Positions 1 to 64,000 of a stretch of 64,000 nucleotides of DNA are shown here, in pieces. The translations under genes and the position numbers were made by a program. How positions within the stretch are numbered: the stretch's first letter is position 1; each line of letters opens with the position of its first letter. The notes under the pieces were generated by a model. The model was not told where the DNA came from and made no database searches. It saw only the letters and a list, made by a program, of their open reading frames with translations. Source of the stretch: a virus (taxonomy: Duplodnaviria > Heunggongvirae > Uroviricota > Caudoviricetes); IMG/VR virus record IMGVR_UViG_3300032038_000047, positions 22,993-86,992 of that record; one strand, 5' to 3'.

Positions 1-13
1 AGCTGTTGGCGGC

Positions 14-3000
14 ATGTTCGTCAAGATTGGAGCCGCGCTGCTTCTTGTGGCGCTCGCCGTCGGGGTGCTATCTATTATTCCGACAGCCAGAATGGAACCG
101 GCTATGCGGGCGCTTGCTATATTCGCTGCTGTAGTTGGCGTTATTGTAGCTATTATTGTTGGGCTTGCTTCCCACATGAATTACGCCTCGTTTGAGTCAG
201 CAGCATCTGTTGTCAAAGCGGCGGGCAATGCCTTTGTAAAGATTGGGGCGGCTTTGCTTATCATGGCCCTCTCGATCGCTATCCTGTCAATTGTTCCTAC
301 CGACCAAATGCAGCCTGCGGCAATTGCACTTGGCATTCTTGCCGGCGTTATCGGAGCAATCATGATTGCTATCACGGCAATTGCAGCGCATTCTAACGGC
401 ACGAGCGATGTAGCAGCGTCTTTGACTGCGGCCAGTACCGGTTTCGTCAAAATGGCAGCAGCAATTCTGATCATTGCCGGAGCGATTGCGTTGCTATCCA
501 ATTTTGGCGGATCCAACATGCTGGCTGCAGCAGGAGTAATCGCCGGTTTAGCCGCCGGTCTTGGGATAATGATAGGCATCCTATCCACACTAGATGCCGA
601 CGGGCTACAGACTGCCGCACAGACGTTCATTCTGGCGGCAACAGCATTCTTAATTATTGCGGCAGCGGTTGTGGTCCTCGGCTATGCGATGTCGCAGTTT
701 GAATCAGTTGGTCAGTTTGCTCTGGCTATTTTCACACTGGTTGGGGCGCTTGTAGCCCTAATGGCTGTTGTTGGTGTTATCGCATTTCTTAGCACTCAGG
801 TTCCCGGACTCAGCATGGCTCTGAGCGCCGTTGCTGATATTCTGATGATCATTGCCATGGCGTTCCTGGCTGCCGGTGTTGGTGTGCTTGCATTTTCTGT
901 TGGTATTCAGTTGCTTGCCAACAACACGCAAGCAATCCCGGCGGTGCTTTCCGCCATTGGGCAAGGCCTCCATATGATGGCCACTTACATCAAAAACGAT
1001 AAGGGCGAACTTGCAATCTTTGCCCTTGTGTTGGCAGGTGTAGGTGTCGCCTGCGCTGGACTTGCAAAGCTTGTTGCAGCTCTGGCCCCTGTGTTCAGCA
1101 CATTTGTAGAGCAGCTTGGGACCATTCTTAACACAGTTGTTACCGCAGTTATCAATGGCGTAGATAAGCTGGTCACGGCAGTTGGTAACGGACTTGGCAA
1201 GCTAATCTCGTTAATCGGTAGCCATCTGCCATCCTTGAAAACACTTCTGATTGCTGGCGCTGCCCTGCTGATTACCGGGTTCCTTGAGTTTATAACTGGA
1301 GCCATGGGAGATCTGGTGAACAGTATTGTAAAGCTTCTCATTGTGGGTATCAATAGTATCTCTATTGCGATCATTGACAATGGGGAACAGATTGGCGCGG
1401 CAATCGGCAACTTGCTTGAAGCGCTTGGGCTGCTGGTCTTGAATGGGATTAAGGGCCTTCTTGAAAGTTGGAATATTCCGACTGGATGGATGGACGACAT
1501 GTTCAATCTTGACGGAGCAAACAGTCTCGTTCTTGGACATCTTCGTGAAAATAACGAGAAACTCAACAGTGAAGTCAAAGAGACCATGTCCGGCGTCGAA
1601 GAGACCGCAAAAAATGGGCTGAAGAGCATTGGTAACACTGTTGCTGATGGCGCTGACGGATTGTTTGGTAAAGCAGGGACCGTTGCGACCGATGATATTC
1701 ATTCTGCCGGCACTGCTGTAAAGAACGAGATCACCAAAACCGGCAAGGAAATCGATGAACTCAGGCAGGAGCAGTTTGACCGCAACCGGCGCAATACTGT
1801 AGATGCTATTGACAAAACTGGCGAAACAATCGAACGAAATGTCGACGGCAGCATTATTAAACCCGCCCAGAAGAAAGCAATGGAAGCGGCGGGATTGATT
1901 TCCGATGCCGGAACAGGCAGTATATCAGCGAAGATCAAAGAGCTCGGCCTGAACTACAAAGATATGCAGTCCTGGGCAAACGAGTACTTTGACGGCAACA
2001 TTCAGAAAGCCACCGAGTTTGCAGAGGCGCTGGACCGCCTTAACAGCAGTACCGAAGGGCTTAAATGGTGGGCTGACAATTACTTTAATGGTGATGTTTC
2101 TGCCGCTATGGAACAGGGCCTTGCCAACCTGCAAGCTACCGGAAAAGTAACGGCGGACAGTTGGGAAGAAGCCGCTAATAATCTCAAGGCCTACCGTGGA
2201 GAAGGCGCGGATATTTCCGACAGCGTTGCTTATGCCAATGCCGGTAAAGCGGACGGAGAGGCGTATGGTAACAACTTTATTGACGCCTTCCAGGGCCTCA
2301 TGGCAGGAGAAGGTATTTCCGGGAGTACCCTTCTTGGAGATATGGACATGGGCCAGCTGGGCGACATGCTCAGCGGTGCCGGACTAAGCTTTGACGCCGA
2401 CAGCCTGGACTTGTCCAATATCTCCGAGGTGCTAACCGAAAACGGCTTTGACCTCCCGCTTACAGGTGTGGATTTCTCAAATCTGTCGCTGGATGAACTC
2501 ATGGCGTATATGAGTGACGTCGGAACGGATGCTGGAGAAACCGCGGGCGAGGAAGCCGTCAACACCGCTGCAGAGAACATCGCCGGCAGTTCTGGAGAGT
2601 TGGCAGCAGCTACCAACGCCGCCGCGTCTGAGGCGACCGTAGAGAACATGGAAGCCATCAAGACCAGTGCGGAAGAAGCCACCGCTGCGGCAGAGACGGC
2701 AACCGCTGCTTCCGAAACAGCTACCGCTGCGGCAGAGACTGCAACTACAGCAATGGAAACGGAAGCTACCGCCGCACAAGGAACCCAGACCGCAGCTGAA
2801 GCGGCCATGGCTGCCATGGATACGGCATCTGAGCAAGCTGCGGTGTCCGGATCGGCTATGATGATGGCGTATATCAGCGGTATTAATAAAAACAGTTCTA
2901 TTGTTGTTACTACTGTAGCGAACGTCGCGCAGGCAGCCGTTAATAAGCTCTCAAGTTTCCGACAGAATTTCTACAACACTGGTTTGAATCTTGGTCAGGG

Positions 3001-3631
3001 ACTAATTGATGGTTTGCAGGCAAAACAAAGTGAGGCTGAAACTGCCGGATACAACTATGGTAAAGCAACCGCGGATGCAGTAGCGAGAGGTGCAGACACA
3101 GCATCTCCTTCTAAAGCAACAATGCTTACCGGTAAATACATTGGCGAGGGGCTTATCATTGGTATGCGGCGTATGGCATCAAACGTGTCTGCTACGGGAG
3201 AGAAAATCGGTTCTTTGGCCGTTAACGCCATGCAGTCGACCATTGAACGAATTCGCGGTATTATTGACGGGACACTTGAGGTCGACCCTACCATCCGTCC
3301 TGTTTTGGATATGTCAAATGTTACTGCCGGAGCAATGGCAATGAACGGGCTGTTTGGGAACCCGAGTATGTCGTTGTCCAGCGCAAACCTTAGTGCAATT
3401 CGGTCTTTGTCCGGTCTTTCTATTGGCTCACAGCCAGCCTCTGCAGTGGCCGGAAGCAACGCCGATATCATAAGCGCCATCCGCGAAATGAGAGGGGACA
3501 TTGATCAGCTCGGCGACCGCATCAGCCAAATGCGCATCGTGATGGACTCCGGCGAGCTTGTCGGATCTATCGGAACCAAAATGGACCGCCGGCTCGGTGA
3601 GATTGCCAAACACAAAAGTCGCGGTAACTAA
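14..3631 (+). CDS. Tail tape measure protein. The ORF is open to the window edge, so it is probably 5'-truncated
   Basis: 1205 aa. Hydrophobic TM-like segments at the N-terminus. Long Ala/Gly/Ile-rich low-complexity stretches and an internal ETATAA(A) tandem repeat region near nt 2690-2790. The position directly upstream of the Dit/Tal-like genes fits a siphovirus TMP. Confidence 0.8.
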   Translation: MFVKIGAALLLVALAVGVLSIIPTARMEPAMRALAIFAAVVGVIVAIIVGLASHMNYASFESAASVVKAAGNAFVKIGAALLIMALSIAILSIVPTDQMQPAAIALGILAGVIGAIMIAITAIAAHSNGTSDVAASLTAASTGFVKMAAAILIIAGAIALLSNFGGSNMLAAAGVIAGLAAGLGIMIGILSTLDADGLQTAAQTFILAATAFLIIAAAVVVLGYAMSQFESVGQFALAIFTLVGALVALMAVVGVIAFLSTQVPGLSMALSAVADILMIIAMAFLAAGVGVLAFSVGIQLLANNTQAIPAVLSAIGQGLHMMATYIKNDKGELAIFALVLAGVGVACAGLAKLVAALAPVFSTFVEQLGTILNTVVTAVINGVDKLVTAVGNGLGKLISLIGSHLPSLKTLLIAGAALLITGFLEFITGAMGDLVNSIVKLLIVGINSISIAIIDNGEQIGAAIGNLLEALGLLVLNGIKGLLESWNIPTGWMDDMFNLDGANSLVLGHLRENNEKLNSEVKETMSGVEETAKNGLKSIGNTVADGADGLFGKAGTVATDDIHSAGTAVKNEITKTGKEIDELRQEQFDRNRRNTVDAIDKTGETIERNVDGSIIKPAQKKAMEAAGLISDAGTGSISAKIKELGLNYKDMQSWANEYFDGNIQKATEFAEALDRLNSSTEGLKWWADNYFNGDVSAAMEQGLANLQATGKVTADSWEEAANNLKAYRGEGADISDSVAYANAGKADGEAYGNNFIDAFQGLMAGEGISGSTLLGDMDMGQLGDMLSGAGLSFDADSLDLSNISEVLTENGFDLPLTGVDFSNLSLDELMAYMSDVGTDAGETAGEEAVNTAAENIAGSSGELAAATNAAASEATVENMEAIKTSAEEATAAAETATAASETATAAAETATTAMETEATAAQGTQTAAEAAMAAMDTASEQAAVSGSAMMMAYISGINKNSSIVVTTVANVAQAAVNKLSSFRQNFYNTGLNLGQGLIDGLQAKQSEAETAGYNYGKATADAVARGADTASPSKATMLTGKYIGEGLIIGMRRMASNVSATGEKIGSLAVNAMQSTIERIRGIIDGTLEVDPTIRPVLDMSNVTAGAMAMNGLFGNPSMSLSSANLSAIRSLSGLSIGSQPASAVAGSNADIISAIREMRGDIDQLGDRISQMRIVMDSGELVGSIGTKMDRRLGEIAKHKSRGN

Positions 3632-3640
3632 ACAAAAACG

Positions 3641-3687
3641 ACCCGGTCTGTTGGCTACTACTCAGCTTTCAGACCGGGCTATTTTAC
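3641..3687 (+). terminator. Rho-independent terminator after the TMP gene
   Basis: GC hairpin CCCGGTCTG...CAGACCGGG followed by CTATTTT. Confidence 0.6.
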
Positions 3688-3721
3688 TGAACAACCACAA
3701 ATTCAAAATGGGAGGAACCCA

Positions 3722-5122
3722 ATGTATCATTCGATCTATTTCGCTCCGTCGCCAGAGGTGTTTCAGTCTGGTATTATCGACAAGAACGAGACGGACAGGC
3801 AAAAAGTTATAGACATCTGGGAAGATTGGCACCTGGTTTCCTCCTCGCGTCCGCTGTTCCTTCCTCCGAAACTTAAAGACAGCTACGTAGATATTCCGGG
3901 TGGAGATGGAGCACTGGATCTTTCCGAGGTGCTAACCGGAACGCCTGTATACAGCAACCGAACCGGAAGCTGGGATTTGTACGTCATGAATGGCTACTGG
4001 GATTGGGTTGATGCATATTCCACCATCATGAACTATCTTCACGGACAGCGCATGTACGCGATTCTCGAAGATGATAAGGCCCATTACTACGAGGGCCGGT
4101 TCACAGTGAATACGTGGAGGAGCGATCCGAGCTACAGTAGAATTACCATTAACTATAACGTTGACCCTTATAAATATACGGTCCTTCAGAATGAATGGTA
4201 CTGGAATCCCTTTGATTTCGGGGCGCCTTTAGACGACAACATCAATACGGACGCAGATTACGGTCAATGGCTAGAGGCCAATAGAAAAGGCAACACTGCT
4301 TTGATGGGCCATACATATCACCATGAGAATACCATTAACGGCGTGGACCTGCTTAGCCCAGAGAACGAGAGCACAGCTCGGATAAGCGCTAATGATTTCC
4401 AACTCGCTTTCGGCGGCGGCGCCATCCCAGATTATCAAAACATGACCGTTGCTGGAACGCTTGAGACCGTAGTTAAGGGTATTGGTAAAAAGATTACGCC
4501 GACATTTGAAGCTGCTCTTCCAAGCACTACAGTAAACAGCGTAACGTACGTAGACACATGGAATTACAGTGGTTTGAACGGAAAGACACACGTCGGTTGG
4601 CAGACGCAGAGCCAAGCCGAAGATTTTAGGGTGGGCGACTATGCTCCAGTAAAACCAGCCGAAACTATATCCGAAGGTATGCTTCAGAGTGCAACACTAT
4701 ATCTGACAATCGACGGAACCACCTACACTATTCCTCTACATACGGAGGCAAATGACAGCCTCAATTCTGGGGCCTATGCACTTTTTGGGACGGTACCTAA
4801 TACGGATCCGACGCCGAAAGTAAAGCCATATGTAATCTGCGTTCCAAACGAGCTATCCGATACACCTGCCGGAACATATTTTAAAAGGGAGTCTGGCGAT
4901 ACCTGGACAAAAGCAGAACTAACCTGGACGCAGACCCCCGACACAACATACGGAGTCACTGTCCAGCAGATCTACCCGGATGGAACCAGCACGGAGCGTT
5001 TTCAGATCCCGTATGGAGGAAAAGTCTATATTCCAGGAATCCTAATCGTTGACGGTGCTAATACACTTATTTTCAGGGGCTGTGGAACAGTGACCATGAA
5101 CTACAGAGGAGCAAGCCTGTAA
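3722..5122 (+). CDS. Distal tail protein (Dit)-like, phage tail family protein
   Basis: 466 aa ORF immediately downstream of the TMP, which is the conserved siphovirus gene order. Its RBS lies in the AATTCAAAATGGGAGG element. Confidence 0.5.
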   Translation: MYHSIYFAPSPEVFQSGIIDKNETDRQKVIDIWEDWHLVSSSRPLFLPPKLKDSYVDIPGGDGALDLSEVLTGTPVYSNRTGSWDLYVMNGYWDWVDAYSTIMNYLHGQRMYAILEDDKAHYYEGRFTVNTWRSDPSYSRITINYNVDPYKYTVLQNEWYWNPFDFGAPLDDNINTDADYGQWLEANRKGNTALMGHTYHHENTINGVDLLSPENESTARISANDFQLAFGGGAIPDYQNMTVAGTLETVVKGIGKKITPTFEAALPSTTVNSVTYVDTWNYSGLNGKTHVGWQTQSQAEDFRVGDYAPVKPAETISEGMLQSATLYLTIDGTTYTIPLHTEANDSLNSGAYALFGTVPNTDPTPKVKPYVICVPNELSDTPAGTYFKRESGDTWTKAELTWTQTPDTTYGVTVQQIYPDGTSTERFQIPYGGKVYIPGILIVDGANTLIFRGCGTVTMNYRGASL

Positions 5123-6360
5123 TGTATTACATCTATATAGACAATCTGTCATGGGACAGTGCGGGCAATTTAAAACCACATCAGGAGCGGTTAATGTATA
5201 TGCCAGGCGTGGACGACCTGCTTGTGCTGAATCCGAAGCTCACGATGGAATTAAACAAGGCCGGTTCTCTGGAATTCAAAATGCCATATAACCATATCAT
5301 GCTGGAGGATCTTCATGAGCTTCGATCCAACGTAATTGTTCGGAGAGACCGGCGGACCATCTGGAAAGGGCGCGTCACCAAAATCGATCGCGATTTTTAC
5401 AAAAATGCCAGTGTTTACTGCGAAGGGGCGCTCGCGTTTCTTAATGATACGTTGGTTCCTCCTTACGAGTATAAAGAAACTACAACTACCGTTGCGCAAT
5501 TATTTGAATATTTCATTACACAACATGTGATAGAAGCTTCCGAGGGACGTAAAATCCAATTAGCAACCCCTTCTTGCGATGTCACCAAAGTGTCCTGGGA
5601 GGTAGAGCATTATCCGGAGCTGGTAATACCCGAGGGCAGCACCGGTGATGAGACCCACGTCATTGACCCAAACGACACGGAGATCAAAGTCGAAAACAAG
5701 TCATATCCTCAGACTCTGGAAGAACTGACGAGCGTTCTTGTAGATGAGTATGGTGGATATTTGTATCTGACATATGGCGCAAATGACAAGTACTATCTGG
5801 GCTATTACCAAAAGTATGGCGGATCCGAACAGAGAAGATCCCGACAGAAGATCATGTTCGGAATCAACCTGCTGGACTTCTCAGAAAGTCAAAGTGCGGA
5901 AGATCTCTTTACCCGTATCCGTCCCATCGGCGCTTCCGATCTTGCAACGGATCCTGCGGTTATTGAGAATAAGACCGCCATGCAGGAGTACGGGAAAATC
6001 ACCCGCACCGAAACGTGGAACGATATTGAAGATGCTAACGAGCTTCTTCGCAAGGGACGGAAACGGCTGCTTGAGGGGTCGCGCATCAGTCAGACGATTG
6101 CGATTAAGGCAGTTGACCTGCAATTGCTTCGGCCTGACGAGGAGGACGAGATCGAGCTTGGCGATAAAGTCGGCGTGTTCTCAGCTCCGCACGGTATCAA
6201 TCAGGAGTATATTTGTTCCCAGATCATTATCGATCTGCAGGATCCATCTAACACAGAGTACGTGTTCGGAGACGTATATACATCACTTACCGGCACACGG
6301 GTTTCCGGAGATACTTCCTCCGTCGTGCTGGACAATCAGGCTGAAACCCAGGAGTTTTAG
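5122..6360 (+). CDS. Tail-associated lysin / tail endopeptidase (Tal)-like protein
   Basis: 412 aa. Its start overlaps the stop of the Dit-like gene (ATGTAATG-style coupling). It sits at the third position of the TMP-Dit-Tal order. Confidence 0.45.
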   Translation: MYYIYIDNLSWDSAGNLKPHQERLMYMPGVDDLLVLNPKLTMELNKAGSLEFKMPYNHIMLEDLHELRSNVIVRRDRRTIWKGRVTKIDRDFYKNASVYCEGALAFLNDTLVPPYEYKETTTTVAQLFEYFITQHVIEASEGRKIQLATPSCDVTKVSWEVEHYPELVIPEGSTGDETHVIDPNDTEIKVENKSYPQTLEELTSVLVDEYGGYLYLTYGANDKYYLGYYQKYGGSEQRRSRQKIMFGINLLDFSESQSAEDLFTRIRPIGASDLATDPAVIENKTAMQEYGKITRTETWNDIEDANELLRKGRKRLLEGSRISQTIAIKAVDLQLLRPDEEDEIELGDKVGVFSAPHGINQEYICSQIIIDLQDPSNTEYVFGDVYTSLTGTRVSGDTSSVVLDNQAETQEF

Positions 6361-6393
6361 GGTTACGGCAATACGATGAAAGGAGAGTTGATT

Positions 6394-7083
6394 ATGGCTA
6401 ACATCACCAATGAACTCGACACAATCAGTTCAGGTGTATATGGCCGCGATATTAAAAGGGCTATTCATAGCGCTATCGACAAATTAAACCAAAACGGCAC
6501 AGAAGGTCTGTCTGATGCGGCTGCCAATGCGGCTGTAAGTGCCACCAAGTATCAGAGTATTGACAAGGCTTCTGCAGAAGGACAGGAGGCACTTAATTGG
6601 CTTGTAGAAAATGGGTTTATGCAGGGTGGAGAAGCGTTCACACCGATGAACAAAGACGTTGTCCGAGCATTTATTATTCTTAAACGTATGGGTCTCATCG
6701 GAAACGATGATTCACAGGGTGCCTCTGGGTATAAGATCTATACGTATTTCAGAGCGAGAGCAGACGCCAATGGCATCCCCCGATGGGCACAGCCAACCAT
6801 CTACAAGCTGATGCACAAAGTTGGCATAGATGGACATCCTTTGCTCCGTGGCGTAGACGATCCACTTACGTCAGACCCGGTGCTTGTTATTGGGGATGAC
6901 AACCAAGATTACCCATTCGTATATGATAAAACGCCTCTGTCCAGCTCGGAACAGCGTGGACTGTATAACATCAAACTGAATATTTCAAGCGAGATGCTCC
7001 GCACGCTGGTAATCATTGACCGGTCTGGTTATTTTGAGGATCTTGTTTGGACCTCGATAAATTGCGACGCTCAGCTGCCATAA
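6394..7083 (+). CDS. Hypothetical tail/baseplate-associated protein
   Basis: ORF with AAAGGAGAG RBS ahead of the ATG at 6394. The upstream M at 6376 lies inside the RBS. It sits within the tail module. Confidence 0.5.
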   Translation: MANITNELDTISSGVYGRDIKRAIHSAIDKLNQNGTEGLSDAAANAAVSATKYQSIDKASAEGQEALNWLVENGFMQGGEAFTPMNKDVVRAFIILKRMGLIGNDDSQGASGYKIYTYFRARADANGIPRWAQPTIYKLMHKVGIDGHPLLRGVDDPLTSDPVLVIGDDNQDYPFVYDKTPLSSSEQRGLYNIKLNISSEMLRTLVIIDRSGYFEDLVWTSINCDAQLP

Positions 7084-7098
7084 AGGACGTGATACACC

Positions 7099-7851
7099 AT
7101 GGCCAGATTAGTATGGGATCAGACGGCGGAACGGCTGTATGAGACCGGCGTCCGGTACTGCGTGGCGTATCCGTTTAACCGGAGCAGAGAGCATCCATAT
7201 TCTCCGGGTGTCGCATGGAATGGACTGACGGCAATCAAGCAGGACCCAAATGTCACGTTCAAGCCGATTTATGCAGACGACACCAAGTATTTGAATCTCC
7301 CCCATGAGTCTCTGAAGCTGAAAGTGGACGCCTATACCTATCCTGATACTATCGCCATCGCTGACGGTTCCGCTGATCTGGCACGGGGCCTTCGTCTTAG
7401 TCAGCAGCGGAGAAAGATATTTGGGCTCAGCTATGTATCCACGGTCGGAAATGACACAGAGCTCAACGACTATGGCTATAAGATTCATCTGATCTACGGA
7501 TGTATGGCCTCTCCGGTTGAGAAAGCGTTTTCGACCATAAATGACGGAATCGGGCCTGTGACATTTTCCTGGGACGTCATCACCAACCCCATTACACTGG
7601 AAGGATTCAAACCACTGTCGGTCATCACGGTTGACTCCGCTACCTGTGCACTGACTCCGGAAGGCCAATCCGGCCTTGTCAAGCTTCGGGATATTTTGTG
7701 GGGCACCGATACGACAGAACCATACCTTCCGCTGCCGTGGGAAGTGGTGGAGATATTTACGGCGAAGAAGTTCTATCTTGTGGATGAGCTTGATCAGATT
7801 CTTATGGATGAGGACGGAAACTTCTACATTGACGCTGATGGGGATTCGTGA
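7099..7851 (+). CDS. Hypothetical tail module protein
   Basis: 250 aa ORF co-directional with and tightly packed against the neighbouring tail genes. Confidence 0.5.
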   Translation: MARLVWDQTAERLYETGVRYCVAYPFNRSREHPYSPGVAWNGLTAIKQDPNVTFKPIYADDTKYLNLPHESLKLKVDAYTYPDTIAIADGSADLARGLRLSQQRRKIFGLSYVSTVGNDTELNDYGYKIHLIYGCMASPVEKAFSTINDGIGPVTFSWDVITNPITLEGFKPLSVITVDSATCALTPEGQSGLVKLRDILWGTDTTEPYLPLPWEVVEIFTAKKFYLVDELDQILMDEDGNFYIDADGDS

Positions 7852-7860
7852 GGTGAGGCA

Positions 7861-8055
7861 ATGAGCGATATTTATACTGCAGATAAAGAAACAGTCTCAG
7901 GCGTTGCACCGCACGACAAATACGTAATTGAGCAGGATAAAAAACTTCGCCTTATCACCAGAGAAGAAGCAGCTTTGGGAGAGAAAGGCGTGATTGCTGC
8001 ATGGTTAAATGACCGTGGAGAATTGCTGCTCCAACTGGGCGGAAAGGAGGACTGA
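7861..8055 (+). CDS. Small hypothetical protein
   Basis: 64 aa ORF with GGTGAGG RBS, tightly packed. Confidence 0.4.
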   Translation: MSDIYTADKETVSGVAPHDKYVIEQDKKLRLITREEAALGEKGVIAAWLNDRGELLLQLGGKED

Positions 8056-8059
8056 CGTC

Positions 8060-8509
8060 ATGCCGAATATACCACTTGCAACCAAGCCAAAAACCAATCA
8101 TATGCTGGACCATGACAGCTTCCTTACCGTCACAGAAGAGGGCCTCAACCGCCGGGTGGAGCGAAAAGATCTTGAGGTTGATGAAGATATCTCACTGATT
8201 CTGGATGGATACATTAACGAGCACGGTGAACTGATGTTGGTCCTTGGCGATATGTTTGACAACAACCCGGCGACTGTTGAATTTAACTATATGATACCCG
8301 GAGGCGGTGGCAGCGTTGGCGACTTTGAGGTCGGTCCAGTTGAAAGTGTGGGTGACAGACTGTCCAGTAGCGACGAAACGGTTGCTACAGCATTGGTCGC
8401 TATCTATGGGGTGCATCAGCTTGGACACTACAGCGGCTGTCACAGCGGCGAGAAGCTCAGCGACAGTACAGATATTAATTCGGTACATAGGGAGGAAAAT
8501 GCATCGTGA
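8060..8509 (+). CDS. Hypothetical protein
   Basis: GGAGGA RBS 6 nt upstream of the ATG at 8060, in frame with the longer ORF that begins at 8009. Confidence 0.45.
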   Translation: MPNIPLATKPKTNHMLDHDSFLTVTEEGLNRRVERKDLEVDEDISLILDGYINEHGELMLVLGDMFDNNPATVEFNYMIPGGGGSVGDFEVGPVESVGDRLSSSDETVATALVAIYGVHQLGHYSGCHSGEKLSDSTDINSVHREENAS

Positions 8510-9072
8510 ACGGTGTTATCAATAAAAACTGGCTTGGAATCAAGAATAGCATGCTTCTTAAGGGATATGGCGGCAGCGGGAAGTACTACAAAGCCGGTGT
8601 TACAGACGTGATTGACACTACAGGCGCTACGGCGGTTGCACACAGTATCACGTCCTTACTTGGAGATAATCTAGTCAATAGCAGTAGCACCTCGGCTGAA
8701 GCTCTTACTGTGCGTTTTGGTACGTCGAACACCCCGCCAACTGGAGAAGAACGGAATCTAGGCAGCCCCTGGACGAACAATCTAAAATATGTGAAAACAA
8801 CACGTAGCAATTTGACATGGAACGGGAATACTGCGTCACGTACATATACTGTTACTGTACAAAGCGAGGCGAGTGGTTCTGAAGTGATTCGAGAATTTGG
8901 CTTGTTCTGTCACGGGATTAGAACGAGTAGTAGCAACGGTTGTGACATTCTTCTATATCATGAGATTCTTGACGAACCCATTACACTCAACCAGTTTGAG
9001 ACCGCCACCATCTCCTTTACGGTCTCTATGACCTTCACTGAGCCGACCAGTGGGTGGGTGGCGCCGGCATGA
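8506..9072 (+). CDS. Hypothetical tail fibre-region protein
   Basis: 188 aa, Ser/Thr-rich. Start codon overlaps the previous stop (translational coupling). Confidence 0.45.
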   Translation: MNGVINKNWLGIKNSMLLKGYGGSGKYYKAGVTDVIDTTGATAVAHSITSLLGDNLVNSSSTSAEALTVRFGTSNTPPTGEERNLGSPWTNNLKYVKTTRSNLTWNGNTASRTYTVTVQSEASGSEVIREFGLFCHGIRTSSSNGCDILLYHEILDEPITLNQFETATISFTVSMTFTEPTSGWVAPA

Positions 9073-9263
9073 GCAGAGTTATAAATGTTGGGCCGGTTAC
9101 AGCTTATGGGCTGGCTGTAAAAAACGGATTTGTTGGGACTGAGCGGGAATGGCTGGAGAGTTTGCACGATCACACTACCTGGGTAGGAACCAAAGCCGAA
9201 TATGACGCGCTACCGGCTCATGACGAGGGAACTATCTACTATACGCTGGAGGAGTCTACATGA
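9054..9263 (+). CDS. Small hypothetical protein
   Basis: 69 aa ORF bridging the neighbouring genes with overlaps at both ends. Confidence 0.35.
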   Translation: MGGAGMSRVINVGPVTAYGLAVKNGFVGTEREWLESLHDHTTWVGTKAEYDALPAHDEGTIYYTLEEST

Positions 9264-10759
9264 TTAATGCCCCCACTAGTTACGCGGCGGCTATATATCA
9301 GGGCGAACGAAACATAGAAGAAGTACGAATCGGCAACAATAAAGTTTGGCCAACCATGGGGGAACCGTCAATTTTTCAGCTAACGTTGACGTCAAAGCTA
9401 GACATCGATATTTATTATACCCAGACAGCCCCTTCCAGTGTATTGGTAAACTGGGGTGATGGCTCTGAGCCAGGATACACGCCGGCTTTGAATGCACATC
9501 TTCATCACCGTTATTATGAGCCAGGTGACTATGAACTACAGCTGACTTCCCGAAAGGGGTGTACGTGGAGTCCAGGTGCAGTTGATCAAAACGATTCTAC
9601 TATCAACTATGGATTCTTAGGCAGTTATGGATCAACAAAGGACGGTACGACACCGGAGCTGACAGGATTTGCTCTTTCTAAAGAAGCCAGGCTTGATGTT
9701 CCATATGCGTTTTATGGCTGTACCGGACTTACCTCGGCGTCTGTTCCGGCGTTTATTTCTTCCACGAGCGATTATATTTTTGAAGCATGTTCTGGTTTAA
9801 CGGAAATCTCCCTTCCGGACTCCATGCAAACCATCGCTTGGGGTTTGCTATTCGACTGCTCAGCGCTTGTAGAAATTACGTTACCCTGCAATTTGAGCTC
9901 CATTAGTGGTCATGCGTTTCGCGGAACGGGTATACGAACCATTGATATTCCGAGCACCGTTACCAGCATTGGCGAAAATGCATTTGCTTATTGCACGGAT
10001 CTTGAGGCTTTTTATTTCCCACCGCTTGTGACCGCTATTGCGAACGATGTACTCCGTAACTGCACGTCCCTCTCGGTAGTCACCATTCCAGAAGGCGTTG
10101 TATCAATCGGTTCGCAGGCGTTTTTCCTCTGCTCCAGTTTAAGCAGCTTGTCACTGCCGGCATCATTAACGAACATATATGGAGACAACAATACGGACGG
10201 CAATATGATTTGCTTCCAGCGTAGTGGCATAACTAACTTTCATGTTGCAGAGGAGAATCCAGCATTCTGTGATGTCGATGGAGTGCTGTATACTAAGGAC
10301 CGATCCACGTTGCTGGTATATCCGCCGGCAAGGCAAGGGGCATATACAGTACCAAGAAAAGTTACTGTCCATTATCATGCATTTTATTATTGTGTTGGCT
10401 TAACAAAGATAACCTTATCAACTGGTGTGGTACTTGCGGGTGCAGGTGATGGGCATACGTTCGGAGCATCGGCCTTCCAATTCTGCACGGCCCTTATTGA
10501 GGCGGATCTTGGGTTAACAACCATTTACGGGCATGTGTTCCAGAACTGCACTGCGCTTGAGAAGGTTTGGCTGCGGTCCACGTGTACCACTATAACTGCT
10601 TCTGCCGTCAGCCAGTCGCCGTTTTACACGACAAACAAAAACTGTGTACTGTATGTAGCGGCCAGCAGCAAGCCATCTGGCTTTGGAAGCTATTGGGATA
10701 ATTATGACGGTTCAACAAAACTATCCGTGGTGTACAGACAAACCACTAGCCCATTCTAA
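9260..10759 (+). CDS. Leucine-rich repeat (BspA-type LRR) protein, candidate receptor-binding or host-adhesion protein
   Basis: Repeated roughly 22-aa units of the form L..I.IP.SVTSIG..AF..C..L (for example 'ITLPCNLSSISGHAFRGTGIRTIDIPSTVTSIGENAFAYCTDLE'), which is characteristic of the Treponema/BspA LRR family. It is located at the distal end of the tail module. Confidence 0.7.
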   Translation: MINAPTSYAAAIYQGERNIEEVRIGNNKVWPTMGEPSIFQLTLTSKLDIDIYYTQTAPSSVLVNWGDGSEPGYTPALNAHLHHRYYEPGDYELQLTSRKGCTWSPGAVDQNDSTINYGFLGSYGSTKDGTTPELTGFALSKEARLDVPYAFYGCTGLTSASVPAFISSTSDYIFEACSGLTEISLPDSMQTIAWGLLFDCSALVEITLPCNLSSISGHAFRGTGIRTIDIPSTVTSIGENAFAYCTDLEAFYFPPLVTAIANDVLRNCTSLSVVTIPEGVVSIGSQAFFLCSSLSSLSLPASLTNIYGDNNTDGNMICFQRSGITNFHVAEENPAFCDVDGVLYTKDRSTLLVYPPARQGAYTVPRKVTVHYHAFYYCVGLTKITLSTGVVLAGAGDGHTFGASAFQFCTALIEADLGLTTIYGHVFQNCTALEKVWLRSTCTTITASAVSQSPFYTTNKNCVLYVAASSKPSGFGSYWDNYDGSTKLSVVYRQTTSPF

Positions 10760-10771
10760 GGAGGTGTCGTT

Positions 10772-11311
10772 ATGACTGTGTACCGAACGAGTGACCCTGA
10801 GGAGGCCTGGTGGCTGTCAAAAAAATGCCTCGCCGGACAAGAAGGGCTGATTATTGTTACTACGGAAGTTCCATGCGTTTGGACGGGCAAGCTTAGGACG
10901 TTTAACAAAAAATACTGCGAGGAACACAACGTTCCCGTGGCCTATGGAGAGTACCTGGGAGGGAGCATTGTGGCCTTCCCGAGTGACCTCTCTATTATGG
11001 AGGTTCGTTGGGGCGATTCTTCGTTTGCCCAAGACGTCATACACACGGTTGAACAGTGGCTGCTAACACGCGGACTTGCCGTAACGTACGATACTAACGA
11101 CCTTCTTCTCGACGGAAAGAAAGTAGCGTCCTGGGCCAGAGCTACCACGGTGAAAGGGTGGTGCCAGAGCGTCGTGCACTTTTCCATCGGCACGGATCTG
11201 GAGCTAATCAGAGAAATATGCATTAAGCCTATGACAAAGATCCCAGGAAGTCTAACCCCATATGGCATTACAGCAGAAGATCTTCTGAAGCTTTTAGAGC
11301 TATCTGAGTAA
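10772..11311 (+). CDS. BPL/LplA/LipB-family (lipoate/biotin ligase catalytic-domain-like) protein
   Basis: 'NDLLLDGKKVASWARATT' then 'VVHFSIGTDLELI' resembles the LplA segment 'NDLVV..GDRKVSGSA...FHHGTLLLNADLSRL', including the conserved Lys. The upstream 'PVAYGEYLGGSIVAF' resembles 'RLARRSSGGGAVFHD'. This comparison is from memory. Confidence 0.45.
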   Translation: MTVYRTSDPEEAWWLSKKCLAGQEGLIIVTTEVPCVWTGKLRTFNKKYCEEHNVPVAYGEYLGGSIVAFPSDLSIMEVRWGDSSFAQDVIHTVEQWLLTRGLAVTYDTNDLLLDGKKVASWARATTVKGWCQSVVHFSIGTDLELIREICIKPMTKIPGSLTPYGITAEDLLKLLELSE

Positions 11312-11335
11312 AATCAAAATGGGAGGCAGATTCCA

Positions 11336-12886
11336 ATGAGCATTTCTAAAATTATCAACATTGCCCTGGCTGAGGTCGGCTACGTGGAGAAGGCCTCTAA
11401 CAGCAGCCTTTATGATAAGAAAGCAAACCCGGGCAGCGCCAACTGGACCAAATACGGCGCATGGTACGGGCTTAACGGACCCGGTGCACCCTGGTGTGAC
11501 ATGCTCGTCTCCTGGTGCGCGGAACAGGCTGGGGAGGCATCTGCTGTTGGACGGTTCTCCTATGTGCCCTATCACGCGAAGTTCTTCCAGGAGAGAGGGC
11601 AGTATTTCGCAAGAGGAGAAAAGCTGCCGCAGGCCGGAGACGTGATATTCTTCCGGGAGTTCGAGCATATCGGCTTGGTAGAGTATTGCGACGGGACCTA
11701 TGTATATACCATTGAGGGCAATACTTCCGACGGTGATACGCTGGACCCCAATGGCGGCGCGGTTTGCCGGAAGTGCTATTCTCTCGACAGCGTGTATATT
11801 CAGGGCTATGGCCGGCCGGACTATCAGGAAGACGATGAAAAAGAGGAGGAAGCAACTACAGTGAGCACAAAGGTTTTGGGTATCGACGTCAGCGAGCACA
11901 ATGGAACAATCAATTGGACAGCCGTCAAGCAGGCTGGTGTGGAGTTTGCCATCATTCGGACTGGTTACGGCAAGTCTTATGTGGATTCTCAGTTCAAGCG
12001 GAACATTACGCAGGCCATTGCCCAGGGAATTCACGTGGGCGTTTATCACTTCACCTATGCTCTGGATGCGGCGGGTGTCAAACGGGAAGCGGAGTTTGTG
12101 CTCTCCCTCCTGAAAGACTACAAGATTGACCTGCCCGTGTTCTTTGACTTTGAGTATGATACGGTCCGTTATGCCAAAGAAAACGGCGTGACTCTTGGAC
12201 GGCAGGCTTTCCTGGACCACACCAAGGCTTTCTGCGATGTCATTGAGGCCGCGGGATATCGGGCCGGTACTTATTACAATTACAGCTACTACAAGCAGTA
12301 CTATGACAAGAATACCCTCGGCTCCTACGTCCAGTGGTATGCTCAGTACAATGCCACCGCCGACATCTCCGGCTGGGACATTTGGCAGTATAGCTCTAAG
12401 GGCACCCTCTCCGGCTGCACGGGCCATTTCGACATGAATGAGATGACCAGAGAAACTTTTGAGAAGCTGACCAACTTCAAAATGGCAGGCTGGCAGAAGG
12501 ATTCTAACGGCTGGTGGTATCGCTATGAAGACGGAAGTTATCCGAAGGCAGCACTGGCGGGCATTGACGGCTGCTGGTATTACTTCGATGACGACGGGTA
12601 CCTGGTGCAGAACGCCTCCTGGAGCTACAACGGCGTGCTGTATACGGCCGACAATGACGGGAAAGTAACATTTGAGGAGGAGAACGCTGTGAAAGAGGAG
12701 AAGTATTACGAGAAGCTCGGCGACCTGCCTGCCCACTATCGGACAGAGATTGATAAGCTGGTCGCTGCCGGGTTCCTGAGGGGCAAGAGCGGTGAGGGTG
12801 ATAGCATGGTGCTGGATCTCCATGAAGAGGCCGTTCGGAGTCTGGTTGTTCTGGCAAGAGTCGCTGCACAGAACGGGCTGATTTAA
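11336..12886 (+). CDS. Endolysin with CHAP peptidase, GH25 muramidase and cell-wall-binding repeat domains
   Basis: The N-terminus carries a CHAP-like Cys/His pair ('...APWCDMLVSWCA...FEHIGLVEY'). The middle is GH25 lysozyme-like ('GIDVSEHNGTINWTAVKQAGVEFAIIRTGYG'). The C-terminus has aromatic W/Y-rich repeats ('GWQKDSNGWWYRYEDGSY', 'GIDGCWYYFDDDGYLV') like clostridial/choline-type cell-wall-binding repeats. Confidence 0.85.
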   Translation: MSISKIINIALAEVGYVEKASNSSLYDKKANPGSANWTKYGAWYGLNGPGAPWCDMLVSWCAEQAGEASAVGRFSYVPYHAKFFQERGQYFARGEKLPQAGDVIFFREFEHIGLVEYCDGTYVYTIEGNTSDGDTLDPNGGAVCRKCYSLDSVYIQGYGRPDYQEDDEKEEEATTVSTKVLGIDVSEHNGTINWTAVKQAGVEFAIIRTGYGKSYVDSQFKRNITQAIAQGIHVGVYHFTYALDAAGVKREAEFVLSLLKDYKIDLPVFFDFEYDTVRYAKENGVTLGRQAFLDHTKAFCDVIEAAGYRAGTYYNYSYYKQYYDKNTLGSYVQWYAQYNATADISGWDIWQYSSKGTLSGCTGHFDMNEMTRETFEKLTNFKMAGWQKDSNGWWYRYEDGSYPKAALAGIDGCWYYFDDDGYLVQNASWSYNGVLYTADNDGKVTFEEENAVKEEKYYEKLGDLPAHYRTEIDKLVAAGFLRGKSGEGDSMVLDLHEEAVRSLVVLARVAAQNGLI

Positions 12887-12887
12887 T

Positions 12888-13430
12888 ATGACCATCGGGG
12901 ATATTCTCGCGTTGGTTGAGTTCAAGGATGGGGTCTCGATCGGGGGCCTCATCCTGATTATTTTACTCACCCTGATTCAGATCTCACCGATCAAGATCAA
13001 CCCTTGGGACTTAATTCTGCACTGGATTGGAGACCGTCTCACTTCCAACATAAAAAAGCAAGTATCGTCTCTGGAGAAGAAGCTGGACAAGCACATTGCC
13101 GAGTCTGCGGAGCGGGACCTGAAAGATACCAGAGCGCAGATTCTGGCCTTCTGTAATTCCTGCATGAATGGGACTCGTCATTCCAAAGAACAGTTTGACT
13201 TTATTATTAAGCAGTGCGACGACTATGAGACATATATCGCGGAGAATGATATTCGCAACGGTGTGATTGAGTCTGCCATGAAAGAGATTCGCCGACTTTA
13301 TGACAAGTGCATTCAGAACAATAGCTTTTTGAAAGAGGGGCAGGACCCTGAACCATTTGCAATGAAGACTGGAATGGATCAGGCCCAGGTTCGTCAAGCG
13401 ACTGAGGCCATTCGTGGGGGAAGGTGCTGA
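12888..13430 (+). CDS. Membrane protein with N-terminal TM helix and C-terminal coiled coil, possibly lysis-associated
   Basis: Residues 15-35 are strongly hydrophobic (GGLILIILLTLIQISPI). The start is 2 nt after the endolysin stop. Confidence 0.4.
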   Translation: MTIGDILALVEFKDGVSIGGLILIILLTLIQISPIKINPWDLILHWIGDRLTSNIKKQVSSLEKKLDKHIAESAERDLKDTRAQILAFCNSCMNGTRHSKEQFDFIIKQCDDYETYIAENDIRNGVIESAMKEIRRLYDKCIQNNSFLKEGQDPEPFAMKTGMDQAQVRQATEAIRGGRC

Positions 13431-13436
13431 TTCGCT

Positions 13437-13709
13437 GTGCGCTACACAATTGACGGCAGTATTCTTACCGGAATTGCAGACGCTATCCGGAACAAGACAG
13501 GATCTGAGGCAGGCATCGCGCCGGTTAACATGGCGAACGAAATCGATAATATTCCGTCTGACATTGCTGGGGCTTTGTCTACGGCCCGCGCTATATTAGA
13601 CAACCAATTTATGGCCCGGATCCAAGGTGTCCTGTCAGCCGCCGAGATGGCCCAGTATCAGAATACCTGGGAATTGATTTACGCAGAACTTGGATTAGGA
13701 GGCGATTGA
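13437..13709 (+). CDS. Hypothetical protein
   Basis: 90 aa ORF with a GTG start, co-directional. Confidence 0.35.
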   Translation: MRYTIDGSILTGIADAIRNKTGSEAGIAPVNMANEIDNIPSDIAGALSTARAILDNQFMARIQGVLSAAEMAQYQNTWELIYAELGLGGD

Positions 13710-14323
13710 TAATGTCCGATTCTCATGTAGAGGAATACCTTAAGAAACTAAACGGTCAGGATGTCGATATCTCCTTTGAGCCGCAAAGTAATGTCGAGCT
13801 GTATCTCGCTAAAATGAACGGCATGAATGTACAGCTGCCGCCTGAGCCAGAAAGCAGAGTCGAGGCGCTTCTTGCCGACTATATTGAGTCTGGCGGGGGA
13901 GATACCGCCCCATCTATAACTCGAATCACAACAGCTTTTCGGAATTTTGATAGTGCACAATATATGAATACATATGGGATTGATGCCTTAACGTCATACT
14001 CGTTTGTCCCTATTGTTAATTATTTTGTGTCTTTGGGTACTACCGAAAATGAAGCAAAAATATGTACAGCGATTCTTGCGCTCATCTCTTGTCTTACGGA
14101 TTGTGAACATCTTCGTACGCAGCAACTTCAACAATACGTTATGAATTTCAAATCGGTAGTAAGCGATAATGTTATTGATGGCTATTTAGAGTCCATTCGT
14201 GGGTTCATTAAAACAAGCGACATCGCGTGGACTTATTTATGCGGTGCTGGAGATGCTCCAATTTGCGCAGAGCTAGCCGATGTAATTATATACACAGCTT
14301 CTCTATCAATCAATGATACTTAA
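13706..14323 (+). CDS. Hypothetical protein
   Basis: 205 aa ORF overlapping the previous stop, with an AGGAGG RBS. Confidence 0.45.
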   Translation: MIMSDSHVEEYLKKLNGQDVDISFEPQSNVELYLAKMNGMNVQLPPEPESRVEALLADYIESGGGDTAPSITRITTAFRNFDSAQYMNTYGIDALTSYSFVPIVNYFVSLGTTENEAKICTAILALISCLTDCEHLRTQQLQQYVMNFKSVVSDNVIDGYLESIRGFIKTSDIAWTYLCGAGDAPICAELADVIIYTASLSINDT

Positions 14324-14339
14324 GGGATGGTGTTTCAAC

Positions 14340-14666
14340 ATGACTAAATTTACAAAAGATTGGGCGACTGCAGCGCTGATCAGAGCTGCTAGAAGCTTTG
14401 CACAGGTGGCCTTGGGCGGCATCACCGTTGGGGCTGCACTGGATGAAGTAAATTGGATTCGTATCTTTTCCGTAGCCGCCGTTGCCGCAATCTATTCTAT
14501 TCTGACCAGCGTTGTTACAGGCTTGCCTGAAGCTAAAACTGACGGCACACTGATCGTCGACGACACGAATGGAGACACCACCAACTATCTCTTCCAGGTG
14601 GAGACACCGCTGGATGAGATGCAGACTAAGAAATCTGTACGGATGAACGTGGAGGTGCACAAATGA
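14340..14666 (+). CDS. Holin, phage LL-H family
   Basis: The N-terminus 'MTKFTKDWATAALIRAARSFAQVALGGITVG...' matches the Holin_LLH pattern (MxKFLKD..IRA.RT.AQTALA). There are two hydrophobic segments and the protein is about 108 aa. Confidence 0.75.
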   Translation: MTKFTKDWATAALIRAARSFAQVALGGITVGAALDEVNWIRIFSVAAVAAIYSILTSVVTGLPEAKTDGTLIVDDTNGDTTNYLFQVETPLDEMQTKKSVRMNVEVHK

Positions 14667-14827
14667 TCAATTTCGGAAAGGACGTGCCGTTTCAGAGAAT
14701 TCGGCGTATTACGGGGTATCTCACCGGAGACCTTTCAACATGGAATAACGCAAAGCAGGCGGAGGAGAAAGACCGGGTTACACACGGGATGCATGCTTCT
14801 GCCAAGAAAACTAACAACCCGGCCTGA
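14663..14827 (+). CDS. 54-aa ORF resembling the C-terminal glycyl-radical domain of anaerobic ribonucleotide reductase NrdD
   Basis: ATG overlaps the holin stop (ATGA). 'RRITGYLTGDLSTWNNAKQAEEKDRVTH' compares with the E. coli NrdD C-terminus 'RRVCGYLGSPDARPFNAGKQEEVKRRVKH', recalled from memory. It carries the class III RNR glycyl-radical motif R-x-[CT]-G-Y. Confidence 0.45.
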   Translation: MINFGKDVPFQRIRRITGYLTGDLSTWNNAKQAEEKDRVTHGMHASAKKTNNPA

Positions 14828-14868
14828 AAGCTCTGGTACAGCTCATAGGTCGGGTTGTAATCGATTGT

Positions 14869-15057
14869 CTACCCGTGGACGTATCTGGTTTTCACCTTGG
14901 TAGACTTTCCATCGGATACACTGGTAGTTACTTTGTATCCTCTGTGTGCGGGTTTCACCTTAACCCGAATTCTTTTTACAATTCTTTTCGCCATTCCTCC
15001 TTCACCTCCTCCTACATGGCCCGGCGGTGATACAAAGAGCAGTTTGATCTGGTCCAT
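14869..15057 (-). CDS. Small basic hypothetical protein
   Basis: 62 aa minus-strand ORF, Lys/Arg-rich, with a weak RBS. It diverges from the HTH gene that starts at 15204. Confidence 0.3.
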   Translation of the reverse strand: MDQIKLLFVSPPGHVGGGEGGMAKRIVKRIRVKVKPAHRGYKVTTSVSDGKSTKVKTRYVHG

Positions 15058-15203
15058 CTACTGAGCTCTTTGTGACTTACACATCTATTATATCATAGCA
15101 TTGACGATCTCTCAACATATAGCGCATATTATGGTCAGCTTTGTGACTTTTGCACAACATCTTGTAATGTTTTAACTAAACCAAAAGAAAGGGGCAAATC
15201 ATC

Positions 15204-15530
15204 ATGGCCAAGAAAGAAATCATTAAGGTACCCTTTAACCGAGAACGTCTGGAGCTGGCGATGACCAACTACGGCTACAGCTACAAGGCGCTCTCTAAAT
15301 ACTCCGGTGTTTCTGACACCAGCATCCGCAGAGGCGCAAAGGCCGGCGAGATCAACCGGGAGTTTGCCATCAAGATTGCAGAACAGCTCTGTGTCACCCT
15401 GGCGTTCCTGTCTGGTGACAAGAGCATGGACCGCATTGCCAAGGCATTCAAAACAGTTAACGCGTTCATGGACACCGCGCCCGAGCTGCTTCGGATGGAG
15501 ATCGACCCGACTGCAACCGCTGCGGAATAA
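15204..15530 (+). CDS. XRE-like helix-turn-helix DNA-binding protein
   Basis: 'YSYKALSKYSGVSDTSIRRGAKAGE' is an HTH-like segment. There is a good RBS (AAAGAAAGGGG). Confidence 0.5.
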   Translation: MAKKEIIKVPFNRERLELAMTNYGYSYKALSKYSGVSDTSIRRGAKAGEINREFAIKIAEQLCVTLAFLSGDKSMDRIAKAFKTVNAFMDTAPELLRMEIDPTATAAE

Positions 15531-15547
15531 TTCAAAATGGGAGGTAA

Positions 15548-16228
15548 ATGATTATGGGTGCGTCAATTCTTGACCGGCTCAACGAACGGAACGGCACTAC
15601 CGACCACACCATTGCCGGTGCACTGAAGAGCTACATCATTCGTAACGGCGGTGATCCTACAGGTCTCCAGAACATTGCGGATTTGGTGGCAGCGCTACCG
15701 GAGGGCGGTGGATCTGGCGGAGCAAAGGTTTACACGATTACTGGTACTGATCATAATAATTCCGTGGTCCCGGAGGGGTTTCCCACGTCGTTTAGCGTGA
15801 ATGATGTTGAAAACGGGGACGTGGGCCTTATGTTGGTTTTGCGAGAAGTGTATCAAAAAGACGAAACGGACGAGCCGAGGGAAACGGTGCAGGTTCATTG
15901 GTTTAGTGAACGCAACGAAGCCTTGGACTTCGTGTTTGGACAGGCATATAATATCAGTACAGGCAACCTGGGGTGCATGTCAGTTATGTCATGGAACAGA
16001 AATCTCGGAACATGCAAACTGACACAATGGCATGATGGATGGACAGACAGCGAGACAGACAATTACTCATACTACGATTATTTATTCGGCGATGAATTTG
16101 TACACAACGAAATGGGTGACGAATATTACCGTAACACACAAGAAGCTGAAATGTCTGGTGAGGAGTTCGTATTATACAATCACTCAGTCACATGGAAACT
16201 GGTAGTGTTTGACAATCGATCTGCATAA
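15548..16228 (+). CDS. Hypothetical acidic protein
   Basis: 226 aa ORF with a GGGAGG RBS inside the AATTCAAAATGGGAGG element. Confidence 0.5.
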   Translation: MIMGASILDRLNERNGTTDHTIAGALKSYIIRNGGDPTGLQNIADLVAALPEGGGSGGAKVYTITGTDHNNSVVPEGFPTSFSVNDVENGDVGLMLVLREVYQKDETDEPRETVQVHWFSERNEALDFVFGQAYNISTGNLGCMSVMSWNRNLGTCKLTQWHDGWTDSETDNYSYYDYLFGDEFVHNEMGDEYYRNTQEAEMSGEEFVLYNHSVTWKLVVFDNRSA

Positions 16229-16287
16229 ATTCAAAATGGGAGTAAAAAAAACAGATCCGGCCCGAATGCTCCTCCTAAGCAATCAGA

Positions 16288-16352
16288 CCGGATCAACCAT
16301 CTCCTATTATACGCATAAGGGTAAGAGGCCTCCTTTCAACATTCCCTGCGCT
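16288..16352. terminator. Bidirectional rho-independent terminator
   Basis: Hairpin GGTAAGAGG...CTCTTACC lies between convergent genes 15548..16228 (+) and 16365..16547 (-). Confidence 0.5.
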
Positions 16353-16364
16353 CTTACCGGCTAG

Positions 16365-16547
16365 TTATGCCTCATCGTTTGTATGGTCTTCGCTGGCGTT
16401 TTCGTCAGCACCAATCTTGCTAATCACGGCATCGGCAGTGGATGCTAGGAAGTCTTCTCCGCACCCATTTTTGATTGCGAGCGTTCCGATATAGCAGATA
16501 CCAGCAACCGCTATGCCAAATTTGATTGTATCGCAAACGATGCGCAC
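16365..16547 (-). CDS. Small Gly/Cys-containing hydrophobic peptide (bacteriocin-like or small toxin-like)
   Basis: 60 aa with a strong RBS (AGAGGAGGGAG) on the minus strand. The sequence 'GIAVAGICYIGTLAIKNGCG' is hydrophobic with GxxxG. Confidence 0.45.
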   Translation of the reverse strand: MRIVCDTIKFGIAVAGICYIGTLAIKNGCGEDFLASTADAVISKIGADENASEDHTNDEA

Positions 16548-17324
16548 GAGTTCCAGATTGATTGTTTCTCCCTCCTCTCTCTAACATAGAGTTATATGGA
16601 AACGGGCGTATGTAAGTGTGGTGCCCGGACAATCGCAGTGTATCATATCTGAGAACGGCGGTCAATGAGCAGAGTTACCAAATCGTGCCATAATGGGGGA
16701 GGGGTCCTTAACGGGCTCCTCCCTTCGCATGTTTTACAACTGGTATTCTTTTTTGTTGAGCGTACCGTTTATGGAACTCTCGGTATGTTAGGATTCGATT
16801 GACAGCAACTTTTACAATGCCTATAATGGAAAGGAGGTGAGTGCGATGGTATACTTGACCGCACGTAACGATAAGCAGTTGGGTATCTGTTTACGAATGC
16901 TGTATTCGGAAAGCGTGGAATTTAAAGTTGAGGTTATCATGAATGATCGTGATAAAATCGAATTCCGCGTGTATCCAATGCTCGATGAAATTCGTATTCC
17001 AGATATTATGCGTCGTTACGAGATCATGATATCGTAGTCCATCATTCCTAACGGGTTAAAGGTCGTGAATCACATGGCCTTTAACTCTTGCAAAAGAAGC
17101 AAGGAGATGCATGATGCAAATACTGACTAAAATAATAGAGCCATACCGGCTTTCTGATGGTTCATGGAAAGTAAGGCTTATTGAACGGATGGAAGAGTAT
17201 CCGGTTGATAAGGAGCGAGACTTCGGATACTGTAATGTATGCGGCGACAAACGATATCCCGAGTGCATTGATGGGTGCATTCACAGGCGCGGTATTCCGC
17301 TAAAAGAGGGATGGGATGTCTGAA

Positions 17325-17352
17325 TCCGCAAAAATTGCAACTGCTATAATGG
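17325..17352 (+). promoter_or_regulatory. Copy of the phage-specific promoter motif that drives the tRNA-like small RNA
   Basis: TCCGCAAAAATTGCAACTGCTATAATGG, with TATAAT at 17345-17350. Confidence 0.5.
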
Positions 17353-17420
17353 AAAGAATGTAGTTTAATTGGTAAAACGCTACTTAGAGATGGAGGTTCA
17401 ACCCCTCCCATTCTTTTTTC
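17353..17420 (+). ncRNA. tRNA-like small RNA with acceptor stem, D-arm and T-arm but a truncated anticodon region
   Basis: AAGAATG pairs with CATTCTT as a 7-bp acceptor stem. There is U8 and a D-arm GTTT-AATTGGTA-AAAC. The T-arm GGAGG-TTCAACC-CCTCC is followed by TTTTTT. Only 12 nt remain where the anticodon arm and variable loop should be. Confidence 0.4.
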
Positions 17421-17789
17421 GTTTTGTCCGCAAATTTTACAGCCTCCTAGATGGAATAAACTATTAGGAGGTATGTGTATGTTCATAGATATTCTGATCG
17501 TGGTGCTTTGCATCGTGGTGGTCAAGAACATATTGGCGAAGTACATGTAAGCGAACGTGATATTCAGACTGGAAGGGTCCTGCGGGGCCTTTCCTTTTTA
17601 CAACGACTTTTCTTTTTTTTGAAATCGCAAAAATTCCCGGGTGGGGTTTTCCGAAAAAACAATTCTGAACTGGAGTTCATACTGTCCTTAGTATATGCCA
17701 TGAAATGTGCCACGGTGTTTACAGCCCTTGTGATACCAATGGGTTTGTAAAATAGAGAGAGTTTTCGAATCCCTCTCTCTCCGCCACTG

Positions 17790-17823
17790 GCCTCCCCTTG
17801 TGGGAGGCCTTTTTTGCGTTTTA
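17790..17823 (+). terminator. Rho-independent terminator
   Basis: GGCCTCCCC-TTGT-GGGAGGCC followed by TTTTTTG. Confidence 0.55.
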
Positions 17824-17967
17824 CCACGGTTTTACCCTGTTTTTGCAACTTATTTATGAGACTGAATTACCATATATTAGGCGCAAAACCCATGTTTGAT
17901 ACCCTCATATGCCACGAAATGTGACACGAGACCCCGAAAAATATGACACGAAAATCTGTCAAAAAGT

Positions 17968-19038
17968 TCAGACTTCTCCGGATTCTGATTTTTCATCTTT
18001 CAGCAGCTCAGCGAAGTACCGCTCAATTTCTGCATTTACCGCCTCTCTTTTTGCATCTGTGGTATGCTGGTAGATCCGTTTTAGAGTCTGGATCGACGAC
18101 CACCCGCCACGCTCCATGGCGTATTTGTCCGGAGTGCCGAGTTCCAACATGATAGAGGCGTTCTGATGCCGGAGGTCGTGCAAGCGCATATGCGGAAGCC
18201 CCTCCTCTTTACAGATCAGAGTGAGCCGCTTGCTTAGTGTGTTGGCGTGGACGTTGCAGAAAGGGATATTCCGTGTTACACACTCATCCAGTTTCAAAGC
18301 GAGATACGCAGGAACTGGGAGTGTACGCTTGGATTTCCTGGTTTTTGTAGTTTTGACCACAAACTCATGGTTCTCATTTGGGACTTTGGCCTTTGTTACG
18401 TGCAGGAGCTGCTTCTCGGAGTCCCAGTCACTATGCTCTAGCGCCAGTATTTCTGATCTGCGCAGCCCGAGGAACATCGCCAGCAGGACCGGAACCTCGA
18501 TGGATTCCCCATCCACTGCTCTGATCAGTTTTGCGCACTGGTCTTTATCCAGGATATTTCCCTCGAAATCCTCTGCTTGCGGCAGTGTGGCACGGATCTG
18601 GCGGCCACAGAACTGCTTTATTACTGCTGACAGAAGCCCTTTGACATTCGCAACGGTTTTGGGGCCGCTGGTCTTTGCCTCACGATTGATTGCCACCTGG
18701 GCTACATTATCGGTGATATTTCGGAGTTGCATGAGCATTTCCGGCTGCAGGTGGTTTTTCTTGATGTTTTTGTAGCCTCTGATCGTGGATGGGGACAACA
18801 CGTTGCTTTTCATGTTAATATATTTGGTGATGGCTTCTTCCAGAGTCATGGTGGATTGGTCGAGAATGGTTTCATGGTGCCGCTGGGCTAATTCACTGGC
18901 CAGGCGGATGCACTCATATTTATCAGGGCTGGTAACGCTCTGGTAGACGCTCTTTCCATTTTCGTCTTTTCCAAGATACACACGAAGTCTCCAGGTTCCT
19001 GATGGTAGTTGCGTTGGGTTCATGATATCTGCCTCCAT
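17968..19038 (-). CDS. int: Tyrosine-type site-specific integrase
   Basis: C-terminal catalytic region 'HMRLHDLRHQNASIMLELGTP...ERGGWSSIQTL.RIYQHT' carries the R..HxxR..Y signature of tyrosine recombinases. The N-terminal SAM-like/core-binding region is present. Confidence 0.85.
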   Translation of the reverse strand: MEADIMNPTQLPSGTWRLRVYLGKDENGKSVYQSVTSPDKYECIRLASELAQRHHETILDQSTMTLEEAITKYINMKSNVLSPSTIRGYKNIKKNHLQPEMLMQLRNITDNVAQVAINREAKTSGPKTVANVKGLLSAVIKQFCGRQIRATLPQAEDFEGNILDKDQCAKLIRAVDGESIEVPVLLAMFLGLRRSEILALEHSDWDSEKQLLHVTKAKVPNENHEFVVKTTKTRKSKRTLPVPAYLALKLDECVTRNIPFCNVHANTLSKRLTLICKEEGLPHMRLHDLRHQNASIMLELGTPDKYAMERGGWSSIQTLKRIYQHTTDAKREAVNAEIERYFAELLKDEKSESGEV

Positions 19039-19217
19039 TCAGATGTAGAATGTCTCCGATTGTATCATAAGCCCTCCGTGTTTGAAAGGACAGAACCAAT
19101 CTATTTTGTGACGACGGAACAATCTGTGCGCATGTTGTTCCAATAGTAATTGCCGTGCGCAGGTGTCCGGTTCTTATGGTATATTCTCTACATCTTAATA
19201 TTTTGGAGGTATAGAGA

Positions 19218-19463
19218 ATGCCAAAACTAAAAAAGTCGCCAACAGAACTGGCGAACACATACTTGCTGACGGCCATCGGTTCGTCAGCTATTTTTTATGC
19301 TAATTCGCCCCTGCAGCAGGCAAGAATTGTTGGCTTGTCCCGGGCCAGCTGGTATCGCCGGCTGAAAGCACCGGGAACCTTTACTGTTGATGAACTCCGA
19401 AAGCTTGCCAGGCACTATCGCTGGGATAACGACACCCTGCTGAAGATTGTGGGGTGGCAGTGA
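19218..19463 (+). CDS. Small HTH DNA-binding protein, excisionase or Cro-like candidate
   Basis: 81 aa. 'ARIVGLSRASWYRRLK' is an HTH-like segment. It is the first + strand gene after int. Confidence 0.4.
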   Translation: MPKLKKSPTELANTYLLTAIGSSAIFYANSPLQQARIVGLSRASWYRRLKAPGTFTVDELRKLARHYRWDNDTLLKIVGWQ

Positions 19464-19879
19464 TGGGATATTTGAAAGCAGAACTGTCACTCAAAAGTCC
19501 ATATCACATCACCAAGCATCGGCAGTATGAGCTGATGCACTTTTGTTTGCAGTACCCGGAGTGGAAAGCAGAGTACCATGATATTTATGAGGCGATTGGC
19601 AGCATCCAACGGTCAGAAGTGGCAATTGTCCATGAGAAAGGCAGACCGGTGGAAGATCTGGCTGAGCGGCTGACGGAACTGCGGGCGGCAATGGAGCTGG
19701 TTGAGAAAGCTGCTGACTATGCTGACAGAGAGTTGCGAGAGTTCATTATTCTCGCCGCAACAAAAGACGTGAAATACCCGGCGCTCAGTACTCGCTATGG
19801 GGTGCCCTGCGGAAAGGACCTGTGGTACAGCACATACCGGAAGTTTTTCTGGATACTAAGTCAGATGAAGGGGCTGTGA
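19454..19879 (+). CDS. Hypothetical regulatory protein
   Basis: 141 aa ORF in the lysogeny/early region. A role as an ArpU/RinA-like late regulator is speculative. Confidence 0.35.
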   Translation: MAVMGYLKAELSLKSPYHITKHRQYELMHFCLQYPEWKAEYHDIYEAIGSIQRSEVAIVHEKGRPVEDLAERLTELRAAMELVEKAADYADRELREFIILAATKDVKYPALSTRYGVPCGKDLWYSTYRKFFWILSQMKGL

Positions 19880-19904
19880 TGCGGCTCCCGATTATTTTTT
19901 ACTA

Positions 19905-19932
19905 TCCGCAAAAATTACAAGTTCTATAATGG
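19905..19932 (+). promoter_or_regulatory. Phage-specific promoter motif with a downstream UACG-loop hairpin
   Basis: TCCGCAAAAATTACAAGTTCTATAATGG is followed by GAACC-TACG-GGTTC and TATATATTTTTT at 19932-19957. Confidence 0.5.
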
Positions 19933-20029
19933 AACCTACGGGTTCTATATATTTTTTGCAGGAGGTAACGTTGTGGTCAGCTTGACAAGAAAGGCTGGAA
20001 TCAGTATAGTGAGAAAGGAGGGAGGTGCC

Positions 20030-20184
20030 AAATGAATATGTCGGAAACAGCACGTATCATTATCGGCCTCCGGTCTAAGGGATGGTCTGACACGGAAATT
20101 GCGGACTTCATCCTCTGGGTTGAAACCGGAGATACACAGTATCAGCCAAAGGAACCGCCCGATACTGCCGCAGCAAAAGAATAG
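20030..20184 (+). CDS. Small hypothetical protein (51 aa)
   Basis: ATG at 20030 with GGAGGGAGG RBS. 'ARIIIGLRSKGWSDTEIADFI' resembles a sigma-R4/LuxR-type HTH. A terminator follows at 20196-20235. Confidence 0.4.
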
Positions 20185-20195
20185 TAACAGACACA

Positions 20196-20235
20196 AGACC
20201 GCTCAACCGTAACTGGCTGGGCGGTCTTTTTGCGT
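20196..20235 (+). terminator. Rho-independent terminator
   Basis: AGACCGC...GCGGTCT hairpin followed by TTTTTGCGTTTT. Confidence 0.55.
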
Positions 20236-20254
20236 TTTAAGGAGGTAATTCAAA

Positions 20255-20470
20255 ATGGGAGTAATTAAATTCGCCGATGTGGATAGACGGTTGCTTTTCA
20301 AATACATTATGCATTGTGATAGAAGTATGTACTGGTATGATGGGATTATTCAGAGGCTCATGGAAGGAGTAATCTTTATCCGTGCTCGACGCATTGGCTG
20401 CAAAGGAATAGATGATTGGATCAATATGCAGCCACCTATCTGGGAGAACCCCGGCATGTTCTATCGTTAA
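20255..20470 (+). CDS. Small hypothetical protein
   Basis: 71 aa. The ATG lies inside the conserved AATTCAAAATGGGAG element. Confidence 0.4.
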   Translation: MGVIKFADVDRRLLFKYIMHCDRSMYWYDGIIQRLMEGVIFIRARRIGCKGIDDWINMQPPIWENPGMFYR

Positions 20471-20700
20471 TATAGTATATTTAGCACGGCTTGATCCCAA
20501 ATGATGATCGAGGGAACTGGGCCATAAGTTTGTCTGGTATATGCTTCACGATACTCGCCATATCGTTTTCCGGTTTCTGTAAGCTTCCATCCCGTGCCCT
20601 GTTTCACTATTAATCCAGCTGCCTGCGCACGTTTATTAAAGTCCTGAGCAGACTTATGCATTTGCCTGGCAAGCTCTGATGCTGTTTTACGTTTGCTCAC
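20467..20700 (-). CDS. Small DNA-binding-like protein on the minus strand, repressor candidate
   Basis: 77 aa, basic. It is transcribed divergently from 20782(+), with partial palindromes (ATGTG...CACAT) in the intergenic region. Confidence 0.4.
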   Translation of the reverse strand: MSKRKTASELARQMHKSAQDFNKRAQAAGLIVKQGTGWKLTETGKRYGEYREAYTRQTYGPVPSIIIWDQAVLNILY

Positions 20701-20781
20701 ATTTCATACGTCTCCTGTATGTGTTACTACCATTGTATCACATATGGGAGGCATTTTCAATTTTAAAGGAGGTAATTCAAA

Positions 20782-21015
20782 ATGGGAGGTAAAAACCCGA
20801 TCTACAAATACACCCTGTCGCCATATGACGTAAATGACCACAATGCTCCGGTGGCGCACTACTGTTCCCTGTGCCGGACGCATCATACGATTCCACGGAA
20901 GGACTGGGTGCTGTTGGTTCGGACAAATCGGATCACAAAGCGGCAGGTCCTTCGTCTGGCCTGCAAGAACAGTGTGTGGAAATCCGGATATATTGGAAAG
21001 GAGGCATTGCAATGA
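20782..21015 (+). CDS. Small Cys-rich hypothetical protein
   Basis: 77 aa. The ATG lies inside the AATTCAAAATGGGAGG element. There are several Cys/His residues. Confidence 0.4.
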   Translation: MGGKNPIYKYTLSPYDVNDHNAPVAHYCSLCRTHHTIPRKDWVLLVRTNRITKRQVLRLACKNSVWKSGYIGKEALQ

Positions 21016-21227
21016 ACCTGCTTCAGATAGCGAAACCGGTTGCCGTTGGTCTATGTTTGGCCAGCGGTTTTCTTATGTACCAGTGCGGAAGGGCCGATGC
21101 GGTGGACGGCATGTTCAATATGCAGATGGACGAGGAGGTCACCTTCGTTCGTGAGGATGGCAGTCGTTTCAAACTGAAAGTTGTGGAGGATGATCAGTAT
21201 GAAGATCGTAGTTCGATGCAGGGATGA
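21013..21227 (+). CDS. Small hypothetical protein
   Basis: In-frame ATG with AAAGGAGG RBS. There is an N-terminal hydrophobic segment. Confidence 0.35.
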
Positions 21228-21381
21228 TAGAATGTATAATTTTGTCTTCGCGGAGTGCCAGTATGACGTGCGTCAGCAATCCTGGATCGTACAGGACAGG
21301 GATGGCTCACAACATTATTTTCCGAGTGTAAACGTTGTCCATCTGCAATGCTCCAAAGACGATACTCCCGTTAAGCGGTGA
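21199..21381 (+). CDS. Small hypothetical protein
   Basis: About 60 aa ORF that overlaps the previous gene. Confidence 0.3.
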   Translation: MKIVVRCRDDRMYNFVFAECQYDVRQQSWIVQDRDGSQHYFPSVNVVHLQCSKDDTPVKR

Positions 21382-21386
21382 CTGTG

Positions 21387-21737
21387 ATGGAACGAAGCTA
21401 CACCATATATGAGATTGCCGAGAAGTGCAATGTACACCACAAAACAGTCAATCGGTGGATCAAAACAGGGCTGATGGAGGGATATTTGAAAGGCGGAAAG
21501 TTCCGAGTCCCTCTGTCGGCCTTTTTGCGCTTTCAGGTAGAACACCCTAAGTACAAAACAGAGAACCAGCTGCAGCGAGAGGTATGTTCCGCAGAGCTTG
21601 CCATCTATCAGGAACGGGTATGGGAACTCGCCGACGATATTAAACAGCGGATCGGGGTGCTTTCGGCAGAGCTGACGCAGCTTCAAGATCAGTTGGACCT
21701 GTGTAAAAAGATATTTGAAAGGATTGATCAGATATGA
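21387..21737 (+). CDS. HTH_17/excisionase-family (MerR-like) DNA-binding protein
   Basis: 'YTIYEIAEKCNVHHKTVNRWIKTGLMEGYLKGGKFRV' is a typical excisionase/MerR-type HTH. The C-terminus is a coiled coil. Confidence 0.55.
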   Translation: MERSYTIYEIAEKCNVHHKTVNRWIKTGLMEGYLKGGKFRVPLSAFLRFQVEHPKYKTENQLQREVCSAELAIYQERVWELADDIKQRIGVLSAELTQLQDQLDLCKKIFERIDQI

Positions 21738-22276
21738 CAAAAAACGAACGAATCCATGAATTTGACGTACTGCTTCGGGATGTTCCGAACAGTACCCGGA
21801 TGCGGGATTGGCTGATAGACCACGACTTTTTCAGGGTTCCTGCCAGCAGAAAGTATCATGGTGCCTATGAGGGAGGATTGTTTGACCATTCGTTGCAGGT
21901 GGCGCAGCATCTGATAGCGCTCACGGAAAACAATAACCTTCAGTGGAAGCGTCCGGAATCCCCTGTGCTGGTAGGGATATTCCACGACCTCTGCAAGATC
22001 GACCAGTATATCTGCACCGGGACGGATTACGAGGGGCACAACCAGTATAAGTGGAATGACAACCAGCTCCTCAAAGGCCATGGTGACAAATCTATTATCC
22101 TTCTAAGCCAACTCACGACGCTGACAGAGGAGGAAATCCTGTGCATCCGATACCATATGGGGGCCTTTGTGGAGAAAGAGGAATGGAACGACTACACCAG
22201 AGCCGTGGAGAAGTGTCCGAACGTGCTCTGGACTCATCAGGCGGACATGCTGGCAAGTCATGTTGACGGCGTCTGA
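21734..22276 (+). CDS. HD-domain phosphohydrolase
   Basis: 'HSLQVAQHL...FHDLCKID' contains the H...HD metal-binding motifs. Confidence 0.6.
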   Translation: MTKNERIHEFDVLLRDVPNSTRMRDWLIDHDFFRVPASRKYHGAYEGGLFDHSLQVAQHLIALTENNNLQWKRPESPVLVGIFHDLCKIDQYICTGTDYEGHNQYKWNDNQLLKGHGDKSIILLSQLTTLTEEEILCIRYHMGAFVEKEEWNDYTRAVEKCPNVLWTHQADMLASHVDGV

Positions 22277-22346
22277 TTATATTCAGCAAAAAAAGCAAGT
22301 CCTATAACGGAAGTAATTCCAAGAAATCTGAAAGGAGTTTGATACT

Positions 22347-22790
22347 ATGGAATTTAGAGATCGCATTGATGAGGAATTGGAGCGAGTTTGCAACAAGATG
22401 AAGTCGGCGACCCCTGGCACGGATCAGTACGTACAGCTTCTGACGGAGGTGGAACGGCTCGCCAAGCTGATCGGTAACGAGGACCGACTGGAGTTGGAGA
22501 AGCTGGACAGTCAGGCCAAGCGTGACCTTGATGAGGACAAGCAGCGGCTCGCGGAAGTGGAAAGCGAGCGCAACTATGAACTCGCCAAGGATCAGGCAAA
22601 GGCCGAAGCTGCCACAGCGGCCAACGAACGGGAGGTCACGGACCGGGACAGCAAGCGCGGGATCGTGAAATCTCTGATCGGGGCTGGCGCGATGCTGGCC
22701 ATGGGGGTGCTGACGATCTACAGTGAGGAAAGTCGCATCATCACATCGAAGGCGTGGAGCTTTGTCTCCAAAGTGATGCCTAAGATTTAA
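22347..22790 (+). CDS. Coiled-coil protein with a C-terminal TM segment
   Basis: 147 aa. The N-terminal region is charged and coiled-coil-like. The C-terminus 'LIGAGAMLAMGVLTIY' is hydrophobic. Confidence 0.45.
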   Translation: MEFRDRIDEELERVCNKMKSATPGTDQYVQLLTEVERLAKLIGNEDRLELEKLDSQAKRDLDEDKQRLAEVESERNYELAKDQAKAEAATAANEREVTDRDSKRGIVKSLIGAGAMLAMGVLTIYSEESRIITSKAWSFVSKVMPKI

Positions 22791-22809
22791 GAAAGGAACT
22801 ATTTCGGCG

Positions 22810-22848
22810 GGAGGACCTGTAACAGGGTCCTTTCGCTTTGTCTTTTCA
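22810..22848 (+). terminator. Rho-independent terminator with GTAACAG loop
   Basis: GAGGACCTGTAACAGGGTCCTT followed by a T-rich tail. Confidence 0.55.
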
Positions 22849-22871
22849 CAATTCAAAATGGGAGGTTTTAC

Positions 22872-23034
22872 TATGGGTGTTTTCAAGGATATTATGACTG
22901 ATCTGATGGACCATGAGGACGAGGTTGAGCTTCTCACCGGCGTCATGCCAGAGGATCTTCCGGACTACTTTGACACGAAGGAAATCACAGACCTTTGGCA
23001 GACAATTCAAAAGATTGAGGTGAAACGGTTTTGA
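22872..23034 (+). CDS. Small acidic hypothetical protein (53 aa)
   Basis: ATG 8 nt after the GGGAGG of the AATTCAAAATGGGAGG element. Confidence 0.35.
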
Positions 23035-23615
23035 CGGATGAACGCTTTGTGTATGAGAGTGATATTCGCAGCAAAAAGAACATCGCTCACCAGGCAATCC
23101 ATCGAAAGAACGGCAGCAAGTCCAAGAAATGCACGCTGCCCCATGATGGACTTTCTCAGAAACAGTGGAAGGAGCTGAACGGTCCGGTGCAAACGGTCAA
23201 TCTCAATGCGCCTATCGCATGGAAAGACTTCAAGGCGCTAAGTTCACAGATGCAAGAAAGCTACGTGATGAACCTGATTCGGAAGTATGATATTTCTCAA
23301 GTCGACTTTGCTGAATTAGTAGGGATCAGCGGCCCGGTCGTGAACAAATATTTTAAAGGTAGAAACATCAAATTTGGAAAGGGCAAGAAAGGGCGTTCCA
23401 GGAAGCAGGAGGACGCATGGATTGCGTTTGTCTGTGATATTCCTGAAACAGAGGTTGCAAATAATGAAACTTATGTAAAGCCAACTCCGTGTGAAGTGTC
23501 TCTGGTATTCCGCGGTAAACTCAAGCTGGATGATATTCTCAGCAGTTTGAAAGAGACCTTTGGAGATACGGTGGATGGCTGCATTCGGGTTACTTTTGAA
23601 AAGGAGGGTGCATAG
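23031..23615 (+). CDS. HTH-containing hypothetical protein
   Basis: 194 aa. 'ISQVDFAELVGISGPVVNKYF' is an XRE-like HTH. The start is probably non-ATG (TTG). Confidence 0.4.
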   Translation: MTDERFVYESDIRSKKNIAHQAIHRKNGSKSKKCTLPHDGLSQKQWKELNGPVQTVNLNAPIAWKDFKALSSQMQESYVMNLIRKYDISQVDFAELVGISGPVVNKYFKGRNIKFGKGKKGRSRKQEDAWIAFVCDIPETEVANNETYVKPTPCEVSLVFRGKLKLDDILSSLKETFGDTVDGCIRVTFEKEGA

Positions 23616-24607
23616 TGGGAAAAGATTCAAGTTATATTTGGGATCCGGAAAGACTAAGATTTCTGCTTGGTCAGGCCGGCATTTCGGGGGCAGAGCTCGG
23701 CAAGCAATGTGACCTTTCTAGCAAGTCTGTAGCCGACTATCTGTCCGGTGCCAGTGTGCCCGGCCTCCAAAACCTGATCAGGATCGCCGATTATTTCTGT
23801 GTACCGGTGGATTATCTGATCGGGAGGGTATCTTATTACGACGCCAAGGCTATTCAGAAGGATTTTCGGTGCAGTTATATGCGCCTTAGGCATGCCGCGT
23901 ACGAAAAATATATTCGGAGCAGCCACAGTAACCAACGGCCAATCGACCCGAATGACGATATTCTCCCAGTGTGGCCCTACAATCTGGTGGATGAGATATT
24001 CAAAGAGCCTACCGAGGACGTTCTCAATGACGATCAGTTGGTGGGGCTTCAGAACGCCCTTGATACGCTGACTGACCGCGAGCGGGAGGTTGTGCATTTA
24101 TATTATAAGAACGGGCTTACCCTTCGGCAGGTTGGTGAAATAGAGTCAGTAGGCCCTGCGCGAATCCGCCAGATCCTTGCCAAGTCTCTTCGAAAACTTC
24201 GGCATCCCAGCAGAGCAAATCAGATCCGGCTCGGTGCAGAGTTGGCAAAGAAAGAATCCTTTGTAAAAACCAAAGAGGCGGAACTGGAGGCGCGGCTGAA
24301 AGTAGTTGCAGAGCATGAGGAATCCTTAAAAGCTGTAAAAGACCCTAGTATGCCAACTAAGCGCACGATATCGCTGGTTGACCTGGATTTGTCAGTTCGG
24401 TCCTACAATTGTCTGGCTCGTGGCAGAATCAATACTTTATCGGAACTGATGGACGCTGCAGAGGCTGGCGAACTGGCAAACATCCGTAATCTTGGCAAGA
24501 AGTCAATTCTGGAGATCTGCAACAAAATCTACAGCCTGGCAGGAGTCTCTTATCATGAACGGTATGGTCTTGCTGTCCCGGAGTTAGTTAAAAAGGAGAA
24601 AGCGTAG
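23615..24607 (+). CDS. Fusion protein: XRE-type HTH + sigma-70 region 4 + RNA polymerase alpha-subunit C-terminal domain
   Basis: N-terminus 'LGQAGISGAELGKQCDLSSKSVADYLSG...LIRIADYFCVPVDYLIG' is XRE HTH. The middle 'LTDREREVVHLYYKNGLTLRQVGEIESVGPARIRQILAKSLRKLRHPSR' is sigma-70 region 4.2 (compare 'RIRQIEAKALRKLRHPSR'). The C-terminus 'LDLSVRSYNCLARGRINTLSELM...IRNLGKKSILEI' is alpha-CTD-like (compare 'LELTVRSANCLKAE...NLGKKSLTEI'). Confidence 0.75.
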   Translation: MGKDSSYIWDPERLRFLLGQAGISGAELGKQCDLSSKSVADYLSGASVPGLQNLIRIADYFCVPVDYLIGRVSYYDAKAIQKDFRCSYMRLRHAAYEKYIRSSHSNQRPIDPNDDILPVWPYNLVDEIFKEPTEDVLNDDQLVGLQNALDTLTDREREVVHLYYKNGLTLRQVGEIESVGPARIRQILAKSLRKLRHPSRANQIRLGAELAKKESFVKTKEAELEARLKVVAEHEESLKAVKDPSMPTKRTISLVDLDLSVRSYNCLARGRINTLSELMDAAEAGELANIRNLGKKSILEICNKIYSLAGVSYHERYGLAVPELVKKEKA

Positions 24608-24746
24608 TGGGAAAAGATATTAAGCTGTCGCCAAAGTATGCTTACGAGCTGCTGGAGCAGGTTACAAGGGATTGGTGATATTTTTTCCGCAAAATTAACA
24701 ACCTCTGTAATAGGAGAAATCCAATACTTTATGGAGGTACAAGATT

Positions 24747-24953
24747 ATGACTGGAAGAGTGATATTTAGCGTGGTTTGCCTGGGCATTAGCGTGTTTTCC
24801 ATCGGAGTATCTGCTGGAGCGACGATTCAGCAGCGGCTCGATCGGAAGAGCTACGATGGCCTGTTGGACAACCTGGGCTATGATGTTCACCACATCGGCA
24901 ATCAGGTGGTTGCCATGAGGAAAGGATTTTCAAAGAAAGGATTGGGCCTGTAA
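24747..24953 (+). CDS. Small membrane protein
   Basis: 68 aa with an N-terminal TM helix. It has its own upstream promoter motif (24686-24713) and a downstream terminator. Confidence 0.45.
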   Translation: MTGRVIFSVVCLGISVFSIGVSAGATIQQRLDRKSYDGLLDNLGYDVHHIGNQVVAMRKGFSKKGLGL

Positions 24954-24970
24954 CAGGGCCCTTTCTTTTT
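24944..24970 (+). terminator. Rho-independent terminator with GTAACAG loop
   Basis: GGGCCTGTAACAGGGCCC followed by TTTCTTTTT. Confidence 0.6.
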
Positions 24971-25003
24971 GTCCATCCGCAATTTTTACAACTCCTATAA
25001 TGA

Positions 25004-25135
25004 GGGAAGTGGAATTCGCTGAGTTATGTCGGCGGCCGGTGAAAGTCGGTAACCACATCAATAGTTCAATGGTAGAACACTCCAGTATGGAGAGACGCTC
25101 GTTCGAAGCGAGCAACCCTTATTTTTTTTGCTGGC
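25004..25135 (+). ncRNA. Candidate small RNA (about 125 nt) between a promoter and a terminator, with tRNA-like D-arm and T-arm segments
   Basis: It follows the promoter motif at 24976-25003. It contains AGTTCAATGGTAGAAC (a D-arm-like GG loop) and GCTCG-TTCGAAG-CGAGC (T-arm-like) followed by CCCTTATTTTTTTT. No acceptor pairing was found. The only ORF is 8 codons. Confidence 0.35.
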
Positions 25136-25197
25136 AGGATTGACAGGTATTCTCATATGTGATATTATTGCTCCACTTTTTGGTGAGGAGTGTTAAC

Positions 25198-25401
25198 ATG
25201 CCGAAATGTGAGATGTGCGGACAGTATTTCAATCTGGAAAAAGCGAAAAAAGAGTTTAATCACTATTTCAGCGAGAGTTCTCAGTGGAAGTACGAGTGGG
25301 TAATTAAGAAAGTTTTATGCGACGAATGTGCAATTGGTGACGCAAGTTTACGATGGATGGAAGGAACGCTTGTGGATGAATTTGAGGGAACATACGACTA
25401 A
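25198..25401 (+). CDS. Small zinc-ribbon-like protein
   Basis: 'MPKCEMCGQYF...CDECA' gives CxxC...CxxC. The RBS is GGTGAGGAG. Confidence 0.45.
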   Translation: MPKCEMCGQYFNLEKAKKEFNHYFSESSQWKYEWVIKKVLCDECAIGDASLRWMEGTLVDEFEGTYD

Positions 25402-25510
25402 TACTCCGAGTAGGTAAGAGGCTCCTTATGGGGTCTCTTTTTTTTCAGCAAATTTTACAGCAGCTATAATGGCAATAAATGCTAATTCTATATTCTAGGA
25501 GGAACGTATT

Positions 25511-25777
25511 ATGCGGAGATCAAGTGAACAGAAGAACGACCTGATGTGGAATCTGGTAGTGAGTCATGCTTATCGGATTGAGGCAAAAAAGCGTGAGCTG
25601 GAGAAGATTGGAGGAACCGAATCGACGATTGCAGGAGCGCTGGACATGTCGACAATGGAGTTGAGATGGTGGCATGCCGTTTATGTTACAAATCGGGTTG
25701 AGCAGAAAGAAATGGAGCTTATGCATAAGCGAGAATTGGAGAAAGAAGACGCATTTGAGGAGAAGCAGGGCTCTTAA
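25511..25777 (+). CDS. Small hypothetical protein
   Basis: 88 aa with an upstream promoter motif (25446-25472), AGGAGG RBS and a downstream terminator (25768-25797). Confidence 0.45.
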   Translation: MRRSSEQKNDLMWNLVVSHAYRIEAKKRELEKIGGTESTIAGALDMSTMELRWWHAVYVTNRVEQKEMELMHKRELEKEDAFEEKQGS

Positions 25778-25865
25778 CAGGGCCCTTTTCTTTTGTATCG
25801 TTATATTCCGCAATTTTTACAGGGTATATGATGGAGAATCTCAAAAATTTTTAGGAGGTTATATT

Positions 25866-26009
25866 ATGGGATGCATTATTAAGTACATTGGCATTGGAGC
25901 GTGTATTGGCGTCGGGTATCTGGCGGCCTGCACGGCGATGATGCCCGTTATGCAGAAGATGACGTACCGGATGACAATGAAGAATATTGAGAGGATGTGC
26001 AAGGATTAG
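25866..26009 (+). CDS. 47-aa membrane peptide
   Basis: ATG with AGGAGG RBS. It follows the promoter motif at 25806. The sequence is hydrophobic ('CIIKYIGIGACIGVGYLAACTAMMPV'). A terminator lies at 26008-26036. Confidence 0.4.
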   Translation: MGCIIKYIGIGACIGVGYLAACTAMMPVMQKMTYRMTMKNIERMCKD

Positions 26010-26122
26010 AGCCTGTAACAGGGCTCTTTCCTTTTCTACAGTGTTTTTCCGCAAATTTTGCAAGGTGTAAGATGGAAGGATTATTCACAAAAGAAACTGA
26101 AATTCTGAAAGGAGCAATTATT

Positions 26123-26284
26123 ATGCTGAACAAGATTGGTAACCTGAAGGATAAGATCTGGGTTGAGATGACTGCCCGGAAGCTGGAGAAGGAAGCCAAG
26201 CCAAAGAAGAGCATGGATGAGATCCTGAGAGAGAAACAGGAGGACATGATGTGGGCGATCCATGGACCGAACGCGGGGGCTTAA
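26123..26284 (+). CDS. Small hypothetical protein (53 aa)
   Basis: AAAGGAGCA RBS. It lies between the promoter motif at 26048 and the terminator at 26274-26303. Confidence 0.4.
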   Translation: MLNKIGNLKDKIWVEMTARKLEKEAKPKKSMDEILREKQEDMMWAIHGPNAGA

Positions 26285-26374
26285 CAGCTCCCCATTCTTT
26301 TTCACAACCGTTATATTTTTTCAGCAAGAATTACAGCGACAATAATGGAACAAAACTTAAAGGAGGAATTTGTA

Positions 26375-26533
26375 ATGGATGAACTGTTGAGCTTTGATGC
26401 CCTGCAGTGGCTGATGTCGGTTGGTTACGGTCAGAAGACGCATGAGGAGCGTATGGTGCTCATCAAGGCGGCTAAGATCGCTTACCCGAATGATAACGAG
26501 CAGGACGCAATTGACTTCGACAAAAGGGTCTGA
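26375..26533 (+). CDS. Small hypothetical protein (52 aa)
   Basis: AGGAGG RBS, downstream of the promoter motif at 26321. Confidence 0.4.
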   Translation: MDELLSFDALQWLMSVGYGQKTHEERMVLIKAAKIAYPNDNEQDAIDFDKRV

Positions 26534-26550
26534 CAAGGCCCTCCTTTTTT

Positions 26551-26943
26551 TTGTCTATGCGATATTTCTATGAGCCACCGCCGATCACCGTTCCCATGTA
26601 CGGACAGGTCCACTGCTGCAATCATCCGCTCTACACCTACTGCACGTTATATTTGGAAGGCGGTATTGGGCTTGCCGTGATCCAGCAGCGGTTTGACTCG
26701 GTCACAAAGCACTTCTGGTGGGGACCGATCGACGAGTGCCTGGCCAATGATATTTACTTGTCTCCAAACTTTCCGGAGTACTTTCATAGTCATGCCGCCA
26801 AGCCAACGGACGCCGGATTATATTTTACGGTTCCGGTCCGTTCTCTGATGTGGGCCCTCAGGATGAAGCCACTTCGGAAAGAGCCGTGGGAGCAGTTTTC
26901 CGCAGAATTAACAGCTCCTAAAATGGAAGGTATTACACTGTGA
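26551..26943 (+). CDS. Hypothetical protein
   Basis: 130 aa ORF. Confidence 0.4.
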   Translation: MSMRYFYEPPPITVPMYGQVHCCNHPLYTYCTLYLEGGIGLAVIQQRFDSVTKHFWWGPIDECLANDIYLSPNFPEYFHSHAAKPTDAGLYFTVPVRSLMWALRMKPLRKEPWEQFSAELTAPKMEGITL

Positions 26944-26964
26944 TATTTTGGAAGGAGCGATTGT

Positions 26965-27131
26965 ATGATTAAATTACTGGACAAGACGCTGTGGCTGATT
27001 GCGTACATCATTACTCTGCCGCTGAACATCGCGTTCGCGCTGGTGGATCTGTTGGTGGAGGTGACATTCGTACTGGCCGACTTCGTCCGAAACGCTATTA
27101 GGAACAAGCGGTTCAAACAAGTACACAAATA
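26965..27131 (+). CDS. 55-aa membrane peptide
   Basis: The start sits in a TGATATTTTGGAAGGAG-type junction (TGATATTTTGGAAGGAGCGATTGT-ATG). It is hydrophobic ('LWLIAYIITLPLNIAFALVDLLV'). A terminator lies at 27145-27176. Confidence 0.4.
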
Positions 27132-27261
27132 GATACCGGAGAACAGAGGGGGCTCTTAACAGGGCCTCTCTTTTTATTATGTCAACCAATCCGCAAAAAT
27201 TACAAGTACTATAATGGAACCTACGGGTTCTGATATTTTTCTTTTGAAAGGAGATTTCGCC

Positions 27262-28167
27262 ATGAATCCTGGAACATTCCTGAAAGTGCATTCACCAGTG
27301 TTGCTGGCGGGTGCGGCAATTGTGCTGATCGTCGGCGTGGTTGCCAGTGCGATTGCGACAGCACCGAAAGCAGCGGAAGAAGTCAAGGATATTCAGGAGA
27401 AAGCTAAGCATGTGAATCCTGAAAATTCCTCGGGGGAAGATTCCGAGGAAACCACCGTAGAAGAGGCCATTAACAGAGTCTCTTCTAATTTGCCCGAGCC
27501 TGCACAAATGGTGCTGAAGCGGATCCGCGGCCTCACCGTTGTTCAGAATCTGCGGTATCCGGAGTACCGAACGTTATATTTTGATGCGGCAAAAGTCCTT
27601 GGAAAGCGGTACCTGCCAACGCTTGTTATGGCTGCTGGGGCGGTTGCTTGCGTGATATTCTCGCAAAAGGCCTCGGCAGTGAAGTACGCGGCGGCAATGG
27701 GCATGCTGTCTACCACAGCGGGACGGTATGACAGAATACGGGATAAGATCCGCAAAGTGCTCGGTGAAGAGGAAGCGGTGGGTCTGGACCGTGATATTTT
27801 GAAAGAGGAGGCCAGTGAGAAGTTCAGTGATTCAGACATGACGCTGGCCTGTGGAGAGATTGAGGACACTGGTGATGGTGATATTCTGTTTTGGGAGCCG
27901 ATTACCGGGAAGTACTTCTATTCGTCAACACGAGCGCTGCAGGATGCGCTCACCAAGGCCAGCCGCATCCGGGAACGAAAAGATATTTCCTTCAATAAAC
28001 TTCTGGCGCTTATGGGGTTGGAAGGTATTCCGAACGGCAACGAACTCGGATGGAAAAAGGGCCAGAGCCTGATAGACTTCTGGTTCCACAACAATGACAT
28101 TGAGGTCGACGACGATACCAGGCCTTTGACAATTATCGACTGGATCACCAGCCCAACCTATATTTAA
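27262..28167 (+). CDS. Membrane-anchored protein, member 1 of a family of four paralogs
   Basis: N-terminal TM (VLLAGAAIVLIVGVVASAIA), an acidic linker, and a C-terminal conserved block 'ILFWEPITGKYFYSSTRALQDAL'. It is preceded by the promoter motif at 27190. Confidence 0.55.
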   Translation: MNPGTFLKVHSPVLLAGAAIVLIVGVVASAIATAPKAAEEVKDIQEKAKHVNPENSSGEDSEETTVEEAINRVSSNLPEPAQMVLKRIRGLTVVQNLRYPEYRTLYFDAAKVLGKRYLPTLVMAAGAVACVIFSQKASAVKYAAAMGMLSTTAGRYDRIRDKIRKVLGEEEAVGLDRDILKEEASEKFSDSDMTLACGEIEDTGDGDILFWEPITGKYFYSSTRALQDALTKASRIRERKDISFNKLLALMGLEGIPNGNELGWKKGQSLIDFWFHNNDIEVDDDTRPLTIIDWITSPTYI

Positions 28168-28183
28168 GAAAGGACAATCGCAA

Positions 28184-29158
28184 ATGGACGTAAAGACGAT
28201 CGCCAAGACGGTCAGCAGCATTTGTGTCAAGAACGGCCCTTCGATTCTCACGGGATTCGGAGTGGCCTTCTTTCTTGGCGCTACCGTTGCGGCTGCCGTC
28301 GTGTCACCTAAAGTGGTAAAACGGGTGAAAGCGGCAAAAGAACAGAAGAAGAAACGCCTCCAGAACGAGCAGGATGATATTTTGGAGGAAGACGAGGAAC
28401 AGGATGCCAAAGAAGAGAGAATCTATCGGGACGTGTACGAAGGCATGACCATGAAACAGGCCGGTGAAAAGTACGAGCTGACGCTGGCTGAGGTCCGTGA
28501 TATTTACAGAGCAAAGAAAAAGGCGCATAAGGCCCGGGGACGGAAACCGGGCGACCTGACTGTCTGGGAGAATATTAAGATTGCAGCGCCGTTATTTGCT
28601 CCGGCTGCACTGATGATCATCTGTGGGCTGATCTGTGTGGTCATGGCCAACAAGCTGCATATTGACAGAACCATGGCTGCCGTTGCCGCCTGTGAGCTGT
28701 CGGGGAACGCCCTGAAAGAGTATCAGGACAAAACTGCTGAGAAATTTGGAGAAAAAGCTGACAAGGAGATCAAGGAAGAGGTCGCAAAGGACCAGATCCG
28801 GAAGAATCCTCCTGAGAATAATACCGTGATATTTACTGGAAACGGAGAGTACCTATGCTATGAGCCAATCTCCAGGCAGTACATTCGATCCAGTTCCACT
28901 GCGGTAAAGGAAGCGATATTTAAGATCAGGGACGCATTGGCAGACGACGGCTGGTGCTCGGTCAATGACTACCTTGGATGGCTGAATGCGGAAGAGATGC
29001 CATACGGAGATGATATTGGCTGGTCAGCATTTGAGCCATGTGAGACAAAGGTGGAGGACAACTTCATCTACGACAGGGCCAAACCGGACGATGATACGCC
29101 GTGTCTGATCATTCAGCTCTATCCTCAGCCAAAGCACCGGTATGAGGGCAAACGGTAA
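28184..29158 (+). CDS. Membrane-anchored protein, paralog 2
   Basis: N-terminal TM plus C-terminal 'YLCYEPISRQYIRSSSTAVKEAI', which resembles the blocks in the 27262 and 46593 products. Confidence 0.55.
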   Translation: MDVKTIAKTVSSICVKNGPSILTGFGVAFFLGATVAAAVVSPKVVKRVKAAKEQKKKRLQNEQDDILEEDEEQDAKEERIYRDVYEGMTMKQAGEKYELTLAEVRDIYRAKKKAHKARGRKPGDLTVWENIKIAAPLFAPAALMIICGLICVVMANKLHIDRTMAAVAACELSGNALKEYQDKTAEKFGEKADKEIKEEVAKDQIRKNPPENNTVIFTGNGEYLCYEPISRQYIRSSSTAVKEAIFKIRDALADDGWCSVNDYLGWLNAEEMPYGDDIGWSAFEPCETKVEDNFIYDRAKPDDDTPCLIIQLYPQPKHRYEGKR

Positions 29159-29185
29159 CGTGATATTTGGAAAGGGGAGAGGAAC

Positions 29186-29548
29186 GTGTCTGATAACGTT
29201 GCGTTCAAGATGTCTTACAAGAATCCGAGAAATGGCGTGACCTATGTGTCATTTGGCTGCAGAGACAATGCAGTCAAAGCTGTACGTGATATTCTGGCGA
29301 GGACTCCACTTCCATACTTCGACACGCTCCTCTCCTTCCTCCGGCAGGCCAGTGTCGGAGATTCCGTTGAGATGCGTGATATTCGTATGGAGTGCGTTCC
29401 GGTATCAGAGGACGGCATCATAGCAGTGGATACGGTCATTGAGTATTACGACACGGAGGAACGCTATGAGAACTGCACGGTACAGATCCTGAGAAACAGC
29501 CACACCGGAGAGGAGTCTATTGGCTGGTGGGAGAACACAGACGAGTGA
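29186..29548 (+). CDS. Hypothetical protein
   Basis: 120 aa with a GTG start and GGGGAGAGG RBS. Confidence 0.4.
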   Translation: MSDNVAFKMSYKNPRNGVTYVSFGCRDNAVKAVRDILARTPLPYFDTLLSFLRQASVGDSVEMRDIRMECVPVSEDGIIAVDTVIEYYDTEERYENCTVQILRNSHTGEESIGWWENTDE

Positions 29549-29610
29549 ATCCGCAAAAATTACAAGTTCTATAATGGAACCTACGGGTTCTGTATATTTT
29601 TTCTGAAAGG

Positions 29611-30165
29611 ATGATGGCCATGAAGATCAGTATTAGAGGTGCGGTAAAAACTGCCCTCGCCGTTTACGGAGGCTACAAGCTTCTGGAACCGACCATCGAA
29701 CGGGCTGGAAAAGTGCTGGAGGGATATTTCGAGGACCGGGTGCTTCCTGATCTGAAGCGGAAACTGTCAGCTAAGATCCAGTACCTGATCTTTGGTGATA
29801 TTCCGGAGCGGGCTTCTGTGAAACGGCCTAAGGTAAGCTATGCGAAGTATGTGAAGTGCGATCGTCCGTCTGAGGATAGGGCGCAAACAGACTATTCTCA
29901 GTACGCAATGAAACGGCGTGCAGATATTCTGTATTCTTCCCGCAAAGAGGCGGAAGACGTTCGGGATGAGTTGGAGAAGCTAGCGTCAGATTATGGCATC
30001 GTTACCCTGAATGACGTAAGAAAACTTAGCGGTCTAGAAACCAAGTATGCTGATAGTAATTGGGGATGGGAAGATTGTGACCCTTACGAATGGGACATTT
30101 GCCCGTCTTACATTGATCGAAGCAGTTTCATCATCGACTTTCCGCCGATTGAGCGGTTGAACTAA
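29611..30165 (+). CDS. Hypothetical protein
   Basis: 184 aa. It follows the promoter motif at 29550 and its hairpin. The start could instead be at 29620. Confidence 0.45.
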   Translation: MMAMKISIRGAVKTALAVYGGYKLLEPTIERAGKVLEGYFEDRVLPDLKRKLSAKIQYLIFGDIPERASVKRPKVSYAKYVKCDRPSEDRAQTDYSQYAMKRRADILYSSRKEAEDVRDELEKLASDYGIVTLNDVRKLSGLETKYADSNWGWEDCDPYEWDICPSYIDRSSFIIDFPPIERLN

Positions 30166-30191
30166 TTATATTTTGAAAGGAGCAAATCACT

Positions 30192-30584
30192 ATGCGCAAG
30201 AAGAATTTTTACAACACAGGTGCAACTCTTGGGAGGAACGTAAACGCCGTTAACAAGACCGAAGTCAACAACAATGATGTTTCTAAGGAGGAAAACACTA
30301 TGAACGAGAACACCAACAACATGGAGCACATTGAGGACCGCAAGTTCACCGACAAAATCCTGAACGCCTGGGACGTGACCACCGCCTTCGCCCGGAAGCA
30401 CTGGCGGAAGATCCTGTTCGGGGCCATGGGCGTTGCGACAGCGGTGGCATTGCCAATGATCCTGGATAAGAAGAATGAGACGCCGGAGCTTCCCGCTGAG
30501 GAGGATATTCCGTTCCTGCCGGAGGACGAGCAGGCAACAGAAGAACCTCAGGAGGAGACTATTGAGATCGAAGAAGCGGAGTGA
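30192..30584 (+). CDS. Acidic protein with a single TM helix
   Basis: 130 aa. 'ILFGAMGVATAVALPMIL' is hydrophobic. The C-terminus is highly acidic. Confidence 0.45.
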   Translation: MRKKNFYNTGATLGRNVNAVNKTEVNNNDVSKEENTMNENTNNMEHIEDRKFTDKILNAWDVTTAFARKHWRKILFGAMGVATAVALPMILDKKNETPELPAEEDIPFLPEDEQATEEPQEETIEIEEAE

Positions 30585-30590
30585 TATTTC

Positions 30591-30851
30591 GTGTCAATCG
30601 CAGACAAACACGCCAACTTCAAAGACGTCGCCGGCATCAATGACATCATGAACTGGAGAGCTTTCCGGATTACCAAACGTGCGGACGAACTTCGGCAGGG
30701 CGGCATGACGGAGAGCGATATTGTGAAAGAGCTGTCTATTACCGTTATGGAGCTTCAGTCCTGCCGGGAAAGAGTCAGCGAGATGCATCCTGCGAAAAAG
30801 ACAGGCTTCGAGAAAAGGTATGAGGCCTGGCGCAAACGTGCAGAAGCGTGA
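30591..30851 (+). CDS. Small hypothetical protein
   Basis: 86 aa with a GTG start immediately after a TGATATTTCGTG junction. Confidence 0.35.
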   Translation: MSIADKHANFKDVAGINDIMNWRAFRITKRADELRQGGMTESDIVKELSITVMELQSCRERVSEMHPAKKTGFEKRYEAWRKRAEA

Positions 30852-30889
30852 TATTTGGAATTGGGAGGGGTGGCCTTTGGGTTGCCTCT

Positions 30890-31330
30890 CCTCCTTTTTC
30901 TGCTATGGCGAGGCGCAGTATAGCATGGTACAGATGAGCAATGGAAGAGCAAGGCGAGACGTGGCAAAGTGAGGCGTCGACTCGAAATGGAGTAGCGCAG
31001 AATAGCGAAGCGACAGAATGGCAATGCACTGACCCGATATGGCAGAGCGAAGAATTGCTGAGCGTTGAAACGAATTGAAACGGAATAGCGCGGAATAGCT
31101 GCGATAAGGGCCTGCCATGTGTAGAGATGAAAGGGCGAGGCGTGGCATTGAGTAGAGCTGCTTCGGCCAAGTACGGCATGGAAGGGCCAAGGAATGGCAA
31201 GGCGGATCGGTACGCTGAGATGCAACGGAAGAGCAAGGCGACCAAACGAGACGCAATGGAATGGCAACGAAGACCATAGCATAGGCGAAGCATCGCGGCG
31301 AGAAGTACAGAAACGGATTGGCTCAGCATA
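30890..31330 (+). repeat. Purine-rich, G/A-skewed degenerate tandem repeat region with no coding capacity
   Basis: About 440 bp of degenerate 12-18 bp units such as AATGGCAAGGCGAG, GGAAGAGCAAGGCGAGAC and GAATAGCGAAGCGACAGAATGGCA. There is no + strand ORF. The minus-strand ORFs there are low-complexity artefacts. Confidence 0.5.
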
Positions 31331-31410
31331 GTCATGCAACGGAAAGGTTTTGCAGCGCACAGATTAGAAAAGTCGAAACATTATATTTCAACAAACAGGA
31401 GGAAATTATT

Positions 31411-32085
31411 ATGCAAAATATGAGAGTTCGGATTACTACCACCGAGGGCATGCTGGGTACGGCGCCGATGGATCAGGATATTTACCGTCGGTTTATCGCA
31501 AGCAAGGCGCCGGATGCCGCAACCATTGAGGAAGAGGTAGCTGCAGTTGGCGTGGACGAGGTTGTCACCAATGGCATGACCGGTTTCCCCCGCTTGGAGG
31601 ATGGCCGGCCTTATGTTTATGACTATCAGATCCGGGGCATGTTCAAAGACTCCTGCGGCATGCTGTCCCGTCTGACCGGAAAGGACCCTGAGACCGGCAA
31701 AAAGAAAAAGGCCGTCAACGAGTCCGGAAAGCTCACTGCTTACAAGAAGGTCATCGACGGACTCATATTTGTGAATCCCAGGAAAATCCCGGTGGAGTTT
31801 TCCGGAGAAATGTCTCTGTGCCAGAGGCCGCTGCGTGCTCAGACAGCCCAGGGCGAGCGTGTTGCATTGGCAATTTCCGAGGAGATCCCGGCAGGTGCTA
31901 CGCTGGAGTTCGAGGTCGTCTGCTTCGATGACAGTCATATTTCCGCAGTACGGGAGTGGCTGGACTATGGAGCATTCCGAGGCCTGGGCCAGTGGCGTAA
32001 CTCCGGAAAGGGCAAATTCTACTGGGAGGAACTCGACGAGAACGGCAAGGTTATCGGCGGCAATAACTTCTCCAAAGCAGGCTGA
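31411..32085 (+). CDS. Hypothetical protein, possibly recombination-associated
   Basis: 224 aa ORF with GGAGG RBS, upstream of a DEDDh exonuclease gene. No family was recognised. Confidence 0.45.
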   Translation: MQNMRVRITTTEGMLGTAPMDQDIYRRFIASKAPDAATIEEEVAAVGVDEVVTNGMTGFPRLEDGRPYVYDYQIRGMFKDSCGMLSRLTGKDPETGKKKKAVNESGKLTAYKKVIDGLIFVNPRKIPVEFSGEMSLCQRPLRAQTAQGERVALAISEEIPAGATLEFEVVCFDDSHISAVREWLDYGAFRGLGQWRNSGKGKFYWEELDENGKVIGGNNFSKAG

Positions 32086-32121
32086 GTGATATTTTCAGAA
32101 GAGAAAGGAAAGGTGGTCTAT

Positions 32122-32472
32122 ATGACTGAAATCAAGGTAGCTCCTACGTACTACACGATTACAGATCTGTACAAGACGGTAAACGGCGGCTCCCGTGCAA
32201 TGCGGGGACTGTTTGGCTACATGATGAAGACCGGGCGGCTGAACGACGTGATATTTGGGGGCGCCGTTCATCTGCTGGGAGATCTGGAGAAGCTGGACAA
32301 GAATGAGGTGTATCAGGTCACCTACGACTCCGCCTGTCCGATTCCTGAGATTCAGGATATTTCCGAACTCGTCAAAGCCGCAAGAGCAGGCGCATTCAAA
32401 CCCTATGAGATTCCTCAGCGTGATATTTCCAAGACGCTGAGTGCTGTATCCAAACTCAATCTTAATTTCTGA
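32122..32472 (+). CDS. Hypothetical protein
   Basis: 116 aa with GAAAGGAAAGGTGG RBS. Confidence 0.45.
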   Translation: MTEIKVAPTYYTITDLYKTVNGGSRAMRGLFGYMMKTGRLNDVIFGGAVHLLGDLEKLDKNEVYQVTYDSACPIPEIQDISELVKAARAGAFKPYEIPQRDISKTLSAVSKLNLNF

Positions 32473-32487
32473 AAGGACGATGCAACT

Positions 32488-32871
32488 ATGAAAAACAGCA
32501 AATTCAACCGGTGGATGAACAAACACGCCGACGCCATCTATGCCGTGGAGAAAGGTATTCTCTACGCCACTCTGCCCATGACGGAGCTGGTGGTCTACTG
32601 CGCCGTTGGGAAGTTCCTTCCGAAGAGTCTCAAGCTCAGCGAGACCATGCGCAAGGTAATTATGTTCGGCGCCACGTACGGTATCACCTGCTCTATGTAT
32701 GGCCTGACGCCGCTGAGCATTGCCGGGGAGCAGGACAGCCGCGATCGGTATCGGTCGCTGGCTAACAGGCAGGCGTTCATCAGTGAGCAGATTCAGCATG
32801 ACCACAAGGTTCTCGCCGAACAGCTGGCGGAGACCAAAGGCACTGAGGATGAAGAAAAGGAGGCGCTGTAA
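32488..32871 (+). CDS. Membrane protein with two TM helices
   Basis: 127 aa. 'LVVYCAVGKFL' and 'VIMFGATYGITCSMYGL' are hydrophobic. Confidence 0.45.
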   Translation: MKNSKFNRWMNKHADAIYAVEKGILYATLPMTELVVYCAVGKFLPKSLKLSETMRKVIMFGATYGITCSMYGLTPLSIAGEQDSRDRYRSLANRQAFISEQIQHDHKVLAEQLAETKGTEDEEKEAL

Positions 32872-33602
32872 TGGTTATATTCTTTGATACCGAGTTCACC
32901 GGGCTGGTTCCAAAAACAACGCTTATCAGCATCGGTATGGTGGCCGCAAACGGCAAGATGTTCTACGGAGAGTTTACGGACTTCGGCCGATGGATGGTTG
33001 ACGACTGGCAGAAAGAGAACATATTCCAGCACACCATCATGCGTTATGACGAGGCAACCGGCTGGAGGTTCGATGCGGTCAACTTCGATAAAATCTGGGC
33101 CAGCATGGGCATGCACATAAACCCCGATGCCTACCGATTCAGAGACTCTTACGCTGCCACCAGCAAGTTCAACGGCAGTGTCATCTGCTTTGGCGACAGT
33201 GGTTACATTCGGGAGACGCTGAGAGAGTGGCTTGAGCGGTTTGCGACCGTCCAGTTTGTCGGCGACGTCTGCCACTACGATATGACCCTGCTGTGCAACC
33301 TCTTTGGCGGAGCAGGGGACCTTCCAGAGCATGTGGTGCCCATCTGCTACGACATTTGCCAGGACATTTGCGTCCGGAAAGAAGCCGTTCCGGATGAGGC
33401 GGAGTACTGGTATGCGGACATGGATGGCATGTGGAACGCCTTTGATATTTCCAGAGAAAAGCTTCTGGAGTGCTGGAACATCCCTACTCCTGCCGGAGAG
33501 AAGCACAATGCACTGTACGACGCCAAGGTCATTAAGGCCATCTATGATCACATGCGCCGGGATGGTGCTGCCATGCTGCGAAAGGACAAGCGGGATGTCT
33601 AA
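32871..33602 (+). CDS. DEDDh-family 3'-5' exonuclease (DnaQ/epsilon-like)
   Basis: Exo I 'FFDTEFTGL', and a C-terminal 'HNALYDAKV' that matches the Exo III H-x4-D motif. Confidence 0.65.
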   Translation: MVIFFDTEFTGLVPKTTLISIGMVAANGKMFYGEFTDFGRWMVDDWQKENIFQHTIMRYDEATGWRFDAVNFDKIWASMGMHINPDAYRFRDSYAATSKFNGSVICFGDSGYIRETLREWLERFATVQFVGDVCHYDMTLLCNLFGGAGDLPEHVVPICYDICQDICVRKEAVPDEAEYWYADMDGMWNAFDISREKLLECWNIPTPAGEKHNALYDAKVIKAIYDHMRRDGAAMLRKDKRDV

Positions 33603-33798
33603 GTGTTATATTCTCACAAAGCACTATAACGAGTTTGACGTGGTTGACGACAATCTGGAGATACAGAACCTGGAGATCTTTGAGATCGTCGGTGTATATT
33701 CCAGCCAAGAGTACGCCGACTACGTCAGATCACAATTCGAGGCCGACCCGCAGTATTCTGCATACACTTTCCTGGTCTCAGACTGGGAAGTCGAATAG
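33595..33798 (+). CDS. Small hypothetical protein
   Basis: 67 aa. The start overlaps the stop of the exonuclease gene. Confidence 0.35.
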   Translation: MSKCYILTKHYNEFDVVDDNLEIQNLEIFEIVGVYSSQEYADYVRSQFEADPQYSAYTFLVSDWEVE

Positions 33799-33815
33799 AA
33801 AGGAATGATATTTTT

Positions 33816-34217
33816 ATGAAAAAGTTCATCAATGACCACCCGTACGTCACCTTCTTCATCGCTTCCAAGCTGATCTCTCTGGCGGTAACTACTGTCAGCA
33901 AGATCACACACGCTGTAAACTACCGCTCCTACGCCACGGGATGCGGCATGTCCGGCGTGGAGCCTCTGCAGGAGGGATATTCCCGGACATGGAGCGAGGA
34001 CGGAGTCAACTGGCGGATCGGGCCTCCGGCGAAGAATCCGGATACGTCCATCGCCGATCAGATTGCCGAGAAGGTGGCTGAAGACCTGAAAGAAAGGCTG
34101 GTGAAAAATGATGACGGAAATGGACAGGCGATTGATCATGACACTGACGAAGCAGGAACTGCAGAGTCTTGTGAAGAAGGAACTGGGGGAGACGGTGACG
34201 ATCTCCTCACTGTATAA
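33816..34217 (+). CDS. Hypothetical protein with an N-terminal TM segment
   Basis: 133 aa. 'VTFFIASKLISLAVTTV' is hydrophobic. Confidence 0.4.
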   Translation: MKKFINDHPYVTFFIASKLISLAVTTVSKITHAVNYRSYATGCGMSGVEPLQEGYSRTWSEDGVNWRIGPPAKNPDTSIADQIAEKVAEDLKERLVKNDDGNGQAIDHDTDEAGTAESCEEGTGGDGDDLLTV

Positions 34218-34446
34218 CGAATTCCATCAAGAGTATACAAGGCCAGCAACAGACCTTGAGAAAGATATTCTGTTCAATATTGTGTTTGGGGCGGTATTGG
34301 CAGTGAAGTATGATGGTGCCACTGCTTCTACCGCTGCCAACACGGCTGAATACATTGCGCTCAGGATGCTCAATTATATTCAGACATACCTTTGCGTGTA
34401 CGCGCCAATTAAGAAAATCTGCTCTATGGAGGAGGGCGACGCATGA
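34108..34446 (+). CDS. Hypothetical protein
   Basis: 112 aa ORF that overlaps the previous gene in a different frame. Confidence 0.35.
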   Translation: MMTEMDRRLIMTLTKQELQSLVKKELGETVTISSLYNEFHQEYTRPATDLEKDILFNIVFGAVLAVKYDGATASTAANTAEYIALRMLNYIQTYLCVYAPIKKICSMEEGDA

Positions 34447-34730
34447 TTGATATTTCCGGACTTGACAAGAAAAAGGTGCTGATGGCACTGTATGATGCCG
34501 CAAAACCTCAGGGGCTTGGGTTTCTGCATTTCAGTGTGGAGCCCATGACTGAGGAGGAGGCCTCGGCGCTTCTCGGCAAGGACGCATATTTTGACTATGT
34601 CAACGGACGGGTCATGAAGGTAGACCTGACCTACGACAACCATTTCGACGAGCGGCTGTACGACCGGGACAATGGTGAAGGCGCCGCGGCCAAAGCTGTT
34701 GAGCGTGTCAGGAATGGGGTGTTTGGATGA
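34443..34730 (+). CDS. Hypothetical protein
   Basis: 95 aa, translationally coupled. Confidence 0.4.
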   Translation: MIDISGLDKKKVLMALYDAAKPQGLGFLHFSVEPMTEEEASALLGKDAYFDYVNGRVMKVDLTYDNHFDERLYDRDNGEGAAAKAVERVRNGVFG

Positions 34731-34912
34731 CGGTTGGCCAGATAGCACAAATTGTTATACTTGTAGGTTTCATCGTTTTATATGCAGCACTAGAATGCTA
34801 TGCAGACAGTGTTCGTGAAAAGGTTGTGGTTGTTATTGCTCGGTCAATGGCGGTGATTGGTTTAACATTGACGTTGATCGAAATTGTTTTTGGAAAGGCG
34901 GTGCTTGGATAA
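34727..34912 (+). CDS. Small membrane protein
   Basis: 61 aa with two hydrophobic segments. Confidence 0.35.
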   Translation: MTVGQIAQIVILVGFIVLYAALECYADSVREKVVVVIARSMAVIGLTLTLIEIVFGKAVLG

Positions 34913-35289
34913 TGGAGACCGTGATTCGGCTAAGGAAGGAAGACATTATTGCTATCCTGGCTGAACATTTTGAGGTGGACGAAAGCGCTGTAAATGTGTT
35001 TGGCAGCCGCGTCACCCAAGGCATTGGCCCAATGGAACATGACGTCATTGTTGTTGAGGCATCTGTCCAAAAACCGATGGAGATGGACGTTTCCAAATAC
35101 ACTGAACCGGCTATGATGCTGGAGTTCTGGGGAAATCATGACGGTCGTTTCAACCTGAAGTGCAGATGCTGCGGTTATCGAACCAATGATATTCAAAGGT
35201 CAGAAAAAGCGGCTATGGAATCTGCAGTGAAAACAATGGCCTGCCCAAAGTGCAAAGCAAGAACGCACCAAAAGGAGAAGCAGAAATGA
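34912..35289 (+). CDS. Zinc-ribbon-containing hypothetical protein
   Basis: 125 aa. 'CRCCGY...CPKC' gives CxxC...CxxC. Confidence 0.4.
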   Translation: METVIRLRKEDIIAILAEHFEVDESAVNVFGSRVTQGIGPMEHDVIVVEASVQKPMEMDVSKYTEPAMMLEFWGNHDGRFNLKCRCCGYRTNDIQRSEKAAMESAVKTMACPKCKARTHQKEKQK

Positions 35290-35708
35290 TTGTGTATGTT
35301 ATCACTCAAGGATGTTACTCCGATTACCATGTTTGTGGGGTGGCTATCGACCGGCAAGCGGCAAATCGGCTAAGAGAGCTGTATTCTGGTCAGTTCGATG
35401 ATGCAAATATTGAAGAGTATGATACTGAGAAACCTTTATCCGTGTCCGAACGTCTAGATAAGGGTTACACGGCATATAAGGTAGATATTATGGACGGCGT
35501 AATAGTTAATGTACGAATTCTGGATAAGGATGATATTAGCTATTCAGTTGGCTATTTATCAGCGTCTCCTAAATTTAAAACCTATCCCAGATTTGCGACA
35601 ATGAATAAGGGCTGGGTATATTGCCTTGCAAAAGATGAGGAACACGCTAAGAAGATTGCATTGGACACGTATGCACAGTGGAAAGCTGAAAAGGAGGGTA
35701 TTGTCTAA
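35286..35708 (+). CDS. Hypothetical protein
   Basis: 141 aa with AAAGGAGAAG RBS. Confidence 0.4.
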   Translation: MIVYVITQGCYSDYHVCGVAIDRQAANRLRELYSGQFDDANIEEYDTEKPLSVSERLDKGYTAYKVDIMDGVIVNVRILDKDDISYSVGYLSASPKFKTYPRFATMNKGWVYCLAKDEEHAKKIALDTYAQWKAEKEGIV

Positions 35709-36487
35709 TGATCAACATTGAAAACAGTGTAGTAAACGGCTGGGAAGCGGCCATTCGAGGCATGAGAAACCCTATGAATTCTTGGGAGAAGTCCGATAGC
35801 TGGTTTGAAGATATCTTTGATGACTATGATGATTGTGAAGCTCATAATATATGTGGTCAATGGATGTGGTATGATTGCGCTCAAAAACCAGCACCAGGAG
35901 ATGATACTATGATCGGCCCCAATGACCACAAGCTCATGATGCAGCTCGCCAAGGCTGGGACTGAGCATTCAAAATACCGGCGGTTCATTACCGTGACTGC
36001 GGATATTACGGCGCCGCTTTACTGGTGGAAGGAGTATGACACCTATAAGGTCGGAACTGTGGCTAACAGCTGCTCCACTATGCATAAGATCCATGCGAAA
36101 GAGTTTACGCTGGAGGATTTCTCCCGTGAGCATATTGATCCGAGATTTATTACTGTCTCTGAAAATGGCAAGGATTATGTCAACTACTTTGACAGCAGCC
36201 AGCAGCAGTTTAAGTTATCCTATCTTGACGTGTTACGGCTTACAATAGAGGCTCTTAATTGTGCACGAAAGAAATACCTCGAAACCAAAGACAAATGCTA
36301 TTGGTGGCAGATGATCCATCTCCTCCCGACATCCTATAATCAGCGGCGGACAGTTCTGCTCAATTACGAGAACCTGGCGGCCATCTACCGGCAGCGGAAA
36401 GACCACAAGCTGGACGAATGGCATTCCTTCTGCGACTGGATCGAGTCGCTTCCATTCAGTGAAATCATTACGCTGAAAGAGGATTGA
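35708..36487 (+). CDS. Hypothetical protein
   Basis: 259 aa ORF. No confident family was recognised. Confidence 0.45.
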   Translation: MINIENSVVNGWEAAIRGMRNPMNSWEKSDSWFEDIFDDYDDCEAHNICGQWMWYDCAQKPAPGDDTMIGPNDHKLMMQLAKAGTEHSKYRRFITVTADITAPLYWWKEYDTYKVGTVANSCSTMHKIHAKEFTLEDFSREHIDPRFITVSENGKDYVNYFDSSQQQFKLSYLDVLRLTIEALNCARKKYLETKDKCYWWQMIHLLPTSYNQRRTVLLNYENLAAIYRQRKDHKLDEWHSFCDWIESLPFSEIITLKED

Positions 36488-36561
36488 TATTCTCACCCGA
36501 CACGGAAGGGCCTGCGGAAACGTGGGTCCTTCTTTTTTTATTTGTGAAAGGAGATGACGGT

Positions 36562-37170
36562 ATGGGCCAAAGACTGAATGTTGAGATTACCAAAAACGGT
36601 GATATTCTGGCCAATGCCTATTACCACTGGGACGCCTATACTTCCACAGCGGTGCTGAAGACCGAGCGTATCATTCGTGACTTCCTGGAAATTTACGGAA
36701 TACCGCTTAAGTATTACCCGGATGAGATAACGGATCTTGAGATTGCGACAAGGCTTTTGATTATGACGGGTGCCGGAGTCAATGCGGAGGAATCGATTCG
36801 GATTGCCGACAGCGATATTTCAAAAAGACTGATAGCAGAGGGAATCATTCTTCCGAAAAGCGTTAATCGCAGTGCCGGATTGATCGCAGTCACCAAGGAA
36901 GGAATCGAGGAAACCCGAAAGTGGGAAGAAGGCCGTGTCACCATTGATATTGGCACTAAACAAGTGAATTTCCAGGTGTGCAGTTTCTGTACCAAGGAAG
37001 AGATCGACACGTACTACGATGACGTGGAAGCCTCTAAGTTTGTTGAATGCGACTTTGATATTTCCAATCTGCACTTCAACGACTTCCTTCACGGGACCGT
37101 TTCTAAGTTTGTCACAGCGCATCCGGACGGTTACAAGCACGGAGACGATTATATTTTGTGGATTGAGTGA
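36562..37170 (+). CDS. Hypothetical protein
   Basis: GAAAGGAGATGA RBS ahead of the ATG at 36562. Confidence 0.45.
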   Translation: MGQRLNVEITKNGDILANAYYHWDAYTSTAVLKTERIIRDFLEIYGIPLKYYPDEITDLEIATRLLIMTGAGVNAEESIRIADSDISKRLIAEGIILPKSVNRSAGLIAVTKEGIEETRKWEEGRVTIDIGTKQVNFQVCSFCTKEEIDTYYDDVEASKFVECDFDISNLHFNDFLHGTVSKFVTAHPDGYKHGDDYILWIE

Positions 37171-37182
37171 GGAGGGCTCAGT

Positions 37183-37389
37183 TTGGCAGTAATCAAGAAA
37201 GAGTATTGGATGTGTGATATTTGCGGCTTTCAAGAAAATGAGGCACCCGCAAGAGACTGGAAGTTCATGTTCGGACCGACCACGACTCCCACCGGCGGCT
37301 TTCGTGAACGTGACCGGGTGGATATTTGCCCGGAATGTTTTCGAAAACTAAAGCTCAAAATTGCAGAAATTCAGGCGACGTACATCTGA
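37183..37389 (+). CDS. Small zinc-ribbon protein
   Basis: 'CDICGF...CPEC' gives two CxxC pairs. Confidence 0.4.
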   Translation: MAVIKKEYWMCDICGFQENEAPARDWKFMFGPTTTPTGGFRERDRVDICPECFRKLKLKIAEIQATYI

Positions 37390-37403
37390 AAGGAGAGGAT
37401 AGT

Positions 37404-38006
37404 ATGGGCTGGCTTTGTTATGACAGCACCGAATTATATTCCAACGGAAAAGTCAACCGAAAGAAAGAGATGGACAAAATCAGCACCTGGGACTCTGAGC
37501 ATTCTTCCGGCCGGGTGCTGAAGTCTACTATGTACGGTCGTGTGTATTATGCGGCTTTAGAATGCACGAATAAGGATACCGGAGCGAAAAAAGTAGTTGC
37601 CTCAGTCTGCCTGACATGCGGAAAGGACCGAATGGACAAGCACAGCCATAACTTCGGCTACAAGGACATGGATGAGTCAATGGGGCCTCATTACTATGAT
37701 TGCCCGGAATCCATTTTGGGGCTGCTTTCTCCAACAGACAATGAGGAAGCCCTGCTGTGGCGGGAGCGCTGCCATAAGTTGAATCGGCGAAAGAAGCTGC
37801 TGAAAAACGCCGGAAGGATTCGCGTCATGTTCAACCGTGATATTCAGTTCAACTTCGCCGAGACCATCCCTGCCGGGAAATGGGTGACGCTGAGTAAGGA
37901 ACGGCACGGCCATAAACGTAAGCGTGCATACTGGGTTACCGAAGATGGCGGATACCTGCATAACGGGTTTGTTGTCAACTGCGCCGAGGAGCTGGAGATC
38001 TTATGA
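37404..38006 (+). CDS. Hypothetical Cys/His-rich protein
   Basis: 200 aa with AAAGGAGAGGA RBS. Confidence 0.45.
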   Translation: MGWLCYDSTELYSNGKVNRKKEMDKISTWDSEHSSGRVLKSTMYGRVYYAALECTNKDTGAKKVVASVCLTCGKDRMDKHSHNFGYKDMDESMGPHYYDCPESILGLLSPTDNEEALLWRERCHKLNRRKKLLKNAGRIRVMFNRDIQFNFAETIPAGKWVTLSKERHGHKRKRAYWVTEDGGYLHNGFVVNCAEELEIL

Positions 38007-38088
38007 GCAGAAGCCTTCTTTGGGTTTTTATGACCGTATTCTTTGCGGTCTTTGTGATCACTTACAATTTATTTAACAGAAAGGACAA

Positions 38089-39039
38089 ATGATTATGGAT
38101 GGAAAGAAGATATTTGCAATTGTGATGGCGGCTATCATTGCATTTGTGGCCGCTGTGTTTACGATCGACTGCGCCGAGCGAGTCCCTGTGGGTTATGTCG
38201 GCGTCGTATATTCTGCCAAAGGCGTGGAACAAGAGACGCTCCCTCAGGGTTGGCACTGGCTGCACCCATTCAAGGAAGTTAAAGAGTTCCCGATTTCTCA
38301 GCAGCAGATCGTATTTTCCAATAATCCTGCTGATTATGACAAGGACGAGCACGCAGACTGGCATATCGATGCTCCTGCCGATGGGGGCATGCTCAAGCTT
38401 AACCTGACTGTCAATTACAACTTCGTACCGGACCGTGTGGTGGAGCTCTATACCCGCTTCAATGGCATGGATGGAGAGAGTATTGTCGAATCCCGAGTGC
38501 AGAACAGTATCATCGCCTATGTCAAGGAAGTCACAACTCGCTATACCGTCATGGATATTTACTCCGATAAGAAAGCAGAGGTCAACCAGGCTCTTACAGA
38601 ATACCTGGATGAAAGGCTGACTTCTGAGTATGGTATCAATGTCTCTGCGGCTCTGATAATTGACGTACAGCTGGACGAGACCCTGACCGATAAGATCCGT
38701 GCCAAAGAGCAGGCCAAACAGGACGTGGAGATTGCCGAGCTGGAGAGACAGACTGCTCTGGCCCAGGCTGAGACAAACAAAGCGATTGCAGAGTCTGAGG
38801 CAGAGGTGGCCAAGATCAAAGCAGAATCAGAAGCTGAGATCAAGCGCATCCAGGCGGAAGCCGCGGCGGAGGCCAAGAAGATTGGCTCTGAGGCTGAAAG
38901 AGCTGCGAACGACGAGATCAAAGCGGGGCTCAATGATGATATTCTGGACTACAAAAAGATCGAGAAGTGGAATGGTCAGCTTCCTGATGTCGTCACCGGC
39001 TCAGATAGCGGCACCATGCTGGATATTCCGGTGGAGTGA
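38089..39039 (+). CDS. SPFH/band-7 (stomatin/prohibitin/flotillin-like) membrane protein
   Basis: N-terminal TM (IFAIVMAAIIAFVAAVFTI), a core typical of the SPFH fold ('VPVGYVGVV...LNLTVNY...'), and a long Ala/Glu/Lys-rich coiled-coil C-terminus (AEAEVAKIKAESEAEIKRIQAEAAAEAKK). Confidence 0.6.
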   Translation: MIMDGKKIFAIVMAAIIAFVAAVFTIDCAERVPVGYVGVVYSAKGVEQETLPQGWHWLHPFKEVKEFPISQQQIVFSNNPADYDKDEHADWHIDAPADGGMLKLNLTVNYNFVPDRVVELYTRFNGMDGESIVESRVQNSIIAYVKEVTTRYTVMDIYSDKKAEVNQALTEYLDERLTSEYGINVSAALIIDVQLDETLTDKIRAKEQAKQDVEIAELERQTALAQAETNKAIAESEAEVAKIKAESEAEIKRIQAEAAAEAKKIGSEAERAANDEIKAGLNDDILDYKKIEKWNGQLPDVVTGSDSGTMLDIPVE

Positions 39040-39041
39040 GT

Positions 39042-39419
39042 ATGAGATACGAGCATGTAAGAATTGCCCGGTGCAAGGACTGCAAACACAGGCCGGTGAA
39101 ACCAAAGGACTATACAGACGGTTTTGATCTGGAATTCCCGGATGATATTTGCCCTTGTCAGTGTGAAGACGGGTATTATTCCTGGTATCCTCCTGACGAC
39201 TGGTTCTGCCCCAAAGGTGAAGAAAAGCCTGAGGAGGAAATGGAGATCGACCCGGACGACCCATTTGAGGCGGATATTCGGAAAGCAATAAAGCATATTC
39301 AGAAAACGGCAGCGGACATCCAAGCCGTTTTGCTGTCTCCTGACTCCAGTAAAGATCCTTCAGAAGAACCGGCTATCAAGATTGTAGATGAGGATGGCGT
39401 CAAGGGGATATTTCTATGA
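39042..39419 (+). CDS. Cys-rich hypothetical protein
   Basis: About 125 aa. 'CKDCKHR...CPCQCEDG...CPKG' is a zinc-binding-like Cys cluster. Confidence 0.4.
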   Translation: MRYEHVRIARCKDCKHRPVKPKDYTDGFDLEFPDDICPCQCEDGYYSWYPPDDWFCPKGEEKPEEEMEIDPDDPFEADIRKAIKHIQKTAADIQAVLLSPDSSKDPSEEPAIKIVDEDGVKGIFL

Positions 39420-39688
39420 CTCTGGAGGAATTCGTCGAGGCGCTTGAAAAAGGAAGCGTAATTATTCCCGGGCGATGTAATGGTAAAACGCTTATGATGA
39501 TTCGTGCTCTGGAGAAAGCACCGCATTTATGCATGCCAAGGCACATAGGGGAAACGGCACATCGCCACTATACTGACCAAGTTGATGCACTATTATATTC
39601 TTTGAAAGCAAAGGAGATCTGTGATGCCGAACATAAGAAAGACCCTGCCGGAGAACGAGACGGTATGGGTGATGAGCACGCTGGATAA
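39416..39688 (+). CDS. Hypothetical protein
   Basis: 90 aa ORF. Its 3' end overlaps the better-supported ORF at 39621, so it is uncertain. Confidence 0.3.
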   Translation: MTLEEFVEALEKGSVIIPGRCNGKTLMMIRALEKAPHLCMPRHIGETAHRHYTDQVDALLYSLKAKEICDAEHKKDPAGERDGMGDEHAG

Positions 39689-39818
39689 CGGGACGATCTA
39701 TTATATTACGTCGGATCGGACCAGAATGAGCTATAACCTCTGGCGGCAGGTAGACGGCGGTTACAAATACATCTGCAAGCATGCGTCGCCAAACATTCTT
39801 GCCAAACGGATGGTGTGA
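39621..39818 (+). CDS. Small hypothetical protein
   Basis: 65 aa with a strong RBS (AAAGGAGATCTGTG-ATG). Confidence 0.4.
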   Translation: MMPNIRKTLPENETVWVMSTLDNGTIYYITSDRTRMSYNLWRQVDGGYKYICKHASPNILAKRMV

Positions 39819-39843
39819 TATTTGTGAAAAGGAGATGGTATTG

Positions 39844-40179
39844 ATGAAGGTAATGGTAGTGGAGCCCATGAAGGTTCCTGAGGTTAAGGAGATCAGTGGA
39901 AGCCTGAAGAGTATGCAGGAGGTTGTCGGCGGATACATCGAGGGATATTATCCGTTCGAGAAGGAACCGCTGGCCATTGTCTGCAACGAGGAAGGAAAGC
40001 TGCTTGGCCTTCCGCAGAACCGGATGGTCATACAGGATCACAGTCCCGTGGATATTCTCTGCGGGACTTTCTTTATCTGCAGTTTGGACCAGGAAGAGGA
40101 GGGTTTCAGCTCCCTGACGGATGAGCAGATCCAGTGGCTGCAGAGTCGGATCAGTACGGCAGGGATATTTGTGAGCTGA
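39844..40179 (+). CDS. Hypothetical protein
   Basis: 111 aa with GAAAAGGAGATGG RBS. Confidence 0.45.
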   Translation: MKVMVVEPMKVPEVKEISGSLKSMQEVVGGYIEGYYPFEKEPLAIVCNEEGKLLGLPQNRMVIQDHSPVDILCGTFFICSLDQEEEGFSSLTDEQIQWLQSRISTAGIFVS

Positions 40180-40211
40180 AGCATCCGCAAAAATTACAAG
40201 TATCATAGTGG

Positions 40212-40335
40212 AAGGTAAATGTATAGACCCTTAAGACATCCGAAGCTTGGGCTAAGATCCAAGTGAGATGGTAGGTGAAAGTCCTACTCTATACATCTAA
40301 GCAGTAGCGTGGCTCACCTTCCACTTATTTTTTCT
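40212..40335 (+). ncRNA. Candidate structured small RNA or leader (long imperfect hairpin plus U-tract) downstream of a promoter motif
   Basis: The promoter-like motif at 40184-40211 is followed by GTGGAAGGT...(GTATAGAC...GTCTACTCTATAC)...ACCTTCCAC and TTATTTTTT. No ORF is present, and the RBS and start of the next gene follow at 40340-40352. Confidence 0.35.
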
Positions 40336-40351
40336 AAAGGAGAACTGATCT

Positions 40352-40609
40352 ATGGAGATGACTGGCAAGTTGGTGGTTTGCGATATTTGTGCCAACAGCG
40401 TGTTTCTGAAGTTCACCGGAGAAAAAGACCTGGACGGAGGCTTTACTCGGTTTAATACTTTTGAAAGCAGCCCGGACGGATGGGACCGGTATAAAGATAT
40501 CGGCCAAGTATGCCCGACATGCCATGAAAAGATCATTAACTATGCGAATGAGCTCAAACGACATAATGATCATTACGCAACGATGGTTATGCTTCCTAAG
40601 GAGGAATGA
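40352..40609 (+). CDS. Small zinc-ribbon protein
   Basis: 'CDICAN...CPTCHEK' gives CxxC pairs. Confidence 0.45.
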   Translation: MEMTGKLVVCDICANSVFLKFTGEKDLDGGFTRFNTFESSPDGWDRYKDIGQVCPTCHEKIINYANELKRHNDHYATMVMLPKEE

Positions 40610-40768
40610 CAATGTACACAGTCGTCTTTCTCAATGAGCGAGGAGTGCGGGTGACAAAGAAGTTCGACTCGCCATACCTCGCTCGGATATTTGTGAATAA
40701 GATCAACCATTCCAAGAGGTGCCAATTAGTTTCGGCGCCTCTATTTTCTTAAGGAAGGGGATTATTGT

Positions 40769-40963
40769 ATGGGTGCTATTCTCGCGATTCGTATCTATGT
40801 TACCGACCACTATACGCCTATGGCAGACTTGAAGACCGTAAATGGGGAAGTTATCACGATTCGATGGACGGATGTAGAGGCCCGCAGACAATATGAGCCA
40901 TTTATCACTGGCTACACTCTTATCTATGATGAGCGTCCGAAGCGTGCCTGGGACGAATGGTAA
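40769..40963 (+). CDS. Small hypothetical protein
   Basis: 64 aa with AAGGAAGGGG RBS. Confidence 0.35.
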   Translation: MGAILAIRIYVTDHYTPMADLKTVNGEVITIRWTDVEARRQYEPFITGYTLIYDERPKRAWDEW

Positions 40964-40976
40964 AAGAGGGATATTT

Positions 40977-41198
40977 ATGAGTTGCAAAATAAATGGCATT
41001 GATGCCCCTGCAACATGCTCCGAATGCTGGTTTCGATCAGAACCGGAACTGACATCGGTTCACAACGAACCTACTTTATTCAAATATATCAGTGAGTGTA
41101 TGGTTGCTCCAATAGAAATAGAAGACCCGTGGAGAGATATATCATGGCAGCTTGAGCATAAAGAAGAATGGTGCCCAATAGAGCAACTAGACGATTAA
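40977..41198 (+). CDS. Small Cys-containing hypothetical protein
   Basis: In-frame ATG following a GGGATATTT junction. Confidence 0.35.
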   Translation: MSCKINGIDAPATCSECWFRSEPELTSVHNEPTLFKYISECMVAPIEIEDPWRDISWQLEHKEEWCPIEQLDD

Positions 41199-41210
41199 GG
41201 AGAGATATTT

Positions 41211-41729
41211 ATGGCGTCTTTAACACCGGCATGGGACAAACTCATGGCAACCTGCTTTGCGAAAGTGGATGCCGAACGACTTGAACGCAAGATAGGGTAT
41301 GTACTTCTCGGGTTTCGGCCCATAGATAACACCTACTCTATCATCATATTAACGGGACCACCAGCTTGCGGAAAAAGCACTGTGCTGCACATCATCCGGA
41401 AACTGTTCAACAACGAGAATACTAATCGTATTTATGCCGCCATATTTCATGACTGGGACCTGAAAAATCTTGACCAATTCAATCCGAATGGTTTTATATT
41501 TACCGCCACTAACATCACGAAAGGGCTATTCTCCCTCAAGCCAAAACATGAAGGATATTATACGGCGTTGGATGTTATGCCACACAAATGCGGGTCAGCG
41601 CCACTTCCGTTAGAAGAATATAGACAACTCGTACGTGAGATCACCACGACTGAACTGGATGCAATCGCTGACAAATGCAAGGCCCACGTTAAGAAGCGCT
41701 TTCCAAAGGATCATTTTCAGCATCCATGA
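41211..41729 (+). CDS. P-loop NTPase / small kinase-like protein
   Basis: Walker A 'LTGPPACGKST'. The 172-aa size fits a nucleotide or polynucleotide kinase-like fold. Confidence 0.5.
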   Translation: MASLTPAWDKLMATCFAKVDAERLERKIGYVLLGFRPIDNTYSIIILTGPPACGKSTVLHIIRKLFNNENTNRIYAAIFHDWDLKNLDQFNPNGFIFTATNITKGLFSLKPKHEGYYTALDVMPHKCGSAPLPLEEYRQLVREITTTELDAIADKCKAHVKKRFPKDHFQHP

Positions 41730-41770
41730 ACTCAAGTTGTACGAATAAGATAGGTTTTAGGAGGAAAATA

Positions 41771-42130
41771 ATGGGCGATATTGTAAATATGAAAATCACC
41801 GGTACATCCATCACTATGGCTGACCATGGATGCCTTACCTTCTATGTTTATCTGGAAGGTAACGGATTCGGCTGTTGTTACGGTGGGTACTGCATTGGGC
41901 ACGGCTATCTCGGAGCGAAGAATTTTAATGGGTCGAGCAAGGGCCCGGAGGCCATGGCCAGAATCATGGATACGGTCGGTGTAGATACGTGGGAAGACCT
42001 CCCCGGAAAGTATATCCGGGTCGTTGACGCCGGCTTGGGAAGGTCCATTACCAAAATTGGAAATGTCATAGATGACAAGTGGTTTGACATTAAAGAGTTT
42101 TTCGAGAAAGACGACAAGCGGATGATTTGA
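41771..42130 (+). CDS. Hypothetical Gly/Cys-rich protein
   Basis: TTAGGAGGAAAATA RBS ahead of the ATG at 41771. Confidence 0.4.
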   Translation: MGDIVNMKITGTSITMADHGCLTFYVYLEGNGFGCCYGGYCIGHGYLGAKNFNGSSKGPEAMARIMDTVGVDTWEDLPGKYIRVVDAGLGRSITKIGNVIDDKWFDIKEFFEKDDKRMI

Positions 42131-42254
42131 AAGAATGGCTCGCTATGGAAACCAGAAAGGACGGTGCTGACAATGGATAGGCTGACCAATCGAAGCCCTG
42201 CTTATCTGGACCGTGACGTCTATTTCAACTATGTAACGAAAGGAGTGCTGCCAG

Positions 42255-42497
42255 ATGGCTATAATCTATAAATGTGACCGCTGTGGGGCTGTGTATGAAA
42301 AATTATTAGCCGTTCTCGCGCCCACAGAGCCTTCGTATTTCAATGGATTCAGATTCGTGCGTACTAGCCTCGGTGGAGCGAGCACTTGCTATAGTAACGT
42401 TCATGACCTCTGCCCAGATTGTATGGCTGAGTTGAGAGACTGGTTCACTATGGAAACCAGGAAGGAGAATGATGTTCATGGACAAACAGATTCTTAA
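42255..42497 (+). CDS. Small zinc-ribbon protein
   Basis: 'CDRCG...CPDC'. Confidence 0.4.
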   Translation: MAIIYKCDRCGAVYEKLLAVLAPTEPSYFNGFRFVRTSLGGASTCYSNVHDLCPDCMAELRDWFTMETRKENDVHGQTDS

Positions 42498-42855
42498 CTG
42501 CCCAAACTGCGGGGCTCCGATTGGGACTTGGGATCCGTCGCAGTCCTGGGCGTACAAGTGTAAATACTGCGGGACGACGTTCTGGGACTTTGCCGCCATG
42601 GATATTGATGCGCACCAGCCGTTCTTTATGCGTCTCAAGATTCATGGAGCGATTCATATTTTGCCGGTTATGCTGGAGTCTATGACGGTCAGCATGGAAC
42701 CGCCGGAGACCGTCAAACTGTATGCCGACAATAGCATCTACTACCAAACGCTTCAAACTGGTGAGCCAGACACGATGATTGAGATGAGATTCCGGAACGT
42801 GCCGAACGGCGGCTGGAAGAGCGTAACGTATGAGGGAAAGGATGGTTCAAAATGA
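42469..42855 (+). CDS. Zinc-ribbon hypothetical protein
   Basis: 'CPNCGAP...CKYCGT'. Confidence 0.4.
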   Translation: MMFMDKQILNCPNCGAPIGTWDPSQSWAYKCKYCGTTFWDFAAMDIDAHQPFFMRLKIHGAIHILPVMLESMTVSMEPPETVKLYADNSIYYQTLQTGEPDTMIEMRFRNVPNGGWKSVTYEGKDGSK

Positions 42856-43124
42856 AGACTATGCATATTATGTTTGAAGGCGAGCACACAATGAGTTCTT
42901 CGTTTATCTCCTATTTGAGAAGTATTGTCGATTTAGCCGATCGTGGTCGAACTGTACGGTTTTCTGAAACAGATTTTGTTGACATTCAGAATATACTGTT
43001 TGCTATCACTGACGCAAGGTCAGAAACGAGCATTACGTATAAAGAATATGTAACATTATCCAACGCTGCTGAAATCGTAAAAGACTATATTGAGGAGCAG
43101 ATTAGACAGGATGGTTCAAAATGA
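42852..43124 (+). CDS. Hypothetical protein
   Basis: 90 aa, translationally coupled. Confidence 0.35.
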   Translation: MKTMHIMFEGEHTMSSSFISYLRSIVDLADRGRTVRFSETDFVDIQNILFAITDARSETSITYKEYVTLSNAAEIVKDYIEEQIRQDGSK

Positions 43125-43405
43125 GTGCCAGCTTTGCCGACATTGTCCATACATTGTCTCGAAAAAGAAACGAGCTTTATGAAAGAAAACGAGCTGTCGA
43201 GATAGAAATGCAACGACAGATAGAGGAAATTGAGGACGAAATTGCAAACCTTGATTCTGCGTTGGGTACTCTCAATAAAGCCATTTCAGACTATCTTTGT
43301 GCAACATGCAAGGGAACAGGGAGCATAAGGAAATGCGATGCCGCCGGACAAATGGAGGAAGTCACATGCCCATGTTGTCACGGAACCGGTATCATTACGC
43401 AGTAG
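43121..43405 (+). CDS. Coiled-coil plus zinc-ribbon protein
   Basis: 'CATCKGTG...CPCCHGTG'. Confidence 0.4.
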   Translation: MSASFADIVHTLSRKRNELYERKRAVEIEMQRQIEEIEDEIANLDSALGTLNKAISDYLCATCKGTGSIRKCDAAGQMEEVTCPCCHGTGIITQ

Positions 43406-43426
43406 TACTATAAGAAAGGACAATAA

Positions 43427-43654
43427 ATGACAGTATTTATATTTCTGCTGCGGTGGCTGAGCAACATAGCGGACCGCGCCAATTTCGGAAAATTTTCCGA
43501 GGGGGATCTTCTGGAAATCCAAACGTTTCAGGCAGTGCTGCTTGAGAGCACAAACCGCGGTGATATTTCCAGTCAGACCCGAACAGACCTGTGGAACCTG
43601 GCAGACATTGTCCGGGAGCAAATTCGCAAACAAGTGAGAGAGGTGGATGCGTAA
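43427..43654 (+). CDS. Small hypothetical protein
   Basis: 75 aa ORF. Confidence 0.35.
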   Translation: MTVFIFLLRWLSNIADRANFGKFSEGDLLEIQTFQAVLLESTNRGDISSQTRTDLWNLADIVREQIRKQVREVDA

Positions 43655-43830
43655 TGAAGATTATAACCCCAGGTGATATTTCCCTGCTGCTGAGGACCAA
43701 ACGCTTTCGGTGCCCTTACTGCGGCTGCATCTTTGAGGCCGACGAGGGCGAGTATAAACACGGGCCTCAGTGGGAACCGGAAGCCTATTGTGTTTGTCCA
43801 ACGTGTGGGAAGAATGCTTATGAAATGTGA
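43654..43830 (+). CDS. Small zinc-ribbon protein
   Basis: 'CPYCGC...CPTCGK'. The ATG overlaps the previous stop. Confidence 0.35.
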   Translation: MKIITPGDISLLLRTKRFRCPYCGCIFEADEGEYKHGPQWEPEAYCVCPTCGKNAYEM

Positions 43831-43839
43831 GGAGGATGC

Positions 43840-43968
43840 ATGATGAAACGAGACGACATTGAAACAGACGCTGGCGATTGGCTTTCAGTTGATTCTAACC
43901 GGTACGACGACATTGAAACAGACGCTGGCGATTATATTCCGAAGTGCACGGCCAACGGGTCAGAATAG
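43840..43968 (+). CDS. 42-aa acidic peptide with an internal tandem repeat
   Basis: GAGGAGG RBS. 'RDDIETDAGDW' and 'YDDIETDAGDY' come from a 27-nt direct repeat ACGACATTGAAACAGACGCTGGCGATT at 43850-43876 and 43901-43927. Confidence 0.3.
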   Translation: MMKRDDIETDAGDWLSVDSNRYDDIETDAGDYIPKCTANGSE

Positions 43969-43988
43969 TAAAAAGGTGGGATTATCAA

Positions 43989-44600
43989 ATGGCTATGATT
44001 GACTACGGCGCAATCCTTCGAGTGGATGGAAAGATTATCAATAATACCATGTTCATGGACGTGTCCGACACTGGCTGCAAGCCTGCGGATCAAGTGGAGA
44101 TAAACGGAGAGACAATGAACTTCGACGGCGACTTCTTCGTTTACGCCGGAGACGAAAAATTCATGGTAGCGACATACAAGACGTATCTGTGTGTAGTCAG
44201 CGACGGTAGGGTTATCTGGGACAAGTGGCCGTGGGATTGCGATGTTGTGAGCGAGACCCGCTTCTTCGACGGACTTCCTGCGGTAACAATCAGGCACCTT
44301 GACCCGGCGAGGTATCCTGTTTACCCAGAGCCGTTCGACGAATGGCCGGCTTATCTCTGTACAAAAAAAGAAGCTGACAGAATGCGTCTTCGCCATGCCA
44401 AGAGAGCGAGGAAACCACTATACAAGTGTTTCACAAACCGATTTGTCGCAACGTGGGATTACGCCGGGAGGCACTATGAGATCATCTATGGCTACGGCAT
44501 AGACCCGGATGAAGAAGTCTGGTACTACATTAAAAACATGAGCTACGGGTTCACGCAGACCGAGATCGAGGTGATTGATTCCTGGTTTGCAGATACGTAA
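43989..44600 (+). CDS. Hypothetical protein
   Basis: About 203 aa with AAAAGGTGGG RBS. Confidence 0.45.
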   Translation: MAMIDYGAILRVDGKIINNTMFMDVSDTGCKPADQVEINGETMNFDGDFFVYAGDEKFMVATYKTYLCVVSDGRVIWDKWPWDCDVVSETRFFDGLPAVTIRHLDPARYPVYPEPFDEWPAYLCTKKEADRMRLRHAKRARKPLYKCFTNRFVATWDYAGRHYEIIYGYGIDPDEEVWYYIKNMSYGFTQTEIEVIDSWFADT

Positions 44601-44616
44601 TTGAGGAGGATGCATC

Positions 44617-44826
44617 GTGTTTGTTATATCTGATTTCACAAGGGCCGCTCTCAATCAGACGAGTACCAACAACATCCGCGACATCTATGATATTGTGCTC
44701 GGCATCACTGGCAGTGAATCATTAGCGGAACGTGCTGCCCACGTTGCTTCTGACATGCGCTTTGATGACCAGCATTATTTTGGAAATAAGACAACATTAT
44801 TCAAAATTGAGTGTAGAAAGGGATGA
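44617..44826 (+). CDS. Small hypothetical protein
   Basis: GTG start with GAGGAGGA RBS. Confidence 0.35.
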   Translation: MFVISDFTRAALNQTSTNNIRDIYDIVLGITGSESLAERAAHVASDMRFDDQHYFGNKTTLFKIECRKG

Positions 44827-44831
44827 TCTAT

Positions 44832-45080
44832 ATGAGAAATATTCTTGCGATTTTGTTCCTGATATTTGCCATGGTGCCAATGCTGTGCGGCTGCAACTAT
44901 CAGATGATCGACACAAAATACACCTTTGACCGGGCGATCATCCAGCTGCCCGATGGAACCGTTGTTGATGGGAAGGTTCAGTCCTGGCGGGACTATGAGG
45001 ACGGTGACCAGATCCAGGTCAAAATCGACGGCGTTACATATTTGGTGCATGCTGCCGATGTGGCGCTGATTGACGAGTGA
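44832..45080 (+). CDS. Small protein with an N-terminal signal or TM segment
   Basis: 'MRNILAILFLIFAMVPMLCGC' looks like a lipoprotein signal followed by Cys. Confidence 0.4.
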   Translation: MRNILAILFLIFAMVPMLCGCNYQMIDTKYTFDRAIIQLPDGTVVDGKVQSWRDYEDGDQIQVKIDGVTYLVHAADVALIDE

Positions 45081-45088
45081 GGTAACGA

Positions 45089-45325
45089 TTGATGCTGATT
45101 AGAATCGCATTGGCCTTGATTGGCATCATCTTATATTTGGCTATCGGAATCATTGTGTCGGTAGTTGCTGTGCTTTGGAAAGGATTTGATAGCGACGATG
45201 CCGCTCCGTGGATTATATTTTGGCCAAGCGTGATTATCCTGCTCATTATTTGGGCTGGCGTTTGGATACACGACAAGCTGGTGAACCTCCTGGACTGGAT
45301 CCTTAAGAAAGTGAGGAAATCGTAA
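45089..45325 (+). CDS. Small integral membrane protein
   Basis: 78 aa with two or three hydrophobic helices. Confidence 0.4.
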   Translation: MMLIRIALALIGIILYLAIGIIVSVVAVLWKGFDSDDAAPWIIFWPSVIILLIIWAGVWIHDKLVNLLDWILKKVRKS

Positions 45326-45651
45326 TGGGTGAAACGCAATCCAATGAGTCGCAGATCTTCTACAGAACAGCTGCCGGAGATCTGATTCCGGTAGACGAGA
45401 TCCCTGATGTTACTCTGGGGATAGATCTGGCAAATGATGCGGATTTCATGAACTTAAGTTTTGACCCGGTCACCATAGACATGGCCATGATATTCCCATG
45501 CCATAGCCGCAAGCGATTTGTCAAGCTTCTGATGGGCCGTGGATATTCCAGAAACCAGGCGAACGCTGTGGCTCGGCAGATTGTCTCAGAGGGAAAAAGT
45601 TATCGGGATGAACTATGGTGGAGGCTGCTGATTGGGCCTGCGGTCGGTTGA
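45325..45651 (+). CDS. Hypothetical protein
   Basis: 108 aa ORF. Confidence 0.4.
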   Translation: MGETQSNESQIFYRTAAGDLIPVDEIPDVTLGIDLANDADFMNLSFDPVTIDMAMIFPCHSRKRFVKLLMGRGYSRNQANAVARQIVSEGKSYRDELWWRLLIGPAVG

Positions 45652-45725
45652 TATTCTGAGATAGGTATGGTATGATGCCATTGTCAGTAAAATCTGCAAC
45701 CTCTATAATGGAAAGGAGGACCATT

Positions 45726-45923
45726 ATGTTGGAACAAAGTTCTAGTTTCAATCAAGGAGGTGAAGAAATGGGCATGACTGATATACAGTATAAGGGTATG
45801 CTTATGGACCAATTGCGAGTCTTTAAGGATATTCTGAAACTGGCAGTAGAGCATGGCGACAAAGAGATCCAAGAAAAGGTTGAGGAACAAATTGCCGATA
45901 TACGTGTAAAACTCGAATTCTAA
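45726..45923 (+). CDS. Small protein; its N-terminus and leader are duplicated at 46035
   Basis: It shares an identical roughly 80-bp promoter/leader/first 10 codons (MLEQSSSFN) with the gene at 46035. A terminator follows. Confidence 0.45.
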   Translation: MLEQSSSFNQGGEEMGMTDIQYKGMLMDQLRVFKDILKLAVEHGDKEIQEKVEEQIADIRVKLEF

Positions 45924-46034
45924 GTAACGAAAGGGCTGAGCTGTTATGGCTTAGCTCTTTCTTTTTCTTTGAAGCTATGTTATAATGGGCCATCAGTAAA
46001 ATCTGCAACCTCTATAATGGAAAGGAGGACCATT

Positions 46035-46229
46035 ATGTTGGAACAAAGTTCTAGTTTCAATGACGAGGAGGTGGACGAAGAGATGATGAATGTACAAGAA
46101 GTCGCACGTACTATCGAGTGGTTCAGAGCTAAAGGCCTGAGCGAGAAAGACGTTAACGACTATCTGACATACGTCGCTACCGGAGTCGGGCTCCCGGCAA
46201 ACAACGAACCCGACAACAAAGAATCCTGA
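46035..46229 (+). CDS. Small acidic protein; N-terminus paralogous to 45726
   Basis: The identical leader and 'MLEQSSSFN' start then diverge. A terminator lies at 46235-46275. Confidence 0.45.
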   Translation: MLEQSSSFNDEEVDEEMMNVQEVARTIEWFRAKGLSEKDVNDYLTYVATGVGLPANNEPDNKES

Positions 46230-46339
46230 CCAAAGCAAAAAGGGCTCTGACCGTAATGGCCAGGGCTCTTTCTTTTTGTCCGCAAGAATTACAACCTCCA
46301 TAATGGTAGGAATACTATTATATTTAGGAGGTAATAACA

Positions 46340-46516
46340 ATGATGGTTACTGTGTTGAGTGTAGTTATTTTTATGATCGGGATAATGATCGGAGTAGTTG
46401 GAACTTTGGCCTATGGCAATAAACTTGTAGAGGACATAAACCAATACTATCCGGATGTGTATTCTGATCTGATAGACGTTTTCGATGACAAAGGCCGAGT
46501 GATTACAAGTAAATAG
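46340..46516 (+). CDS. 58-aa membrane peptide
   Basis: It follows the promoter motif at 46279 and a TTAGGAGG RBS. 'VLSVVIFMIGIMIGVVGTLAYG' is hydrophobic. Confidence 0.4.
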   Translation: MMVTVLSVVIFMIGIMIGVVGTLAYGNKLVEDINQYYPDVYSDLIDVFDDKGRVITSK

Positions 46517-46592
46517 ACCCCTATCAAGAAGGCTGAGCTGTTATGGCTTGGCCTTTTCTTTTTATCTTGACTGATATTTTGAAAGGAGACGA

Positions 46593-47396
46593 ATGATGAA
46601 CACCCGTTTGATTCTGACTGTGGTTGGCGCGGTCGGCGTGGTTGCTACCGGCATTCTGGCATCCAGAGCCGGCAGGAAAGCGCAAAAGAAGCTGAGCGAA
46701 GAACCCGTTGTGGTGGATATTCCCGCTGAGGAGATCCAGGAATTCTTCGATGAAAACACCGAGGCCGTGGAACCGGTCCGTACAAAGAAGGAAGTCGTCA
46801 AGCTTGTGTGGAAGTATTATATTCCCCCGGTGCTGGCTGGTTTGGTGACGATCGGCGCAATGATAGGAGCCCATCATCTCGGAGCTAAAGAGATTGCGGC
46901 CCTTACGGCATCCTGCGCCTACCTCACCGCCAACCGGGACAAGCTGGAGGAGAAGATCCGTGAGCGATACGGCGAAGAGGCCCTGGAGGATATTCGTGCA
47001 GAGGTTATGGAAGAGCTGTCCTGCACTGCAAATGGAAAAATCTCGGTGGAGACAACCGGCAAGGGGAACCTTTTGTGCTTCGAGGCATATTCCGGGAGAT
47101 GGTTCCGGTCGTCAAAAGAAGCCGTTGACGAAGCCATAAAGAAGTTCAACGAGATGTTCGACTGCGGCAAAGGCAGCTACATGTCGATGAATGACCTGTA
47201 CGATCTATTTGGCATTTCTGAGACGCATTTTGGACATGAAATGGGCTGGCCGGCAGATCCTGAATACTACGACCATGATATTGTCTTCGATACGACTCTG
47301 GTTGAGAATGACAAAGAATGCGGGGAAGACCTCTATGTGATTGAGATCAACCCGTTCAGCTACAGCTACCCGATTGACTATTGGATGGAGGTGTAA
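46593..47396 (+). CDS. Membrane-anchored protein, paralog 3 of the 27262/28184 family
   Basis: N-terminal TM plus C-terminal 'LLCFEAYSGRWFRSSKEAVDEAI'. Confidence 0.5.
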   Translation: MMNTRLILTVVGAVGVVATGILASRAGRKAQKKLSEEPVVVDIPAEEIQEFFDENTEAVEPVRTKKEVVKLVWKYYIPPVLAGLVTIGAMIGAHHLGAKEIAALTASCAYLTANRDKLEEKIRERYGEEALEDIRAEVMEELSCTANGKISVETTGKGNLLCFEAYSGRWFRSSKEAVDEAIKKFNEMFDCGKGSYMSMNDLYDLFGISETHFGHEMGWPADPEYYDHDIVFDTTLVENDKECGEDLYVIEINPFSYSYPIDYWMEV

Positions 47397-47402
47397 TCAC
47401 GA

Positions 47403-47624
47403 TTGTTGAAGTTCCTGATTGGATTATATTTATTCAGTGCGATTGCTATGGCCATTCTCATCGCGGCCATGCTGCTCAGTGAGGGCTCGAAATTCACCGT
47501 TGGGCCCGGAATGCTGGTCGTTGTGCTGGCAGTTACTTATATTCCCGTCGTCAATACCCTGACCCTCTGCTGGATCATGAAGGAGACCGTGCGGCGGATG
47601 GGTAAAAGGCGGCTTGACAGATGA
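47403..47624 (+). CDS. Small integral membrane protein
   Basis: Probable TTG start. It has two hydrophobic helices. Confidence 0.3.
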   Translation: MLKFLIGLYLFSAIAMAILIAAMLLSEGSKFTVGPGMLVVVLAVTYIPVVNTLTLCWIMKETVRRMGKRRLDR

Positions 47625-48124
47625 CGGTCGATGATATTTTCATGGACGTCTTTGAGGAGGATGGAGAGAACTACCGGGACTTCTACATAAAGCACAAGCT
47701 GAGTACCGGGCAGACTATGATGATGTCGTTTCAGGAGACCTATCACGAGAACCATACGATTCACTGGAACATCTTCCTCGAATTATATTCCAAGCGAAAG
47801 CATGCCGATCACAACATAGACGCCAAACTCGTGACCGGAAAAAGCCCGCTGGAGAGTTTTGCGGTAGCTCGGAGAATGTTTCTTCTGCTGCAGGAGTACA
47901 TCGTTTATGACATAGACCCTGACTGCGACAAAATTATATTCTGCCAGTGGGTGGACAACCGTCGGCGTGAGGCTTACTTCAAAGTCCTCAGCCGCTATGG
48001 GTATGAGTATGGCGCTCTCTTTGGCGAAAAAGTGATATTTCGGCGATTTGGCAAAGATGAAAGGATTGATGCGGATGGAAAAACACAGCGAGACGGTACA
48101 GCAATTCCTGGCTTTTCTGCGTGA
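47621..48124 (+). CDS. Hypothetical protein
   Basis: 167 aa ORF. Confidence 0.4.
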   Translation: MTVDDIFMDVFEEDGENYRDFYIKHKLSTGQTMMMSFQETYHENHTIHWNIFLELYSKRKHADHNIDAKLVTGKSPLESFAVARRMFLLLQEYIVYDIDPDCDKIIFCQWVDNRRREAYFKVLSRYGYEYGALFGEKVIFRRFGKDERIDADGKTQRDGTAIPGFSA

Positions 48125-48485
48125 ATGCGGAACAGAGTACAACATAGCTGCGTCGAGAGAGGAAGAACTCAACGCCATGACACAGGATATTCTCCACAGT
48201 CTGGAGCTGGACGGTAACAACTATCACGCTTCGGCAAAGCTGGCTCAGACTCTGACAGAGGTCCGGCAGCAGCGACGGGACGCCAAAGACACCATGACAA
48301 TCACTGACCCAATTATATCCTGGGTGGCTGAAAACAAGACAGTACTTAAGTCTCTGGAGCGTCTCCTGGGTGATATTCGCAAGGCCGAGCATTCCACGGA
48401 GGGCCGCTGCTACATACCCCGGACTAATGTAGTGGAGTTGGCACTGCAGGGAGATTCTACCAAAAGTAGAGCCAAAACCTCATAG
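48048..48485 (+). CDS. Hypothetical protein
   Basis: 145 aa ORF that overlaps the previous ORF. Confidence 0.35.
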   Translation: MAKMKGLMRMEKHSETVQQFLAFLRECGTEYNIAASREEELNAMTQDILHSLELDGNNYHASAKLAQTLTEVRQQRRDAKDTMTITDPIISWVAENKTVLKSLERLLGDIRKAEHSTEGRCYIPRTNVVELALQGDSTKSRAKTS

Positions 48486-48600
48486 GCTAACTCAGAGTTA
48501 GAATATGGCGATTATATTCTACTTTCGGTAGAGCGCAAAAATTACAACTGCTATAATGAGAGAGCATTTGTGCTTTTAATTTTGAAAGGAGTGTTTTGGA

Positions 48601-48954
48601 ATGGCTGATGAGAAGAAGAAGCTCAAAGTCGATCCGCAAGCTATCGTCAAAGGAGGCGTCCAGATGGTCGCGGGCCTTGGCGTCAGCACAGTGGCGTATT
48701 ATGCTGTCAAAGCTGTGACCCCGCCTGTGCTCCACCCTGTTGAGAAGGTGGTGTTCAAGTTGGGGGCCGGTATATTTGAGAGCCTGACGTACACGCTGAC
48801 GGCAAAGGCTGTCGGAGACCGGATGGATGAGATCTCCAAAGAAACCGACGAGATGCTGGATGCGATGGAGGAGCGTCAAGCTGAACGAAAGGAGAAAAAG
48901 AAGAAACTATCCCGTAGAGAAAAGAGAAAGCAGAAAGAAGCTGTTCTCGCATAA
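48601..48954 (+). CDS. Small membrane protein with a basic C-terminal tail
   Basis: It follows the promoter motif at 48533. There is a hydrophobic segment (VQMVAGLGVSTVAYYAV) and a KKKK tail. Confidence 0.45.
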   Translation: MADEKKKLKVDPQAIVKGGVQMVAGLGVSTVAYYAVKAVTPPVLHPVEKVVFKLGAGIFESLTYTLTAKAVGDRMDEISKETDEMLDAMEERQAERKEKKKKLSRREKRKQKEAVLA

Positions 48955-48994
48955 AGACAAGAGGGAGGTCTGAACAAGGCCTCTCTTTTTTCTT

Positions 48995-49205
48995 TTATAT
49001 GGGTATCGGCTTAGTTCAGCTAATGAAGGTTCCCCGACTTGTCATTGCGAGCCAGTGCGCACACTGGCGTGGCAATCCGTATCCTAAAGCGTTTCGTCAA
49101 CGGAAAAGAACGTATTGTCGCACCCGTGACGTCGGTTACTAGTGCGCAATGACACATAAGGGCAGATTATTGCATTTTAACCGACAAGGCTGATTAAAGC
49201 CGATA
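48995..49205 (+). ncRNA. Candidate structured RNA or leader with nested long-range inverted repeats
   Basis: GTATCGGCTT (48997) pairs with AAGCCGATAC (49197). GTCATTGCG (49043) pairs with CGCAATGAC (49147). There is an internal hairpin CCAGTG-CGCA-CACTGG. No ORF is present. It lies upstream of the gene at 49256. Confidence 0.3.
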
Positions 49206-49255
49206 CGCATTTTCTTTTATATTCTCAGCAAAACCCAAGCGAAAGGAGTTACACG

Positions 49256-49882
49256 ATGGCAAACGAACTGATCCCCTCCAACTCGAACAAGTACCACGAG
49301 GGGCAAAACAAGAAGAAGGAGAAGAAAGTCCGACAGGTGACATCCGGTTCAGTAAAGACCCGTCCAAGATCACCTGGAAGGAAGTTCTTCAATGCCTTCT
49401 TCAACAGCGACGCCAGGACCCTGAAGGAGTATCTGGTGGAGGACCAACTGATCCCAAGTATGAAGGAGATCGCCCTCCGCACCTTCGAGATGTGGTTATT
49501 TGGCGACTCGGCCAGGTCTTCCAGTAACGGAGGCAGGTCAAGAGGCTGGACGGAGAAAACCCAGTACAACAAAGCAGGTCGGGCCGCACGCAACAGCAGC
49601 TCCAGAAACTCCGAGAAAAGCAGGGCGCTGGCGAAGTTCAACCCGGAGATCGATGATATTTTTATGGAGACCCGTGGAGATGCCGAGCGGACTCTGGAGT
49701 ATCTGCAGTACCTCATCAGCGAATATGACGAGGTCACCGTGTCGGATTTGTATGAGTCTGTTGGCAAAACTGCGGACTGGTCTCTGAGCAATGTCGGTTG
49801 GCGTGACCTTGGGGATGCGTATGTGCAGCACACCCGGTACGGCTGGCGGCTGGAGCTTCCCTCTGTGGAGCAGCTGGACTGA
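49256..49882 (+). CDS. Hypothetical basic protein
   Basis: 208 aa with AAAGGAG RBS. Confidence 0.45.
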   Translation: MANELIPSNSNKYHEGQNKKKEKKVRQVTSGSVKTRPRSPGRKFFNAFFNSDARTLKEYLVEDQLIPSMKEIALRTFEMWLFGDSARSSSNGGRSRGWTEKTQYNKAGRAARNSSSRNSEKSRALAKFNPEIDDIFMETRGDAERTLEYLQYLISEYDEVTVSDLYESVGKTADWSLSNVGWRDLGDAYVQHTRYGWRLELPSVEQLD

Positions 49883-49899
49883 GAAAGGAGAATTATATT

Positions 49900-50208
49900 T
49901 TGCTGTTTGATAGTAAGACCGCTGCGGATGGTGAGTACATACCGACCACTACTGCGGCTCCTGACATTTCCCGGGAGGTTGAGTCTCGCAAAACTGACCT
50001 CTACGAGTGCGAGGATATTTACGTCTCCCATCCGCCCCATTACCAGAGCGAGAGCGGGCTGGAGGTTATTGACGTGATCGAGGCGTTCACCGAAGGTCTT
50101 GAGGGCATCGAGGCTGCGGACACCGCCAACATTATTAAGTACGCCTGCCGCTGGAAGAAGAAAAACGGCGCGCAGGATATTCAGAAGATCATCTGGTATG
50201 CAACACAT
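49900..50208 (+). CDS. DUF3310-family phage protein
   Basis: 'HPPHYQSESGLEVIDVIEAF...ANIIKYACRWKKK' matches the DUF3310 pattern (HPxHY...IE.IDVIEA...NAIKY..R). The start is probably TTG. Confidence 0.5.
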
Positions 50209-50242
50209 CTGTATAACAAATTACAAGAAAAGGAGAGCAACA

Positions 50243-51277
50243 ATGAACGTTAACTTCATCAAGAATTTTGCACTGGCTGGACGGAAAGTCGCCGGTGTGG
50301 TGGGCAGAAACCTGAAAGAGGCAAGCCCTGAAATTTTGCTCGTGGTCGGCGTGGCTGGTGTTGTGGTCAGCACGGTCATGGCCTGTCGGGCTACCAAGCA
50401 TATGGATGATATTCTCGACGAGCACAATGCGGAGCGTGAGGCTCTTGAGAATGACGAAATTGAAACTTCTGAGGATGAAAACCAGCTGGAAATCGAGGAA
50501 AACACTGATATTTCCAAACATTCTGGCGTTGATTCTAAGGCCCCTGCCGTTGCGTATAAGCGCGCTTTGTGGAGGACGTATTGTAAGACCGGATGGCGCT
50601 TTGTGAAGCTCTACGGGCCTTCTGTGGCCCTTGGAGCGGCTTCTCTGGCCTGTATATTCGCTTCGCACGGAATTCTTCGGAAACGTAACGCCGGACTCCT
50701 TGCGGCATACACCATGATGGAGCGCGGCTTCAGTGAGTATCGCAGCCGTGTCCGGGATATTCTCGGAGAGGAAGAAGAGGAGAAACTCCGGCTGGGAATG
50801 TCTGAAGAAGAATTTGAGGAGACAACTGTTGAAGAGGATGGGTCCGAGACAACGGTTCTGAAGAAAGGCCCAATCTTTGACCTGTCGAACTGCAGCCAGT
50901 ACGCAAGATATTATGATGCCTATAGTGTGTATGGCTGGGAGGGCGACGCGTATCAGGAGATGGTTCTCGACGGTGTGGAACGGTATGCCAACGACCGGCT
51001 GATTGCTCAGGACGTAGTGTTCCTGAATGAGGTCTATAAGGACCTGGATCTGCCTCTGTCCAGCGATGGTCAGCTTGCCGGCTGGTGCACGGGCGGTAAT
51101 GGTGACGGGCAGGTCATTATTAAGCGTATCAAGGGATATCGTAAGGTTAATCTTGATGGTATGGAGAGAATCATCCCGACAACGATTCTTGACTTTAATG
51201 TGGACGGCGACGTGCATCGGGTCCTGGATCTGCAGGATCAGCTTGGCGCCGCGGTCAGAAAGAGACTGGTGAAGTAA
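50243..51277 (+). CDS. Membrane-anchored protein, distant paralog 4 (N-terminal TM plus acidic linker)
   Basis: GAAAAGGAGAGCAACA-ATG. 'ILLVVGVAGVVVSTVMA' is a TM helix. The architecture resembles the 27262, 28184 and 46593 products. Confidence 0.45.
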   Translation: MNVNFIKNFALAGRKVAGVVGRNLKEASPEILLVVGVAGVVVSTVMACRATKHMDDILDEHNAEREALENDEIETSEDENQLEIEENTDISKHSGVDSKAPAVAYKRALWRTYCKTGWRFVKLYGPSVALGAASLACIFASHGILRKRNAGLLAAYTMMERGFSEYRSRVRDILGEEEEEKLRLGMSEEEFEETTVEEDGSETTVLKKGPIFDLSNCSQYARYYDAYSVYGWEGDAYQEMVLDGVERYANDRLIAQDVVFLNEVYKDLDLPLSSDGQLAGWCTGGNGDGQVIIKRIKGYRKVNLDGMERIIPTTILDFNVDGDVHRVLDLQDQLGAAVRKRLVK

Positions 51278-51279
51278 CA

Positions 51280-51915
51280 ATGCTGCAGAAAGCAATTATA
51301 TTTGGAGCTGGCCTGGTGGTCGGTGCCGGCGCTGCGATTCTTGCCCTCCGTGACTACTATGCGGAGAAGGAAGAGTACAACGTGGCGTCGGTAAAGGCTG
51401 CCTTGCAGGGCGACCGTTCCCTGATATTTGGGGAAGAACAGAAAGAAGAGCCGAGCGAGCCGGAAGTACCCGAGGTCCATGTGAATGCGGAGACGCTGGC
51501 GAATAAGACCTCCTACAACAGCCTCGGAGGGAAGCTGGCCAGAGACAGAGACCGGACACAGATGGGGCAGATCGCCGAGCATGAGAATTATATTCAGAAG
51601 CCCGATGAGGATGACGACCCGATTGAGGTGTACACGATCTCACCGGAGGCCTACGGTGCTCTGGGAGGCGGTTTCGAGAAGATCGAGGTTGAGTACTATG
51701 AGGGAAACGATACCCTTCTGGATGTAGGTGCGGAACGGGTCATTGATATTTCCAGTACCATCGGTCGGGAGGCTCTCGAACGGTTCGGCGAGTACGGAGA
51801 AAAAGATATTGTGTACGTTCGGAATGAGAAGCTGTGGACCGACTACTGTGTGAGTAGAAACCCAGGAAGTCTTACTGATATTTCAAAGTTCGCCCCTTCT
51901 CACGAGGAAACCTGA
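51280..51915 (+). CDS. Hypothetical protein with an N-terminal TM segment
   Basis: 211 aa. 'IIFGAGLVVGAGAAILAL'. Confidence 0.45.
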   Translation: MLQKAIIFGAGLVVGAGAAILALRDYYAEKEEYNVASVKAALQGDRSLIFGEEQKEEPSEPEVPEVHVNAETLANKTSYNSLGGKLARDRDRTQMGQIAEHENYIQKPDEDDDPIEVYTISPEAYGALGGGFEKIEVEYYEGNDTLLDVGAERVIDISSTIGREALERFGEYGEKDIVYVRNEKLWTDYCVSRNPGSLTDISKFAPSHEET

Positions 51916-51933
51916 AACGAGGGAGGTGATCCG

Positions 51934-52500
51934 ATGACCAGAGATGAGGTGGTTAAAGGATATTTTGATTGGCTGTTGGAAGCGGTAACCTGCGATCTGT
52001 ATGCGCCCGGAGACTACTGGTATCTGCTTGATATTCTGTTCGATACCGAGTTCTATTGGACGTTGGACAGAGACAGTAACCGAGCGGACGACGGCATGCA
52101 TCTGAGACTATTATATTCTCAGGAGCATCCGGTGGAGGGACATAAACTGCTGCGGTCCATGCCGGAGTTCTGCACGGTTCTTGAGATGCTGATTGCTCTG
52201 GCAAAGCGGTGTGAGAACGAGGTCATGTATGATCCGGATCAGGGAGATCGAACAGCTCTGTGGTTCTGGATTATGCTGGAGAACCTCGGTCTGACCAGTT
52301 ACAACGACCGGGCATTTCGGAGGAATCATCGGCGTGTGGATCAGTATGTAGATGATATTCTGACGACCTTCATGTATCGGGAGTTTGAGCCCGACGGAAC
52401 CGGCTCTATTTTCCGTGTGAAGAATGTTCAGGCGGACATGCGGGACACCGAATTGTGGTATCAGATGCAGTACTACGTGAATGAGAATTTTGATATTTAA
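51934..52500 (+). CDS. Hypothetical protein
   Basis: 188 aa with AGGGAGGTGATCCG RBS. Confidence 0.45.
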   Translation: MTRDEVVKGYFDWLLEAVTCDLYAPGDYWYLLDILFDTEFYWTLDRDSNRADDGMHLRLLYSQEHPVEGHKLLRSMPEFCTVLEMLIALAKRCENEVMYDPDQGDRTALWFWIMLENLGLTSYNDRAFRRNHRRVDQYVDDILTTFMYREFEPDGTGSIFRVKNVQADMRDTELWYQMQYYVNENFDI

Positions 52501-52850
52501 TGTGGCAAAATCGGGTGAAAAAACCGAAAATTTGCCCGGAACAGATGCCCAAAAATCCGTGCCGGTTTTGCCGAAAAAAGTGGCACAAAACCGGTTTGAA
52601 AGTGGCACGAAATTGCTAAAAGTTACAAATTGTAACCAAATCTTCACAAAACTCTGCCACTTTGCCACTTTTGTGCCGGTTTTGAAATCAAAAGTGGCAC
52701 GGCAAAAACCCTGTATTTGCAACGGTTTGCGGGCATCTGTGCCACTTTGCCACTTTTTTTTATTATCTAATTGTGAATAAAAAATTTAAATATATATAGA
52801 TAGGTCGGAAAAAGTGGAAAAGTGGCAGAAACGCAATTTTATACAGATTT
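52500..52850. repeat. Candidate replication origin: iteron cluster of AAAGTGGCA / TGCCACTTT plus an AT-rich region
   Basis: At least 10 copies of (A)AAGTGGCA(C/G/A) in both orientations. CCGGTTTTG and AAACCGGTTT repeats. The AT-rich stretch TTTTTTTTATTATCTAATTGTGAATAAAAAATTTAAATATATATAGATAGG. It lies immediately upstream of the replication gene. Confidence 0.5.
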
Positions 52851-52880
52851 TTAGTGACTACGGAAAGGAGGCCGTCATGT

Positions 52881-55800
52881 GTGGACTTTATGCTCGTTAG
52901 TGTCAAATCACTGAAGAAAGATGAGATGGTCATCTACCCCAAGTTCATCGTTACCAGCAGCAAGGATCTCATGGTGCGCGGTGGCGATTTTTATGCGGTT
53001 TGGGACGACGAGAAAGGCATGTGGTCAACTGATCAGGACGACGTCACCCGGCTGATTGATCACGAGCTGGATCAGTACAAAGAGGAACACGCAGACCTGG
53101 CAGGTGCCAAGGTCCTCCACATGTGGGACGCCGACTCCGGAATGATCGACAAATGGCTTAAGTATGTACAGAAGCAGCTGCGGGACAACTATCATCCTCT
53201 GGACGAGAAACTGATATTTGCAAACTCCCCGATTGACCGGATGGACTATGCCAGCAAACGTCTGCCCTATGCTCTGGAGAAAGCAGAGACTCCTGCGTAC
53301 GAGGAGCTCATCTCCACATTATATTCTCCGGAAGAGCGGAAGAAGATTGAGTGGGCAATCGGCTCGGTTGTAGCCGGGGACTCCAAGAAGATTCAGAAGT
53401 TTCTGGTGTTCTACGGATCCGCCGGAACGGGCAAGTCAACGATCCTGAACATCATCCAGCAGCTCTTTGACGGATATTGTACCAGCTTCGATGCAAAAGC
53501 GCTGGGGTCTTCATCGGGAGAGTTTGCACTGGAGCCATTCAAAAAGAACCCTCTGGTGGCGATTCAGCACGATGGCAACCTGAGCAGAATCGAGGATAAT
53601 ACCCGGCTCAACAGTCTGGTCTCCCATGAGGAGATGACCGTCAACGAGAAGTTCAAGTCTCAATACACAGCAAGATTTCAGGCAATGTTATTTATGGGCA
53701 CCAACACGCCGGTCCGGATCACTGACAGCCGGTCCGGCATTATTCGCCGGCTCATTGATGTTTCCCCAACTGGAAACACGGTTCCTCTCAAGCGGTACAA
53801 CCAGCTGAAGGAGCAGGTCAAGTTTGAGCTCGGCGGAATTGCCCAGCACTGTCTGGAGGTCTATGAGAGCGATAAGGACGCCTATGAGAATTATATTCCC
53901 ACCAGCATGATCGGAGCGACCAATGACTTCTACAACTTTGTGGAGGAGTACTATGAGGAGTTCATTGCGGAAGATCCGGTGTCTTTGAACTTTGCATGGA
54001 TATTGTACAAGCACTACTGCGACGACGCCAAAGTGTCCTACCCTTACGGAAAACGAGTGTTCAAGGAAGAGCTCAAAAATTACTTCCGGGAATTCGAGGA
54101 CCGCGGGAAGAACAAGAAGGGCGAACTGACCAGAAGTCTTTATCGAGGGTTCCGTATGGAGCGCATGGGATATTCTGTGCAGGCGGATGCGGAAAGTGGA
54201 CAGGCAGAAGCAGCCGATCAGGAGGCCGAGGTAAACCCTTCGGCGGAGGAGGCTGTTGACATTCCGCCTTGGCTGATATTTGACAAGACAGAATCGCTGT
54301 TTGACAAGGAGTATGGGGATTGCCCGGCGCAGTATGCCAACGACGAGGGGACGCCCTTGAAAAGCTGGGACAACGTCCAGACTACCCTTGCTGATATTTC
54401 CACAGACAAACTGCACTATGTACGAACGCCGCTGCAGCTGATCGTCATAGATTTCGACATCAAGAACGACTCTGGCCAGAAGTCCCTGGAGCGAAACATT
54501 GCGGCAGCTTCCAAGTGGCCTGCAACATACGCAGAGCTGAGCAAAAGCGGCCAGGGCATCCATCTCCATTATATTTACAACGGAGATGTGGCGGCTCTGA
54601 GCAGGGTCTACGACGACAATGTGGAGGTCAAGATATTCAACGGAAAGAGTTCCCTCCGAAGAATGCTGACCAGATGCAACGACAGACCCATCGCAACGAT
54701 CAATTCCGGTTTGCCATTGAAAGGAGATCGCAAAATGGTGAACCACAGAACCATCAAGACAGAAGCGGGACTCAGATCCATGATCAAGCGTAATCTGCAG
54801 AAGGAGATTGGTGGCTTCACAAAGGTCAGCGTGGATTTTATCTACAACGATCTGGAAGCGGCATACAATGCAGGATTCAAATACGATGTGAGTGATCTTC
54901 GTCCGGCTGTATTCAGTTTCGCCGGCAGGAGTCATAACAACAAAGACTACTGCACGAGACTGGTTCGCAAGATGAAGTTTAAGTCAGAGGACCCGGCGGA
55001 ACCGGAAGCTTATCCTGATATTTCAGAGGTCGACCTTGCCTATGCGGAAGAAGCGCAGAAGGCCGATACGGGAGAGGCCAAGGCGGACGGTCCACTGATA
55101 TTTTTCGACGTGGAGGTATTCCCGAACCTCTGCGTTATTGTGTATAAGGCTGCCGGCTGCCCGGCGGTGAAGATGATCAACCCGTCTGCGGAAGAGGTAC
55201 GGCAGCTTATGCGGATGCGGCTGGTGGGCTTCAACAACCTTGGGTACGACAATTATATTCTCTATGCCATTGTGCAGGGCTTCTCTGTGGCGCAGCTTTA
55301 CAAGCTTTCCCGTCGGCTTATTAACAACGAGCGAGTCGGCATGCGGGAAGCAAGGAATGTCTCCTACACGGATATTTTCGACTTCTCTGCTACAAAGCAG
55401 AGCCTGAAGAAGTGGGAGATCGCCCTGGATATTCACCATCAGGAGCTGGGTCTTCCATGGGACGAGCCGGTACCGGAGGAACTGTGGCCGAAAGTTGCCG
55501 AGTACTGCGTCAATGACGTGGTGGCAACGGAGGCGCTATTCTTCCATCAAAACGCTGATTGGACCGCGAGGCAGATCCTGGCGGATGTGGCGGACAAGAC
55601 CGTCAACGACACCACCAACACGCTTACCACTGCAATTATATTCGGCGGCAACCGCAATCCGCAGGGAGAATTCAACTATCGGGATATGGGAAAAATGCCC
55701 AGCGGCCATTCTGGACTAAAGAACTGGCCCGGTCTGGACTGTGATCCGGAGTTCACGGTGTTCGACGATCTCGGACGGCCGGTGTTCCCTGGATATTCTT

Positions 55801-57044
55801 TTACCTTCGATAAGGAGGCGAAAAAGAAGGTCAGCTTCTACAGAGGGGAAGATCCTAAGGAGGGCGGCTATGTATATGCCGAGCCCGGGATCTACTGGGA
55901 TGTGGCGCTGCTTGATATTGCGTCCATGCATCCGTCAAGCATCGTAGCGGAAGAACTGTTTGGCCCGATTTATACCGCTCGATTTAAGGAACTTCTGGAT
56001 GCCCGTATCGCCATCAAGCATAAGGACTTCGACAAAGCCCGGACAATGCTGGACGGCAAGCTGGCGCCTTATATTCAGAAGGTTATCGACGGTGAGATTA
56101 CGACCAAGGATCTGGCCTATGCCCTGAAGATTGCGATCAACTCGGTATACGGGCTGACTGCTGCCAACTTTGAGAACCCCTTCCACGACCCCAGGAATCA
56201 AGACAACATTGTGGCGAAACGAGGCGCGCTGTTCATGATCAACCTTAAACATGAGGTGCAGAGCAGAGGCTTTACAGTGGCCCATATCAAGACCGATTCC
56301 ATCAAGATTCCAAATGCCACGCCGGAGATCATCCAGTTCGTTACGGACTACGGAAAGCTGTATGGATATTCCTTCGAGCACGAGGCGACCTACAGCAAGA
56401 TGTGCCTGGTGAACGACGCTGTGTACGTGGCTCGTTACGCCGCCAAAGAGAAGTGTGAGGAGCTTTACGGATATATTCCGGGAGACAACTACGAGCACGG
56501 CGGCGACTGGACGGCCACCGGCACACAGTTCCAGGTTCCATATGTCTTTAAGACGCTCTTCAGCCATGAGCCAATCGAGTTCAAGGACATGTGCGAGACT
56601 AAGGCGGTCAAGACAGCATTATATTTGGACATGAACGAGAACCTTCCGGATGTGGAAGCGGAAGAGAAGGAACTGGTGAAGCTTAAGAAGAAGCTGGCCG
56701 ATGAAAAGAAGCCTCCTTCCGAGGCGGATCGGGCTGCGATTGAGCAGCGTGTCGCAAAGCTCTCGGTTGATATTCCGAAGGGGCACGATTACCAGTTCGT
56801 CGGAAAGGTCGGATGCTTCTGCCCGGTCAAAGCAGGTCTTGGCGCCGGCAAGCTGATGCGTCAGGGCGCCAATGGATATTCTGCTGTAGGCGGAACCACC
56901 GGCTACCGCTGGATGGAGGCCGAGAAGCTGGCTCAGACCCCAAACTGGGATCAGTACATTGACAAAACCTATTATGCAGCGATGGTTGACACCGCTGTGG
57001 AAGCTATTTCGAAATACGGAGACTTTGAAGAGTTCTCTGCATGA
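52881..57044 (+). CDS. Replication fusion protein: P4/D5-like primase with SF3 helicase, plus a C-terminal family-B DNA polymerase with proofreading
   Basis: Walker A 'VFYGSAGTGKSTIL' (D5/P4-type SF3 helicase). A prim-pol-like 'IVIDFDIKND...GQGIHLHYIY'. Exo I 'IFFDVEVFPN'. PolB motif A 'LDIASMHPSSI' (DxxSLYPS) and motif C-like 'VAHIKTDSIKI' (..DTDS). The start is GTG at 52881 or ATG at 52890. Confidence 0.7.
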   Translation: MDFMLVSVKSLKKDEMVIYPKFIVTSSKDLMVRGGDFYAVWDDEKGMWSTDQDDVTRLIDHELDQYKEEHADLAGAKVLHMWDADSGMIDKWLKYVQKQLRDNYHPLDEKLIFANSPIDRMDYASKRLPYALEKAETPAYEELISTLYSPEERKKIEWAIGSVVAGDSKKIQKFLVFYGSAGTGKSTILNIIQQLFDGYCTSFDAKALGSSSGEFALEPFKKNPLVAIQHDGNLSRIEDNTRLNSLVSHEEMTVNEKFKSQYTARFQAMLFMGTNTPVRITDSRSGIIRRLIDVSPTGNTVPLKRYNQLKEQVKFELGGIAQHCLEVYESDKDAYENYIPTSMIGATNDFYNFVEEYYEEFIAEDPVSLNFAWILYKHYCDDAKVSYPYGKRVFKEELKNYFREFEDRGKNKKGELTRSLYRGFRMERMGYSVQADAESGQAEAADQEAEVNPSAEEAVDIPPWLIFDKTESLFDKEYGDCPAQYANDEGTPLKSWDNVQTTLADISTDKLHYVRTPLQLIVIDFDIKNDSGQKSLERNIAAASKWPATYAELSKSGQGIHLHYIYNGDVAALSRVYDDNVEVKIFNGKSSLRRMLTRCNDRPIATINSGLPLKGDRKMVNHRTIKTEAGLRSMIKRNLQKEIGGFTKVSVDFIYNDLEAAYNAGFKYDVSDLRPAVFSFAGRSHNNKDYCTRLVRKMKFKSEDPAEPEAYPDISEVDLAYAEEAQKADTGEAKADGPLIFFDVEVFPNLCVIVYKAAGCPAVKMINPSAEEVRQLMRMRLVGFNNLGYDNYILYAIVQGFSVAQLYKLSRRLINNERVGMREARNVSYTDIFDFSATKQSLKKWEIALDIHHQELGLPWDEPVPEELWPKVAEYCVNDVVATEALFFHQNADWTARQILADVADKTVNDTTNTLTTAIIFGGNRNPQGEFNYRDMGKMPSGHSGLKNWPGLDCDPEFTVFDDLGRPVFPGYSFTFDKEAKKKVSFYRGEDPKEGGYVYAEPGIYWDVALLDIASMHPSSIVAEELFGPIYTARFKELLDARIAIKHKDFDKARTMLDGKLAPYIQKVIDGEITTKDLAYALKIAINSVYGLTAANFENPFHDPRNQDNIVAKRGALFMINLKHEVQSRGFTVAHIKTDSIKIPNATPEIIQFVTDYGKLYGYSFEHEATYSKMCLVNDAVYVARYAAKEKCEELYGYIPGDNYEHGGDWTATGTQFQVPYVFKTLFSHEPIEFKDMCETKAVKTALYLDMNENLPDVEAEEKELVKLKKKLADEKKPPSEADRAAIEQRVAKLSVDIPKGHDYQFVGKVGCFCPVKAGLGAGKLMRQGANGYSAVGGTTGYRWMEAEKLAQTPNWDQYIDKTYYAAMVDTAVEAISKYGDFEEFSA

Positions 57045-57063
57045 TATTTAGGAGGAATTAATT

Positions 57064-57600
57064 ATGGCTTACATTGACAACATTATTCTGCGGGACGTGA
57101 AGGTCATGTCCAAGAACTTCAGCGGCATGGAGAAGATCTATAATGGCCGCACCGTGAACACCAAGGGCAGCCGTAATTTCTGCCCGGAGCTGCCGGAAAA
57201 TCTGGCACTCCAGATGAAGGAGGAGGGCTGGAACGTCAAGCACACCAATCCTCAGGATCCGGACGAGCCCGTGCGCTATTATATTCAGGTGGCGCTTCAG
57301 TTCCGGGACCGGTACAACGAGCCCGTCCGCCCCAAGTTCCGTCCGAAGGTTGTTCGGGTGGACAGCCATGGGGATCATATTATGCTCAATGAGGACACGG
57401 TAGAAGAATTGGACGATGACGAGATCATCAAGGCCAACATCAAGATCCGCGGTCGTGAGTATGAGCCCGGCAAGATCAAGGCCTATGCCAAGGTGCTCTA
57501 CGCCTGGGTGGACGAAGCAGATCCCTTCGCTAACGACTTCCGGGAGGCGGAAGACTTCCCCGGCGCTGATGATGAGCTGGACGACTTGCCCTTTGATTGA
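57064..57600 (+). CDS. Hypothetical acidic protein
   Basis: 178 aa with TTAGGAGGAATTAATT RBS. Confidence 0.45.
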   Translation: MAYIDNIILRDVKVMSKNFSGMEKIYNGRTVNTKGSRNFCPELPENLALQMKEEGWNVKHTNPQDPDEPVRYYIQVALQFRDRYNEPVRPKFRPKVVRVDSHGDHIMLNEDTVEELDDDEIIKANIKIRGREYEPGKIKAYAKVLYAWVDEADPFANDFREAEDFPGADDELDDLPFD

Positions 57601-57684
57601 TATTTGAGAGCACGCTTTTTGCGTAACCCTGCCCCTGATGCCCTGGCCGGTGTCAGGGGCTTTACTGATATTTAGGAGGCGCTT

Positions 57685-58917
57685 GTGAGCATCTCACTGT
57701 ATGAGCACCAACAGCAGGCGCTTGAGAAACTGAGGAACGGCTCGGTTCTCTGCGGCGGGGTTGGGTCTGGAAAGTCCCGGACGGCCATTGCCTATTACTT
57801 TGTGAAAGAATGCGGCGGCCGGATCGACGGAAAGGCCCATGGATATTCTGAGAATTACGTTCCGATGGAGAATCCGAAGGATCTGTACATCATCACCACC
57901 GCCCAGAAGCGGGATAAGAAGGAGTGGGAGGCGGAGTGTATTCCATTCCTTCTCATCGGCTCTCCTGATATTTGTCCCTACAGCATCAAGGTGACCGTCG
58001 ATTCCTGGAACAACATCGCCAAGTACAAGGATGTGACGAACAGCTTCTTTATATTTGACGAACAGCGGGTGGTCGGCTATGGCAAGTGGTCCAAAACCTT
58101 CATTCGGATCTCACGGCGGAATCACTGGATCCTGCTCAGTGCCACGCCCGGCGACACCTGGATGGACTACATCCCGGTGTTCATCGCCAATGGATATTAC
58201 CGTAACAAAACAGACTTTGTGAACACTCATGTGGTCTATGCGGCATATTCCAAGTTCCCAAAGGTGGAACGGTATATGGGGGAGCGGCATTTGGAAAAAC
58301 TGCGGGAGCAGATCCTTGTCAACATGGACTACCACAAACCGGCCCAGTCGCACCACATTGATATTCTGACCGAGTACGACCGGGAGACGTTCAAGGACGT
58401 GATCCGCCGCAGGTGGAATATTTACGAGGACAAGCCCATCGTCAACAGCGCCGAGCTGTTCTATCTGATGCGTAAAGTGGTGAACAGCAGCCCGGCCAGA
58501 GCCGAGGCCATCCGGAAGCTGGCGGATGCCCATCCGAAGGCAATTATATTCTACAACTTCGACTACGAGCTGGAGATTCTCCGGGCGATTCCCTATGCGG
58601 ACGGAACCGTGGTCGCCGAATGGAATGGCCACCGGCATGAGCAGATCCCAAAGGCGGAGCGCTGGGTATATCTGGTGCAGTACTCCGCCGGAGCCGAAGG
58701 ATGGAACTGCATCGAGACCGACACCACCATCTTCTACTCTCAGAACTATTCTTACAAGATCCTGGTTCAGGCGTCCGGACGGATCGACCGGCTGAACACG
58801 CCGTACAAAGACTTATATTTTTACCATCTCAAGTCAAGAGCCTGGATCGACGCGGCCATTGCACGGGCCCTGAAAGCCAAGAAAAACTTCAACGAGCGCT
58901 CTTACAAGCTCCATTGA
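57685..58917 (+). CDS. DEAD/DEAH-like superfamily-2 DNA helicase
   Basis: Motif I 'GGVGSGKS', motif II 'FDEQ' and motif III 'SATPG'. GTG start with TTAGGAGG RBS. Confidence 0.65.
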   Translation: MSISLYEHQQQALEKLRNGSVLCGGVGSGKSRTAIAYYFVKECGGRIDGKAHGYSENYVPMENPKDLYIITTAQKRDKKEWEAECIPFLLIGSPDICPYSIKVTVDSWNNIAKYKDVTNSFFIFDEQRVVGYGKWSKTFIRISRRNHWILLSATPGDTWMDYIPVFIANGYYRNKTDFVNTHVVYAAYSKFPKVERYMGERHLEKLREQILVNMDYHKPAQSHHIDILTEYDRETFKDVIRRRWNIYEDKPIVNSAELFYLMRKVVNSSPARAEAIRKLADAHPKAIIFYNFDYELEILRAIPYADGTVVAEWNGHRHEQIPKAERWVYLVQYSAGAEGWNCIETDTTIFYSQNYSYKILVQASGRIDRLNTPYKDLYFYHLKSRAWIDAAIARALKAKKNFNERSYKLH

Positions 58918-58920
58918 TAT

Positions 58921-58948
58921 TCCGCAAGAAATACAACGGCTATAATAG
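58921..58948 (+). promoter_or_regulatory. Copy of the phage promoter motif upstream of the VRR-NUC gene
   Basis: TCCGCAAGAAATACAACGGCTATAATAG. Confidence 0.4.
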
Positions 58949-59005
58949 GAGAGATAGGAGATGCGCCTTACATCTCATTTATTTTTGAGTCGAGGAGGCT
59001 CTTCT

Positions 59006-59302
59006 ATGCGGGAAAACCAGTTTCAAGCGAGACTTATCAAGGACATCAAGAAGCGCTTGCCCGGTTGCATCGTGCTGAAGAATGACCCGGATTATATTCA
59101 GGGCATTCCGGATCTCACGGTGCTGTACGGGAACCGATGGGCGTTTCTGGAGTGCAAACGCTCCGAAACAGAGTCCCATCAACCGAATCAGGACTATTAT
59201 ATTTCTACGGCCGATGCAATGTCATTCGGTCGTTTTGTTTTTCCCGAAAACAAGCAGGAGGTACTTGATGAACTTCAACAATCACTACAATCTGATTGGT
59301 AA
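59006..59302 (+). CDS. VRR-NUC domain nuclease
   Basis: 'GIPDLTVLYGNRWAFLECKRSE' contains the PD-(D/E)xK core typical of VRR-NUC. Confidence 0.6.
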   Translation: MRENQFQARLIKDIKKRLPGCIVLKNDPDYIQGIPDLTVLYGNRWAFLECKRSETESHQPNQDYYISTADAMSFGRFVFPENKQEVLDELQQSLQSDW

Positions 59303-59834
59303 GCACGCATTCCTGGGAGCCAGCAACTACCACTGGCTCAACTACGACATGGAGAAATTGATATCCACTTACCGAAACCGGCAGGCGGTTCAGCGGGGAA
59401 CCGAGCTCCATGCCTTTGCCAAGAATGCGATTGATCTGAGAATCAAGCTCCCACGCAACAAACAGACCCTCAGCATGTATGTGAACGATGCCATTGGCTA
59501 TCGGATGACTCCGGAGCAGGTGCTTTGTTATTCCGACAACTGCTTTGGAACCGCCGACGCCATCAGCTATAACGAGAATCAGAAGCTTTTGCGTATTCAT
59601 GACCTGAAAACCGGTGCCACGCCGGCTTCCATGAACCAGCTTCTTATTTACATGGCCATGTTCTGCCTGGAGTACGATATTGACCCGTCCAAGATTGACG
59701 CTGAGCTCCGCATCTACCAGAGCGACGAAGTGAACGTTTTGAATCCGACGACGGATGATATTATGCCGGTCATTGAGGCCATGATTGACGCCGATGAATG
59801 CATCTCACAATTACAAGCGGAGGGTAGAGACTGA
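59268..59834 (+). CDS. Hypothetical protein
   Basis: AGCAGGAGG RBS with ATG at 59268, in frame with the longer ORF at 59082. Confidence 0.45.
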   Translation: MNFNNHYNLIGKHAFLGASNYHWLNYDMEKLISTYRNRQAVQRGTELHAFAKNAIDLRIKLPRNKQTLSMYVNDAIGYRMTPEQVLCYSDNCFGTADAISYNENQKLLRIHDLKTGATPASMNQLLIYMAMFCLEYDIDPSKIDAELRIYQSDEVNVLNPTTDDIMPVIEAMIDADECISQLQAEGRD

Positions 59835-62563
59835 TGGACACAATGTTTACTGATATTTTGGACTTGCCGTTCCCGGATGACCAACTTGCGCACTACGGAA
59901 CACCTCGGCACAGCGGACGCTATCCCTGGGGTTCCGGTAAAAATCCGCAGCGCCATAAGAACTTTCTGACCATGGATGCGGAGCTCAAGAAGCAGGGCCT
60001 CAGTGAAAAAGAGCGGGCTCAGGCTATGGGCATGTCCACCACCGAACTGCGGGCCATGAAATCTATTGCCAGCGACGCGCACAAGGCGGAAGTGGCAGCA
60101 CAGGTGATTAAACTCCGCAAGACAGGTATGTCCTTTGACGCCATTGCACAGGAAACCGGTGTTTCAGCCTCCAGCGCCAGAAATATGGTAAAAGAGGATT
60201 ATGCCATTAAGCTTAGTTCCGACCGCAAGCTGGCTGAAGTGCTCAAAGAGCAGGTGGAACAGCACCCGTATCTGGATATTGGCGCCGGTGTCGAGCGACA
60301 GCTCGGCGTATCCGACACGAAGCTGAAAACAGCGGTCAAGATTCTGGAGCAGGAAGGATATTCGAAGAAGTACCTGAAAGTCGAGCAGGCCGGAAATCCC
60401 GGACAGTTTACGACGGTTATGGTGCTGGCCAAGGACAACGTGACCTATGAGGAGCTCAGGGAACACAAAGACCAGATTATTTCTCCCCAAGGCGTATTTT
60501 CCAATGACGGCGGAAATACCTTTCTTGGCATCAAACCGCCGGTCAGCATCGATTCCAAACGTATTGATATTTGCTATGCCGAGCAGGGCGGAACCGAGAA
60601 AGACGGCCTGATTGAGATCCGTCCCGGTGTCCCTGATATTTCCCTTGGCGATAACCGCTACGCCCAGGTCCGTATTGCGGTCGACGGAACGCACTATCTG
60701 AAGGGCATGGCCGTCTACAACGACAAACTTCCCGACGGTGTTGATATTCGCTTCAATACCAACAAGGATTCTTCCAAATCCAAGATGGAAGTTCTCAAAG
60801 AGATGAACACCATCAAAGCAACCGGCGAAGTGGATATGGATAATCCCTTTGGAGCCACTATCCGTCAGTATGAATACGAGGATGAAAAAGGCAATAAACA
60901 TTTGTCCGCCATCAATATCGTAAATAACGATGAAGACTGGGCCAAATGGTCCAAAACTCTGTCCTCTCAGATGTTGTCGAAGCAGTCTCCGGCCTTGGCC
61001 AAGCAGCAACTGGATATTACGTACGATCGCAAGAAGCAGGAATTCAACGAGATCATGGCGCTCACAAACCCGGTTCTCAAGAAACATCTGCTGGAGTCTT
61101 TTGCCGACGGTTGTGACTCCGCTGCTGTGGACCTGAAGGCCGCCGCCCTTCCGAGACAGGCTACCAAGGTTCTTATTCCAATGCCGAGCCTCAAAGACGA
61201 CGAGATTTTCGCCCCGTCCTACAACAACGGCGAGCAGGTCGTGCTGATCCGATATCCTCATGGCGGAACCTTTGAAATTCCGACGCTGACTGTAAACAAT
61301 AAGGCAAAAGAGGGCATTGACACCATTGGCAAGGACGCCCGAAACGCGGTTGGTATCAACGCCAAAGTGGCGGAGCGGTTATCCGGCGCCGATTTTGACG
61401 GCGATACGGTTACGGTTATTCCCATTGTCGGACAGAAGATCAAGACCAGCAACGCTTTGGAAGGCCTGAAGGACTTTGACCCGAAGCATGAGTACCGCGC
61501 CTACGAAGGGATGCCCAAGACCTGCAAGGAGAACGGTTTCCAGAAGCAGATGGAGATGGGCAAGGTCTCCAATCTGATCACCGACATGACCATTCGGGGT
61601 GCTACAGAGGATGAAATCGCCAGAGCGGTCCGGCATTCCATGGTCGTCATCGATGCGGAGAAGCACAACCTGGACTGGAAGCGTTCCTACCAGGAGAACC
61701 GGATTGCCGAGCTGAAAGAGAAGTATCAGGGCGGCGCCAACAAGGGTGCCTCCACGCTTATTTCGCAGGCAAGCTCCGATACCAGAGTGAATGAACGCAA
61801 ATCCGGCTACAAGATTGACCCCGATACCGGTGAGAAGATCTATACCGAGACCGGCCGAACCTACAAGACCGAGAAGGTCATGAAGGACGGCAGCGTCAAA
61901 ACCGAGATTCATAAAGCCCAGGAGAAGTCCACAAAGATGGCGGAAGCCTCTGATGCGTTCGAGCTCTCCTCCGGCACCAGAATCGAGAATGTGTACGCGA
62001 CGCATGCCAACAAGCTTAAAGCTTTGGCCAACGAAGCCCGCAAAGCATACGTGGCTACCGAAAACCCCAAACGGAACCCAACTGCGGCAAAAGAGTATGC
62101 GCCCGAGGTATCCTCTCTGCTGGCAAAACTGAACATTGCGCTGAAGAATGCGCCGAATGAGCGAAAAGCACAGCTTGTGGCCAGTAAAGTGGTTGAGACG
62201 AAAATTGAGCACAATCCAGAGCTGAAAGATGATGACGAGCATTTGAGCCGCGTCAGACGCCAGGCTCTTGCGGAAGCCCGTGCCAGAAGCGGAGCTCTGA
62301 GCAGGAAAGAGCGCAATATCGATATCACAGACCGGGAATGGGAAGCCATCCAGGCCAACGCCATCAGCCCGACCCAGCTCAAGACCATTTTATCCAATAC
62401 GGACCTTGACAAGCTGAAGGAACGCGCCACTCCGCGCAATAACAAGTCCCTGAACAGTGCCGCATTATCAAGAGCCAGATCGCTGCTGAACAGGGGCTAC
62501 ACATGGGCTGAAGTTTCCGAGCAAGTCGGGATCTCTGTCAGCACGTTGCAGAAGCAGATCTGA
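59834..62563 (+). CDS. Large (909 aa) hypothetical protein with several HTH-like segments
   Basis: N-terminal HTH-like repeats ('GLSEKERAQAMGMSTTELRAMKS', 'GMSFDAIAQETGVSASSARNMVKE') and a C-terminal 'YTWAEVSEQVGISVSTLQKQI'. No ATPase motifs, so it is not a terminase. It lies directly upstream of the CTATTGATATTT iteron array. Confidence 0.5.
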   Translation: MDTMFTDILDLPFPDDQLAHYGTPRHSGRYPWGSGKNPQRHKNFLTMDAELKKQGLSEKERAQAMGMSTTELRAMKSIASDAHKAEVAAQVIKLRKTGMSFDAIAQETGVSASSARNMVKEDYAIKLSSDRKLAEVLKEQVEQHPYLDIGAGVERQLGVSDTKLKTAVKILEQEGYSKKYLKVEQAGNPGQFTTVMVLAKDNVTYEELREHKDQIISPQGVFSNDGGNTFLGIKPPVSIDSKRIDICYAEQGGTEKDGLIEIRPGVPDISLGDNRYAQVRIAVDGTHYLKGMAVYNDKLPDGVDIRFNTNKDSSKSKMEVLKEMNTIKATGEVDMDNPFGATIRQYEYEDEKGNKHLSAINIVNNDEDWAKWSKTLSSQMLSKQSPALAKQQLDITYDRKKQEFNEIMALTNPVLKKHLLESFADGCDSAAVDLKAAALPRQATKVLIPMPSLKDDEIFAPSYNNGEQVVLIRYPHGGTFEIPTLTVNNKAKEGIDTIGKDARNAVGINAKVAERLSGADFDGDTVTVIPIVGQKIKTSNALEGLKDFDPKHEYRAYEGMPKTCKENGFQKQMEMGKVSNLITDMTIRGATEDEIARAVRHSMVVIDAEKHNLDWKRSYQENRIAELKEKYQGGANKGASTLISQASSDTRVNERKSGYKIDPDTGEKIYTETGRTYKTEKVMKDGSVKTEIHKAQEKSTKMAEASDAFELSSGTRIENVYATHANKLKALANEARKAYVATENPKRNPTAAKEYAPEVSSLLAKLNIALKNAPNERKAQLVASKVVETKIEHNPELKDDDEHLSRVRRQALAEARARSGALSRKERNIDITDREWEAIQANAISPTQLKTILSNTDLDKLKERATPRNNKSLNSAALSRARSLLNRGYTWAEVSEQVGISVSTLQKQI

Positions 62564-62629
62564 TTTCACTGATATTCTCAGAATACTTGTGAAAAGGGCT
62601 TTTGCACCTGAAAAAGCATCCAACAGCAA

Positions 62630-63135
62630 AACGGCGCTATTGATATTTGCATATGCTTCGGATGTCACTCGCATTTAGACGTTAAAACGGCGCAAACCGG
62701 TCCAAATGGGCTATTGATATTCTCCCGAAGGATTCCTGGCCTGTTTGGACCTATTTGGGCCTGTTTACGGTATGTGTGTATGCGTCCATTGATGTTCTTG
62801 CGAAGGCCCTTTAGAGAAGAGGCTGTAGTACGGCTGTATATGGGGTGCCTTTTTATTGATATTTGAACGCTGTCGCTTGATCTGATCCTACAAAACCGCA
62901 ACGGAGCTCTATGTTGTTTGAAATCAATATAACGGGCCTGGCTATTGATATTTGAGTCCCCATAAGAGACGATTCTGCCGTCTATCAGAAGCGTTTTCCG
63001 TACTCTAAACTGGAATTCTGCGCGCACGGCTATTGATATTTAGAGGGGGTACCCTTGGCTGTCAGCAGCACAGATAAAAGCGTTTGCGCTTATGCTTGCT
63101 GTGTTAGCTGCCACCCCATGTATTGATATTTGAAT
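62630..63135 (+). repeat. Iteron array of 6-7 spaced copies of (GG)CTATTGATATTT
   Basis: Copies at about 62636, 62712, 62786 (degenerate CCATTGATGTTC), 62858, 62944, 63032 and 63120. The spacing is roughly 75-90 bp. The region is non-coding. Confidence 0.6.
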
Positions 63136-63658
63136 TGTTTTTTATGCGTTCCTTTTATCGAATACACGGCTGCCTGCTTAAAATAACAGGTCCATTTGGC
63201 AGCTTGCTCGCTCCTAAGACGCCTCTCCTTTTGCTTTATTGCAATAATGCGCATGCTGTTTGAAGCAGAGCAGCTTTTGCGTCCATCCTACTGCATTTAA
63301 AACAAGGCCATCAGCATTGGCCAGTGACCCATGCTATAACATGGAACGTACAGTCATAGTCAAAAGGCATAGTTCTTAACTATGTTTGCAGCCTTGCACC
63401 CAATCAACCACATCACAACAAGAGATTCATACATGCACACTTGCATACTGTTTAACTCTTGAAAAGGTTGTGCTCTTTGATTCATACAATCTTGTAAGCG
63501 TTCACAGTTTGTTGAATGCAGCAAGACAAGCACGCTGATACCCTGACAATGTGACGCAAACAGAAAGCGACGCACCACAATGTTGTCACTCTTTGCATGT
63601 CCTATTATAGTATAGGTTCTTATCATACGTTCGCTGCTACAATTAAGGAGGTCTTATC

Positions 63659-63901
63659 ATGCGCGAAGTGGCGCTTACAACTACAGACAATCCTTACAAC
63701 CCTTTTACACAGTTCGATGCATGGGATTCTTGGGATCGACTCATGGGTTATGAAACATGCGCTTTACTTGGCCGCATTGCCAAGACCTCACCCGAACTCA
63801 GTCCTGCTGATCAAGCAATTGAAGTTGAACATGCGATTGATGCGATCGTTGACCTGAACCCTTTAGGTGTGTACAAGAAGGTTGTAAGAGATGACGAGTA
63901 A
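63659..63901 (+). CDS. Small hypothetical protein
   Basis: 80 aa with a strong RBS (TTAAGGAGGTCTTATC-ATG). Confidence 0.45.
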   Translation: MREVALTTTDNPYNPFTQFDAWDSWDRLMGYETCALLGRIAKTSPELSPADQAIEVEHAIDAIVDLNPLGVYKKVVRDDE

Positions 63902-64000
63902 TAATAGCTTGTTAAACATGGTTATTTCATTTCTTATTTCCAAATAAAAAATAGAAACATGGGGGAGGGGGCCTTAAAAAAGCATACCCCCCTCCCACAT

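Follow-up and report, generated by a model that had tools for sequence, protein, structure and literature searches.

What reads the TATAAT-bearing element that recurs on one strand of this phage genome? The stretch of DNA analysed here (64,000 nucleotides, hereafter the window) had been predicted to carry a recurrent class of phage-specific promoters without a canonical -35 hexamer, which host RNA polymerase (RNAP) would use with the help of a MotA-like phage factor. We trained a matrix on the 16 sites listed in that original prediction and scanned the window on both strands. Indeed, the recurrent element was borne out: 20 copies of TCCGCAAAAATTACAAnnnCTATAATGGAA lie, without exception on the + strand, between 16.8 and 58.9 kb of the window, and the copy at 19905 reads TCCGCAAAAATTACAAGTTCTATAATGGAA. 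These sites score 27-45 bits, compared with a maximum of 20 bits in 50 shuffles, and in the window scan the range from 8 to 27 bits is empty. Four of the 20 (16802, 26899, 45684 and 45993) come from outside the training set, and a cross-phage matrix returned the identical 20 window sites, again with none on the - strand. CTATAATGG by itself was observed nine times against 0.38 expected. All 20 sites are intergenic or at gene ends, each upstream of + strand genes, and the tail/lysis module was free of the element as expected, the matrix scan finding no site in 1-16.8 kb.

Some details had to be corrected. The consensus as first written carried one N too many, the true gap between ACAA and CTATAAT being 3 nt, and because its spacing is off by one it gives no match when taken literally, even at 3 mismatches. 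Most of the starts given were right, and five were 1 nt off (the corrected values are 17427, 22283, 25445, 25807 and 48532); two supposedly shorter forms at 45694 and 46003 are actually full-length copies at 45684 and 45993. The sites and the associated features are as follows.

16802..16831, + strand: putative promoter element, hybrid form ACAGCAACTTTTACAATGCCTATAATGGAA (27.2 bits, outside the training set; conserved in L085/L086)
TTGACA at 16799, 17-bp spacer, TATAAT: sigma-70-type promoter overlapping the 16802 element (12/12 consensus)
17325..17354, + strand: putative promoter element driving a tRNA-like gene (42.7 bits; hexamer 17345-17350)
17354..17416, + strand: tRNA-like gene, 63 nt (Rfam RF00005, 52.1 bits; acceptor AAGAATG/CATTCTT)
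17427..17456, + strand: putative promoter element, hexamer CTAGAT (32.1 bits; variant kept in L085/L086)
19905..19934, + strand: putative promoter element, the copy under study (45.0 bits; GGAACCTACGGGTTC leader hairpin from offset 0, -8.8 kcal/mol)
22283..22312, + strand: putative promoter element, hexamer TATAAC (30.6 bits; variant conserved in L085/L086; hairpin GGAAGUAAUUCC from offset 0), upstream of 22347-22790 and of the operon with the sigma4/alpha-CTD gene
24686..24715, + strand: putative promoter element, hexamer TGTAAT (34.2 bits)
24976..25005, + strand: putative promoter element (36.9 bits; terminator 24944-24961 just upstream)
25445..25474, + strand: putative promoter element (34.4 bits; leader hairpin from offset 0)
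25807..25836, + strand: putative promoter element (33.6 bits)
26048..26077, + strand: putative promoter element (32.4 bits)
26321..26350, + strand: putative promoter element (34.5 bits)
26899..26928, + strand: putative promoter element (31.6 bits, outside the training set; absent from the original prediction), inside the 3' end of 26551-26943 and upstream of 26965
27190..27219, + strand: putative promoter element with GGAACCTACGGGTTC leader hairpin (43.7 bits; hairpin at offset 0; upstream of the DUF6353 gene at 27262)
29550..29579, + strand: putative promoter element with GGAACCTACGGGTTC leader hairpin (45.0 bits; upstream of 29620)
40184..40213, + strand: putative promoter element, then a 142-nt leader (35.3 bits)
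45684..45713, + strand: putative promoter element, hybrid, first copy of a tandem duplicate (29.8 bits, outside the training set), with TTGTCA 17 bp upstream of the hexamer (11/12 sigma-70 match)
45993..46022, + strand: putative promoter element, second copy of the tandem duplicate (29.8 bits; leader identical to that of 45684)
46279..46308, + strand: putative promoter element (38.3 bits)
48532..48561, + strand: putative promoter element (33.7 bits)
58921..58950, + strand: putative promoter element of the endonuclease / Cas4-like exonuclease / RNA polymerase operon (35.4 bits)
59834..62563, + strand: predicted single-chain two-barrel RNA polymerase, 909 aa, with N- and C-terminal helix-turn-helix (HTH) domains

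A hairpin with T-run, that is, a terminator, precedes 9 of the 14 sites in 14.5-30.5 kb, and a hairpin with T-run also lies just downstream of three sites. The hexamer has A at position 2 in 18 of the 20 window sites and the final T in 19, with both in 17, and the exceptions conserved in the window and its relatives are CTAGAT, TATAAC and TGTAAT. The CTAGAT of the 17427 site is without the position-2 A, and the TATAAC of the 22283 site without the final T, required of a sigma-70 -10. The expected absence of a canonical -35 holds for 17 sites, where TCC plus unrelated bases occupy the place in question; it fails for the other three, which carry a -35-like hexamer at 17-bp spacing (TTGACA at 16799, TTGTCA at 45681 and the duplicate of the latter), so that the host polymerase probably uses at least those. 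The TCCGCAA block is conserved as described, but its end lies 13 bp before the hexamer, giving only partial overlap with the -35 position. The extended -10 TG is absent from the element. Overall, one uninterrupted conserved block closes with an AT-rich segment followed by a purine, as in the promoters of T7-like single-subunit polymerases.

The start of transcription had been placed 6-8 nt after TATAAT, and the sequences immediately downstream argue against that position. The three small RNAs that the elements were thought to precede are one identical 5' leader hairpin (GGAACCUACGGGUUC) ahead of protein genes, and the true RNA gene behind a site is the tRNA-like gene at 17354-17416, which is detected by Rfam; ARAGORN reported no tRNA in the window. 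In the window, L086, the Faecalibacterium phage FP_oengus and L016, tRNA genes start 3, 3, 2 and 2 nt after the hexamer, respectively; together these represent three phage lineages. The outermost pair falls on the first nucleotide after the hexamer in 29 of 75 stable leader folds; hairpins at offset 0 number 28 against 8.2 in shuffles, and the hexamer is not entered by hairpins. Because tRNA genes begin 2-3 nt on and leader hairpins at the first nucleotide, the start most likely lies right after the hexamer, which would then span -6 to -1 with G or A as +1, as at T7-type promoters. The tRNAs and hairpins could, in principle, instead derive from read-through transcripts begun upstream. A role of the hairpins as insulating terminators is unlikely, since many lack a U-run and separate terminators are already present upstream. 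In Lactococcus phage 1706, AGAAAGAAGGT right after the hexamer forms a near-complete extended Shine-Dalgarno. A Shine-Dalgarno abutting the hexamer was nevertheless dropped as proof of the start site, as it is not discriminating: even with a start 7 nt further on, enough of it would survive, and the same layout is seen at 16799, a canonical sigma-A site.

The window encodes a candidate reader for such promoters. The 909-aa protein at 59834-62563 matches phrog_4291 (E=0) and contains a GADFDGD motif that is invariant across 35 homologues. Its AF2 model (pLDDT 81.7) predicts a two-barrel RNA-polymerase fold, whose structural matches include QDE-1, RDR2, the Thermus phage proteins P32 gp64, P74 gp62 and P23-45 gp96, beta' subunits, crAss-like gp66 and subunits of AR9 and phiKZ, with QDE-1 and P74 gp62 as the best fold matches. 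HTH and sigma-70 region-4-like matches lie at residues 87-120 and 886-909. No T7-type RNAP was found among the large window proteins scanned, the two-barrel enzyme being the only polymerase among them. The gene, which had gone unflagged in the original prediction, sits behind the 58921 element and immediately ahead of the structural genes. The family comprises at least 8,000 protein clusters (45-73% identity) and occurs in phages of Actinobacteria, Bacilli and Clostridia; 250 records of the phage collection carry the gene, and in the sequence records inspected it is mostly labelled 'HTH DNA-binding protein' or, wrongly, 'RNA-dependent RNA polymerase'. The family has been proposed as a putative RNA polymerase, the promoter not being described (bioRxiv 10.1101/842583), and literature searches on the promoter sequences, the domain fusion, YonO-like promoters and actinobacteriophage promoters yielded nothing further, no published promoter for the family being found.

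The element recurs in phages that encode this polymerase. FP_oengus has GACGCGAAAAATACAGnnnCCTTTATGGAA in about 15 copies, with CTTTAT replacing TATAAT and TTTTAT as the hexamer of its polymerase operon; phage 1706 has TCCACAAGTTTTACATAnACTATAGTAGAA in 12 copies, and Arthrobacter phage Circum has TCGCGTAAATTACAnGGGCTATAATRRA in 9, in each case on the + strand. All three share an identical register of the element, have no copies within their structural modules and encode the polymerase (FP_oengus was read over 1-50 kb of its 58.4 kb, the rest of which begins inside the tape-measure gene). Across 80 IMG/VR loci (0.86 Mb) selected solely for encoding the polymerase, the element at >=18 bits occurs 43 times on the gene strand and never on the opposite one, compared with 2 matches, both strands counted, in 1.25 Mb of control viral loci, a link between element and polymerase that is inseparable from a link with the whole phage lineage. 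About 50 of 69 metagenomic viral contigs with the polymerase gene have a copy 900-1050 bp ahead of it, and the equivalent polymerase-operon copy is present in Circum and FP_oengus too; in the window it is the 58921 copy, the most widely conserved of all copies in the phage family. Among non-structural proteins, the window, FP_oengus, 1706 and Circum have in common only a primase-polymerase, a helicase, an endonuclease, a Cas4-like exonuclease and the polymerase. Scanned against 185,579 genomes of bacteria and archaea, the strict element pattern was never found, which, together with the strand specificity, supports the proposed phage-specific promoter class; dependence on a phage-encoded protein also appears well founded, with the polymerase as the probable conserved partner. 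A search for polymerase residues co-varying with the TT/AA promoter variants gave no clear or concentrated signal. Megablast of 17-30 kb against the phage collection returned no match, and a 16-mer scan of IMG/VR gave 84 loci, nearly all by chance, among which the only real relatives are L049, L016/L084 and L076, the latter two recognised as such upon re-scoring.

We consider it quite likely that the 20 elements are promoters of the phage's own single-chain two-barrel DNA-dependent RNA polymerase, a pairing that, like the start site, we infer from sequence. Counted from +1 as the first base after the hexamer, such a promoter would consist of an upstream TCCGCAA box at about -26 to -20, an A/T-rich stretch, a TTACA box at about -16 to -12, four variable bases, a C at -7 and the AT-rich hexamer (TATAAT in the window) at -6 to -1, which would be melted, with initiation at G or A and transcripts beginning GGAA or AGAA. 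The TCCGCAA and TTACA boxes are separated by roughly one turn of the helix, and the fused HTH domains of the polymerase probably recognise them; the likeness of the hexamer to a sigma-70 -10 would be largely coincidental in function, paralleling the TATA upstream of a T7-type +1. Many transcripts would open with a 5'-terminal stem-loop or a long Shine-Dalgarno, and some almost directly with a tRNA. Since 58921 precedes the polymerase gene and the structural genes follow closely, this class probably serves the non-structural genes, with positive feedback on the polymerase, and the late genes may be driven by read-through from these promoters. A polymerase gene behind its own promoter needs a separate start-up route, and the first polymerase would come from host RNAP, either by read-through from the ordinary sigma-A promoters at 16799, 19982, 25140 and 45681 or by weak use of TATAAT. 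Among the points against the phage-polymerase reading are these: in most phages the hexamer is a perfect sigma-70 -10 consensus, and the modules of terminator, promoter and small gene, like the hairpins with T-run downstream of three sites, are typical of host-polymerase units.

The host enzyme might have a larger share than this, in an arrangement in which both polymerases use the same sites, although we regard that as unlikely. Host sigma-A RNAP would act first, starting ~7 nt downstream of the hexamer, weakly at TATAAT and strongly where a -35 is present, and would thereby express the first genes, the polymerase operon among them; later, its phage counterpart would take over and initiate directly behind the hexamer. 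If both uses were under selection, the closeness of the hexamer to TATAAT would be accounted for; TATAAT is retained in about 70% of polymerase-operon promoters across very different hosts. The hybrid sites at 16799 and 45681 fit such an arrangement, as do the position of the polymerase gene behind a promoter of this kind and the record of phage 1706, in which the polymerase is not among the listed structural proteins, and the GG after the hexamer resembles a stabilising discriminator (sigma region 1.2). However, not even the polymerase operon of FP_oengus has a -10-like hexamer, no extended -10 TG is present, and melting would in any case call for AT-rich sequence directly before +1.

We give little credence to the original view of the sites as sigma-A 'middle' promoters, comparable to those of T4 MotA/AsiA, Mu Mor and phi29 p4, at which host RNAP would use TATAAT with GGA as a favourable discriminator and a phage protein at TCCGCAA/TTACAA would replace the -35 contact. 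Several features would suit it: the hexamer fits the -10 consensus with highly conserved second and last positions, most sites are without a -35 and three family members have a real one at the right spacing, intrinsic terminators flank the transcription units, and the gene at 23615-24607 encodes a phage protein in which sigma region 4 and alpha-CTD domains are present. However, a start 6-8 nt after the hexamer would truncate the tRNA genes by 3-5 nt, the leader hairpins run from the first base after the hexamer, and the CTTTAT of FP_oengus is no sigma-A -10. The boxes recur in conserved form in phages of Actinobacteria, Bacilli and Clostridia, whereas the 23615 and 19454 products, which had been put forward as the factors, are not conserved together with the element, and these points together leave a MotA-box-like activator working with host RNAP unsupported. 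TCCGCAA plus TTACA is moreover unlike the T4 MotA box (...TGCTTtA), and no MotA or AsiA homologue was detected by Pfam and PHROGs among the ~26 window proteins scanned.

The 23615 product combines an XRE HTH with sigma region 4 and alpha-CTD. It was rejected as the general reader: 1706, Circum, the L016 locus and FP_oengus 1-50 kb have no homologue, and its more distant homologues, at 35% identity, occur in the element-less phages L088 and L089. A single-sequence search of IMG/VR with this protein found nothing, and an alignment search found only 3-4 full-length homologues, none in motif-bearing contigs. The 19454 product, a member of a PHROG family without assigned function and unmatched in Pfam, was rejected as a factor as well, being found only in FP_oengus and L016.

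It is very improbable that the boxes are operators at which a phage repressor (the XRE protein of 23615 or the small Xre-like product of 19218) silences early genes in the lysogen by way of overlapping ordinary promoters: although the phage is temperate (integrase at 17968-19038), encodes XRE-type HTH proteins nearby and has a palindromic GCAAnnnTTGC in a few copies, the consensus instead reads TTACA; the same boxes occur in 1706 and Circum, both strictly lytic; the boxes keep strictly to one strand and to a fixed register relative to the start region; the putative repressors do not accompany them across phages; and without a -35 or extended -10 the 'ordinary promoter' is missing.

The likeness of the element to promoters of the T7 type is drawn from general knowledge of those sequences (the T7 promoter reads TAATACGACTCACTATAGGGAGA). 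As in T7, T3 and SP6, it is a contiguous, highly conserved and strand-specific unit of ~25-30 bp with many copies per genome, a TATA-like AT-rich segment adjoins the predicted +1, the start would be a purine (GGA/AGA here, GGGAGA in T7), and the promoter sequence drifts along with the polymerase among related phages; some transcripts would have an extreme 5' stem-loop followed by a Shine-Dalgarno, like the T7 phi10 leader. Unlike T7, the predicted enzyme is of the two-barrel type, with the ADFDGD motif of multi-subunit polymerases and fused HTH domains in place of the DNA-polymerase-I fold, conservation of the element reaches further back, to about -26, and falls into two boxes, and the phage, a temperate siphovirus, has no copies in its structural module.

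Among two-barrel enzymes, those of P23-45 had their promoters assigned by motif presence tracking polymerase presence, and for its gp96 (virion) and gp64 (non-virion) RNAPs starts were mapped by cappable-seq and binding by ChIP (PMC10770324), measurements in place of which the start of the present element is deduced from sequence; the P23-45 enzymes have no fused HTH and share ~15% sequence identity with the 909-aa protein. YonO of the Bacillus prophage SPbeta has one mapped start for one long late operon, its promoter sequence not being defined (PMC5467207). The polymerase predicted here is likewise a single-chain, multi-subunit-homologous polymerase of a temperate Firmicutes phage, with its gene directly preceding the late structural operon in the same orientation, but it would have 20 promoter copies, mostly in the non-structural region. 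The non-virion polymerases of AR9 and phiKZ are also two-barrel enzymes that do not need host sigma and use AT-rich elements near the start; unlike the present one they are multi-subunit, and their motifs are shorter. The AR9 polymerase reads uracil-containing template-strand DNA (PMC5449584). T4 middle promoters are similar at first sight, with a -10-like hexamer, no -35 and a phage box near -30 (in the sigma-70-type count), yet here the start would lie right after the hexamer, not 7 nt on, and the element follows the polymerase across host phyla.

To conclude, we lean towards regarding this as the first promoter definition, with a start site, for the large family of HTH-fused single-chain two-barrel polymerases, with an architecture conserved across host phyla that would run from a CGC box through an A/T tract, a (T)ACA box, four variable bases and a TATAAT-like hexamer to a G/A start. 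That the architecture is kept across host phyla would imply factor-independent, self-contained recognition via the fused HTH. The question of how single-chain two-barrel polymerases, with YonO as their founding example, find their promoters becomes directly testable with a 30-bp consensus, a predicted +1 and natural variants by the dozen, each set paired with polymerase sequences. If the reading is true, it would provide a natural T7-like orthogonal transcription system built on another polymerase fold, and a possible source of compact orthogonal expression parts for Gram-positive hosts. The polymerase family is a signature of a phage supercluster spanning Actinobacteria and Firmicutes, so far flagged only as a putative polymerase, and transcription units would be re-annotated in hundreds of sequenced phages. 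It would also explain the expression strategy of the common Faecalibacterium-type gut phages.

When both strands of the window were scanned with a position matrix trained on the 16 full sites of the original prediction, 20 copies of the element were found on the + strand (27-45 bits) and none on the - strand. No window site scored within 8-27 bits and the top of 50 shuffles was 20 bits, confirming that the repeated family is real; the copy at 19905, for example, reads TCCGCAAAAATTACAAGTTCTATAATGGAA. Four of the 20 sites (16802, 26899, 45684 and 45993) were outside the training set, and a matrix derived independently of that set from several phages recovered the same 20 sites, again with none on the - strand. 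Two details had to be corrected: the consensus as originally written has no match even at three mismatches, because it contains one N too many, and the two supposed short forms (45684 and 45993) are both full-length copies.

The window comes from a temperate siphovirus. It carries a tape-measure gene and genes for tail and lysis, and the integrase is followed by ~45 kb of genes on the + strand, a helicase among them.

Features of the window
17968-19038, - strand, integrase
23615-24607, + strand, 330-aa chimera (XRE-type HTH, sigma part, coiled-coil linker, alpha C-terminal domain)
52881-57044, + strand, D5-like primase-polymerase

Element sites range from 16.8 to 58.9 kb and, as had been claimed, are absent from the tail/lysis module. 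Every site is either intergenic or at the end of a gene, with a + strand gene next downstream, and a hairpin plus T-run precedes 9 of the 14 sites within 14.5-30.5 kb. Judged from sequence, the copies are predicted promoters by every positional criterion. The stretch 45684-46229 is a tandem duplication: a promoter, its leader (identical in both copies) and a small ~65-aa gene (45726-45923 and 46035-46229) each occur twice.

The 909-aa product of the gene at 59834-62563 matches PHROG 4291 (E=0) and contains GADFDGD, the catalytic loop of multi-subunit RNA polymerases, which is invariant among 35 homologues; HTH or sigma-region-4-like segments are present at both termini. An AlphaFold model with 32 homologues as input (mean pLDDT 81.7) retrieved the two-barrel polymerase QDE-1 in Foldseek (E=1.8e-10), with further matches to plant RDR2 and the Thermus phage polymerases P32 gp64 and P74 gp62. 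This protein has been proposed as a putative RNA polymerase from HHpred and a DxDGD motif, and as a signature of a supercluster of phages that covers Actinobacteria and Firmicutes, in a preprint that makes no statement on promoters (10.1101/842583). Homologues occur in 250 phage records, three of which we compared with the window.

The element in three polymerase-bearing phages
Faecalibacterium phage FP_oengus: Clostridia; polymerase identity 45%; element GACGCGAAAAATACAGnnnCCTTTATGGAA; ~15 copies
Lactococcus phage 1706: Bacilli; polymerase identity 39%; element TCCACAAGTTTTACATAnACTATAGTAGAA; 12 copies
Arthrobacter phage Circum: Actinobacteria; polymerase identity 54%; element TCGCGTAAATTACAnGGGCTATAATRRA; 9 copies

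In all three phages the copies align with the window element without gaps, lie on the coding strand throughout, are absent from structural genes and cluster where the non-structural arm begins, with one extra copy before the endonuclease/exonuclease/polymerase operon. The non-structural genes common to these phages and the window are those for the primase-polymerase, helicase, endonuclease, Cas4-like exonuclease and polymerase. L085, L086 and L087, which are closely related to the window, also carry multiple copies, as do several IMG/VR contigs (L016/L084, L076, L049/L090 and L091-L094). Among 80 IMG/VR loci picked solely for encoding the polymerase (0.86 Mb), a cross-phage matrix gave 43 matches scoring 18 bits or more, every one of them on the gene strand, against 2 in 1.25 Mb of control viral loci with both strands counted. 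A copy lies 900-1050 bp 5' of the polymerase gene in ~50 of the 69 loci having enough upstream sequence, and the consensus of this polymerase-operon copy is CTCGCrnnAAAAACATnnnCTATAATAGAAGGAG. A search of 185,579 bacterial and archaeal genomes with a strict element pattern found no match. Conservation across phages is strongest in the CGC and (T)ACA boxes, which are separated by about one helical turn. The element thus appears to travel with the polymerase and not with the host. No clear signal emerged when co-variation of polymerase residues with a promoter variant was sought.

Several other features of these genomes were noted. Four DUF6353 paralogues are encoded in the window (27262-28167, 28184-29158, 46593-47396 and 50243-51277) and at least one copy in FP_oengus, Circum, L016, L076, L049 and L092; DUF6353 is a conserved, uncharacterised component of the phage supercluster. 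In L085, a relative with 86% identity, a reverse-transcriptase gene (RVT_1, L085 1052-2185) lies upstream of promoter copy L085 2662, the counterpart of window site 16802. The ~1-kb non-coding stretch from the polymerase gene to the next ORFs holds an array (62640-63135) in which cTATTGATATTTga occurs five times exactly and once as a variant, at intervals of roughly 70-140 bp, which could be a replication origin, a packaging region or another promoter class before the structural genes. Its core is also that of a dispersed octamer, TGATATTT, present 54 times in the window against 2.4 expected, always on the + strand (18714-63131) and never in the tail/lysis region. The octamer has no conserved flanks. 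Copies fall within genes, where the frame varies, on TGA stop codons, and immediately before Shine-Dalgarno sequences in 5' leaders. It is the commonest 8-mer of FP_oengus (33 copies on the + strand) and is not enriched in 1706 or Circum; it may be a Chi-like signal, one specific to the host, or one used by the phage polymerase or in replication.

Four indirect lines of evidence (tRNAs, hairpins, Shine-Dalgarno sequences and hexamer variants) together put the predicted +1 at the G/A that follows the hexamer, which would then occupy -6 to -1. Firstly, a 63-nt tRNA-like gene (17354-17416, + strand), called by Rfam but not by ARAGORN, has its acceptor stem 3 nt past the hexamer of site 17325, and the same arrangement is seen in L086. 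A different tRNA, with an odd anticodon loop, lies 2 nt past the hexamer in FP_oengus, as does a suppressor tRNA in L016 (anticodon TTA, reading UAA). A start 6-8 nt past the hexamer would cost each tRNA its first 3-5 bases. Relatives thus have other tRNAs at the position of the window's tRNA-like gene, the suppressor tRNA with anticodon TTA being that of IMG/VR contig 3300045988_032765.

tRNA genes of relatives
L016, 9598-9673, - strand
L175, 2935-3006

Secondly, we folded the leaders of 140 distinct element copies from all these phages. In 29 of 75 stable folds the outermost base pair involves the first nucleotide past the hexamer; hairpins at that offset numbered 28, compared to 8.2 in shuffled leaders, and the hairpins do not extend into the hexamer. 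The stems vary (GGAACC/GGUUCU, GGAA/UUCC, GGAGG/CUCC, GAGACG/CGUCUU), and many lack a U-run, which marks them as stem-loops at the 5' terminus and not as terminators. Structures of this kind stabilise the mRNAs of Gram-positive bacteria, and the T7 phi10 transcript also opens with one. Thirdly, AGAAAGAAGGT, a nearly complete extended Shine-Dalgarno sequence, directly follows the hexamer in phage 1706. Finally, the hexamer is CTTTAT in FP_oengus, and CTAGAT, TATAAC and TGTAAT are kept at particular sites in the window and its relatives; all four are poor or dead sigma-A -10 elements. The tRNA 5' ends and the hairpins speak indirectly against the start originally expected 6-8 nt downstream of TATAAT and point to the base after the hexamer.

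An identical hairpin, GGAACCTACGGGTTC plus (T)ATATTTTTT, follows three promoters (19929-19957, 27215-27243 and 29574-29602) and is rated as an intrinsic terminator, just ~25 nt into the transcript; in the wider family, a hairpin with differing stem sequences plus TATATTTTT follows the polymerase-operon promoter. The GGAACCTACGGGTTC hairpin may serve to stabilise the 5' end, to attenuate transcription, or to stop the host polymerase but not that of the phage. The 142-nt leader after promoter 40184 (40214-40351) shows long-range pairing, AATGTATAGA ... TCTATACAT, has no match in Rfam and may be a structured non-coding RNA.

We therefore consider it likely that the phage-encoded two-barrel RNA polymerase uses the elements as its promoters and that +1 is the base next to the hexamer. 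Use of the element by both polymerases would explain the conservation of TATAAT, and the gain of a -35 hexamer by three family members (16799, 45681 and the duplicate of 45681) suggests that one promoter class converts easily into the other and that dual use may occur; we regard general dual use as unlikely. The original prediction of a phage-specific promoter class stands, but its MotA-like mechanism, in which host RNAP and a phage factor act at the element, is not supported, since the two-barrel polymerase tracks the element and the predicted +1 is next to the hexamer. A hexamer very near TATAAT and transcription units framed by intrinsic terminators speak for that mechanism, which we nevertheless hold to be quite improbable. 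Nor did its candidate factors hold up, neither being conserved with the element. The 19454 product was found only in FP_oengus and L016. The 23615 product, which joins an XRE HTH, sigma-70 region 4 (nearly identical in motif to primary sigma factor region 4.2, ..RIRQILAKSLRKLRHPSR) and an RNA polymerase alpha C-terminal domain, is missing from the parts covered of 1706, Circum and FP_oengus (1-50 kb of 58.4 kb, the remainder starting within the tape-measure gene), and its distant homologues sit in phages without the element. This chimera belongs to a large uncharacterised family (>3,000 relatives, many without the XRE part, mostly from gut metagenomes), for which we found no describing paper; as the phage has a polymerase of its own, the chimera may mimic host polymerase modules, blocking or redirecting host transcription. 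That the boxes are repressor operators is very hard to credit, because strictly lytic relatives retain them.

Under the favoured reading, promoters of the phage polymerase, the 909-aa enzyme itself would initiate at the element, its HTH domains reading the CGC and (T)ACA boxes. The polymerase-operon promoter would give positive feedback on the polymerase, and read-through from it may also express the structural genes; in FP_oengus these lie 3' of the polymerase gene and share its strand, and for the window they lie past its 64-kb end. Start-up would have to involve the host polymerase, and ordinary sigma-A promoters are found at 16799, 19982, 25140 and 45681. Two are near-consensus sigma-70-type promoters on the + strand: 19982-20010 (TTGACA-17-TATAGT), 77 bp downstream of 19905, and 25140-25168 (TTGACA-17-TATTAT plus an upstream TG), 164 bp downstream of 24976. 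They face the same small genes as 19905 and 24976, which may have tandem promoters, one per polymerase.

Functionally, T7-class promoters are closest to the element and have the start geometry predicted here, but the proposed enzyme is two-barrel. Promoters assigned to the two-barrel polymerases of Thermus phage P23-45 are also close, and there too motif presence tracks polymerase presence (PMC10770324). The founding member of the single-chain homologues of multi-subunit polymerases is YonO of SPbeta, whose promoter sequence its describing paper expressly did not settle (PMC5467207). Our literature search, with subscription journals mostly outside its scope so that an earlier description is possible, found no promoter for the HTH-fused family and no such sequences. 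Promoters specific to a phage polymerase are known as a kind, whereas promoter recognition by this polymerase family is uncharacterised; the predicted +1 and polymerase would offer a sharp, widely applicable hypothesis that is cheap to test.

Follow-up and report, generated by a model that had tools for sequence, protein, structure and literature searches.

A single gene in the DNA analysed here, a stretch of 64,000 nucleotides from a Caudoviricetes virus (the window), encodes a 330-aa protein that carries, from the N- to the C-terminus, a Cro/C1-type (XRE) helix-turn-helix (HTH), a helix resembling the flap tip of RNA polymerase, a σ region 4, a helical spacer and a module resembling the C-terminal domain (CTD) of the polymerase α subunit. 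This three-module phage protein is real and no frameshift artefact, because region 4 and the α CTD share one chain in at least 150 clusters at 50% identity, which match aa 119-310 with E<1e-24; independent assemblies also show this continuous architecture, at identities as low as about 30%. Judging from these sequences, the family is large, widespread among phages and undescribed. Regarding its function, the reading put forward here, tentatively and at somewhat less than an even chance, is that the protein is an RNA-polymerase-independent, DNA-binding mimic of the part of the polymerase that reads the upstream promoter.

The features of the locus are collected in Table 1. The open reading frame was re-derived with the same coordinates, strand and length as in the original prediction, and the strings quoted there are all found in the translation (RIRQILAKSLRKLRHPSR at aa 183-200, LSVRSYNCL at aa 259-267 and NLGKKSILEI at aa 292-301). 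The stop codon of an upstream 194-aa ORF overlaps the start of the gene in the sequence TAGTG, and a 100% identical copy of the protein (P0001) is encoded on an 87-kb contig. All three proposed modules score above the curated Pfam cut-offs (HTH_3, Sigma70_r4 and RNA_pol_A_CTD), and the AlphaFold2 model (mean pLDDT 86.9) superposes on XRE HTH domains, σA region 4 and α CTDs in Foldseek searches. The absence of σ regions 1-3 and of the α N-terminal domain had likewise been claimed, and Pfam searches for Sigma70_r2, Sigma70_r3 and the α N-terminal domain families returned none of them at E<=1. Within NCBIfam, the rpoA equivalog models reach only aa 220-311, with 38-56 bits against cut-offs of 228-523, and the sigma70-ECF model TIGR02937, although above its threshold (51.8 bits against 42.9), covers aa 96-197 only, at profile positions 78-163 of 165. 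Having neither σ region 2 nor the α N-terminal domain, the protein is neither a σ factor nor an α subunit. Relatives bear automatic names such as 'sigma-70 family sigma factor' (e.g. P0033) or 'alpha C-terminal domain-containing protein', the first of which is a misnomer, given that region 2 is absent.

Table 1. Features of the 330-aa protein gene and its surroundings, in window coordinates
Feature	Position	Strand	Details
194-aa ORF upstream, weak HTH, probable partner	23031..23615	+	HTH_3 20.5 bits, below cut-off
Exchanged cassette: partner 3' end, whole 330-aa gene, downstream intergenic	23458..24735	.	
Ribosome-binding site AGGAGG	23602..23607	+	8 nt 5' of GTG start
Gene of the 330-aa protein	23615..24607	+	GTG start; ORF and translation, Pfam/NCBIfam/PHROGs matches
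Cro/C1-type (XRE) HTH	23648..23830	+	aa 12-72; HTH_3 and Foldseek
Family motif VWPYNLVDEIFKEP, flap-tip-helix-like	23969..24010	+	aa 119-132; model helix 122-129
σ70 region 4 (4.1 and 4.2)	24029..24229	+	aa 139-205; nearest to housekeeping σA
Single long charged helix, spacer or possible coiled coil	24236..24337	+	aa 208-241; AlphaFold2 model
RNA polymerase α CTD-like module	24350..24541	+	aa 246-309

The arrangement had been described as unfamiliar, and it remains so: literature searches brought up no characterised factor like it, and no deposited phage covers 80% or more of the protein. Searches of the 50,697 INPHARED records with tblastn gave partial matches only, to single domains (region 4, α CTD or HTH), and megablast of window positions 20000-30000 against the same collection gave no match. 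The BFVD fold search with the model of the protein also returned only partial matches to single domains.

Region 4 is matched by Sigma70_r4 over the whole profile (positions 1-50 of 50, aa 148-197) with 52.7 bits against a cut-off of 24.1, whereas the LuxR/GerE-type HTH that could have been mistaken for it reaches only 15.3 bits on the same residues (GerE, cut-off 23.5). The best PDB sequence match of this middle domain is σA domain 4 (4g6d_A, 6.8e-11), with 3n97_A also among the matches, and the corresponding block of the model superposes on σA region 4 with an rmsd of 1.7-2.0 A over 61-69 residues at 42-51% identity (Foldseek). The equivalents of R586, R588, Q589, K593, R596, R599 and R603 are kept, while P and A stand in the places of R584 and E585. 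In E. coli, R584, E585, R588 and Q589 are the region 4.2 residues that read TTGACA; with two of these base-reading residues missing from the recognition helix, the sequence preference of the protein should differ from TTGACA. Conservation was counted over 165 retrieved family proteins, among which the GPAR of the 330-aa protein is unique. Most members have TRER, hence R-E-R at the equivalents of R584, E585 and R586, and the R586 and Q589 equivalents are invariant. The recognition helix RIRQILAKSLRKLRH is unchanged in the 55%-identical allele of a sister phage (L002).

The α CTD module is matched by RNA_pol_A_CTD (63.5 bits vs a cut-off of 23.8, aa 246-305), its top PDB sequence matches are RpoA chains of Firmicutes (8i23_A and 7l7b_A, 2e-10), and the C-terminal block of the model superposes on 7vpd_S at 2.1 A over 60 residues with 47% identity (Foldseek). 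It keeps the equivalents of the residues that bind UP-element DNA, namely R265, N268, C269, G296, K298 and S299. Throughout the family, 164 of the 165 proteins have R at the R265 position (H stands there in the relative P0004), the counterparts of N268 and G296 do not vary, and that of S299 is conserved in at least 90%. The spacer that joins this module to region 4 varies between about 35 and 90 aa across homologues, and in two relatives (P0121 and P0183) the α CTD is repeated as a free-standing module.

The segment that precedes region 4 belongs to the conserved core, which comprises about 190 aa and consists of the flap-like helix, σ region 4, the helical spacer and the α CTD. This core starts with a P-Y-N-L-L-x-x-I-F-G-E helix that resembles the β flap-tip sequence LLxAIFGEK, the hydrophobic register of the motif matching the L-L-x-x-I-F-G-E of the flap tip. 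In the family alignment P121 and N123 are invariant and L124 is almost so, the pattern N-L-[LVI]-x-x-[IVL]-[FLY] is present in 133 of the 165 proteins, and the gap between the motif and the recognition helix of region 4.2 is nearly constant (median 58 aa, range 54-76). The motif opens the minimal proteins of about 190 aa, and in one relative (P0172) it stands ahead of each of three region-4-like units. In E. coli the flap-tip segment is RpoB 896-910 (TPEEKLLRAIFGEKA), the piece that has been joined to σ region 4 in the chimeras 3t72, 6ido and 7kuf, and its Bacillus counterpart is AEERLLHAIFGEKA. The resemblance rests on an 8-residue pattern and has no statistical support as homology, because a profile of the motif failed to retrieve RpoB from the PDB sequences and found only a thiolase (E=1.2). 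In the model the helix has a pLDDT of 94 inside a poorly predicted linker, and of 75-90 after removal of the N-terminal domain. We infer that the helix may dock in cis on the flap-binding surface of region 4, in which case it would occupy the surface by which σ region 4 binds RNA polymerase. The presence of this conserved segment directly before region 4 weakens the idea of a detachable σ subunit or appropriator, which had been raised in the original prediction.

A close structural parallel is provided by the engineered chimeras of region 4 and the flap tip (PDB 3T72, 6IDO, 7KUF and related entries), on which region 4 of the model superposes at 1.7-2.3 A (Foldseek). In both cases region 4 and an L-L-x-x-I-F-G-E helix share one chain, and in the chimeras this yields a stable region 4 whose DNA binding does not require the polymerase. 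The phage arrangement is natural, however, its helix lies N-terminal rather than C-terminal to region 4, the similarity is limited to a short pattern, and the chain adds an α CTD and an XRE HTH. Another parallel is the holoenzyme-promoter complex, in which the same two domains are found with the same DNA-contact residues and with a contact pair of a 261-type acidic residue and an R603-type arginine. There, two polymerase-anchored subunits contribute the domains, whereas in the phage protein both are tethered by a helix of 35-90 aa. In the ternary crystal complex 3N97, the α CTD and σ region 4 are neighbours on DNA that carries an UP element and a -35.

According to the tentative proposal of a DNA-binding mimic, one chain would reproduce those holoenzyme parts by which the DNA upstream of the -10 element is read. 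The flap-like helix, docked in cis, would keep region 4 folded and competent for DNA binding without the polymerase, and the long helical spacer would tether the α CTD, which keeps the residues for the minor groove of A/T-rich UP-element DNA. The protein would bind autonomously at sites made of a -35 hexamer plus an A/T tract, and not as a subunit of RNA polymerase, and its effect there on σA-type promoters may be competition, repression or modulation. The XRE HTH would contribute an additional, allele-specific contact, with either DNA or a partner. Since Sigma70_r2, Sigma70_r3 and the α N-terminal domain are missing, the protein has no means of assembling into the polymerase, and the family-wide conservation of DNA-contact residues is counted in favour of DNA binding.

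It is also possible, though on balance doubtful, that gut-Firmicute phages encode a self-contained replica in which a flap-tip mimic is clamped in cis on a captured σA region 4, with a tethered α CTD. Away from the polymerase, such a replica would block '-35 plus UP' DNA, so that strong promoters of the host, or early ones of the phage, would be shut off at the level of DNA; alternatively, it might impersonate the surfaces of the polymerase towards regulators.

A related explanation dispenses with DNA altogether and treats the protein as a decoy at the protein level, with free copies of region 4 (including its flap helix) and the α CTD soaking up proteins for which these surfaces of the polymerase are the normal target. 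Activators or stress regulators of the host that contact the α CTD or region 4, take-over proteins of rival phages that bind region 4, and α CTD-modifying enzymes have been considered as its ligands, and transcription would be reprogrammed or protected without the protein contacting DNA. We regard this as unlikely, although several observations are consistent with it. Both modules are nearest to housekeeping versions (the σA domain 4 of 4g6d and Firmicute RpoA) and not to specialised paralogues, and the equivalents of K593, R596, R599 and R603 are kept together with the acidic '261 determinant', all of which are known contact points for regulators. The conserved residues of region 4 and the α CTD could be maintained because proteins, and not DNA, recognise them, and the rapid replacement of the allele in a conserved phage backbone fits an arms-race interface. 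Phage proteins that target σA region 4 do exist, as exemplified by gp67 (ORF67) of Staphylococcus phage G1 (PDB 4G6D; PMC3694059), whose complex with this region is the top PDB match of the middle domain. Both this factor and the 330-aa protein belong to the interface of region 4, the α CTD and the UP element, but gp67 is a ligand of the host region 4, whereas the 330-aa protein is a copy of region 4 and the α CTD. A decoy, however, has no obvious need for DNA-contact residues, yet the equivalents of R265, G296, K298 and S299 are conserved, and it leaves the XRE HTH without an obvious use. Furthermore, the gene belongs to early lytic operons and lies outside the set of prophage-expressed genes, so that a role in superinfection exclusion is less likely.

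The N-terminal HTH brings in a different alternative. HTH_3 matches aa 17-68 with 26.3 bits (cut-off 23), the N-terminal block of the model superposes on the HTH domains of P22 C2 and DdrO and on 3op9 (Foldseek), and the N-terminal part matches the repressor and regulator families phrog_8 and phrog_4 in PHROGs, together with a weak match to RstR-type repressors in NCBIfam. The protein could therefore belong to an ordinary regulator cassette, in which the XRE HTH reads a few allele-specific operators, the 194-aa partner modulates it (as in a repressor/antirepressor or immunity-type pair), and region 4 and the α CTD are generic extras for DNA binding or oligomerisation with no polymerase mimicry. 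These N-terminal matches speak for such a cassette, as do the overlapping start and stop codons of the gene pair and the fact that the exchange took the 330-aa gene together with the downstream intergenic DNA and the 3' end of its partner as a single cassette, as happens with immunity regions. Compared with L002, the DNA of the window is 96-100% identical as far as about position 23400, 45-70% within 23458-24735 and about 90% from 24736 onwards. At the protein level neighbours are 86-99% identical (background about 93%), the partner 77% and the 330-aa protein 55%, with the final ~50 codons of the partner diverging along with the 330-aa gene. Such an exchange of an entire gene for a 55% allele, in a phage that is otherwise nearly the same, counts against the mimic reading, as it would suit a conflict or immunity module better than a factor for conserved host promoters. 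The order of the partner and the 330-aa gene is kept in L001 and L002, and from this gene organisation the 194-aa protein is probably made together with the 330-aa protein and probably binds it.

Nevertheless, an ordinary cassette is in our judgement improbable, because the family core does without the XRE HTH. Relatives of about 190 aa with only the two other domains are numerous, and one form of the family has a Lar-type zinc ribbon in place of the HTH. Conservation is strongest in region 4, the flap-like motif and the α CTD, and not in the recognition helix of the HTH; in addition, the 194-aa partner is not kept beside family members at other loci. On this comparison of sequences the XRE HTH is an accessory module outside the conserved core. 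In the loci examined, the phages are temperate and siphovirus-like, and the family genes always lie among those for early functions and replication. The phage of the window is also temperate and is of a gut type, and the 330-aa gene, which begins 4.6 kb into the rightward early genes, is expressed early, as judged from its genomic position. A lysogeny repressor was considered and rejected, given that the gene lies in rightward early operons and not beside the integrase; in another phage (L085) a separate CI-like HTH_3 repressor is divergently encoded beside the integrase, and the family member lies among the replication genes. A scan of species-representative genomes with the pattern AK[AS][VL]RKLRHP was swamped by host rpoD genes.

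The remaining alternative concerns a repeated promoter element that lacks a -35, of which the original prediction had counted at least 18 copies and which it had named as an obvious candidate target of the protein. The element itself is real, with 13 matches in the window to TCCGCAAAAATTACAA at up to 3 mismatches against 0.68 expected, but the copies number 17 rather than 18, each consisting of the element followed by N4, a TATAAT-like hexamer and GG, and all being intergenic and on the + strand. If TATAAT is set at -12 to -7, TCCGCAA occupies -32 to -26. Two groups of bases in the element do not vary, GCA and CA, which lie 9 bp apart; on the bottom strand they read as two TTG triplets flanking an A/T tract. 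Canonical TTGACA-17-TATAAT promoters are also present in the window (16799, 19982 and 25140). The element was also considered as the promoter of the YonO-like polymerase of the phage and set aside as unlikely: it contains the TATAAT hexamer, it drives the gene of that polymerase as well as early and replication genes, and it is missing from positions 1-16,000, where the genes for tail and lysis and their neighbours lie.

On the basis of this promoter class, it has been proposed that the 330-aa protein, with the help of its α CTD and XRE HTH, directs the host polymerase to the 17 TATAAT promoters that have TCCGCAA-A/T-TACAA in place of a -35, either because its region 4 replaces that of σA on the β flap or because its flap-like helix captures the host region 4 in trans. 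The layout of these promoters resembles that of T4 middle promoters, in which a -10 is combined with a box that takes the place of the -35 and has its centre near -30 (PMC6755090). AsiA and MotA of T4 thus illustrate a phage strategy at the same step, that of region 4, the flap and the -35, and the repeated promoters here also swap the -35; the T4 proteins have, however, no relationship in sequence or fold to the 330-aa protein, and AsiA remodels the host region 4, while the 330-aa protein brings its own. Appropriation is further favoured by the TTG triplets on the bottom strand of the element, given that the R588 and Q589 equivalents are kept (R584 and E585 are not), by the identity of the recognition helix in the L002 allele, and by the canonical promoters, from which an unmodified host polymerase could express the gene first.

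Despite this, appropriation is very unlikely, since each of the two, promoter class and protein family, occurs without the other. In other phages, eight loci with family members show 0-1 matches to the generalised promoter pattern, and scans of other family loci for exact 10-mer repeats revealed no comparable multi-copy promoter; most members have the -35-reading residues of σA but no such promoters. Conversely, this generalised pattern, with 16 copies in the window, 10 in L002, 10 in L168 and 9 in L169 (all on the + strand), occurs in two related phages, L168 and L169, in whose sampled 20 kb tblastn (E<=1) found no homologue of the 330-aa protein; tblastn found none in L170 either. In L002 the element is unchanged even though the 330-aa gene has been swapped for the 55% allele. 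The co-occurrence of factor and promoter class that characterises T4-type systems is therefore not seen across these phages. In addition, the flap-like helix, if docked in cis, would block the flap-binding surface, and the putative TTG half-sites are oriented opposite to a -35. Another element, present in 5 copies, was noticed in one phage (L003), where it lies within a divergent block of small genes.

The promoter class is found, instead, together with a gene pair beside the integrase, encoding an 81-aa HTH protein and a 141-aa protein (phrog_11237). Both are 94-98% conserved where the element is unchanged, and in L168 the 141-aa homologue is 49% identical and the 5' half of the element becomes TTTCGCAA. 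From these comparisons the 81-aa and 141-aa pair would be the better candidates for reading the 17 promoters, and the question of what reads them shifts to this pair.

Other small phage regulators are also distinct. Minimal single-HTH phage σ factors and late activators of the RinA/ArpU type, which are region-4-like proteins from phages of Gram-positive bacteria, are likewise small proteins with a region 4-type HTH (PMC7824862; see also PMC3152322). Unlike the 330-aa protein, they lack an α CTD and the flap-like motif. The late activators are encoded directly upstream of terminase genes, whereas the family studied here is found among early and replication genes, and a PHROGs search with the 330-aa protein (E<=0.1) retrieved no family named RinA or ArpU.

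The σ region 4, the flap-tip helix and the α CTD form a hub at which most bacterial activators and many phage take-over proteins control initiation. The phage factors known so far bind or remodel these elements; carrying copies of its own, with the DNA-contact residues intact, would be something different, namely mimicry of the promoter-reading head of the polymerase. If the cis stabilisation is true, nature would have reached the trick by which structural biologists obtained an autonomous region 4, and such proteins would provide compact, polymerase-independent '-35/UP readers' for promoter studies or synthetic regulators. The replica, if true, would open a new class among phage take-over factors, one assembled from parts of three different polymerase subunits.

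The target gene has an AGGAGG ribosome-binding site 8 nt 5' of its GTG start, which overlaps the stop of the upstream 194-aa ORF (TAGTG). According to Pfam, its product carries three domains, each above the curated cut-off: HTH_3 (aa 17-68, 26.3 bits against 23), Sigma70_r4 (aa 148-197, 52.7 bits against 24.1, full profile) and RNA_pol_A_CTD (aa 246-305, 63.5 bits against 23.8). The GerE profile, with 15.3 bits, misses its threshold of 23.5, and the LuxR/GerE alternative for the middle block thus leaves the region 4 call standing. In searches of PDB sequences, the middle block is nearest to region 4 of housekeeping σA (4g6d_A, 6.8e-11) and the C-terminal block to Firmicute RpoA C-terminal domains (8i23_A and 7l7b_A, ~2e-10). 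The AlphaFold2 model (mean pLDDT 86.9, input of 38 homologues) is superposed by Foldseek on σA region 4 (1.7-2.0 Å, 42-51% identity), on the α C-terminal domain 7vpd_S (2.1 Å) and, in its N-terminal part, on the XRE HTH domains of P22 C2 and DdrO. The three modules of the original prediction are thus borne out, and so is the claimed absence of assembly domains: profile searches found neither σ region 2 nor 3, nor an α N-terminal domain, and the protein therefore cannot work as a σ factor or assemble as an α subunit. It belongs neither to the σ factors (region 2 is absent) nor to the α subunits (the N-terminal domain is absent), and equally falls outside the LuxR/GerE regulators and the CI-type lysogeny repressors.

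An identical protein is present on an 87-kb contig, and relatives with the same continuous three-domain architecture, down to ~30% identity, come from independent ENA, Logan, NCBI and JGI assemblies, which argues against an artificial fusion by frameshift or sequencing error. With aa 112-330 as query, an exhaustive HMMER search yielded 53 cluster representatives at E<=1e-30 (clusters at 50% identity), the best 150 all lying below ~1e-24, and nearly all listed representatives align over one continuous stretch from region 4 to the α C-terminal domain. Both 330-aa and 190-aa forms occur on IMG/VR viral contigs. The arrangement had been proposed as unfamiliar among characterised factors, in agreement with a literature search that found no description of it and with 50,697 deposited phage records, in none of which does an encoded protein span 80% or more of the target. 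Relatives are automatically labelled as 'sigma-70 family RNA polymerase sigma factor', 'DNA-directed RNA polymerase subunit alpha C-terminal domain-containing protein' or 'transcriptional regulator with XRE-family HTH domain'.

Alignments of 38 three-domain and 25 shorter members define a conserved core that runs from a motif through σ region 4 and a charged helix of 35-90 aa to the α C-terminal domain. Although the three predicted modules are all real in the target, they are not the family core, to which the XRE HTH is accessory and an N-terminal motif has to be added. This motif, P-[WY]-P-Y-N-L-[LVI]-[DE]-x-[IV]-[FL]-(G/K)-E-P, spans aa 119-132 of the target (VWPYNLVDEIFKEP), with P121 and N123 invariant. 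The 190-aa proteins start at this motif, and the XRE HTH is one among several N-terminal accessories, being replaced by a Lar-type zinc ribbon in some relatives (P0070, P0102). Among 165 retrieved proteins with signatures of both region 4.2 and the α C-terminal domain, 133 carry the motif at a near-constant distance from the downstream region 4.2 helix, with a median of 58 aa and a range of 54-76. In one relative of 543 aa (P0172), three region-4-like units, each preceded by the motif, are combined with two α C-terminal domains. Among other related proteins, P0183 (435 aa) has four α C-terminal domain repeats and nothing more recognisable, and P0121 (1003 aa) combines helical domains, repeated in its N-terminal part, with a single region 4 and about six α C-terminal domain repeats.

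The family motif (consensus N-L-[L/V/I]-x-x-I-F-G-E; for example PYNLLDDIFGKP, PYNLVDAIFGEP and PDNLLYDIFGGE) shares the register L-L-x-x-I-F-G-E with the β flap-tip helix (TPEEKLLRAIFGEKA in E. coli RpoB 896-910, AEERLLHAIFGEKA in Bacillus and Staphylococcus), a likeness that consists of a short pattern; searching PDB sequences with a motif profile did not bring up RpoB. We take the flap-tip contact residues L901, L902, I905 and F906 to be L124, V125, I128 and F129 of the target. In the holoenzyme, the flap-tip helix is bound by σ region 4 (PMC6755090), and exactly the RpoB 896-910 piece is fused to region 4 in PDB entries 3t72, 6ido ('beta-flap-tip-helix') and 7kuf. In the AlphaFold2 model, helix 122-129 has a pLDDT of 94, against 62-68 for the flanking 20 residues, and a second model, built from the chain minus its first 104 residues, still gives 75-90 for the blocks over this helix. 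From the shared register and the confidence in both models we therefore infer that the helix would occupy, in cis, the groove of region 4 that takes the flap tip, an arrangement like that of the engineered chimeras.

Residue functions in the α C-terminal domain and region 4.2 are those described in E. coli. The equivalent of α R265 is R in 164 of the 165 proteins, those of N268 and G296 are invariant, that of S299 is at least 90% conserved, and those of C269 and K298 are present in the target. In region 4.2, the equivalents of σ R586 and Q589 are invariant in the family and those of K593, R596 and R599 at least 90% conserved, as is that of R603 among the ten closest relatives and the shorter members. 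The R584-E585-R586 equivalents read R-E-R in most members (TRER in 89/165). The target, which reads G-P-A-R here, unique among the 165, lacks the R584 and E585 equivalents and retains those of R588 and Q589; it should therefore not share the preference of host σA for TTGACA.

The window is a temperate siphovirus-like phage with nearly all genes on the + strand (see the table). The target is part of the second early operon, where it follows genes for an HD-domain, a 147-aa, a 58-aa and the 194-aa HTH protein. Early and replication genes of temperate phages also surround the other family members, which do not adjoin terminase genes, and in one of these phages (L085) a separate CI-like repressor adjoins the integrase. 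We read the 909-aa protein, which matches no PDB sequence, as a probable YonO-like single-chain two-barrel DNA-dependent RNA polymerase. HTH_23/HTH_7-like segments lie at aa 87-120 and a further HTH at aa 886-909. Its gene is the last before the contig end, which is also the window end, so that it may transcribe late genes. The 1.1-kb non-coding stretch between this gene and the next (63660) holds the CTATTGATATTTG array, which is iteron-like and might serve as origin, packaging site or late control region.

Features of the window and their positions
Feature	Position	Strand	Details
Tape measure	14-3631		
Dit	3722-5122		
Major tail protein	7099-7851		
Endolysin	11336-12886		
Canonical-type σA promoter	16799-16827	+	near-perfect; TTGACA-17-TATAAT
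Repeated promoter (starts)	17325, 17427, 19905, 22283 (weak), 24686, 24976, 25445, 25807, 26048, 26321, 26899, 27190, 29550, 40184, 46279, 48532, 58921	+	~40 nt each
tRNA	17354-17416	+	63 nt; 52 bits (Rfam)
Integrase	17968-19038	-	
σA-like promoter of 81-aa/141-aa pair	~19140-19195		TTGCCG...TGgTATATT
Small early genes	from ~19200		
81-aa Xre-like HTH protein	19218-19463	+	right after integrase
141-aa protein	19454-19879	+	PHROG 11237 (phrog_11237); no Pfam domain
Short hairpin ATGGAACCTACGGGTTCTAT	19929-19948, 27215-27232, 29574-29593	+	then ATATTTTTT
Canonical-type σA promoter	19982-20010	+	near-perfect; TTGACA-17-TATAGT
Target gene	23615-24607	+	330 aa; GTG start
Canonical-type σA promoter	25140-25168	+	near-perfect; TTGACA-17-TG-TATTAT
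Four DUF6353 / PHROG 2152 paralogues	27214-28167, 28184-29158, 46593-47396, 50099-51277	+	
Primase-polymerase	52854-57044		
Helicase	57685-58917		
909-aa protein	59834-62563	+	PHROG 4291 'RNA-dependent RNA polymerase', E=0
CTATTGATATTTG array	62637-63132	+	six copies, 0-2 mismatches; spacings 74, 142, 89, 88, 90 bp

The promoter-like element lacking a -35 that had been described in the window is real, but counts 17 copies rather than at least 18, all on the + strand. It is a block of ~30 bp, TCCGCAA-(A/T)4-5-TACAA-N4-cTATAATGGaA, with invariant GCA and CA 9 bp apart. With TATAAT set at -12 to -7, the upstream block falls at -32 to -17, and no TTGACA occurs at the usual 17-bp spacing. Many copies lie directly 3' of hairpin-plus-T-run terminators and 40-70 nt 5' of a ribosome-binding site; there is none at 1-16,000, where the tail and lysis genes and their neighbours are. 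Since canonical promoters stand among those without a -35 (the one at 19982 forms a tandem with copy 19905), expression could plausibly pass in a cascade from host-only promoters to factor-dependent ones. The three ATGGAACCTACGGGTTCTAT hairpins, directly 3' of repeated promoters, look like leader terminators or attenuators within ~35 nt of the start, which hints at antitermination control. The tRNA, missed by ARAGORN, begins a few nt after the -10 of copy 17325, with a hairpin and T-run behind it, and two of the DUF6353 paralogues lie directly 3' of consensus copies.

The original prediction cast the target as candidate reader of this element, an idea that three comparisons speak against: an allele swap with the element unchanged, the family without the promoter and the promoter without the family. 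In the sister phage L002 the element is identical, whereas the target is only 55% and its 194-aa partner 77% identical, against 86-99% for neighbouring proteins. At the DNA level, identity is 45-70% over 23458-24735, down from 96-100%, and is back at ~90% from 24736, so the exchanged cassette comprises the 3' end of the partner gene, the target gene and the spacer that follows it. The divergence of the target is spread across all domains; the region 4 recognition helix is identical in both alleles. One generalised pattern, run on both strands, counts 16 promoters in the window, 4 in L001, 10 in L002, 10 in L168 and 9 in L169, all +, but 0-1 on the + strand and none on the - strand in each of eight other phages with family members (L003, L004, L005, L006, L017, L084, L085 and L086). 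L168 and L169 are 20-kb loci from 61-85-kb contigs, found via homologues of the 141-aa protein adjoining the integrase, and tblastn (E<=1) detects no target homologue in them. The promoter class of the window, L001, L002, L168 and L169 co-occurs with the 81-aa/141-aa pair, not with the target. Homologues of the pair hold the same position in L168-L170, and the two proteins are the best candidates for the reader. In L168 the 5' half of the element is TTTCGCAA and the 141-aa homologue is 49% identical, co-variation of the kind that would be expected of a specificity factor. Because the recognition helix is shared by the two alleles, a small chance is left that the target binds the element. At 1086-3358 of L003, a phage with a 36%-identical family member, a different ~56-nt element (A-run ... 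GGGACAAA-N9-GCGTCCCGGTCTATAGCGG on the gene strand) occurs in five copies upstream of small divergent genes on the - strand.

The reading we tentatively prefer is that the target is an RNA-polymerase-independent DNA-binding protein that reproduces the upstream reader of the holoenzyme. With region 4, stabilised by its own flap-like helix, and the α C-terminal domain on a long tether, the protein would recognise a hexamer beside an A/T-rich minor groove and act as a competitor or modulator at σA-type promoters early in infection; in the window phage, the XRE HTH and the 194-aa partner may add allele-specific control. The data establish the domains, the conserved DNA-contact residues, the lack of assembly domains, the early location of the gene and the exchange of the cassette; cis docking of the flap-like helix, DNA binding and the regulatory outcome are inferred. 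The same two modules could instead form a protein-level decoy for regulators or phage factors aimed at region 4 or the α C-terminal domain, which we consider unlikely. Similarly small is the chance of an ordinary XRE-driven regulator/partner cassette; the joint exchange of partner and target speaks for it, the accessory status of the XRE HTH against it. Appropriation, with the target acting at the repeated promoter, is improbable in view of the allele swap and the distribution of the promoter, the identical recognition helices notwithstanding.

Mechanistically, the nearest parallels to the DNA-binding reading are the engineered region 4/flap-tip chimeras and the pair of α C-terminal domain and region 4 on UP/-35 DNA. 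Among phage strategies, T4 AsiA/MotA and G1 gp67 come closest and address the same hub, yet they are ligands, whereas the target is a copy. That it represents a new class of polymerase mimic is rather doubtful; we rate it as a phage transcription regulator built of polymerase-derived DNA-binding modules.

Follow-up and report, generated by a model that had tools for sequence, protein, structure and literature searches.

Opposed iteron pairs around an AT-rich tract form a putative replication origin in a temperate siphophage

The replication gene of a temperate siphophage is preceded by a cluster of short repeated sites, the innermost of which face each other across an AT-rich tract, and this feature is real, highly non-random and evolutionarily conserved. 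Judged by its sequence and by analogy with known systems, the region is probably the replication origin of the phage, a putative one in which short initiator-binding iterons would surround an AT-rich unwinding element. The DNA analysed, termed the window, is a stretch of 64,000 nt (positions 22,993 to 86,992 of IMGVR_UViG_3300032038_000047), and all window coordinates count from its first letter. It covers part of the phage genome, with tape-measure and tail genes at its start, an integrase gene at 17968-19038 on the minus strand and a replication block at 52.9-62.6 kb. A megablast search against phage records returned no close relative, the best protein identity being 53% among phage records and 64-66% among metagenomes. 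The closest cultured relative is Faecalibacterium phage FP_oengus, whose fusion protein is 53% identical to that encoded here.

A dense iteron array in front of the replication gene

A non-coding gap of ~380 bp (52501-52880), and not the 350 bp given in the initial annotation, separates the replication gene from the stop codon of the gene before it (51934-52500; 188 aa, phrog_4678). Between 52499 and 52827 (~330 bp) lie eight exact copies of AAGTGGCA (at 52578, 52600, 52692 and 52820 on the plus strand and at 52655, 52663, 52740 and 52748 on the minus strand), two copies with one mismatch (52500, ATGTGGCA; 52812, AAGTGGAA) and three variant copies. By chance, 2.3 copies of AAGTGGCA are expected per 64 kb, and ten copies were reached in none of 100 shuffles; in 250 bp, ~0.009 copies are expected and eight were seen, giving a Poisson P of ~1e-21. 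When the 64-kb window was searched, exact AAGTGGCA was found outside the array only at 19617 and 60090, and a scan of the whole window identified the iteron as the sole 8-mer family with at least five copies in any 260-bp span. The clustered repeats originally noticed in front of the replication gene were thus borne out. Their number, put at 'at least 10', holds if one mismatch is allowed, the exact copies being eight, and the copies are present, with the positions first given for them being off by 1-7 bases.

All eight exact copies also match the 9-mer AAAGTGGCA, so that the iteron units are 8-9 bp long; where they stand in tandem, their period is 8 bp. The array opens with a degenerate distal iteron, AATGTGGCA (52499-52507, plus strand), which carries the one-mismatch copy at 52500 and overlaps the stop codon of the upstream gene. 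A variant iteron, GTGCCGGTTTTG, assigned by membership of the repeat family, follows on the minus strand (52559-52570), and then come two direct plus-strand copies of AAAGTGGCA (52577-52585 and 52599-52607, both exact matches); between these stands CAAAACCGGTTT (52586-52597, plus strand), a variant repeat recognized by inverted-repeat analysis as the partner of 52562-52570. A head-to-tail tandem pair, TGCCACTTTGCCACTTT, with the 8-bp period and exact matches in both units, occupies 52655-52671 on the minus strand; it is followed by a second variant GTGCCGGTTTTG of the same repeat family (52673-52684, minus strand) and by a further exact plus-strand AAAGTGGCA (52691-52699). The interleaved CCGGTTTTG repeats that had been reported are indeed present, with three exact copies in the array (52562 on the plus strand, 52586 on the minus strand and 52676 on the plus strand) and one elsewhere in the window. 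Read in context, GTGCCGGTTTTG is the iteron GTGCCACTTTTG with two bases changed.

The distribution of the iterons is lopsided: ~8 precede the AT tract and 2 follow it. This asymmetry counts against an origin, as does the lack of a GC-skew switch at the module. The skew is positive nearly throughout and falls to ~0 only past 58 kb, with no switch at either 52.7 or 31 kb; because the long ORFs lie overwhelmingly on the plus strand, the skew is uninformative on the origin, and this check, which the initial annotation had suggested, decides nothing. A rival site that it had named, the 30.9-31.3 kb region, was inspected and proved to be a purine-rich, G+C-rich 470-bp stretch of loose imperfect repeats; having neither a tandem or inverted iteron architecture nor an AT-rich tract, it was rejected as an alternative origin. 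No second iteron cluster was found in the 64-kb window, the head and terminase part of the genome lying outside it, and an Rfam search of the region gave no match.

Opposed pairs flank the least stable duplex of the window

Read 5' to 3', the array consists of two direct copies, a minus-strand pair, one plus-strand copy and a second minus-strand pair (52740-52756), followed by a T-run, a spacer of ~50 bp, an A-run and a plus-strand pair (52811-52827), with the ribosome-binding site GGAAAGGAGG of the replication gene 35 nt later. The last two pairs and what lies between them are here called the core module. Its left arm is the tandem pair TGCCACTTTGCCACTTT at 52740-52756, supported by exact matches, by the inverted repeat and by the module detector, and then the T-run; its right arm is the tandem pair AAAGTGGAAAAGTGGCA at 52811-52827, preceded by the A-run and supported by matches, inverted repeat and detector, with its first copy degenerate. 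The arms are therefore head-to-tail pairs in opposite orientation on either side of a spacer of ~90% A+T, and together they make up an inverted repeat of 26 nt with 85% complementarity. A strict detector, requiring an exact tandem 7-mer pair on both sides, found exactly one module in the 64 kb.

The spacer (52757-52808; no strand assigned), a putative DNA-unwinding element, includes two conserved boxes, CTAATTGTGAATAAAAAA and TATATAG. With 90% A+T, the 50-mer that begins at 52753 has the lowest stability of any in the window by nearest-neighbour dG, at -46.7 kcal/mol compared with -53.5 for the runner-up and a window mean of -68.7 (sd 4.4); the spacer remains the least stable duplex of the whole window at 40, 50, 60 and 80 bp. 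The 50-bp A/T stretch of the initial annotation is thus real, although it sits between the last two iteron pairs and not after all of the iterons.

A relaxed match to the DnaA box, TTATTCACA, lies inside the spacer (52772-52780, minus strand). Such matches occur at chance level across the window (17 versus 14.6 expected), and this 9-mer is not conserved, the homologous box in relatives being, by eye, at least two positions off the consensus. The iteron also contains TGGCACG, which resembles a sigma-54 element. A sigma-54 promoter was rejected: by eye, the one copy with TTGC after it has a GG-to-GC distance too short by one base, and the motif varies in relatives.

The downstream gene encodes a helicase-primase-polymerase fusion

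The replication gene runs from 52881 to 57044 on the plus strand, its likely start being the GTG at 52881 (VDF...) by homology with the starts of relatives. It is preceded by the ribosome-binding site GGAAAGGAGG (52862-52871, plus strand), which was assigned from the sequence and from the same GAAAGGAGG standing before the gene in relatives. The product is 1,387 aa long and belongs to phrog_4210. With residues numbered from the ATG at 52890, an N-terminal domain is followed by a D5/P4-type SF3 helicase (~aa 130-340), a winged helix (aa 345-421), a hypervariable linker, the AEP-primase motifs VIDFDI and SGQGIHLHY (~aa 515-565) and a family-B polymerase with exonuclease (~aa 735-1384), marked by the motifs FDVEV, DIASMHPS, KIAINSVYG and KTDS. 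By established motif patterns these are assigned as AEP-primase and family-B exonuclease/polymerase signatures, and sequence searches gave Pol II matches for the polymerase part. Since the SF3 helicase, the AEP motifs and the family-B motifs lie in one ORF, a single polypeptide would serve as helicase, primase and polymerase.

The helicase assignment draws on several searches. Pfam matches were obtained to DUF5906 and Pox_D5, TIGR01613 (P4 family) gave a sub-threshold match (E-value 2.4e-17) that falls short of the curated cut-off, and a sequence match was found to SaPI5 PriRep5 (7OLA). When the N-terminal 480 aa were run as a profile against PDB sequences, nothing beyond the P-loop region of the NrS-1 primase-helicase was recovered, and for that reason a fold search was needed. 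In the AlphaFold (AF2) model of aa 1-480 (mean pLDDT 75), a winged helix of the helix-helix-helix-beta-hairpin type comes after the ATPase core, at aa 345-421, and Foldseek matched the model with a probability of 1.00 to poxvirus D5/E5, ASFV PrimPol and SaPI5 PriRep5 (7OLA, TM 0.47-0.51).

The module is conserved in related phages while its motif changes

Relatives were drawn from IMG/VR and JGI metagenomes and from GenBank phages. The module, defined by inverted tandem pairs, T-run, AT-rich spacer and A-run, was found in at least 17 related phages, including the cultured FP_oengus. The 8-10-mer that makes up its arms changes between lineages while the architecture is kept: the words are AAAGTGTCCCA (L001), AGTGTCAT (L002), AACTGGTA (L033-35), AAGTGGCTAAA (L031/40), TTTTGGGACA (L104), TTTTGGTACC (L105), TTTTTGACTA (L114) and TTTTGGCCAC (L073 and FP_oengus), and in each of these relatives the copies are clustered around a core of inverted pair, AT spacer and inverted pair. 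AAGTGGCA itself recurs exactly in eleven loci with just 43-60% protein identity to the window, and the spacers of these loci have diverged. Phages sharing AAGTGGCA include IMGVR_UViG_3300031760_000067 and _000042 and Ga0326511_10000676. A contig scan for the tandem 17-mer returned 120 chance-level matches, none of them related to the window.

The site of the module varies. It stands upstream of the polymerase fusion gene (hereafter pol) in the window and in L056, L061, L245 and L249, upstream of a dUTPase gene in L047/L243, L240 and L252, and between an SF2 helicase gene and a block of HNH endonuclease, nuclease and RNAP-like genes in L055, L057, L058, L063/L250, L073 and FP_oengus; the gene next downstream can thus be pol, an HNH endonuclease, a dUTPase or a nuclease/RNAP-like operon. 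In Gordonia phage Gravy a repeat-rich, least-stable region likewise lies between the SF2 helicase gene and the HNH/nuclease/RNAP-like block, at ~54.6-54.95 kb. Because the site differs between phages, and because in many relatives pol has no intergenic gap before it at all, the module is not tied to pol expression.

The strict detector found either no module or one in every related locus and never more than one in any sequence examined. It found none in FP_oengus, in whose complete genome a motif cluster and the least stable 50-mer, each located separately, are both unique to 26.9-27.1 kb. As the window does not include the head and terminase region, single-copy status holds for the 64-kb window and for the complete FP_oengus genome. 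In six of seven further relatives tested, the module spacer was the least stable 50-mer of the locus. The spacers share the T-run, CTAtta, GNGAAAAA, TATATA(G/A) and the A-run, always in the orientation of the downstream genes. That the module is single-copy, changes position and does not depend on pol expression speaks for a cis-acting site of replication more than for one that regulates a particular gene.

No conserved replication protein was found to track the motif

The protein that would read the motif was sought by sliding identity of the fusion protein, by inspection of the winged helix and its wing, through the HTHs of a 909-aa protein and in per-protein identity tables. A column-wise discrimination test covered seven conserved proteins. 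In the fusion protein no discriminating column was found between five AAGTGGCA phages and 18-20 phages with other motifs. Nor did the test detect a residue specific to the AAGTGGCA group in the upstream 188-aa protein, in the SF2 helicase or exonuclease, or in the 80-aa and the 909-aa HTH/RdRP-like proteins. Nor, in the identity tables, were phages with the same motif more alike than others in any protein. That no residue of the fusion protein or of another conserved replication-module protein tracks AAGTGGCA across these polyphyletic phages counts against the origin reading.

The specificity of SaPI Rep maps to its C-terminal domain. In the phages studied here the recognition-helix segment KR(V/I)FKEELKNYF is nearly identical in phages with different motifs, and the wing of the winged helix resembles that of the window in L061 and not in L056, L249 or L250, all of which share AAGTGGCA. 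The 909-aa protein (59834-62563; phrog_4291) is an RdRP/YonO-like putative RNA polymerase with HTH domains at both ends, of a type described in the literature as a putative RNAP of this phage supercluster; the sequences of its HTHs do not track the motif. An XRE-type HTH gene lies just upstream of the module in L250, and RHH-like genes are present in L243. Such adjacent small DNA-binding genes were considered as a partner travelling with the cassette and were rejected, since the XRE and RHH-like genes have no homologue in the window and neighbouring small DNA-binding genes are not common to the phages sharing a motif. What determines the motif may lie in a few residues or in a protein beyond the loci sampled; a host factor, or readout of DNA shape at an A/T-run with a short core, may also be responsible.

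Comparison with known origins and a proposed mechanism

The closest parallel is the origin of the SaPIs, which has 6-12 iterons and an AT-rich centre with at least two iterons per side in opposite directions, and which is bound by the winged helix of Rep (PMC9371898). The module resembles it in iteron number, in the AT-rich region, in having at least two opposed iterons per side and in the neighbouring gene for an SF3 helicase with a winged helix. It differs in that the sites are 8-9-bp head-to-tail tandems instead of 5-6 nt, with most copies on one side, and in that covariation of winged helix and iteron was not detected. The SaPI origin directly follows rep, whereas the module precedes the helicase gene here and stands between other replication genes in relatives; the helicase here, moreover, shares its polypeptide with AEP-primase motifs and a family-B polymerase.

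Phage P4 offers a second comparison. The P4 alpha protein combines a primase, an SF3 helicase and a C-terminal ori-binding domain, and P4 needs a second cis site, crr. As with alpha and ori/crr, one polypeptide here contains a P4-family SF3 helicase and a primase and would recognize octamer-size repeats; the differences are that the helicase precedes the primase, that a family-B polymerase is added and that the 64-kb window, which leaves the head/terminase part outside, contains no crr-like second cluster. Theta plasmids and lambdoid phages (pSC101, P1, F, RK2; lambda O/ori) have iteron origins that likewise place repeated sites beside an AT-rich unwinding element, next to or within the initiator gene, and include inverted copies able to autoregulate the rep promoter. 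Their iterons are 17-22 bp long, helically phased and bound by WH1-WH2 Rep or O, usually together with DnaA boxes. Here, by contrast, the sites are 8-9 bp at 8-bp spacing, and the DnaA-box-like 9-mer is single and unconserved. In Enterococcus phage Abitsa (Efquatrovirus), a SaPI-like origin with a PriRep5-like self-loading helicase and seven 10-bp repeats around an AT-rich region was predicted in silico (PMC13517437); Abitsa belongs to another phage group and has separate helicase and polymerase genes, and its origin is likewise a prediction.

Because the module fits the SaPI origin closely and the adjacent gene encodes a homologous SF3 helicase with a winged helix, the region is read as an origin; by this analogy we consider it probable that the feature is best explained as a SaPI/P4-like origin, made of iterons and an unwinding element, for a replisome in which helicase, primase and polymerase are fused. 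The origin interpretation of the initial annotation accordingly survives as the best-supported one on anatomy, conservation, single copy and the SF3 helicase with its winged helix, while the binder it supposed is not linked to the motif. What was observed is the anatomy of the module with its statistics, its conservation, its occurrence as a single copy and the domains encoded by the adjacent gene; from this we infer that the sites are bound, by which protein, that the DNA melts and that it acts as an origin, as follows. A sequence-specific initiator would occupy the 8-9-bp sites and, by analogy with SaPI Rep and P4 alpha, would most likely be the N-terminal SF3 helicase and winged-helix module of the 1,387-aa fusion. 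The opposed pairs flanking the 50-bp, 90% A+T spacer would position two helicase rings, with melting of the least stable segment; the AEP-primase part of the same polypeptide would prime and its family-B polymerase would extend. The six to eight distal sites (52499-52700) could have an accessory, cooperative or copy-control role. Since 35 nt separate the right-hand pair from the ribosome-binding site, a bound initiator may in addition regulate the replication gene by feedback.

Alternative explanations

The main rival to an origin is a regulated promoter, in which a protein bound to one pair before the -35 and to the other within the 5' UTR would enclose the promoter and contact the distal sites by looping; we regard this as unlikely. 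It would account for the module's place immediately before a gene, where in several phages 6-36 nt separate the right pair from the ribosome-binding site, and for the constant orientation of the TATATA(G/A) and GNGAAAAA boxes with the downstream genes. A TTGTGA-N16-18-TATATA arrangement can be read in the window, several phages have a hairpin-like AAAAACC(C)...GGGTTT box 5' of the left pair, and the XRE-type HTH gene of L250 would be placed as expected of a regulator. The spacer boxes (CTAtta..GNGAAAAA, TATATAG) exceed what a plain unwinding element needs, and so could mark a non-canonical promoter. However, leaving non-canonical types apart, the best sigma-70-type scores on the gene strand did not exceed those of composition-matched shuffles in 16 of 17 module spacers, and a consensus scan of the region gave weak matches only. 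Many relatives express pol without a promoter gap, the same module precedes unrelated genes, and ten sites at one promoter with no second target in 64 kb would be unusual for a regulator, for which, moreover, the motif-sharing phages have no small DNA-binding gene in common next to the module. A promoter role is compatible with an origin, and by analogy with rep autoregulation in iteron plasmids the two may coexist.

Much less credit is given to an element that acts through structure, as a cruciform or as hairpins in ssDNA or leader RNA without a specific binder, for example a single-strand initiation or priming signal. As ssDNA the 102-nt core does form a hairpin of 18 pairs (-18 kcal/mol, z = -4.55, with none of 200 shuffles as good), the complementarity of the arms is kept while their sequence differs between phages, and no covarying protein was found. 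Yet a single 8-mer, repeated head to tail, makes up each arm, direct repeats occur among the distal copies (52578 and 52600, both plus strand), and for the flanking box 5' of the left pair RNAalifold yielded no consensus structure. Within a genome one word serves all the stems, and it is identical across phages with diverged spacers; independent stems would drift apart, which makes structure alone unlikely. It is also very improbable that the repeats are sites for the 909-aa putative RNAP, as its promoter or as a transcription-primed origin of the kind known from the primary origin of T7. The HTHs at both ends of this phrog_4291 protein and the position of the module just upstream of the nuclease/RNAP-like block in many relatives would suit such a role, but there is one site in 64 kb although tail, lysis, early and replication genes are all covered, the HTH sequences do not follow the motif, and RNAP priming is not required since the fusion protein has AEP-primase motifs of its own. 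Least of all do we expect a centromere-like partition site or a pac/cos packaging site. Arrays of short repeats that bracket a central region are typical of parC-type centromeres and of terminase small-subunit sites, and to that extent the layout fits; against it, the phage has the integrase gene noted above and no partition gene among ~25 ORFs scanned, while the module lies inside the replication block, several kb from the genome end that is seen in Gravy and in many contig ends, and far from the terminase in FP_oengus.

A variant of the origin reading takes the missing protein signature at face value, and we hold it to be rather doubtful: the module would be a position-flexible origin cassette of a one-polypeptide replisome, its iteron word being read without a signature in any conserved replication protein. 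The word may then be read through a few residues or through the DNA shape of an 'A/T-run plus 4-6-bp core'; other possible readers are the RdRP-like putative RNA polymerase with its HTHs, an early protein outside the sample and a host factor. The boxes inside the unwinding element would mark a defined start site for priming or transcription. If true, such a cassette would define how origins are recognized in a phage supercluster with hosts among both Firmicutes and Actinobacteria.

Significance

The region is an origin-type region of a known kind, a SaPI-like phage origin having already been predicted in silico (PMC13517437). The literature searched (PubMed Central open-access articles and bioRxiv preprints) described no replication origin for this phage group, which comprises FP_oengus, Lactococcus phage 1706 and those Gordonia, Arthrobacter, Streptomyces and Rhodococcus phages that have a helicase-primase-polymerase fusion. 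The result is expected in kind, and the puzzle is how the motif is read. Inverted tandem pair, T-run, least stable AT spacer, A-run and inverted tandem pair together make a searchable signature, and the relatives provide a natural series of motif variants for start-site choice by a self-loading helicase of the D5/P4/SaPI type that is fused to primase and polymerase. As candidate origins are located in cultured phages, at 26.9-27.1 kb in FP_oengus and at ~54.6-54.95 kb in Gravy, the prediction is directly testable.

Sequence features in and around the origin-like module

The AT-rich spacer (52757–52808) between the inverted iteron pairs of the origin-like module was found to contain a DnaA-box-like sequence, TTATTCACA, on the minus strand at 52772–52780, which differs from TTATCCACA by a single mismatch and corresponds to the conserved spacer box GTGAATAA read on the opposite strand. 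In the relatives, the counterpart of this box was judged by eye to lie at least two positions off the DnaA consensus. To the left of the core, a perfect 9-bp inverted repeat, CAGATGCCC / GGGCATCTG, flanks the distal iteron block at 52542–52550 and 52731–52739. In several relatives, the left core pair is preceded at a distance of 10–40 nt by an AAAAACC(C)...GGGTTT hairpin-like box, for which RNAalifold yielded no consensus.

In several relatives, the module is directly adjoined by an HNH endonuclease gene. This gene lies downstream of the module in loci L055, L057, and L058, and is represented in Gordonia phage Gravy (L116) by gp89 (28343–28825). A homing endonuclease alongside the module might account for the differing intergenic sites at which it is found.

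The tandem motif AAGTGGCAAAGTGGCA was also observed at 12 or more intergenic sites of a 55.7-kb viral contig, IMGVR_UViG_3300044731_002225 (loci L046, L049–L052, L059, and L060). The contig is unrelated to the window's phage, no proteins common to the two being detected at E < 1e-4. Every tandem AAGTGGCAAAGTGGCA site in it adjoins arrays of GACGCCACTTTTTT(T)AAACGTTTTT, and its repeats look like a genome-wide repeat system.

Domain organization of the replication proteins

The fusion protein encoded downstream of the module (52881–57044, plus strand) carries the archaeo-eukaryotic primase motifs VIDFDI and SKSGQGIHLHY at about residues 510–570 of the product. These motifs follow the winged helix and precede the family-B polymerase, so that helicase, primase, and polymerase are all combined in one chain. 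Residues 400–475 form a linker that is hypervariable across all relatives. The nearest homologue of the helicase part (product of 52890–54329) in a search of 5.8 billion proteins was just 64–65% identical, and the nearest IMG/VR relative 66% identical, indicating that the collections searched contain no close relatives of this phage lineage.

The 909-aa protein (gene 59834–62563, plus strand) was assigned to phrog_4291 ('RNA-dependent RNA polymerase'), a YonO/RdRP-like type of putative RNA polymerase (bioRxiv 10.1101/842583), and displays a conserved HYGTPRHSGRYPWGSG box at its N terminus together with three HTH-like segments. The genome of Gordonia phage Gravy and many related contigs stop a few hundred bases past this gene, which places the probable genome terminus shortly after it.

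Other features of the window

A 470-bp stretch at 30852–31317, between plus-strand ORFs 30591–30851 and 31318–32085, contains no plus-strand ORF of 60 or more amino acids and had no match in an Rfam search. Loose, imperfect repeats, for example GCAA(T/C)GGAAGAGCAAGGCGA, and several (A/G)TGGCA words occur in this G+C-rich and purine-rich sequence, which could represent either a non-coding RNA or the degenerate remains of a coding sequence.

An Rfam tRNA match (52 bits) was located at 17354–17416 on the plus strand, ~ 550 bp from a minus-strand tyrosine-integrase gene (17968–19038). Despite this match, ARAGORN made no tRNA call here, and the sequence is possibly a partial tRNA at an attachment site.

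Four DUF6353 / phrog_2152 paralogues, two of them adjacent, were present within the one phage genome (27214–28167, 28184–29158, 46593–47396, and 50099–51277).
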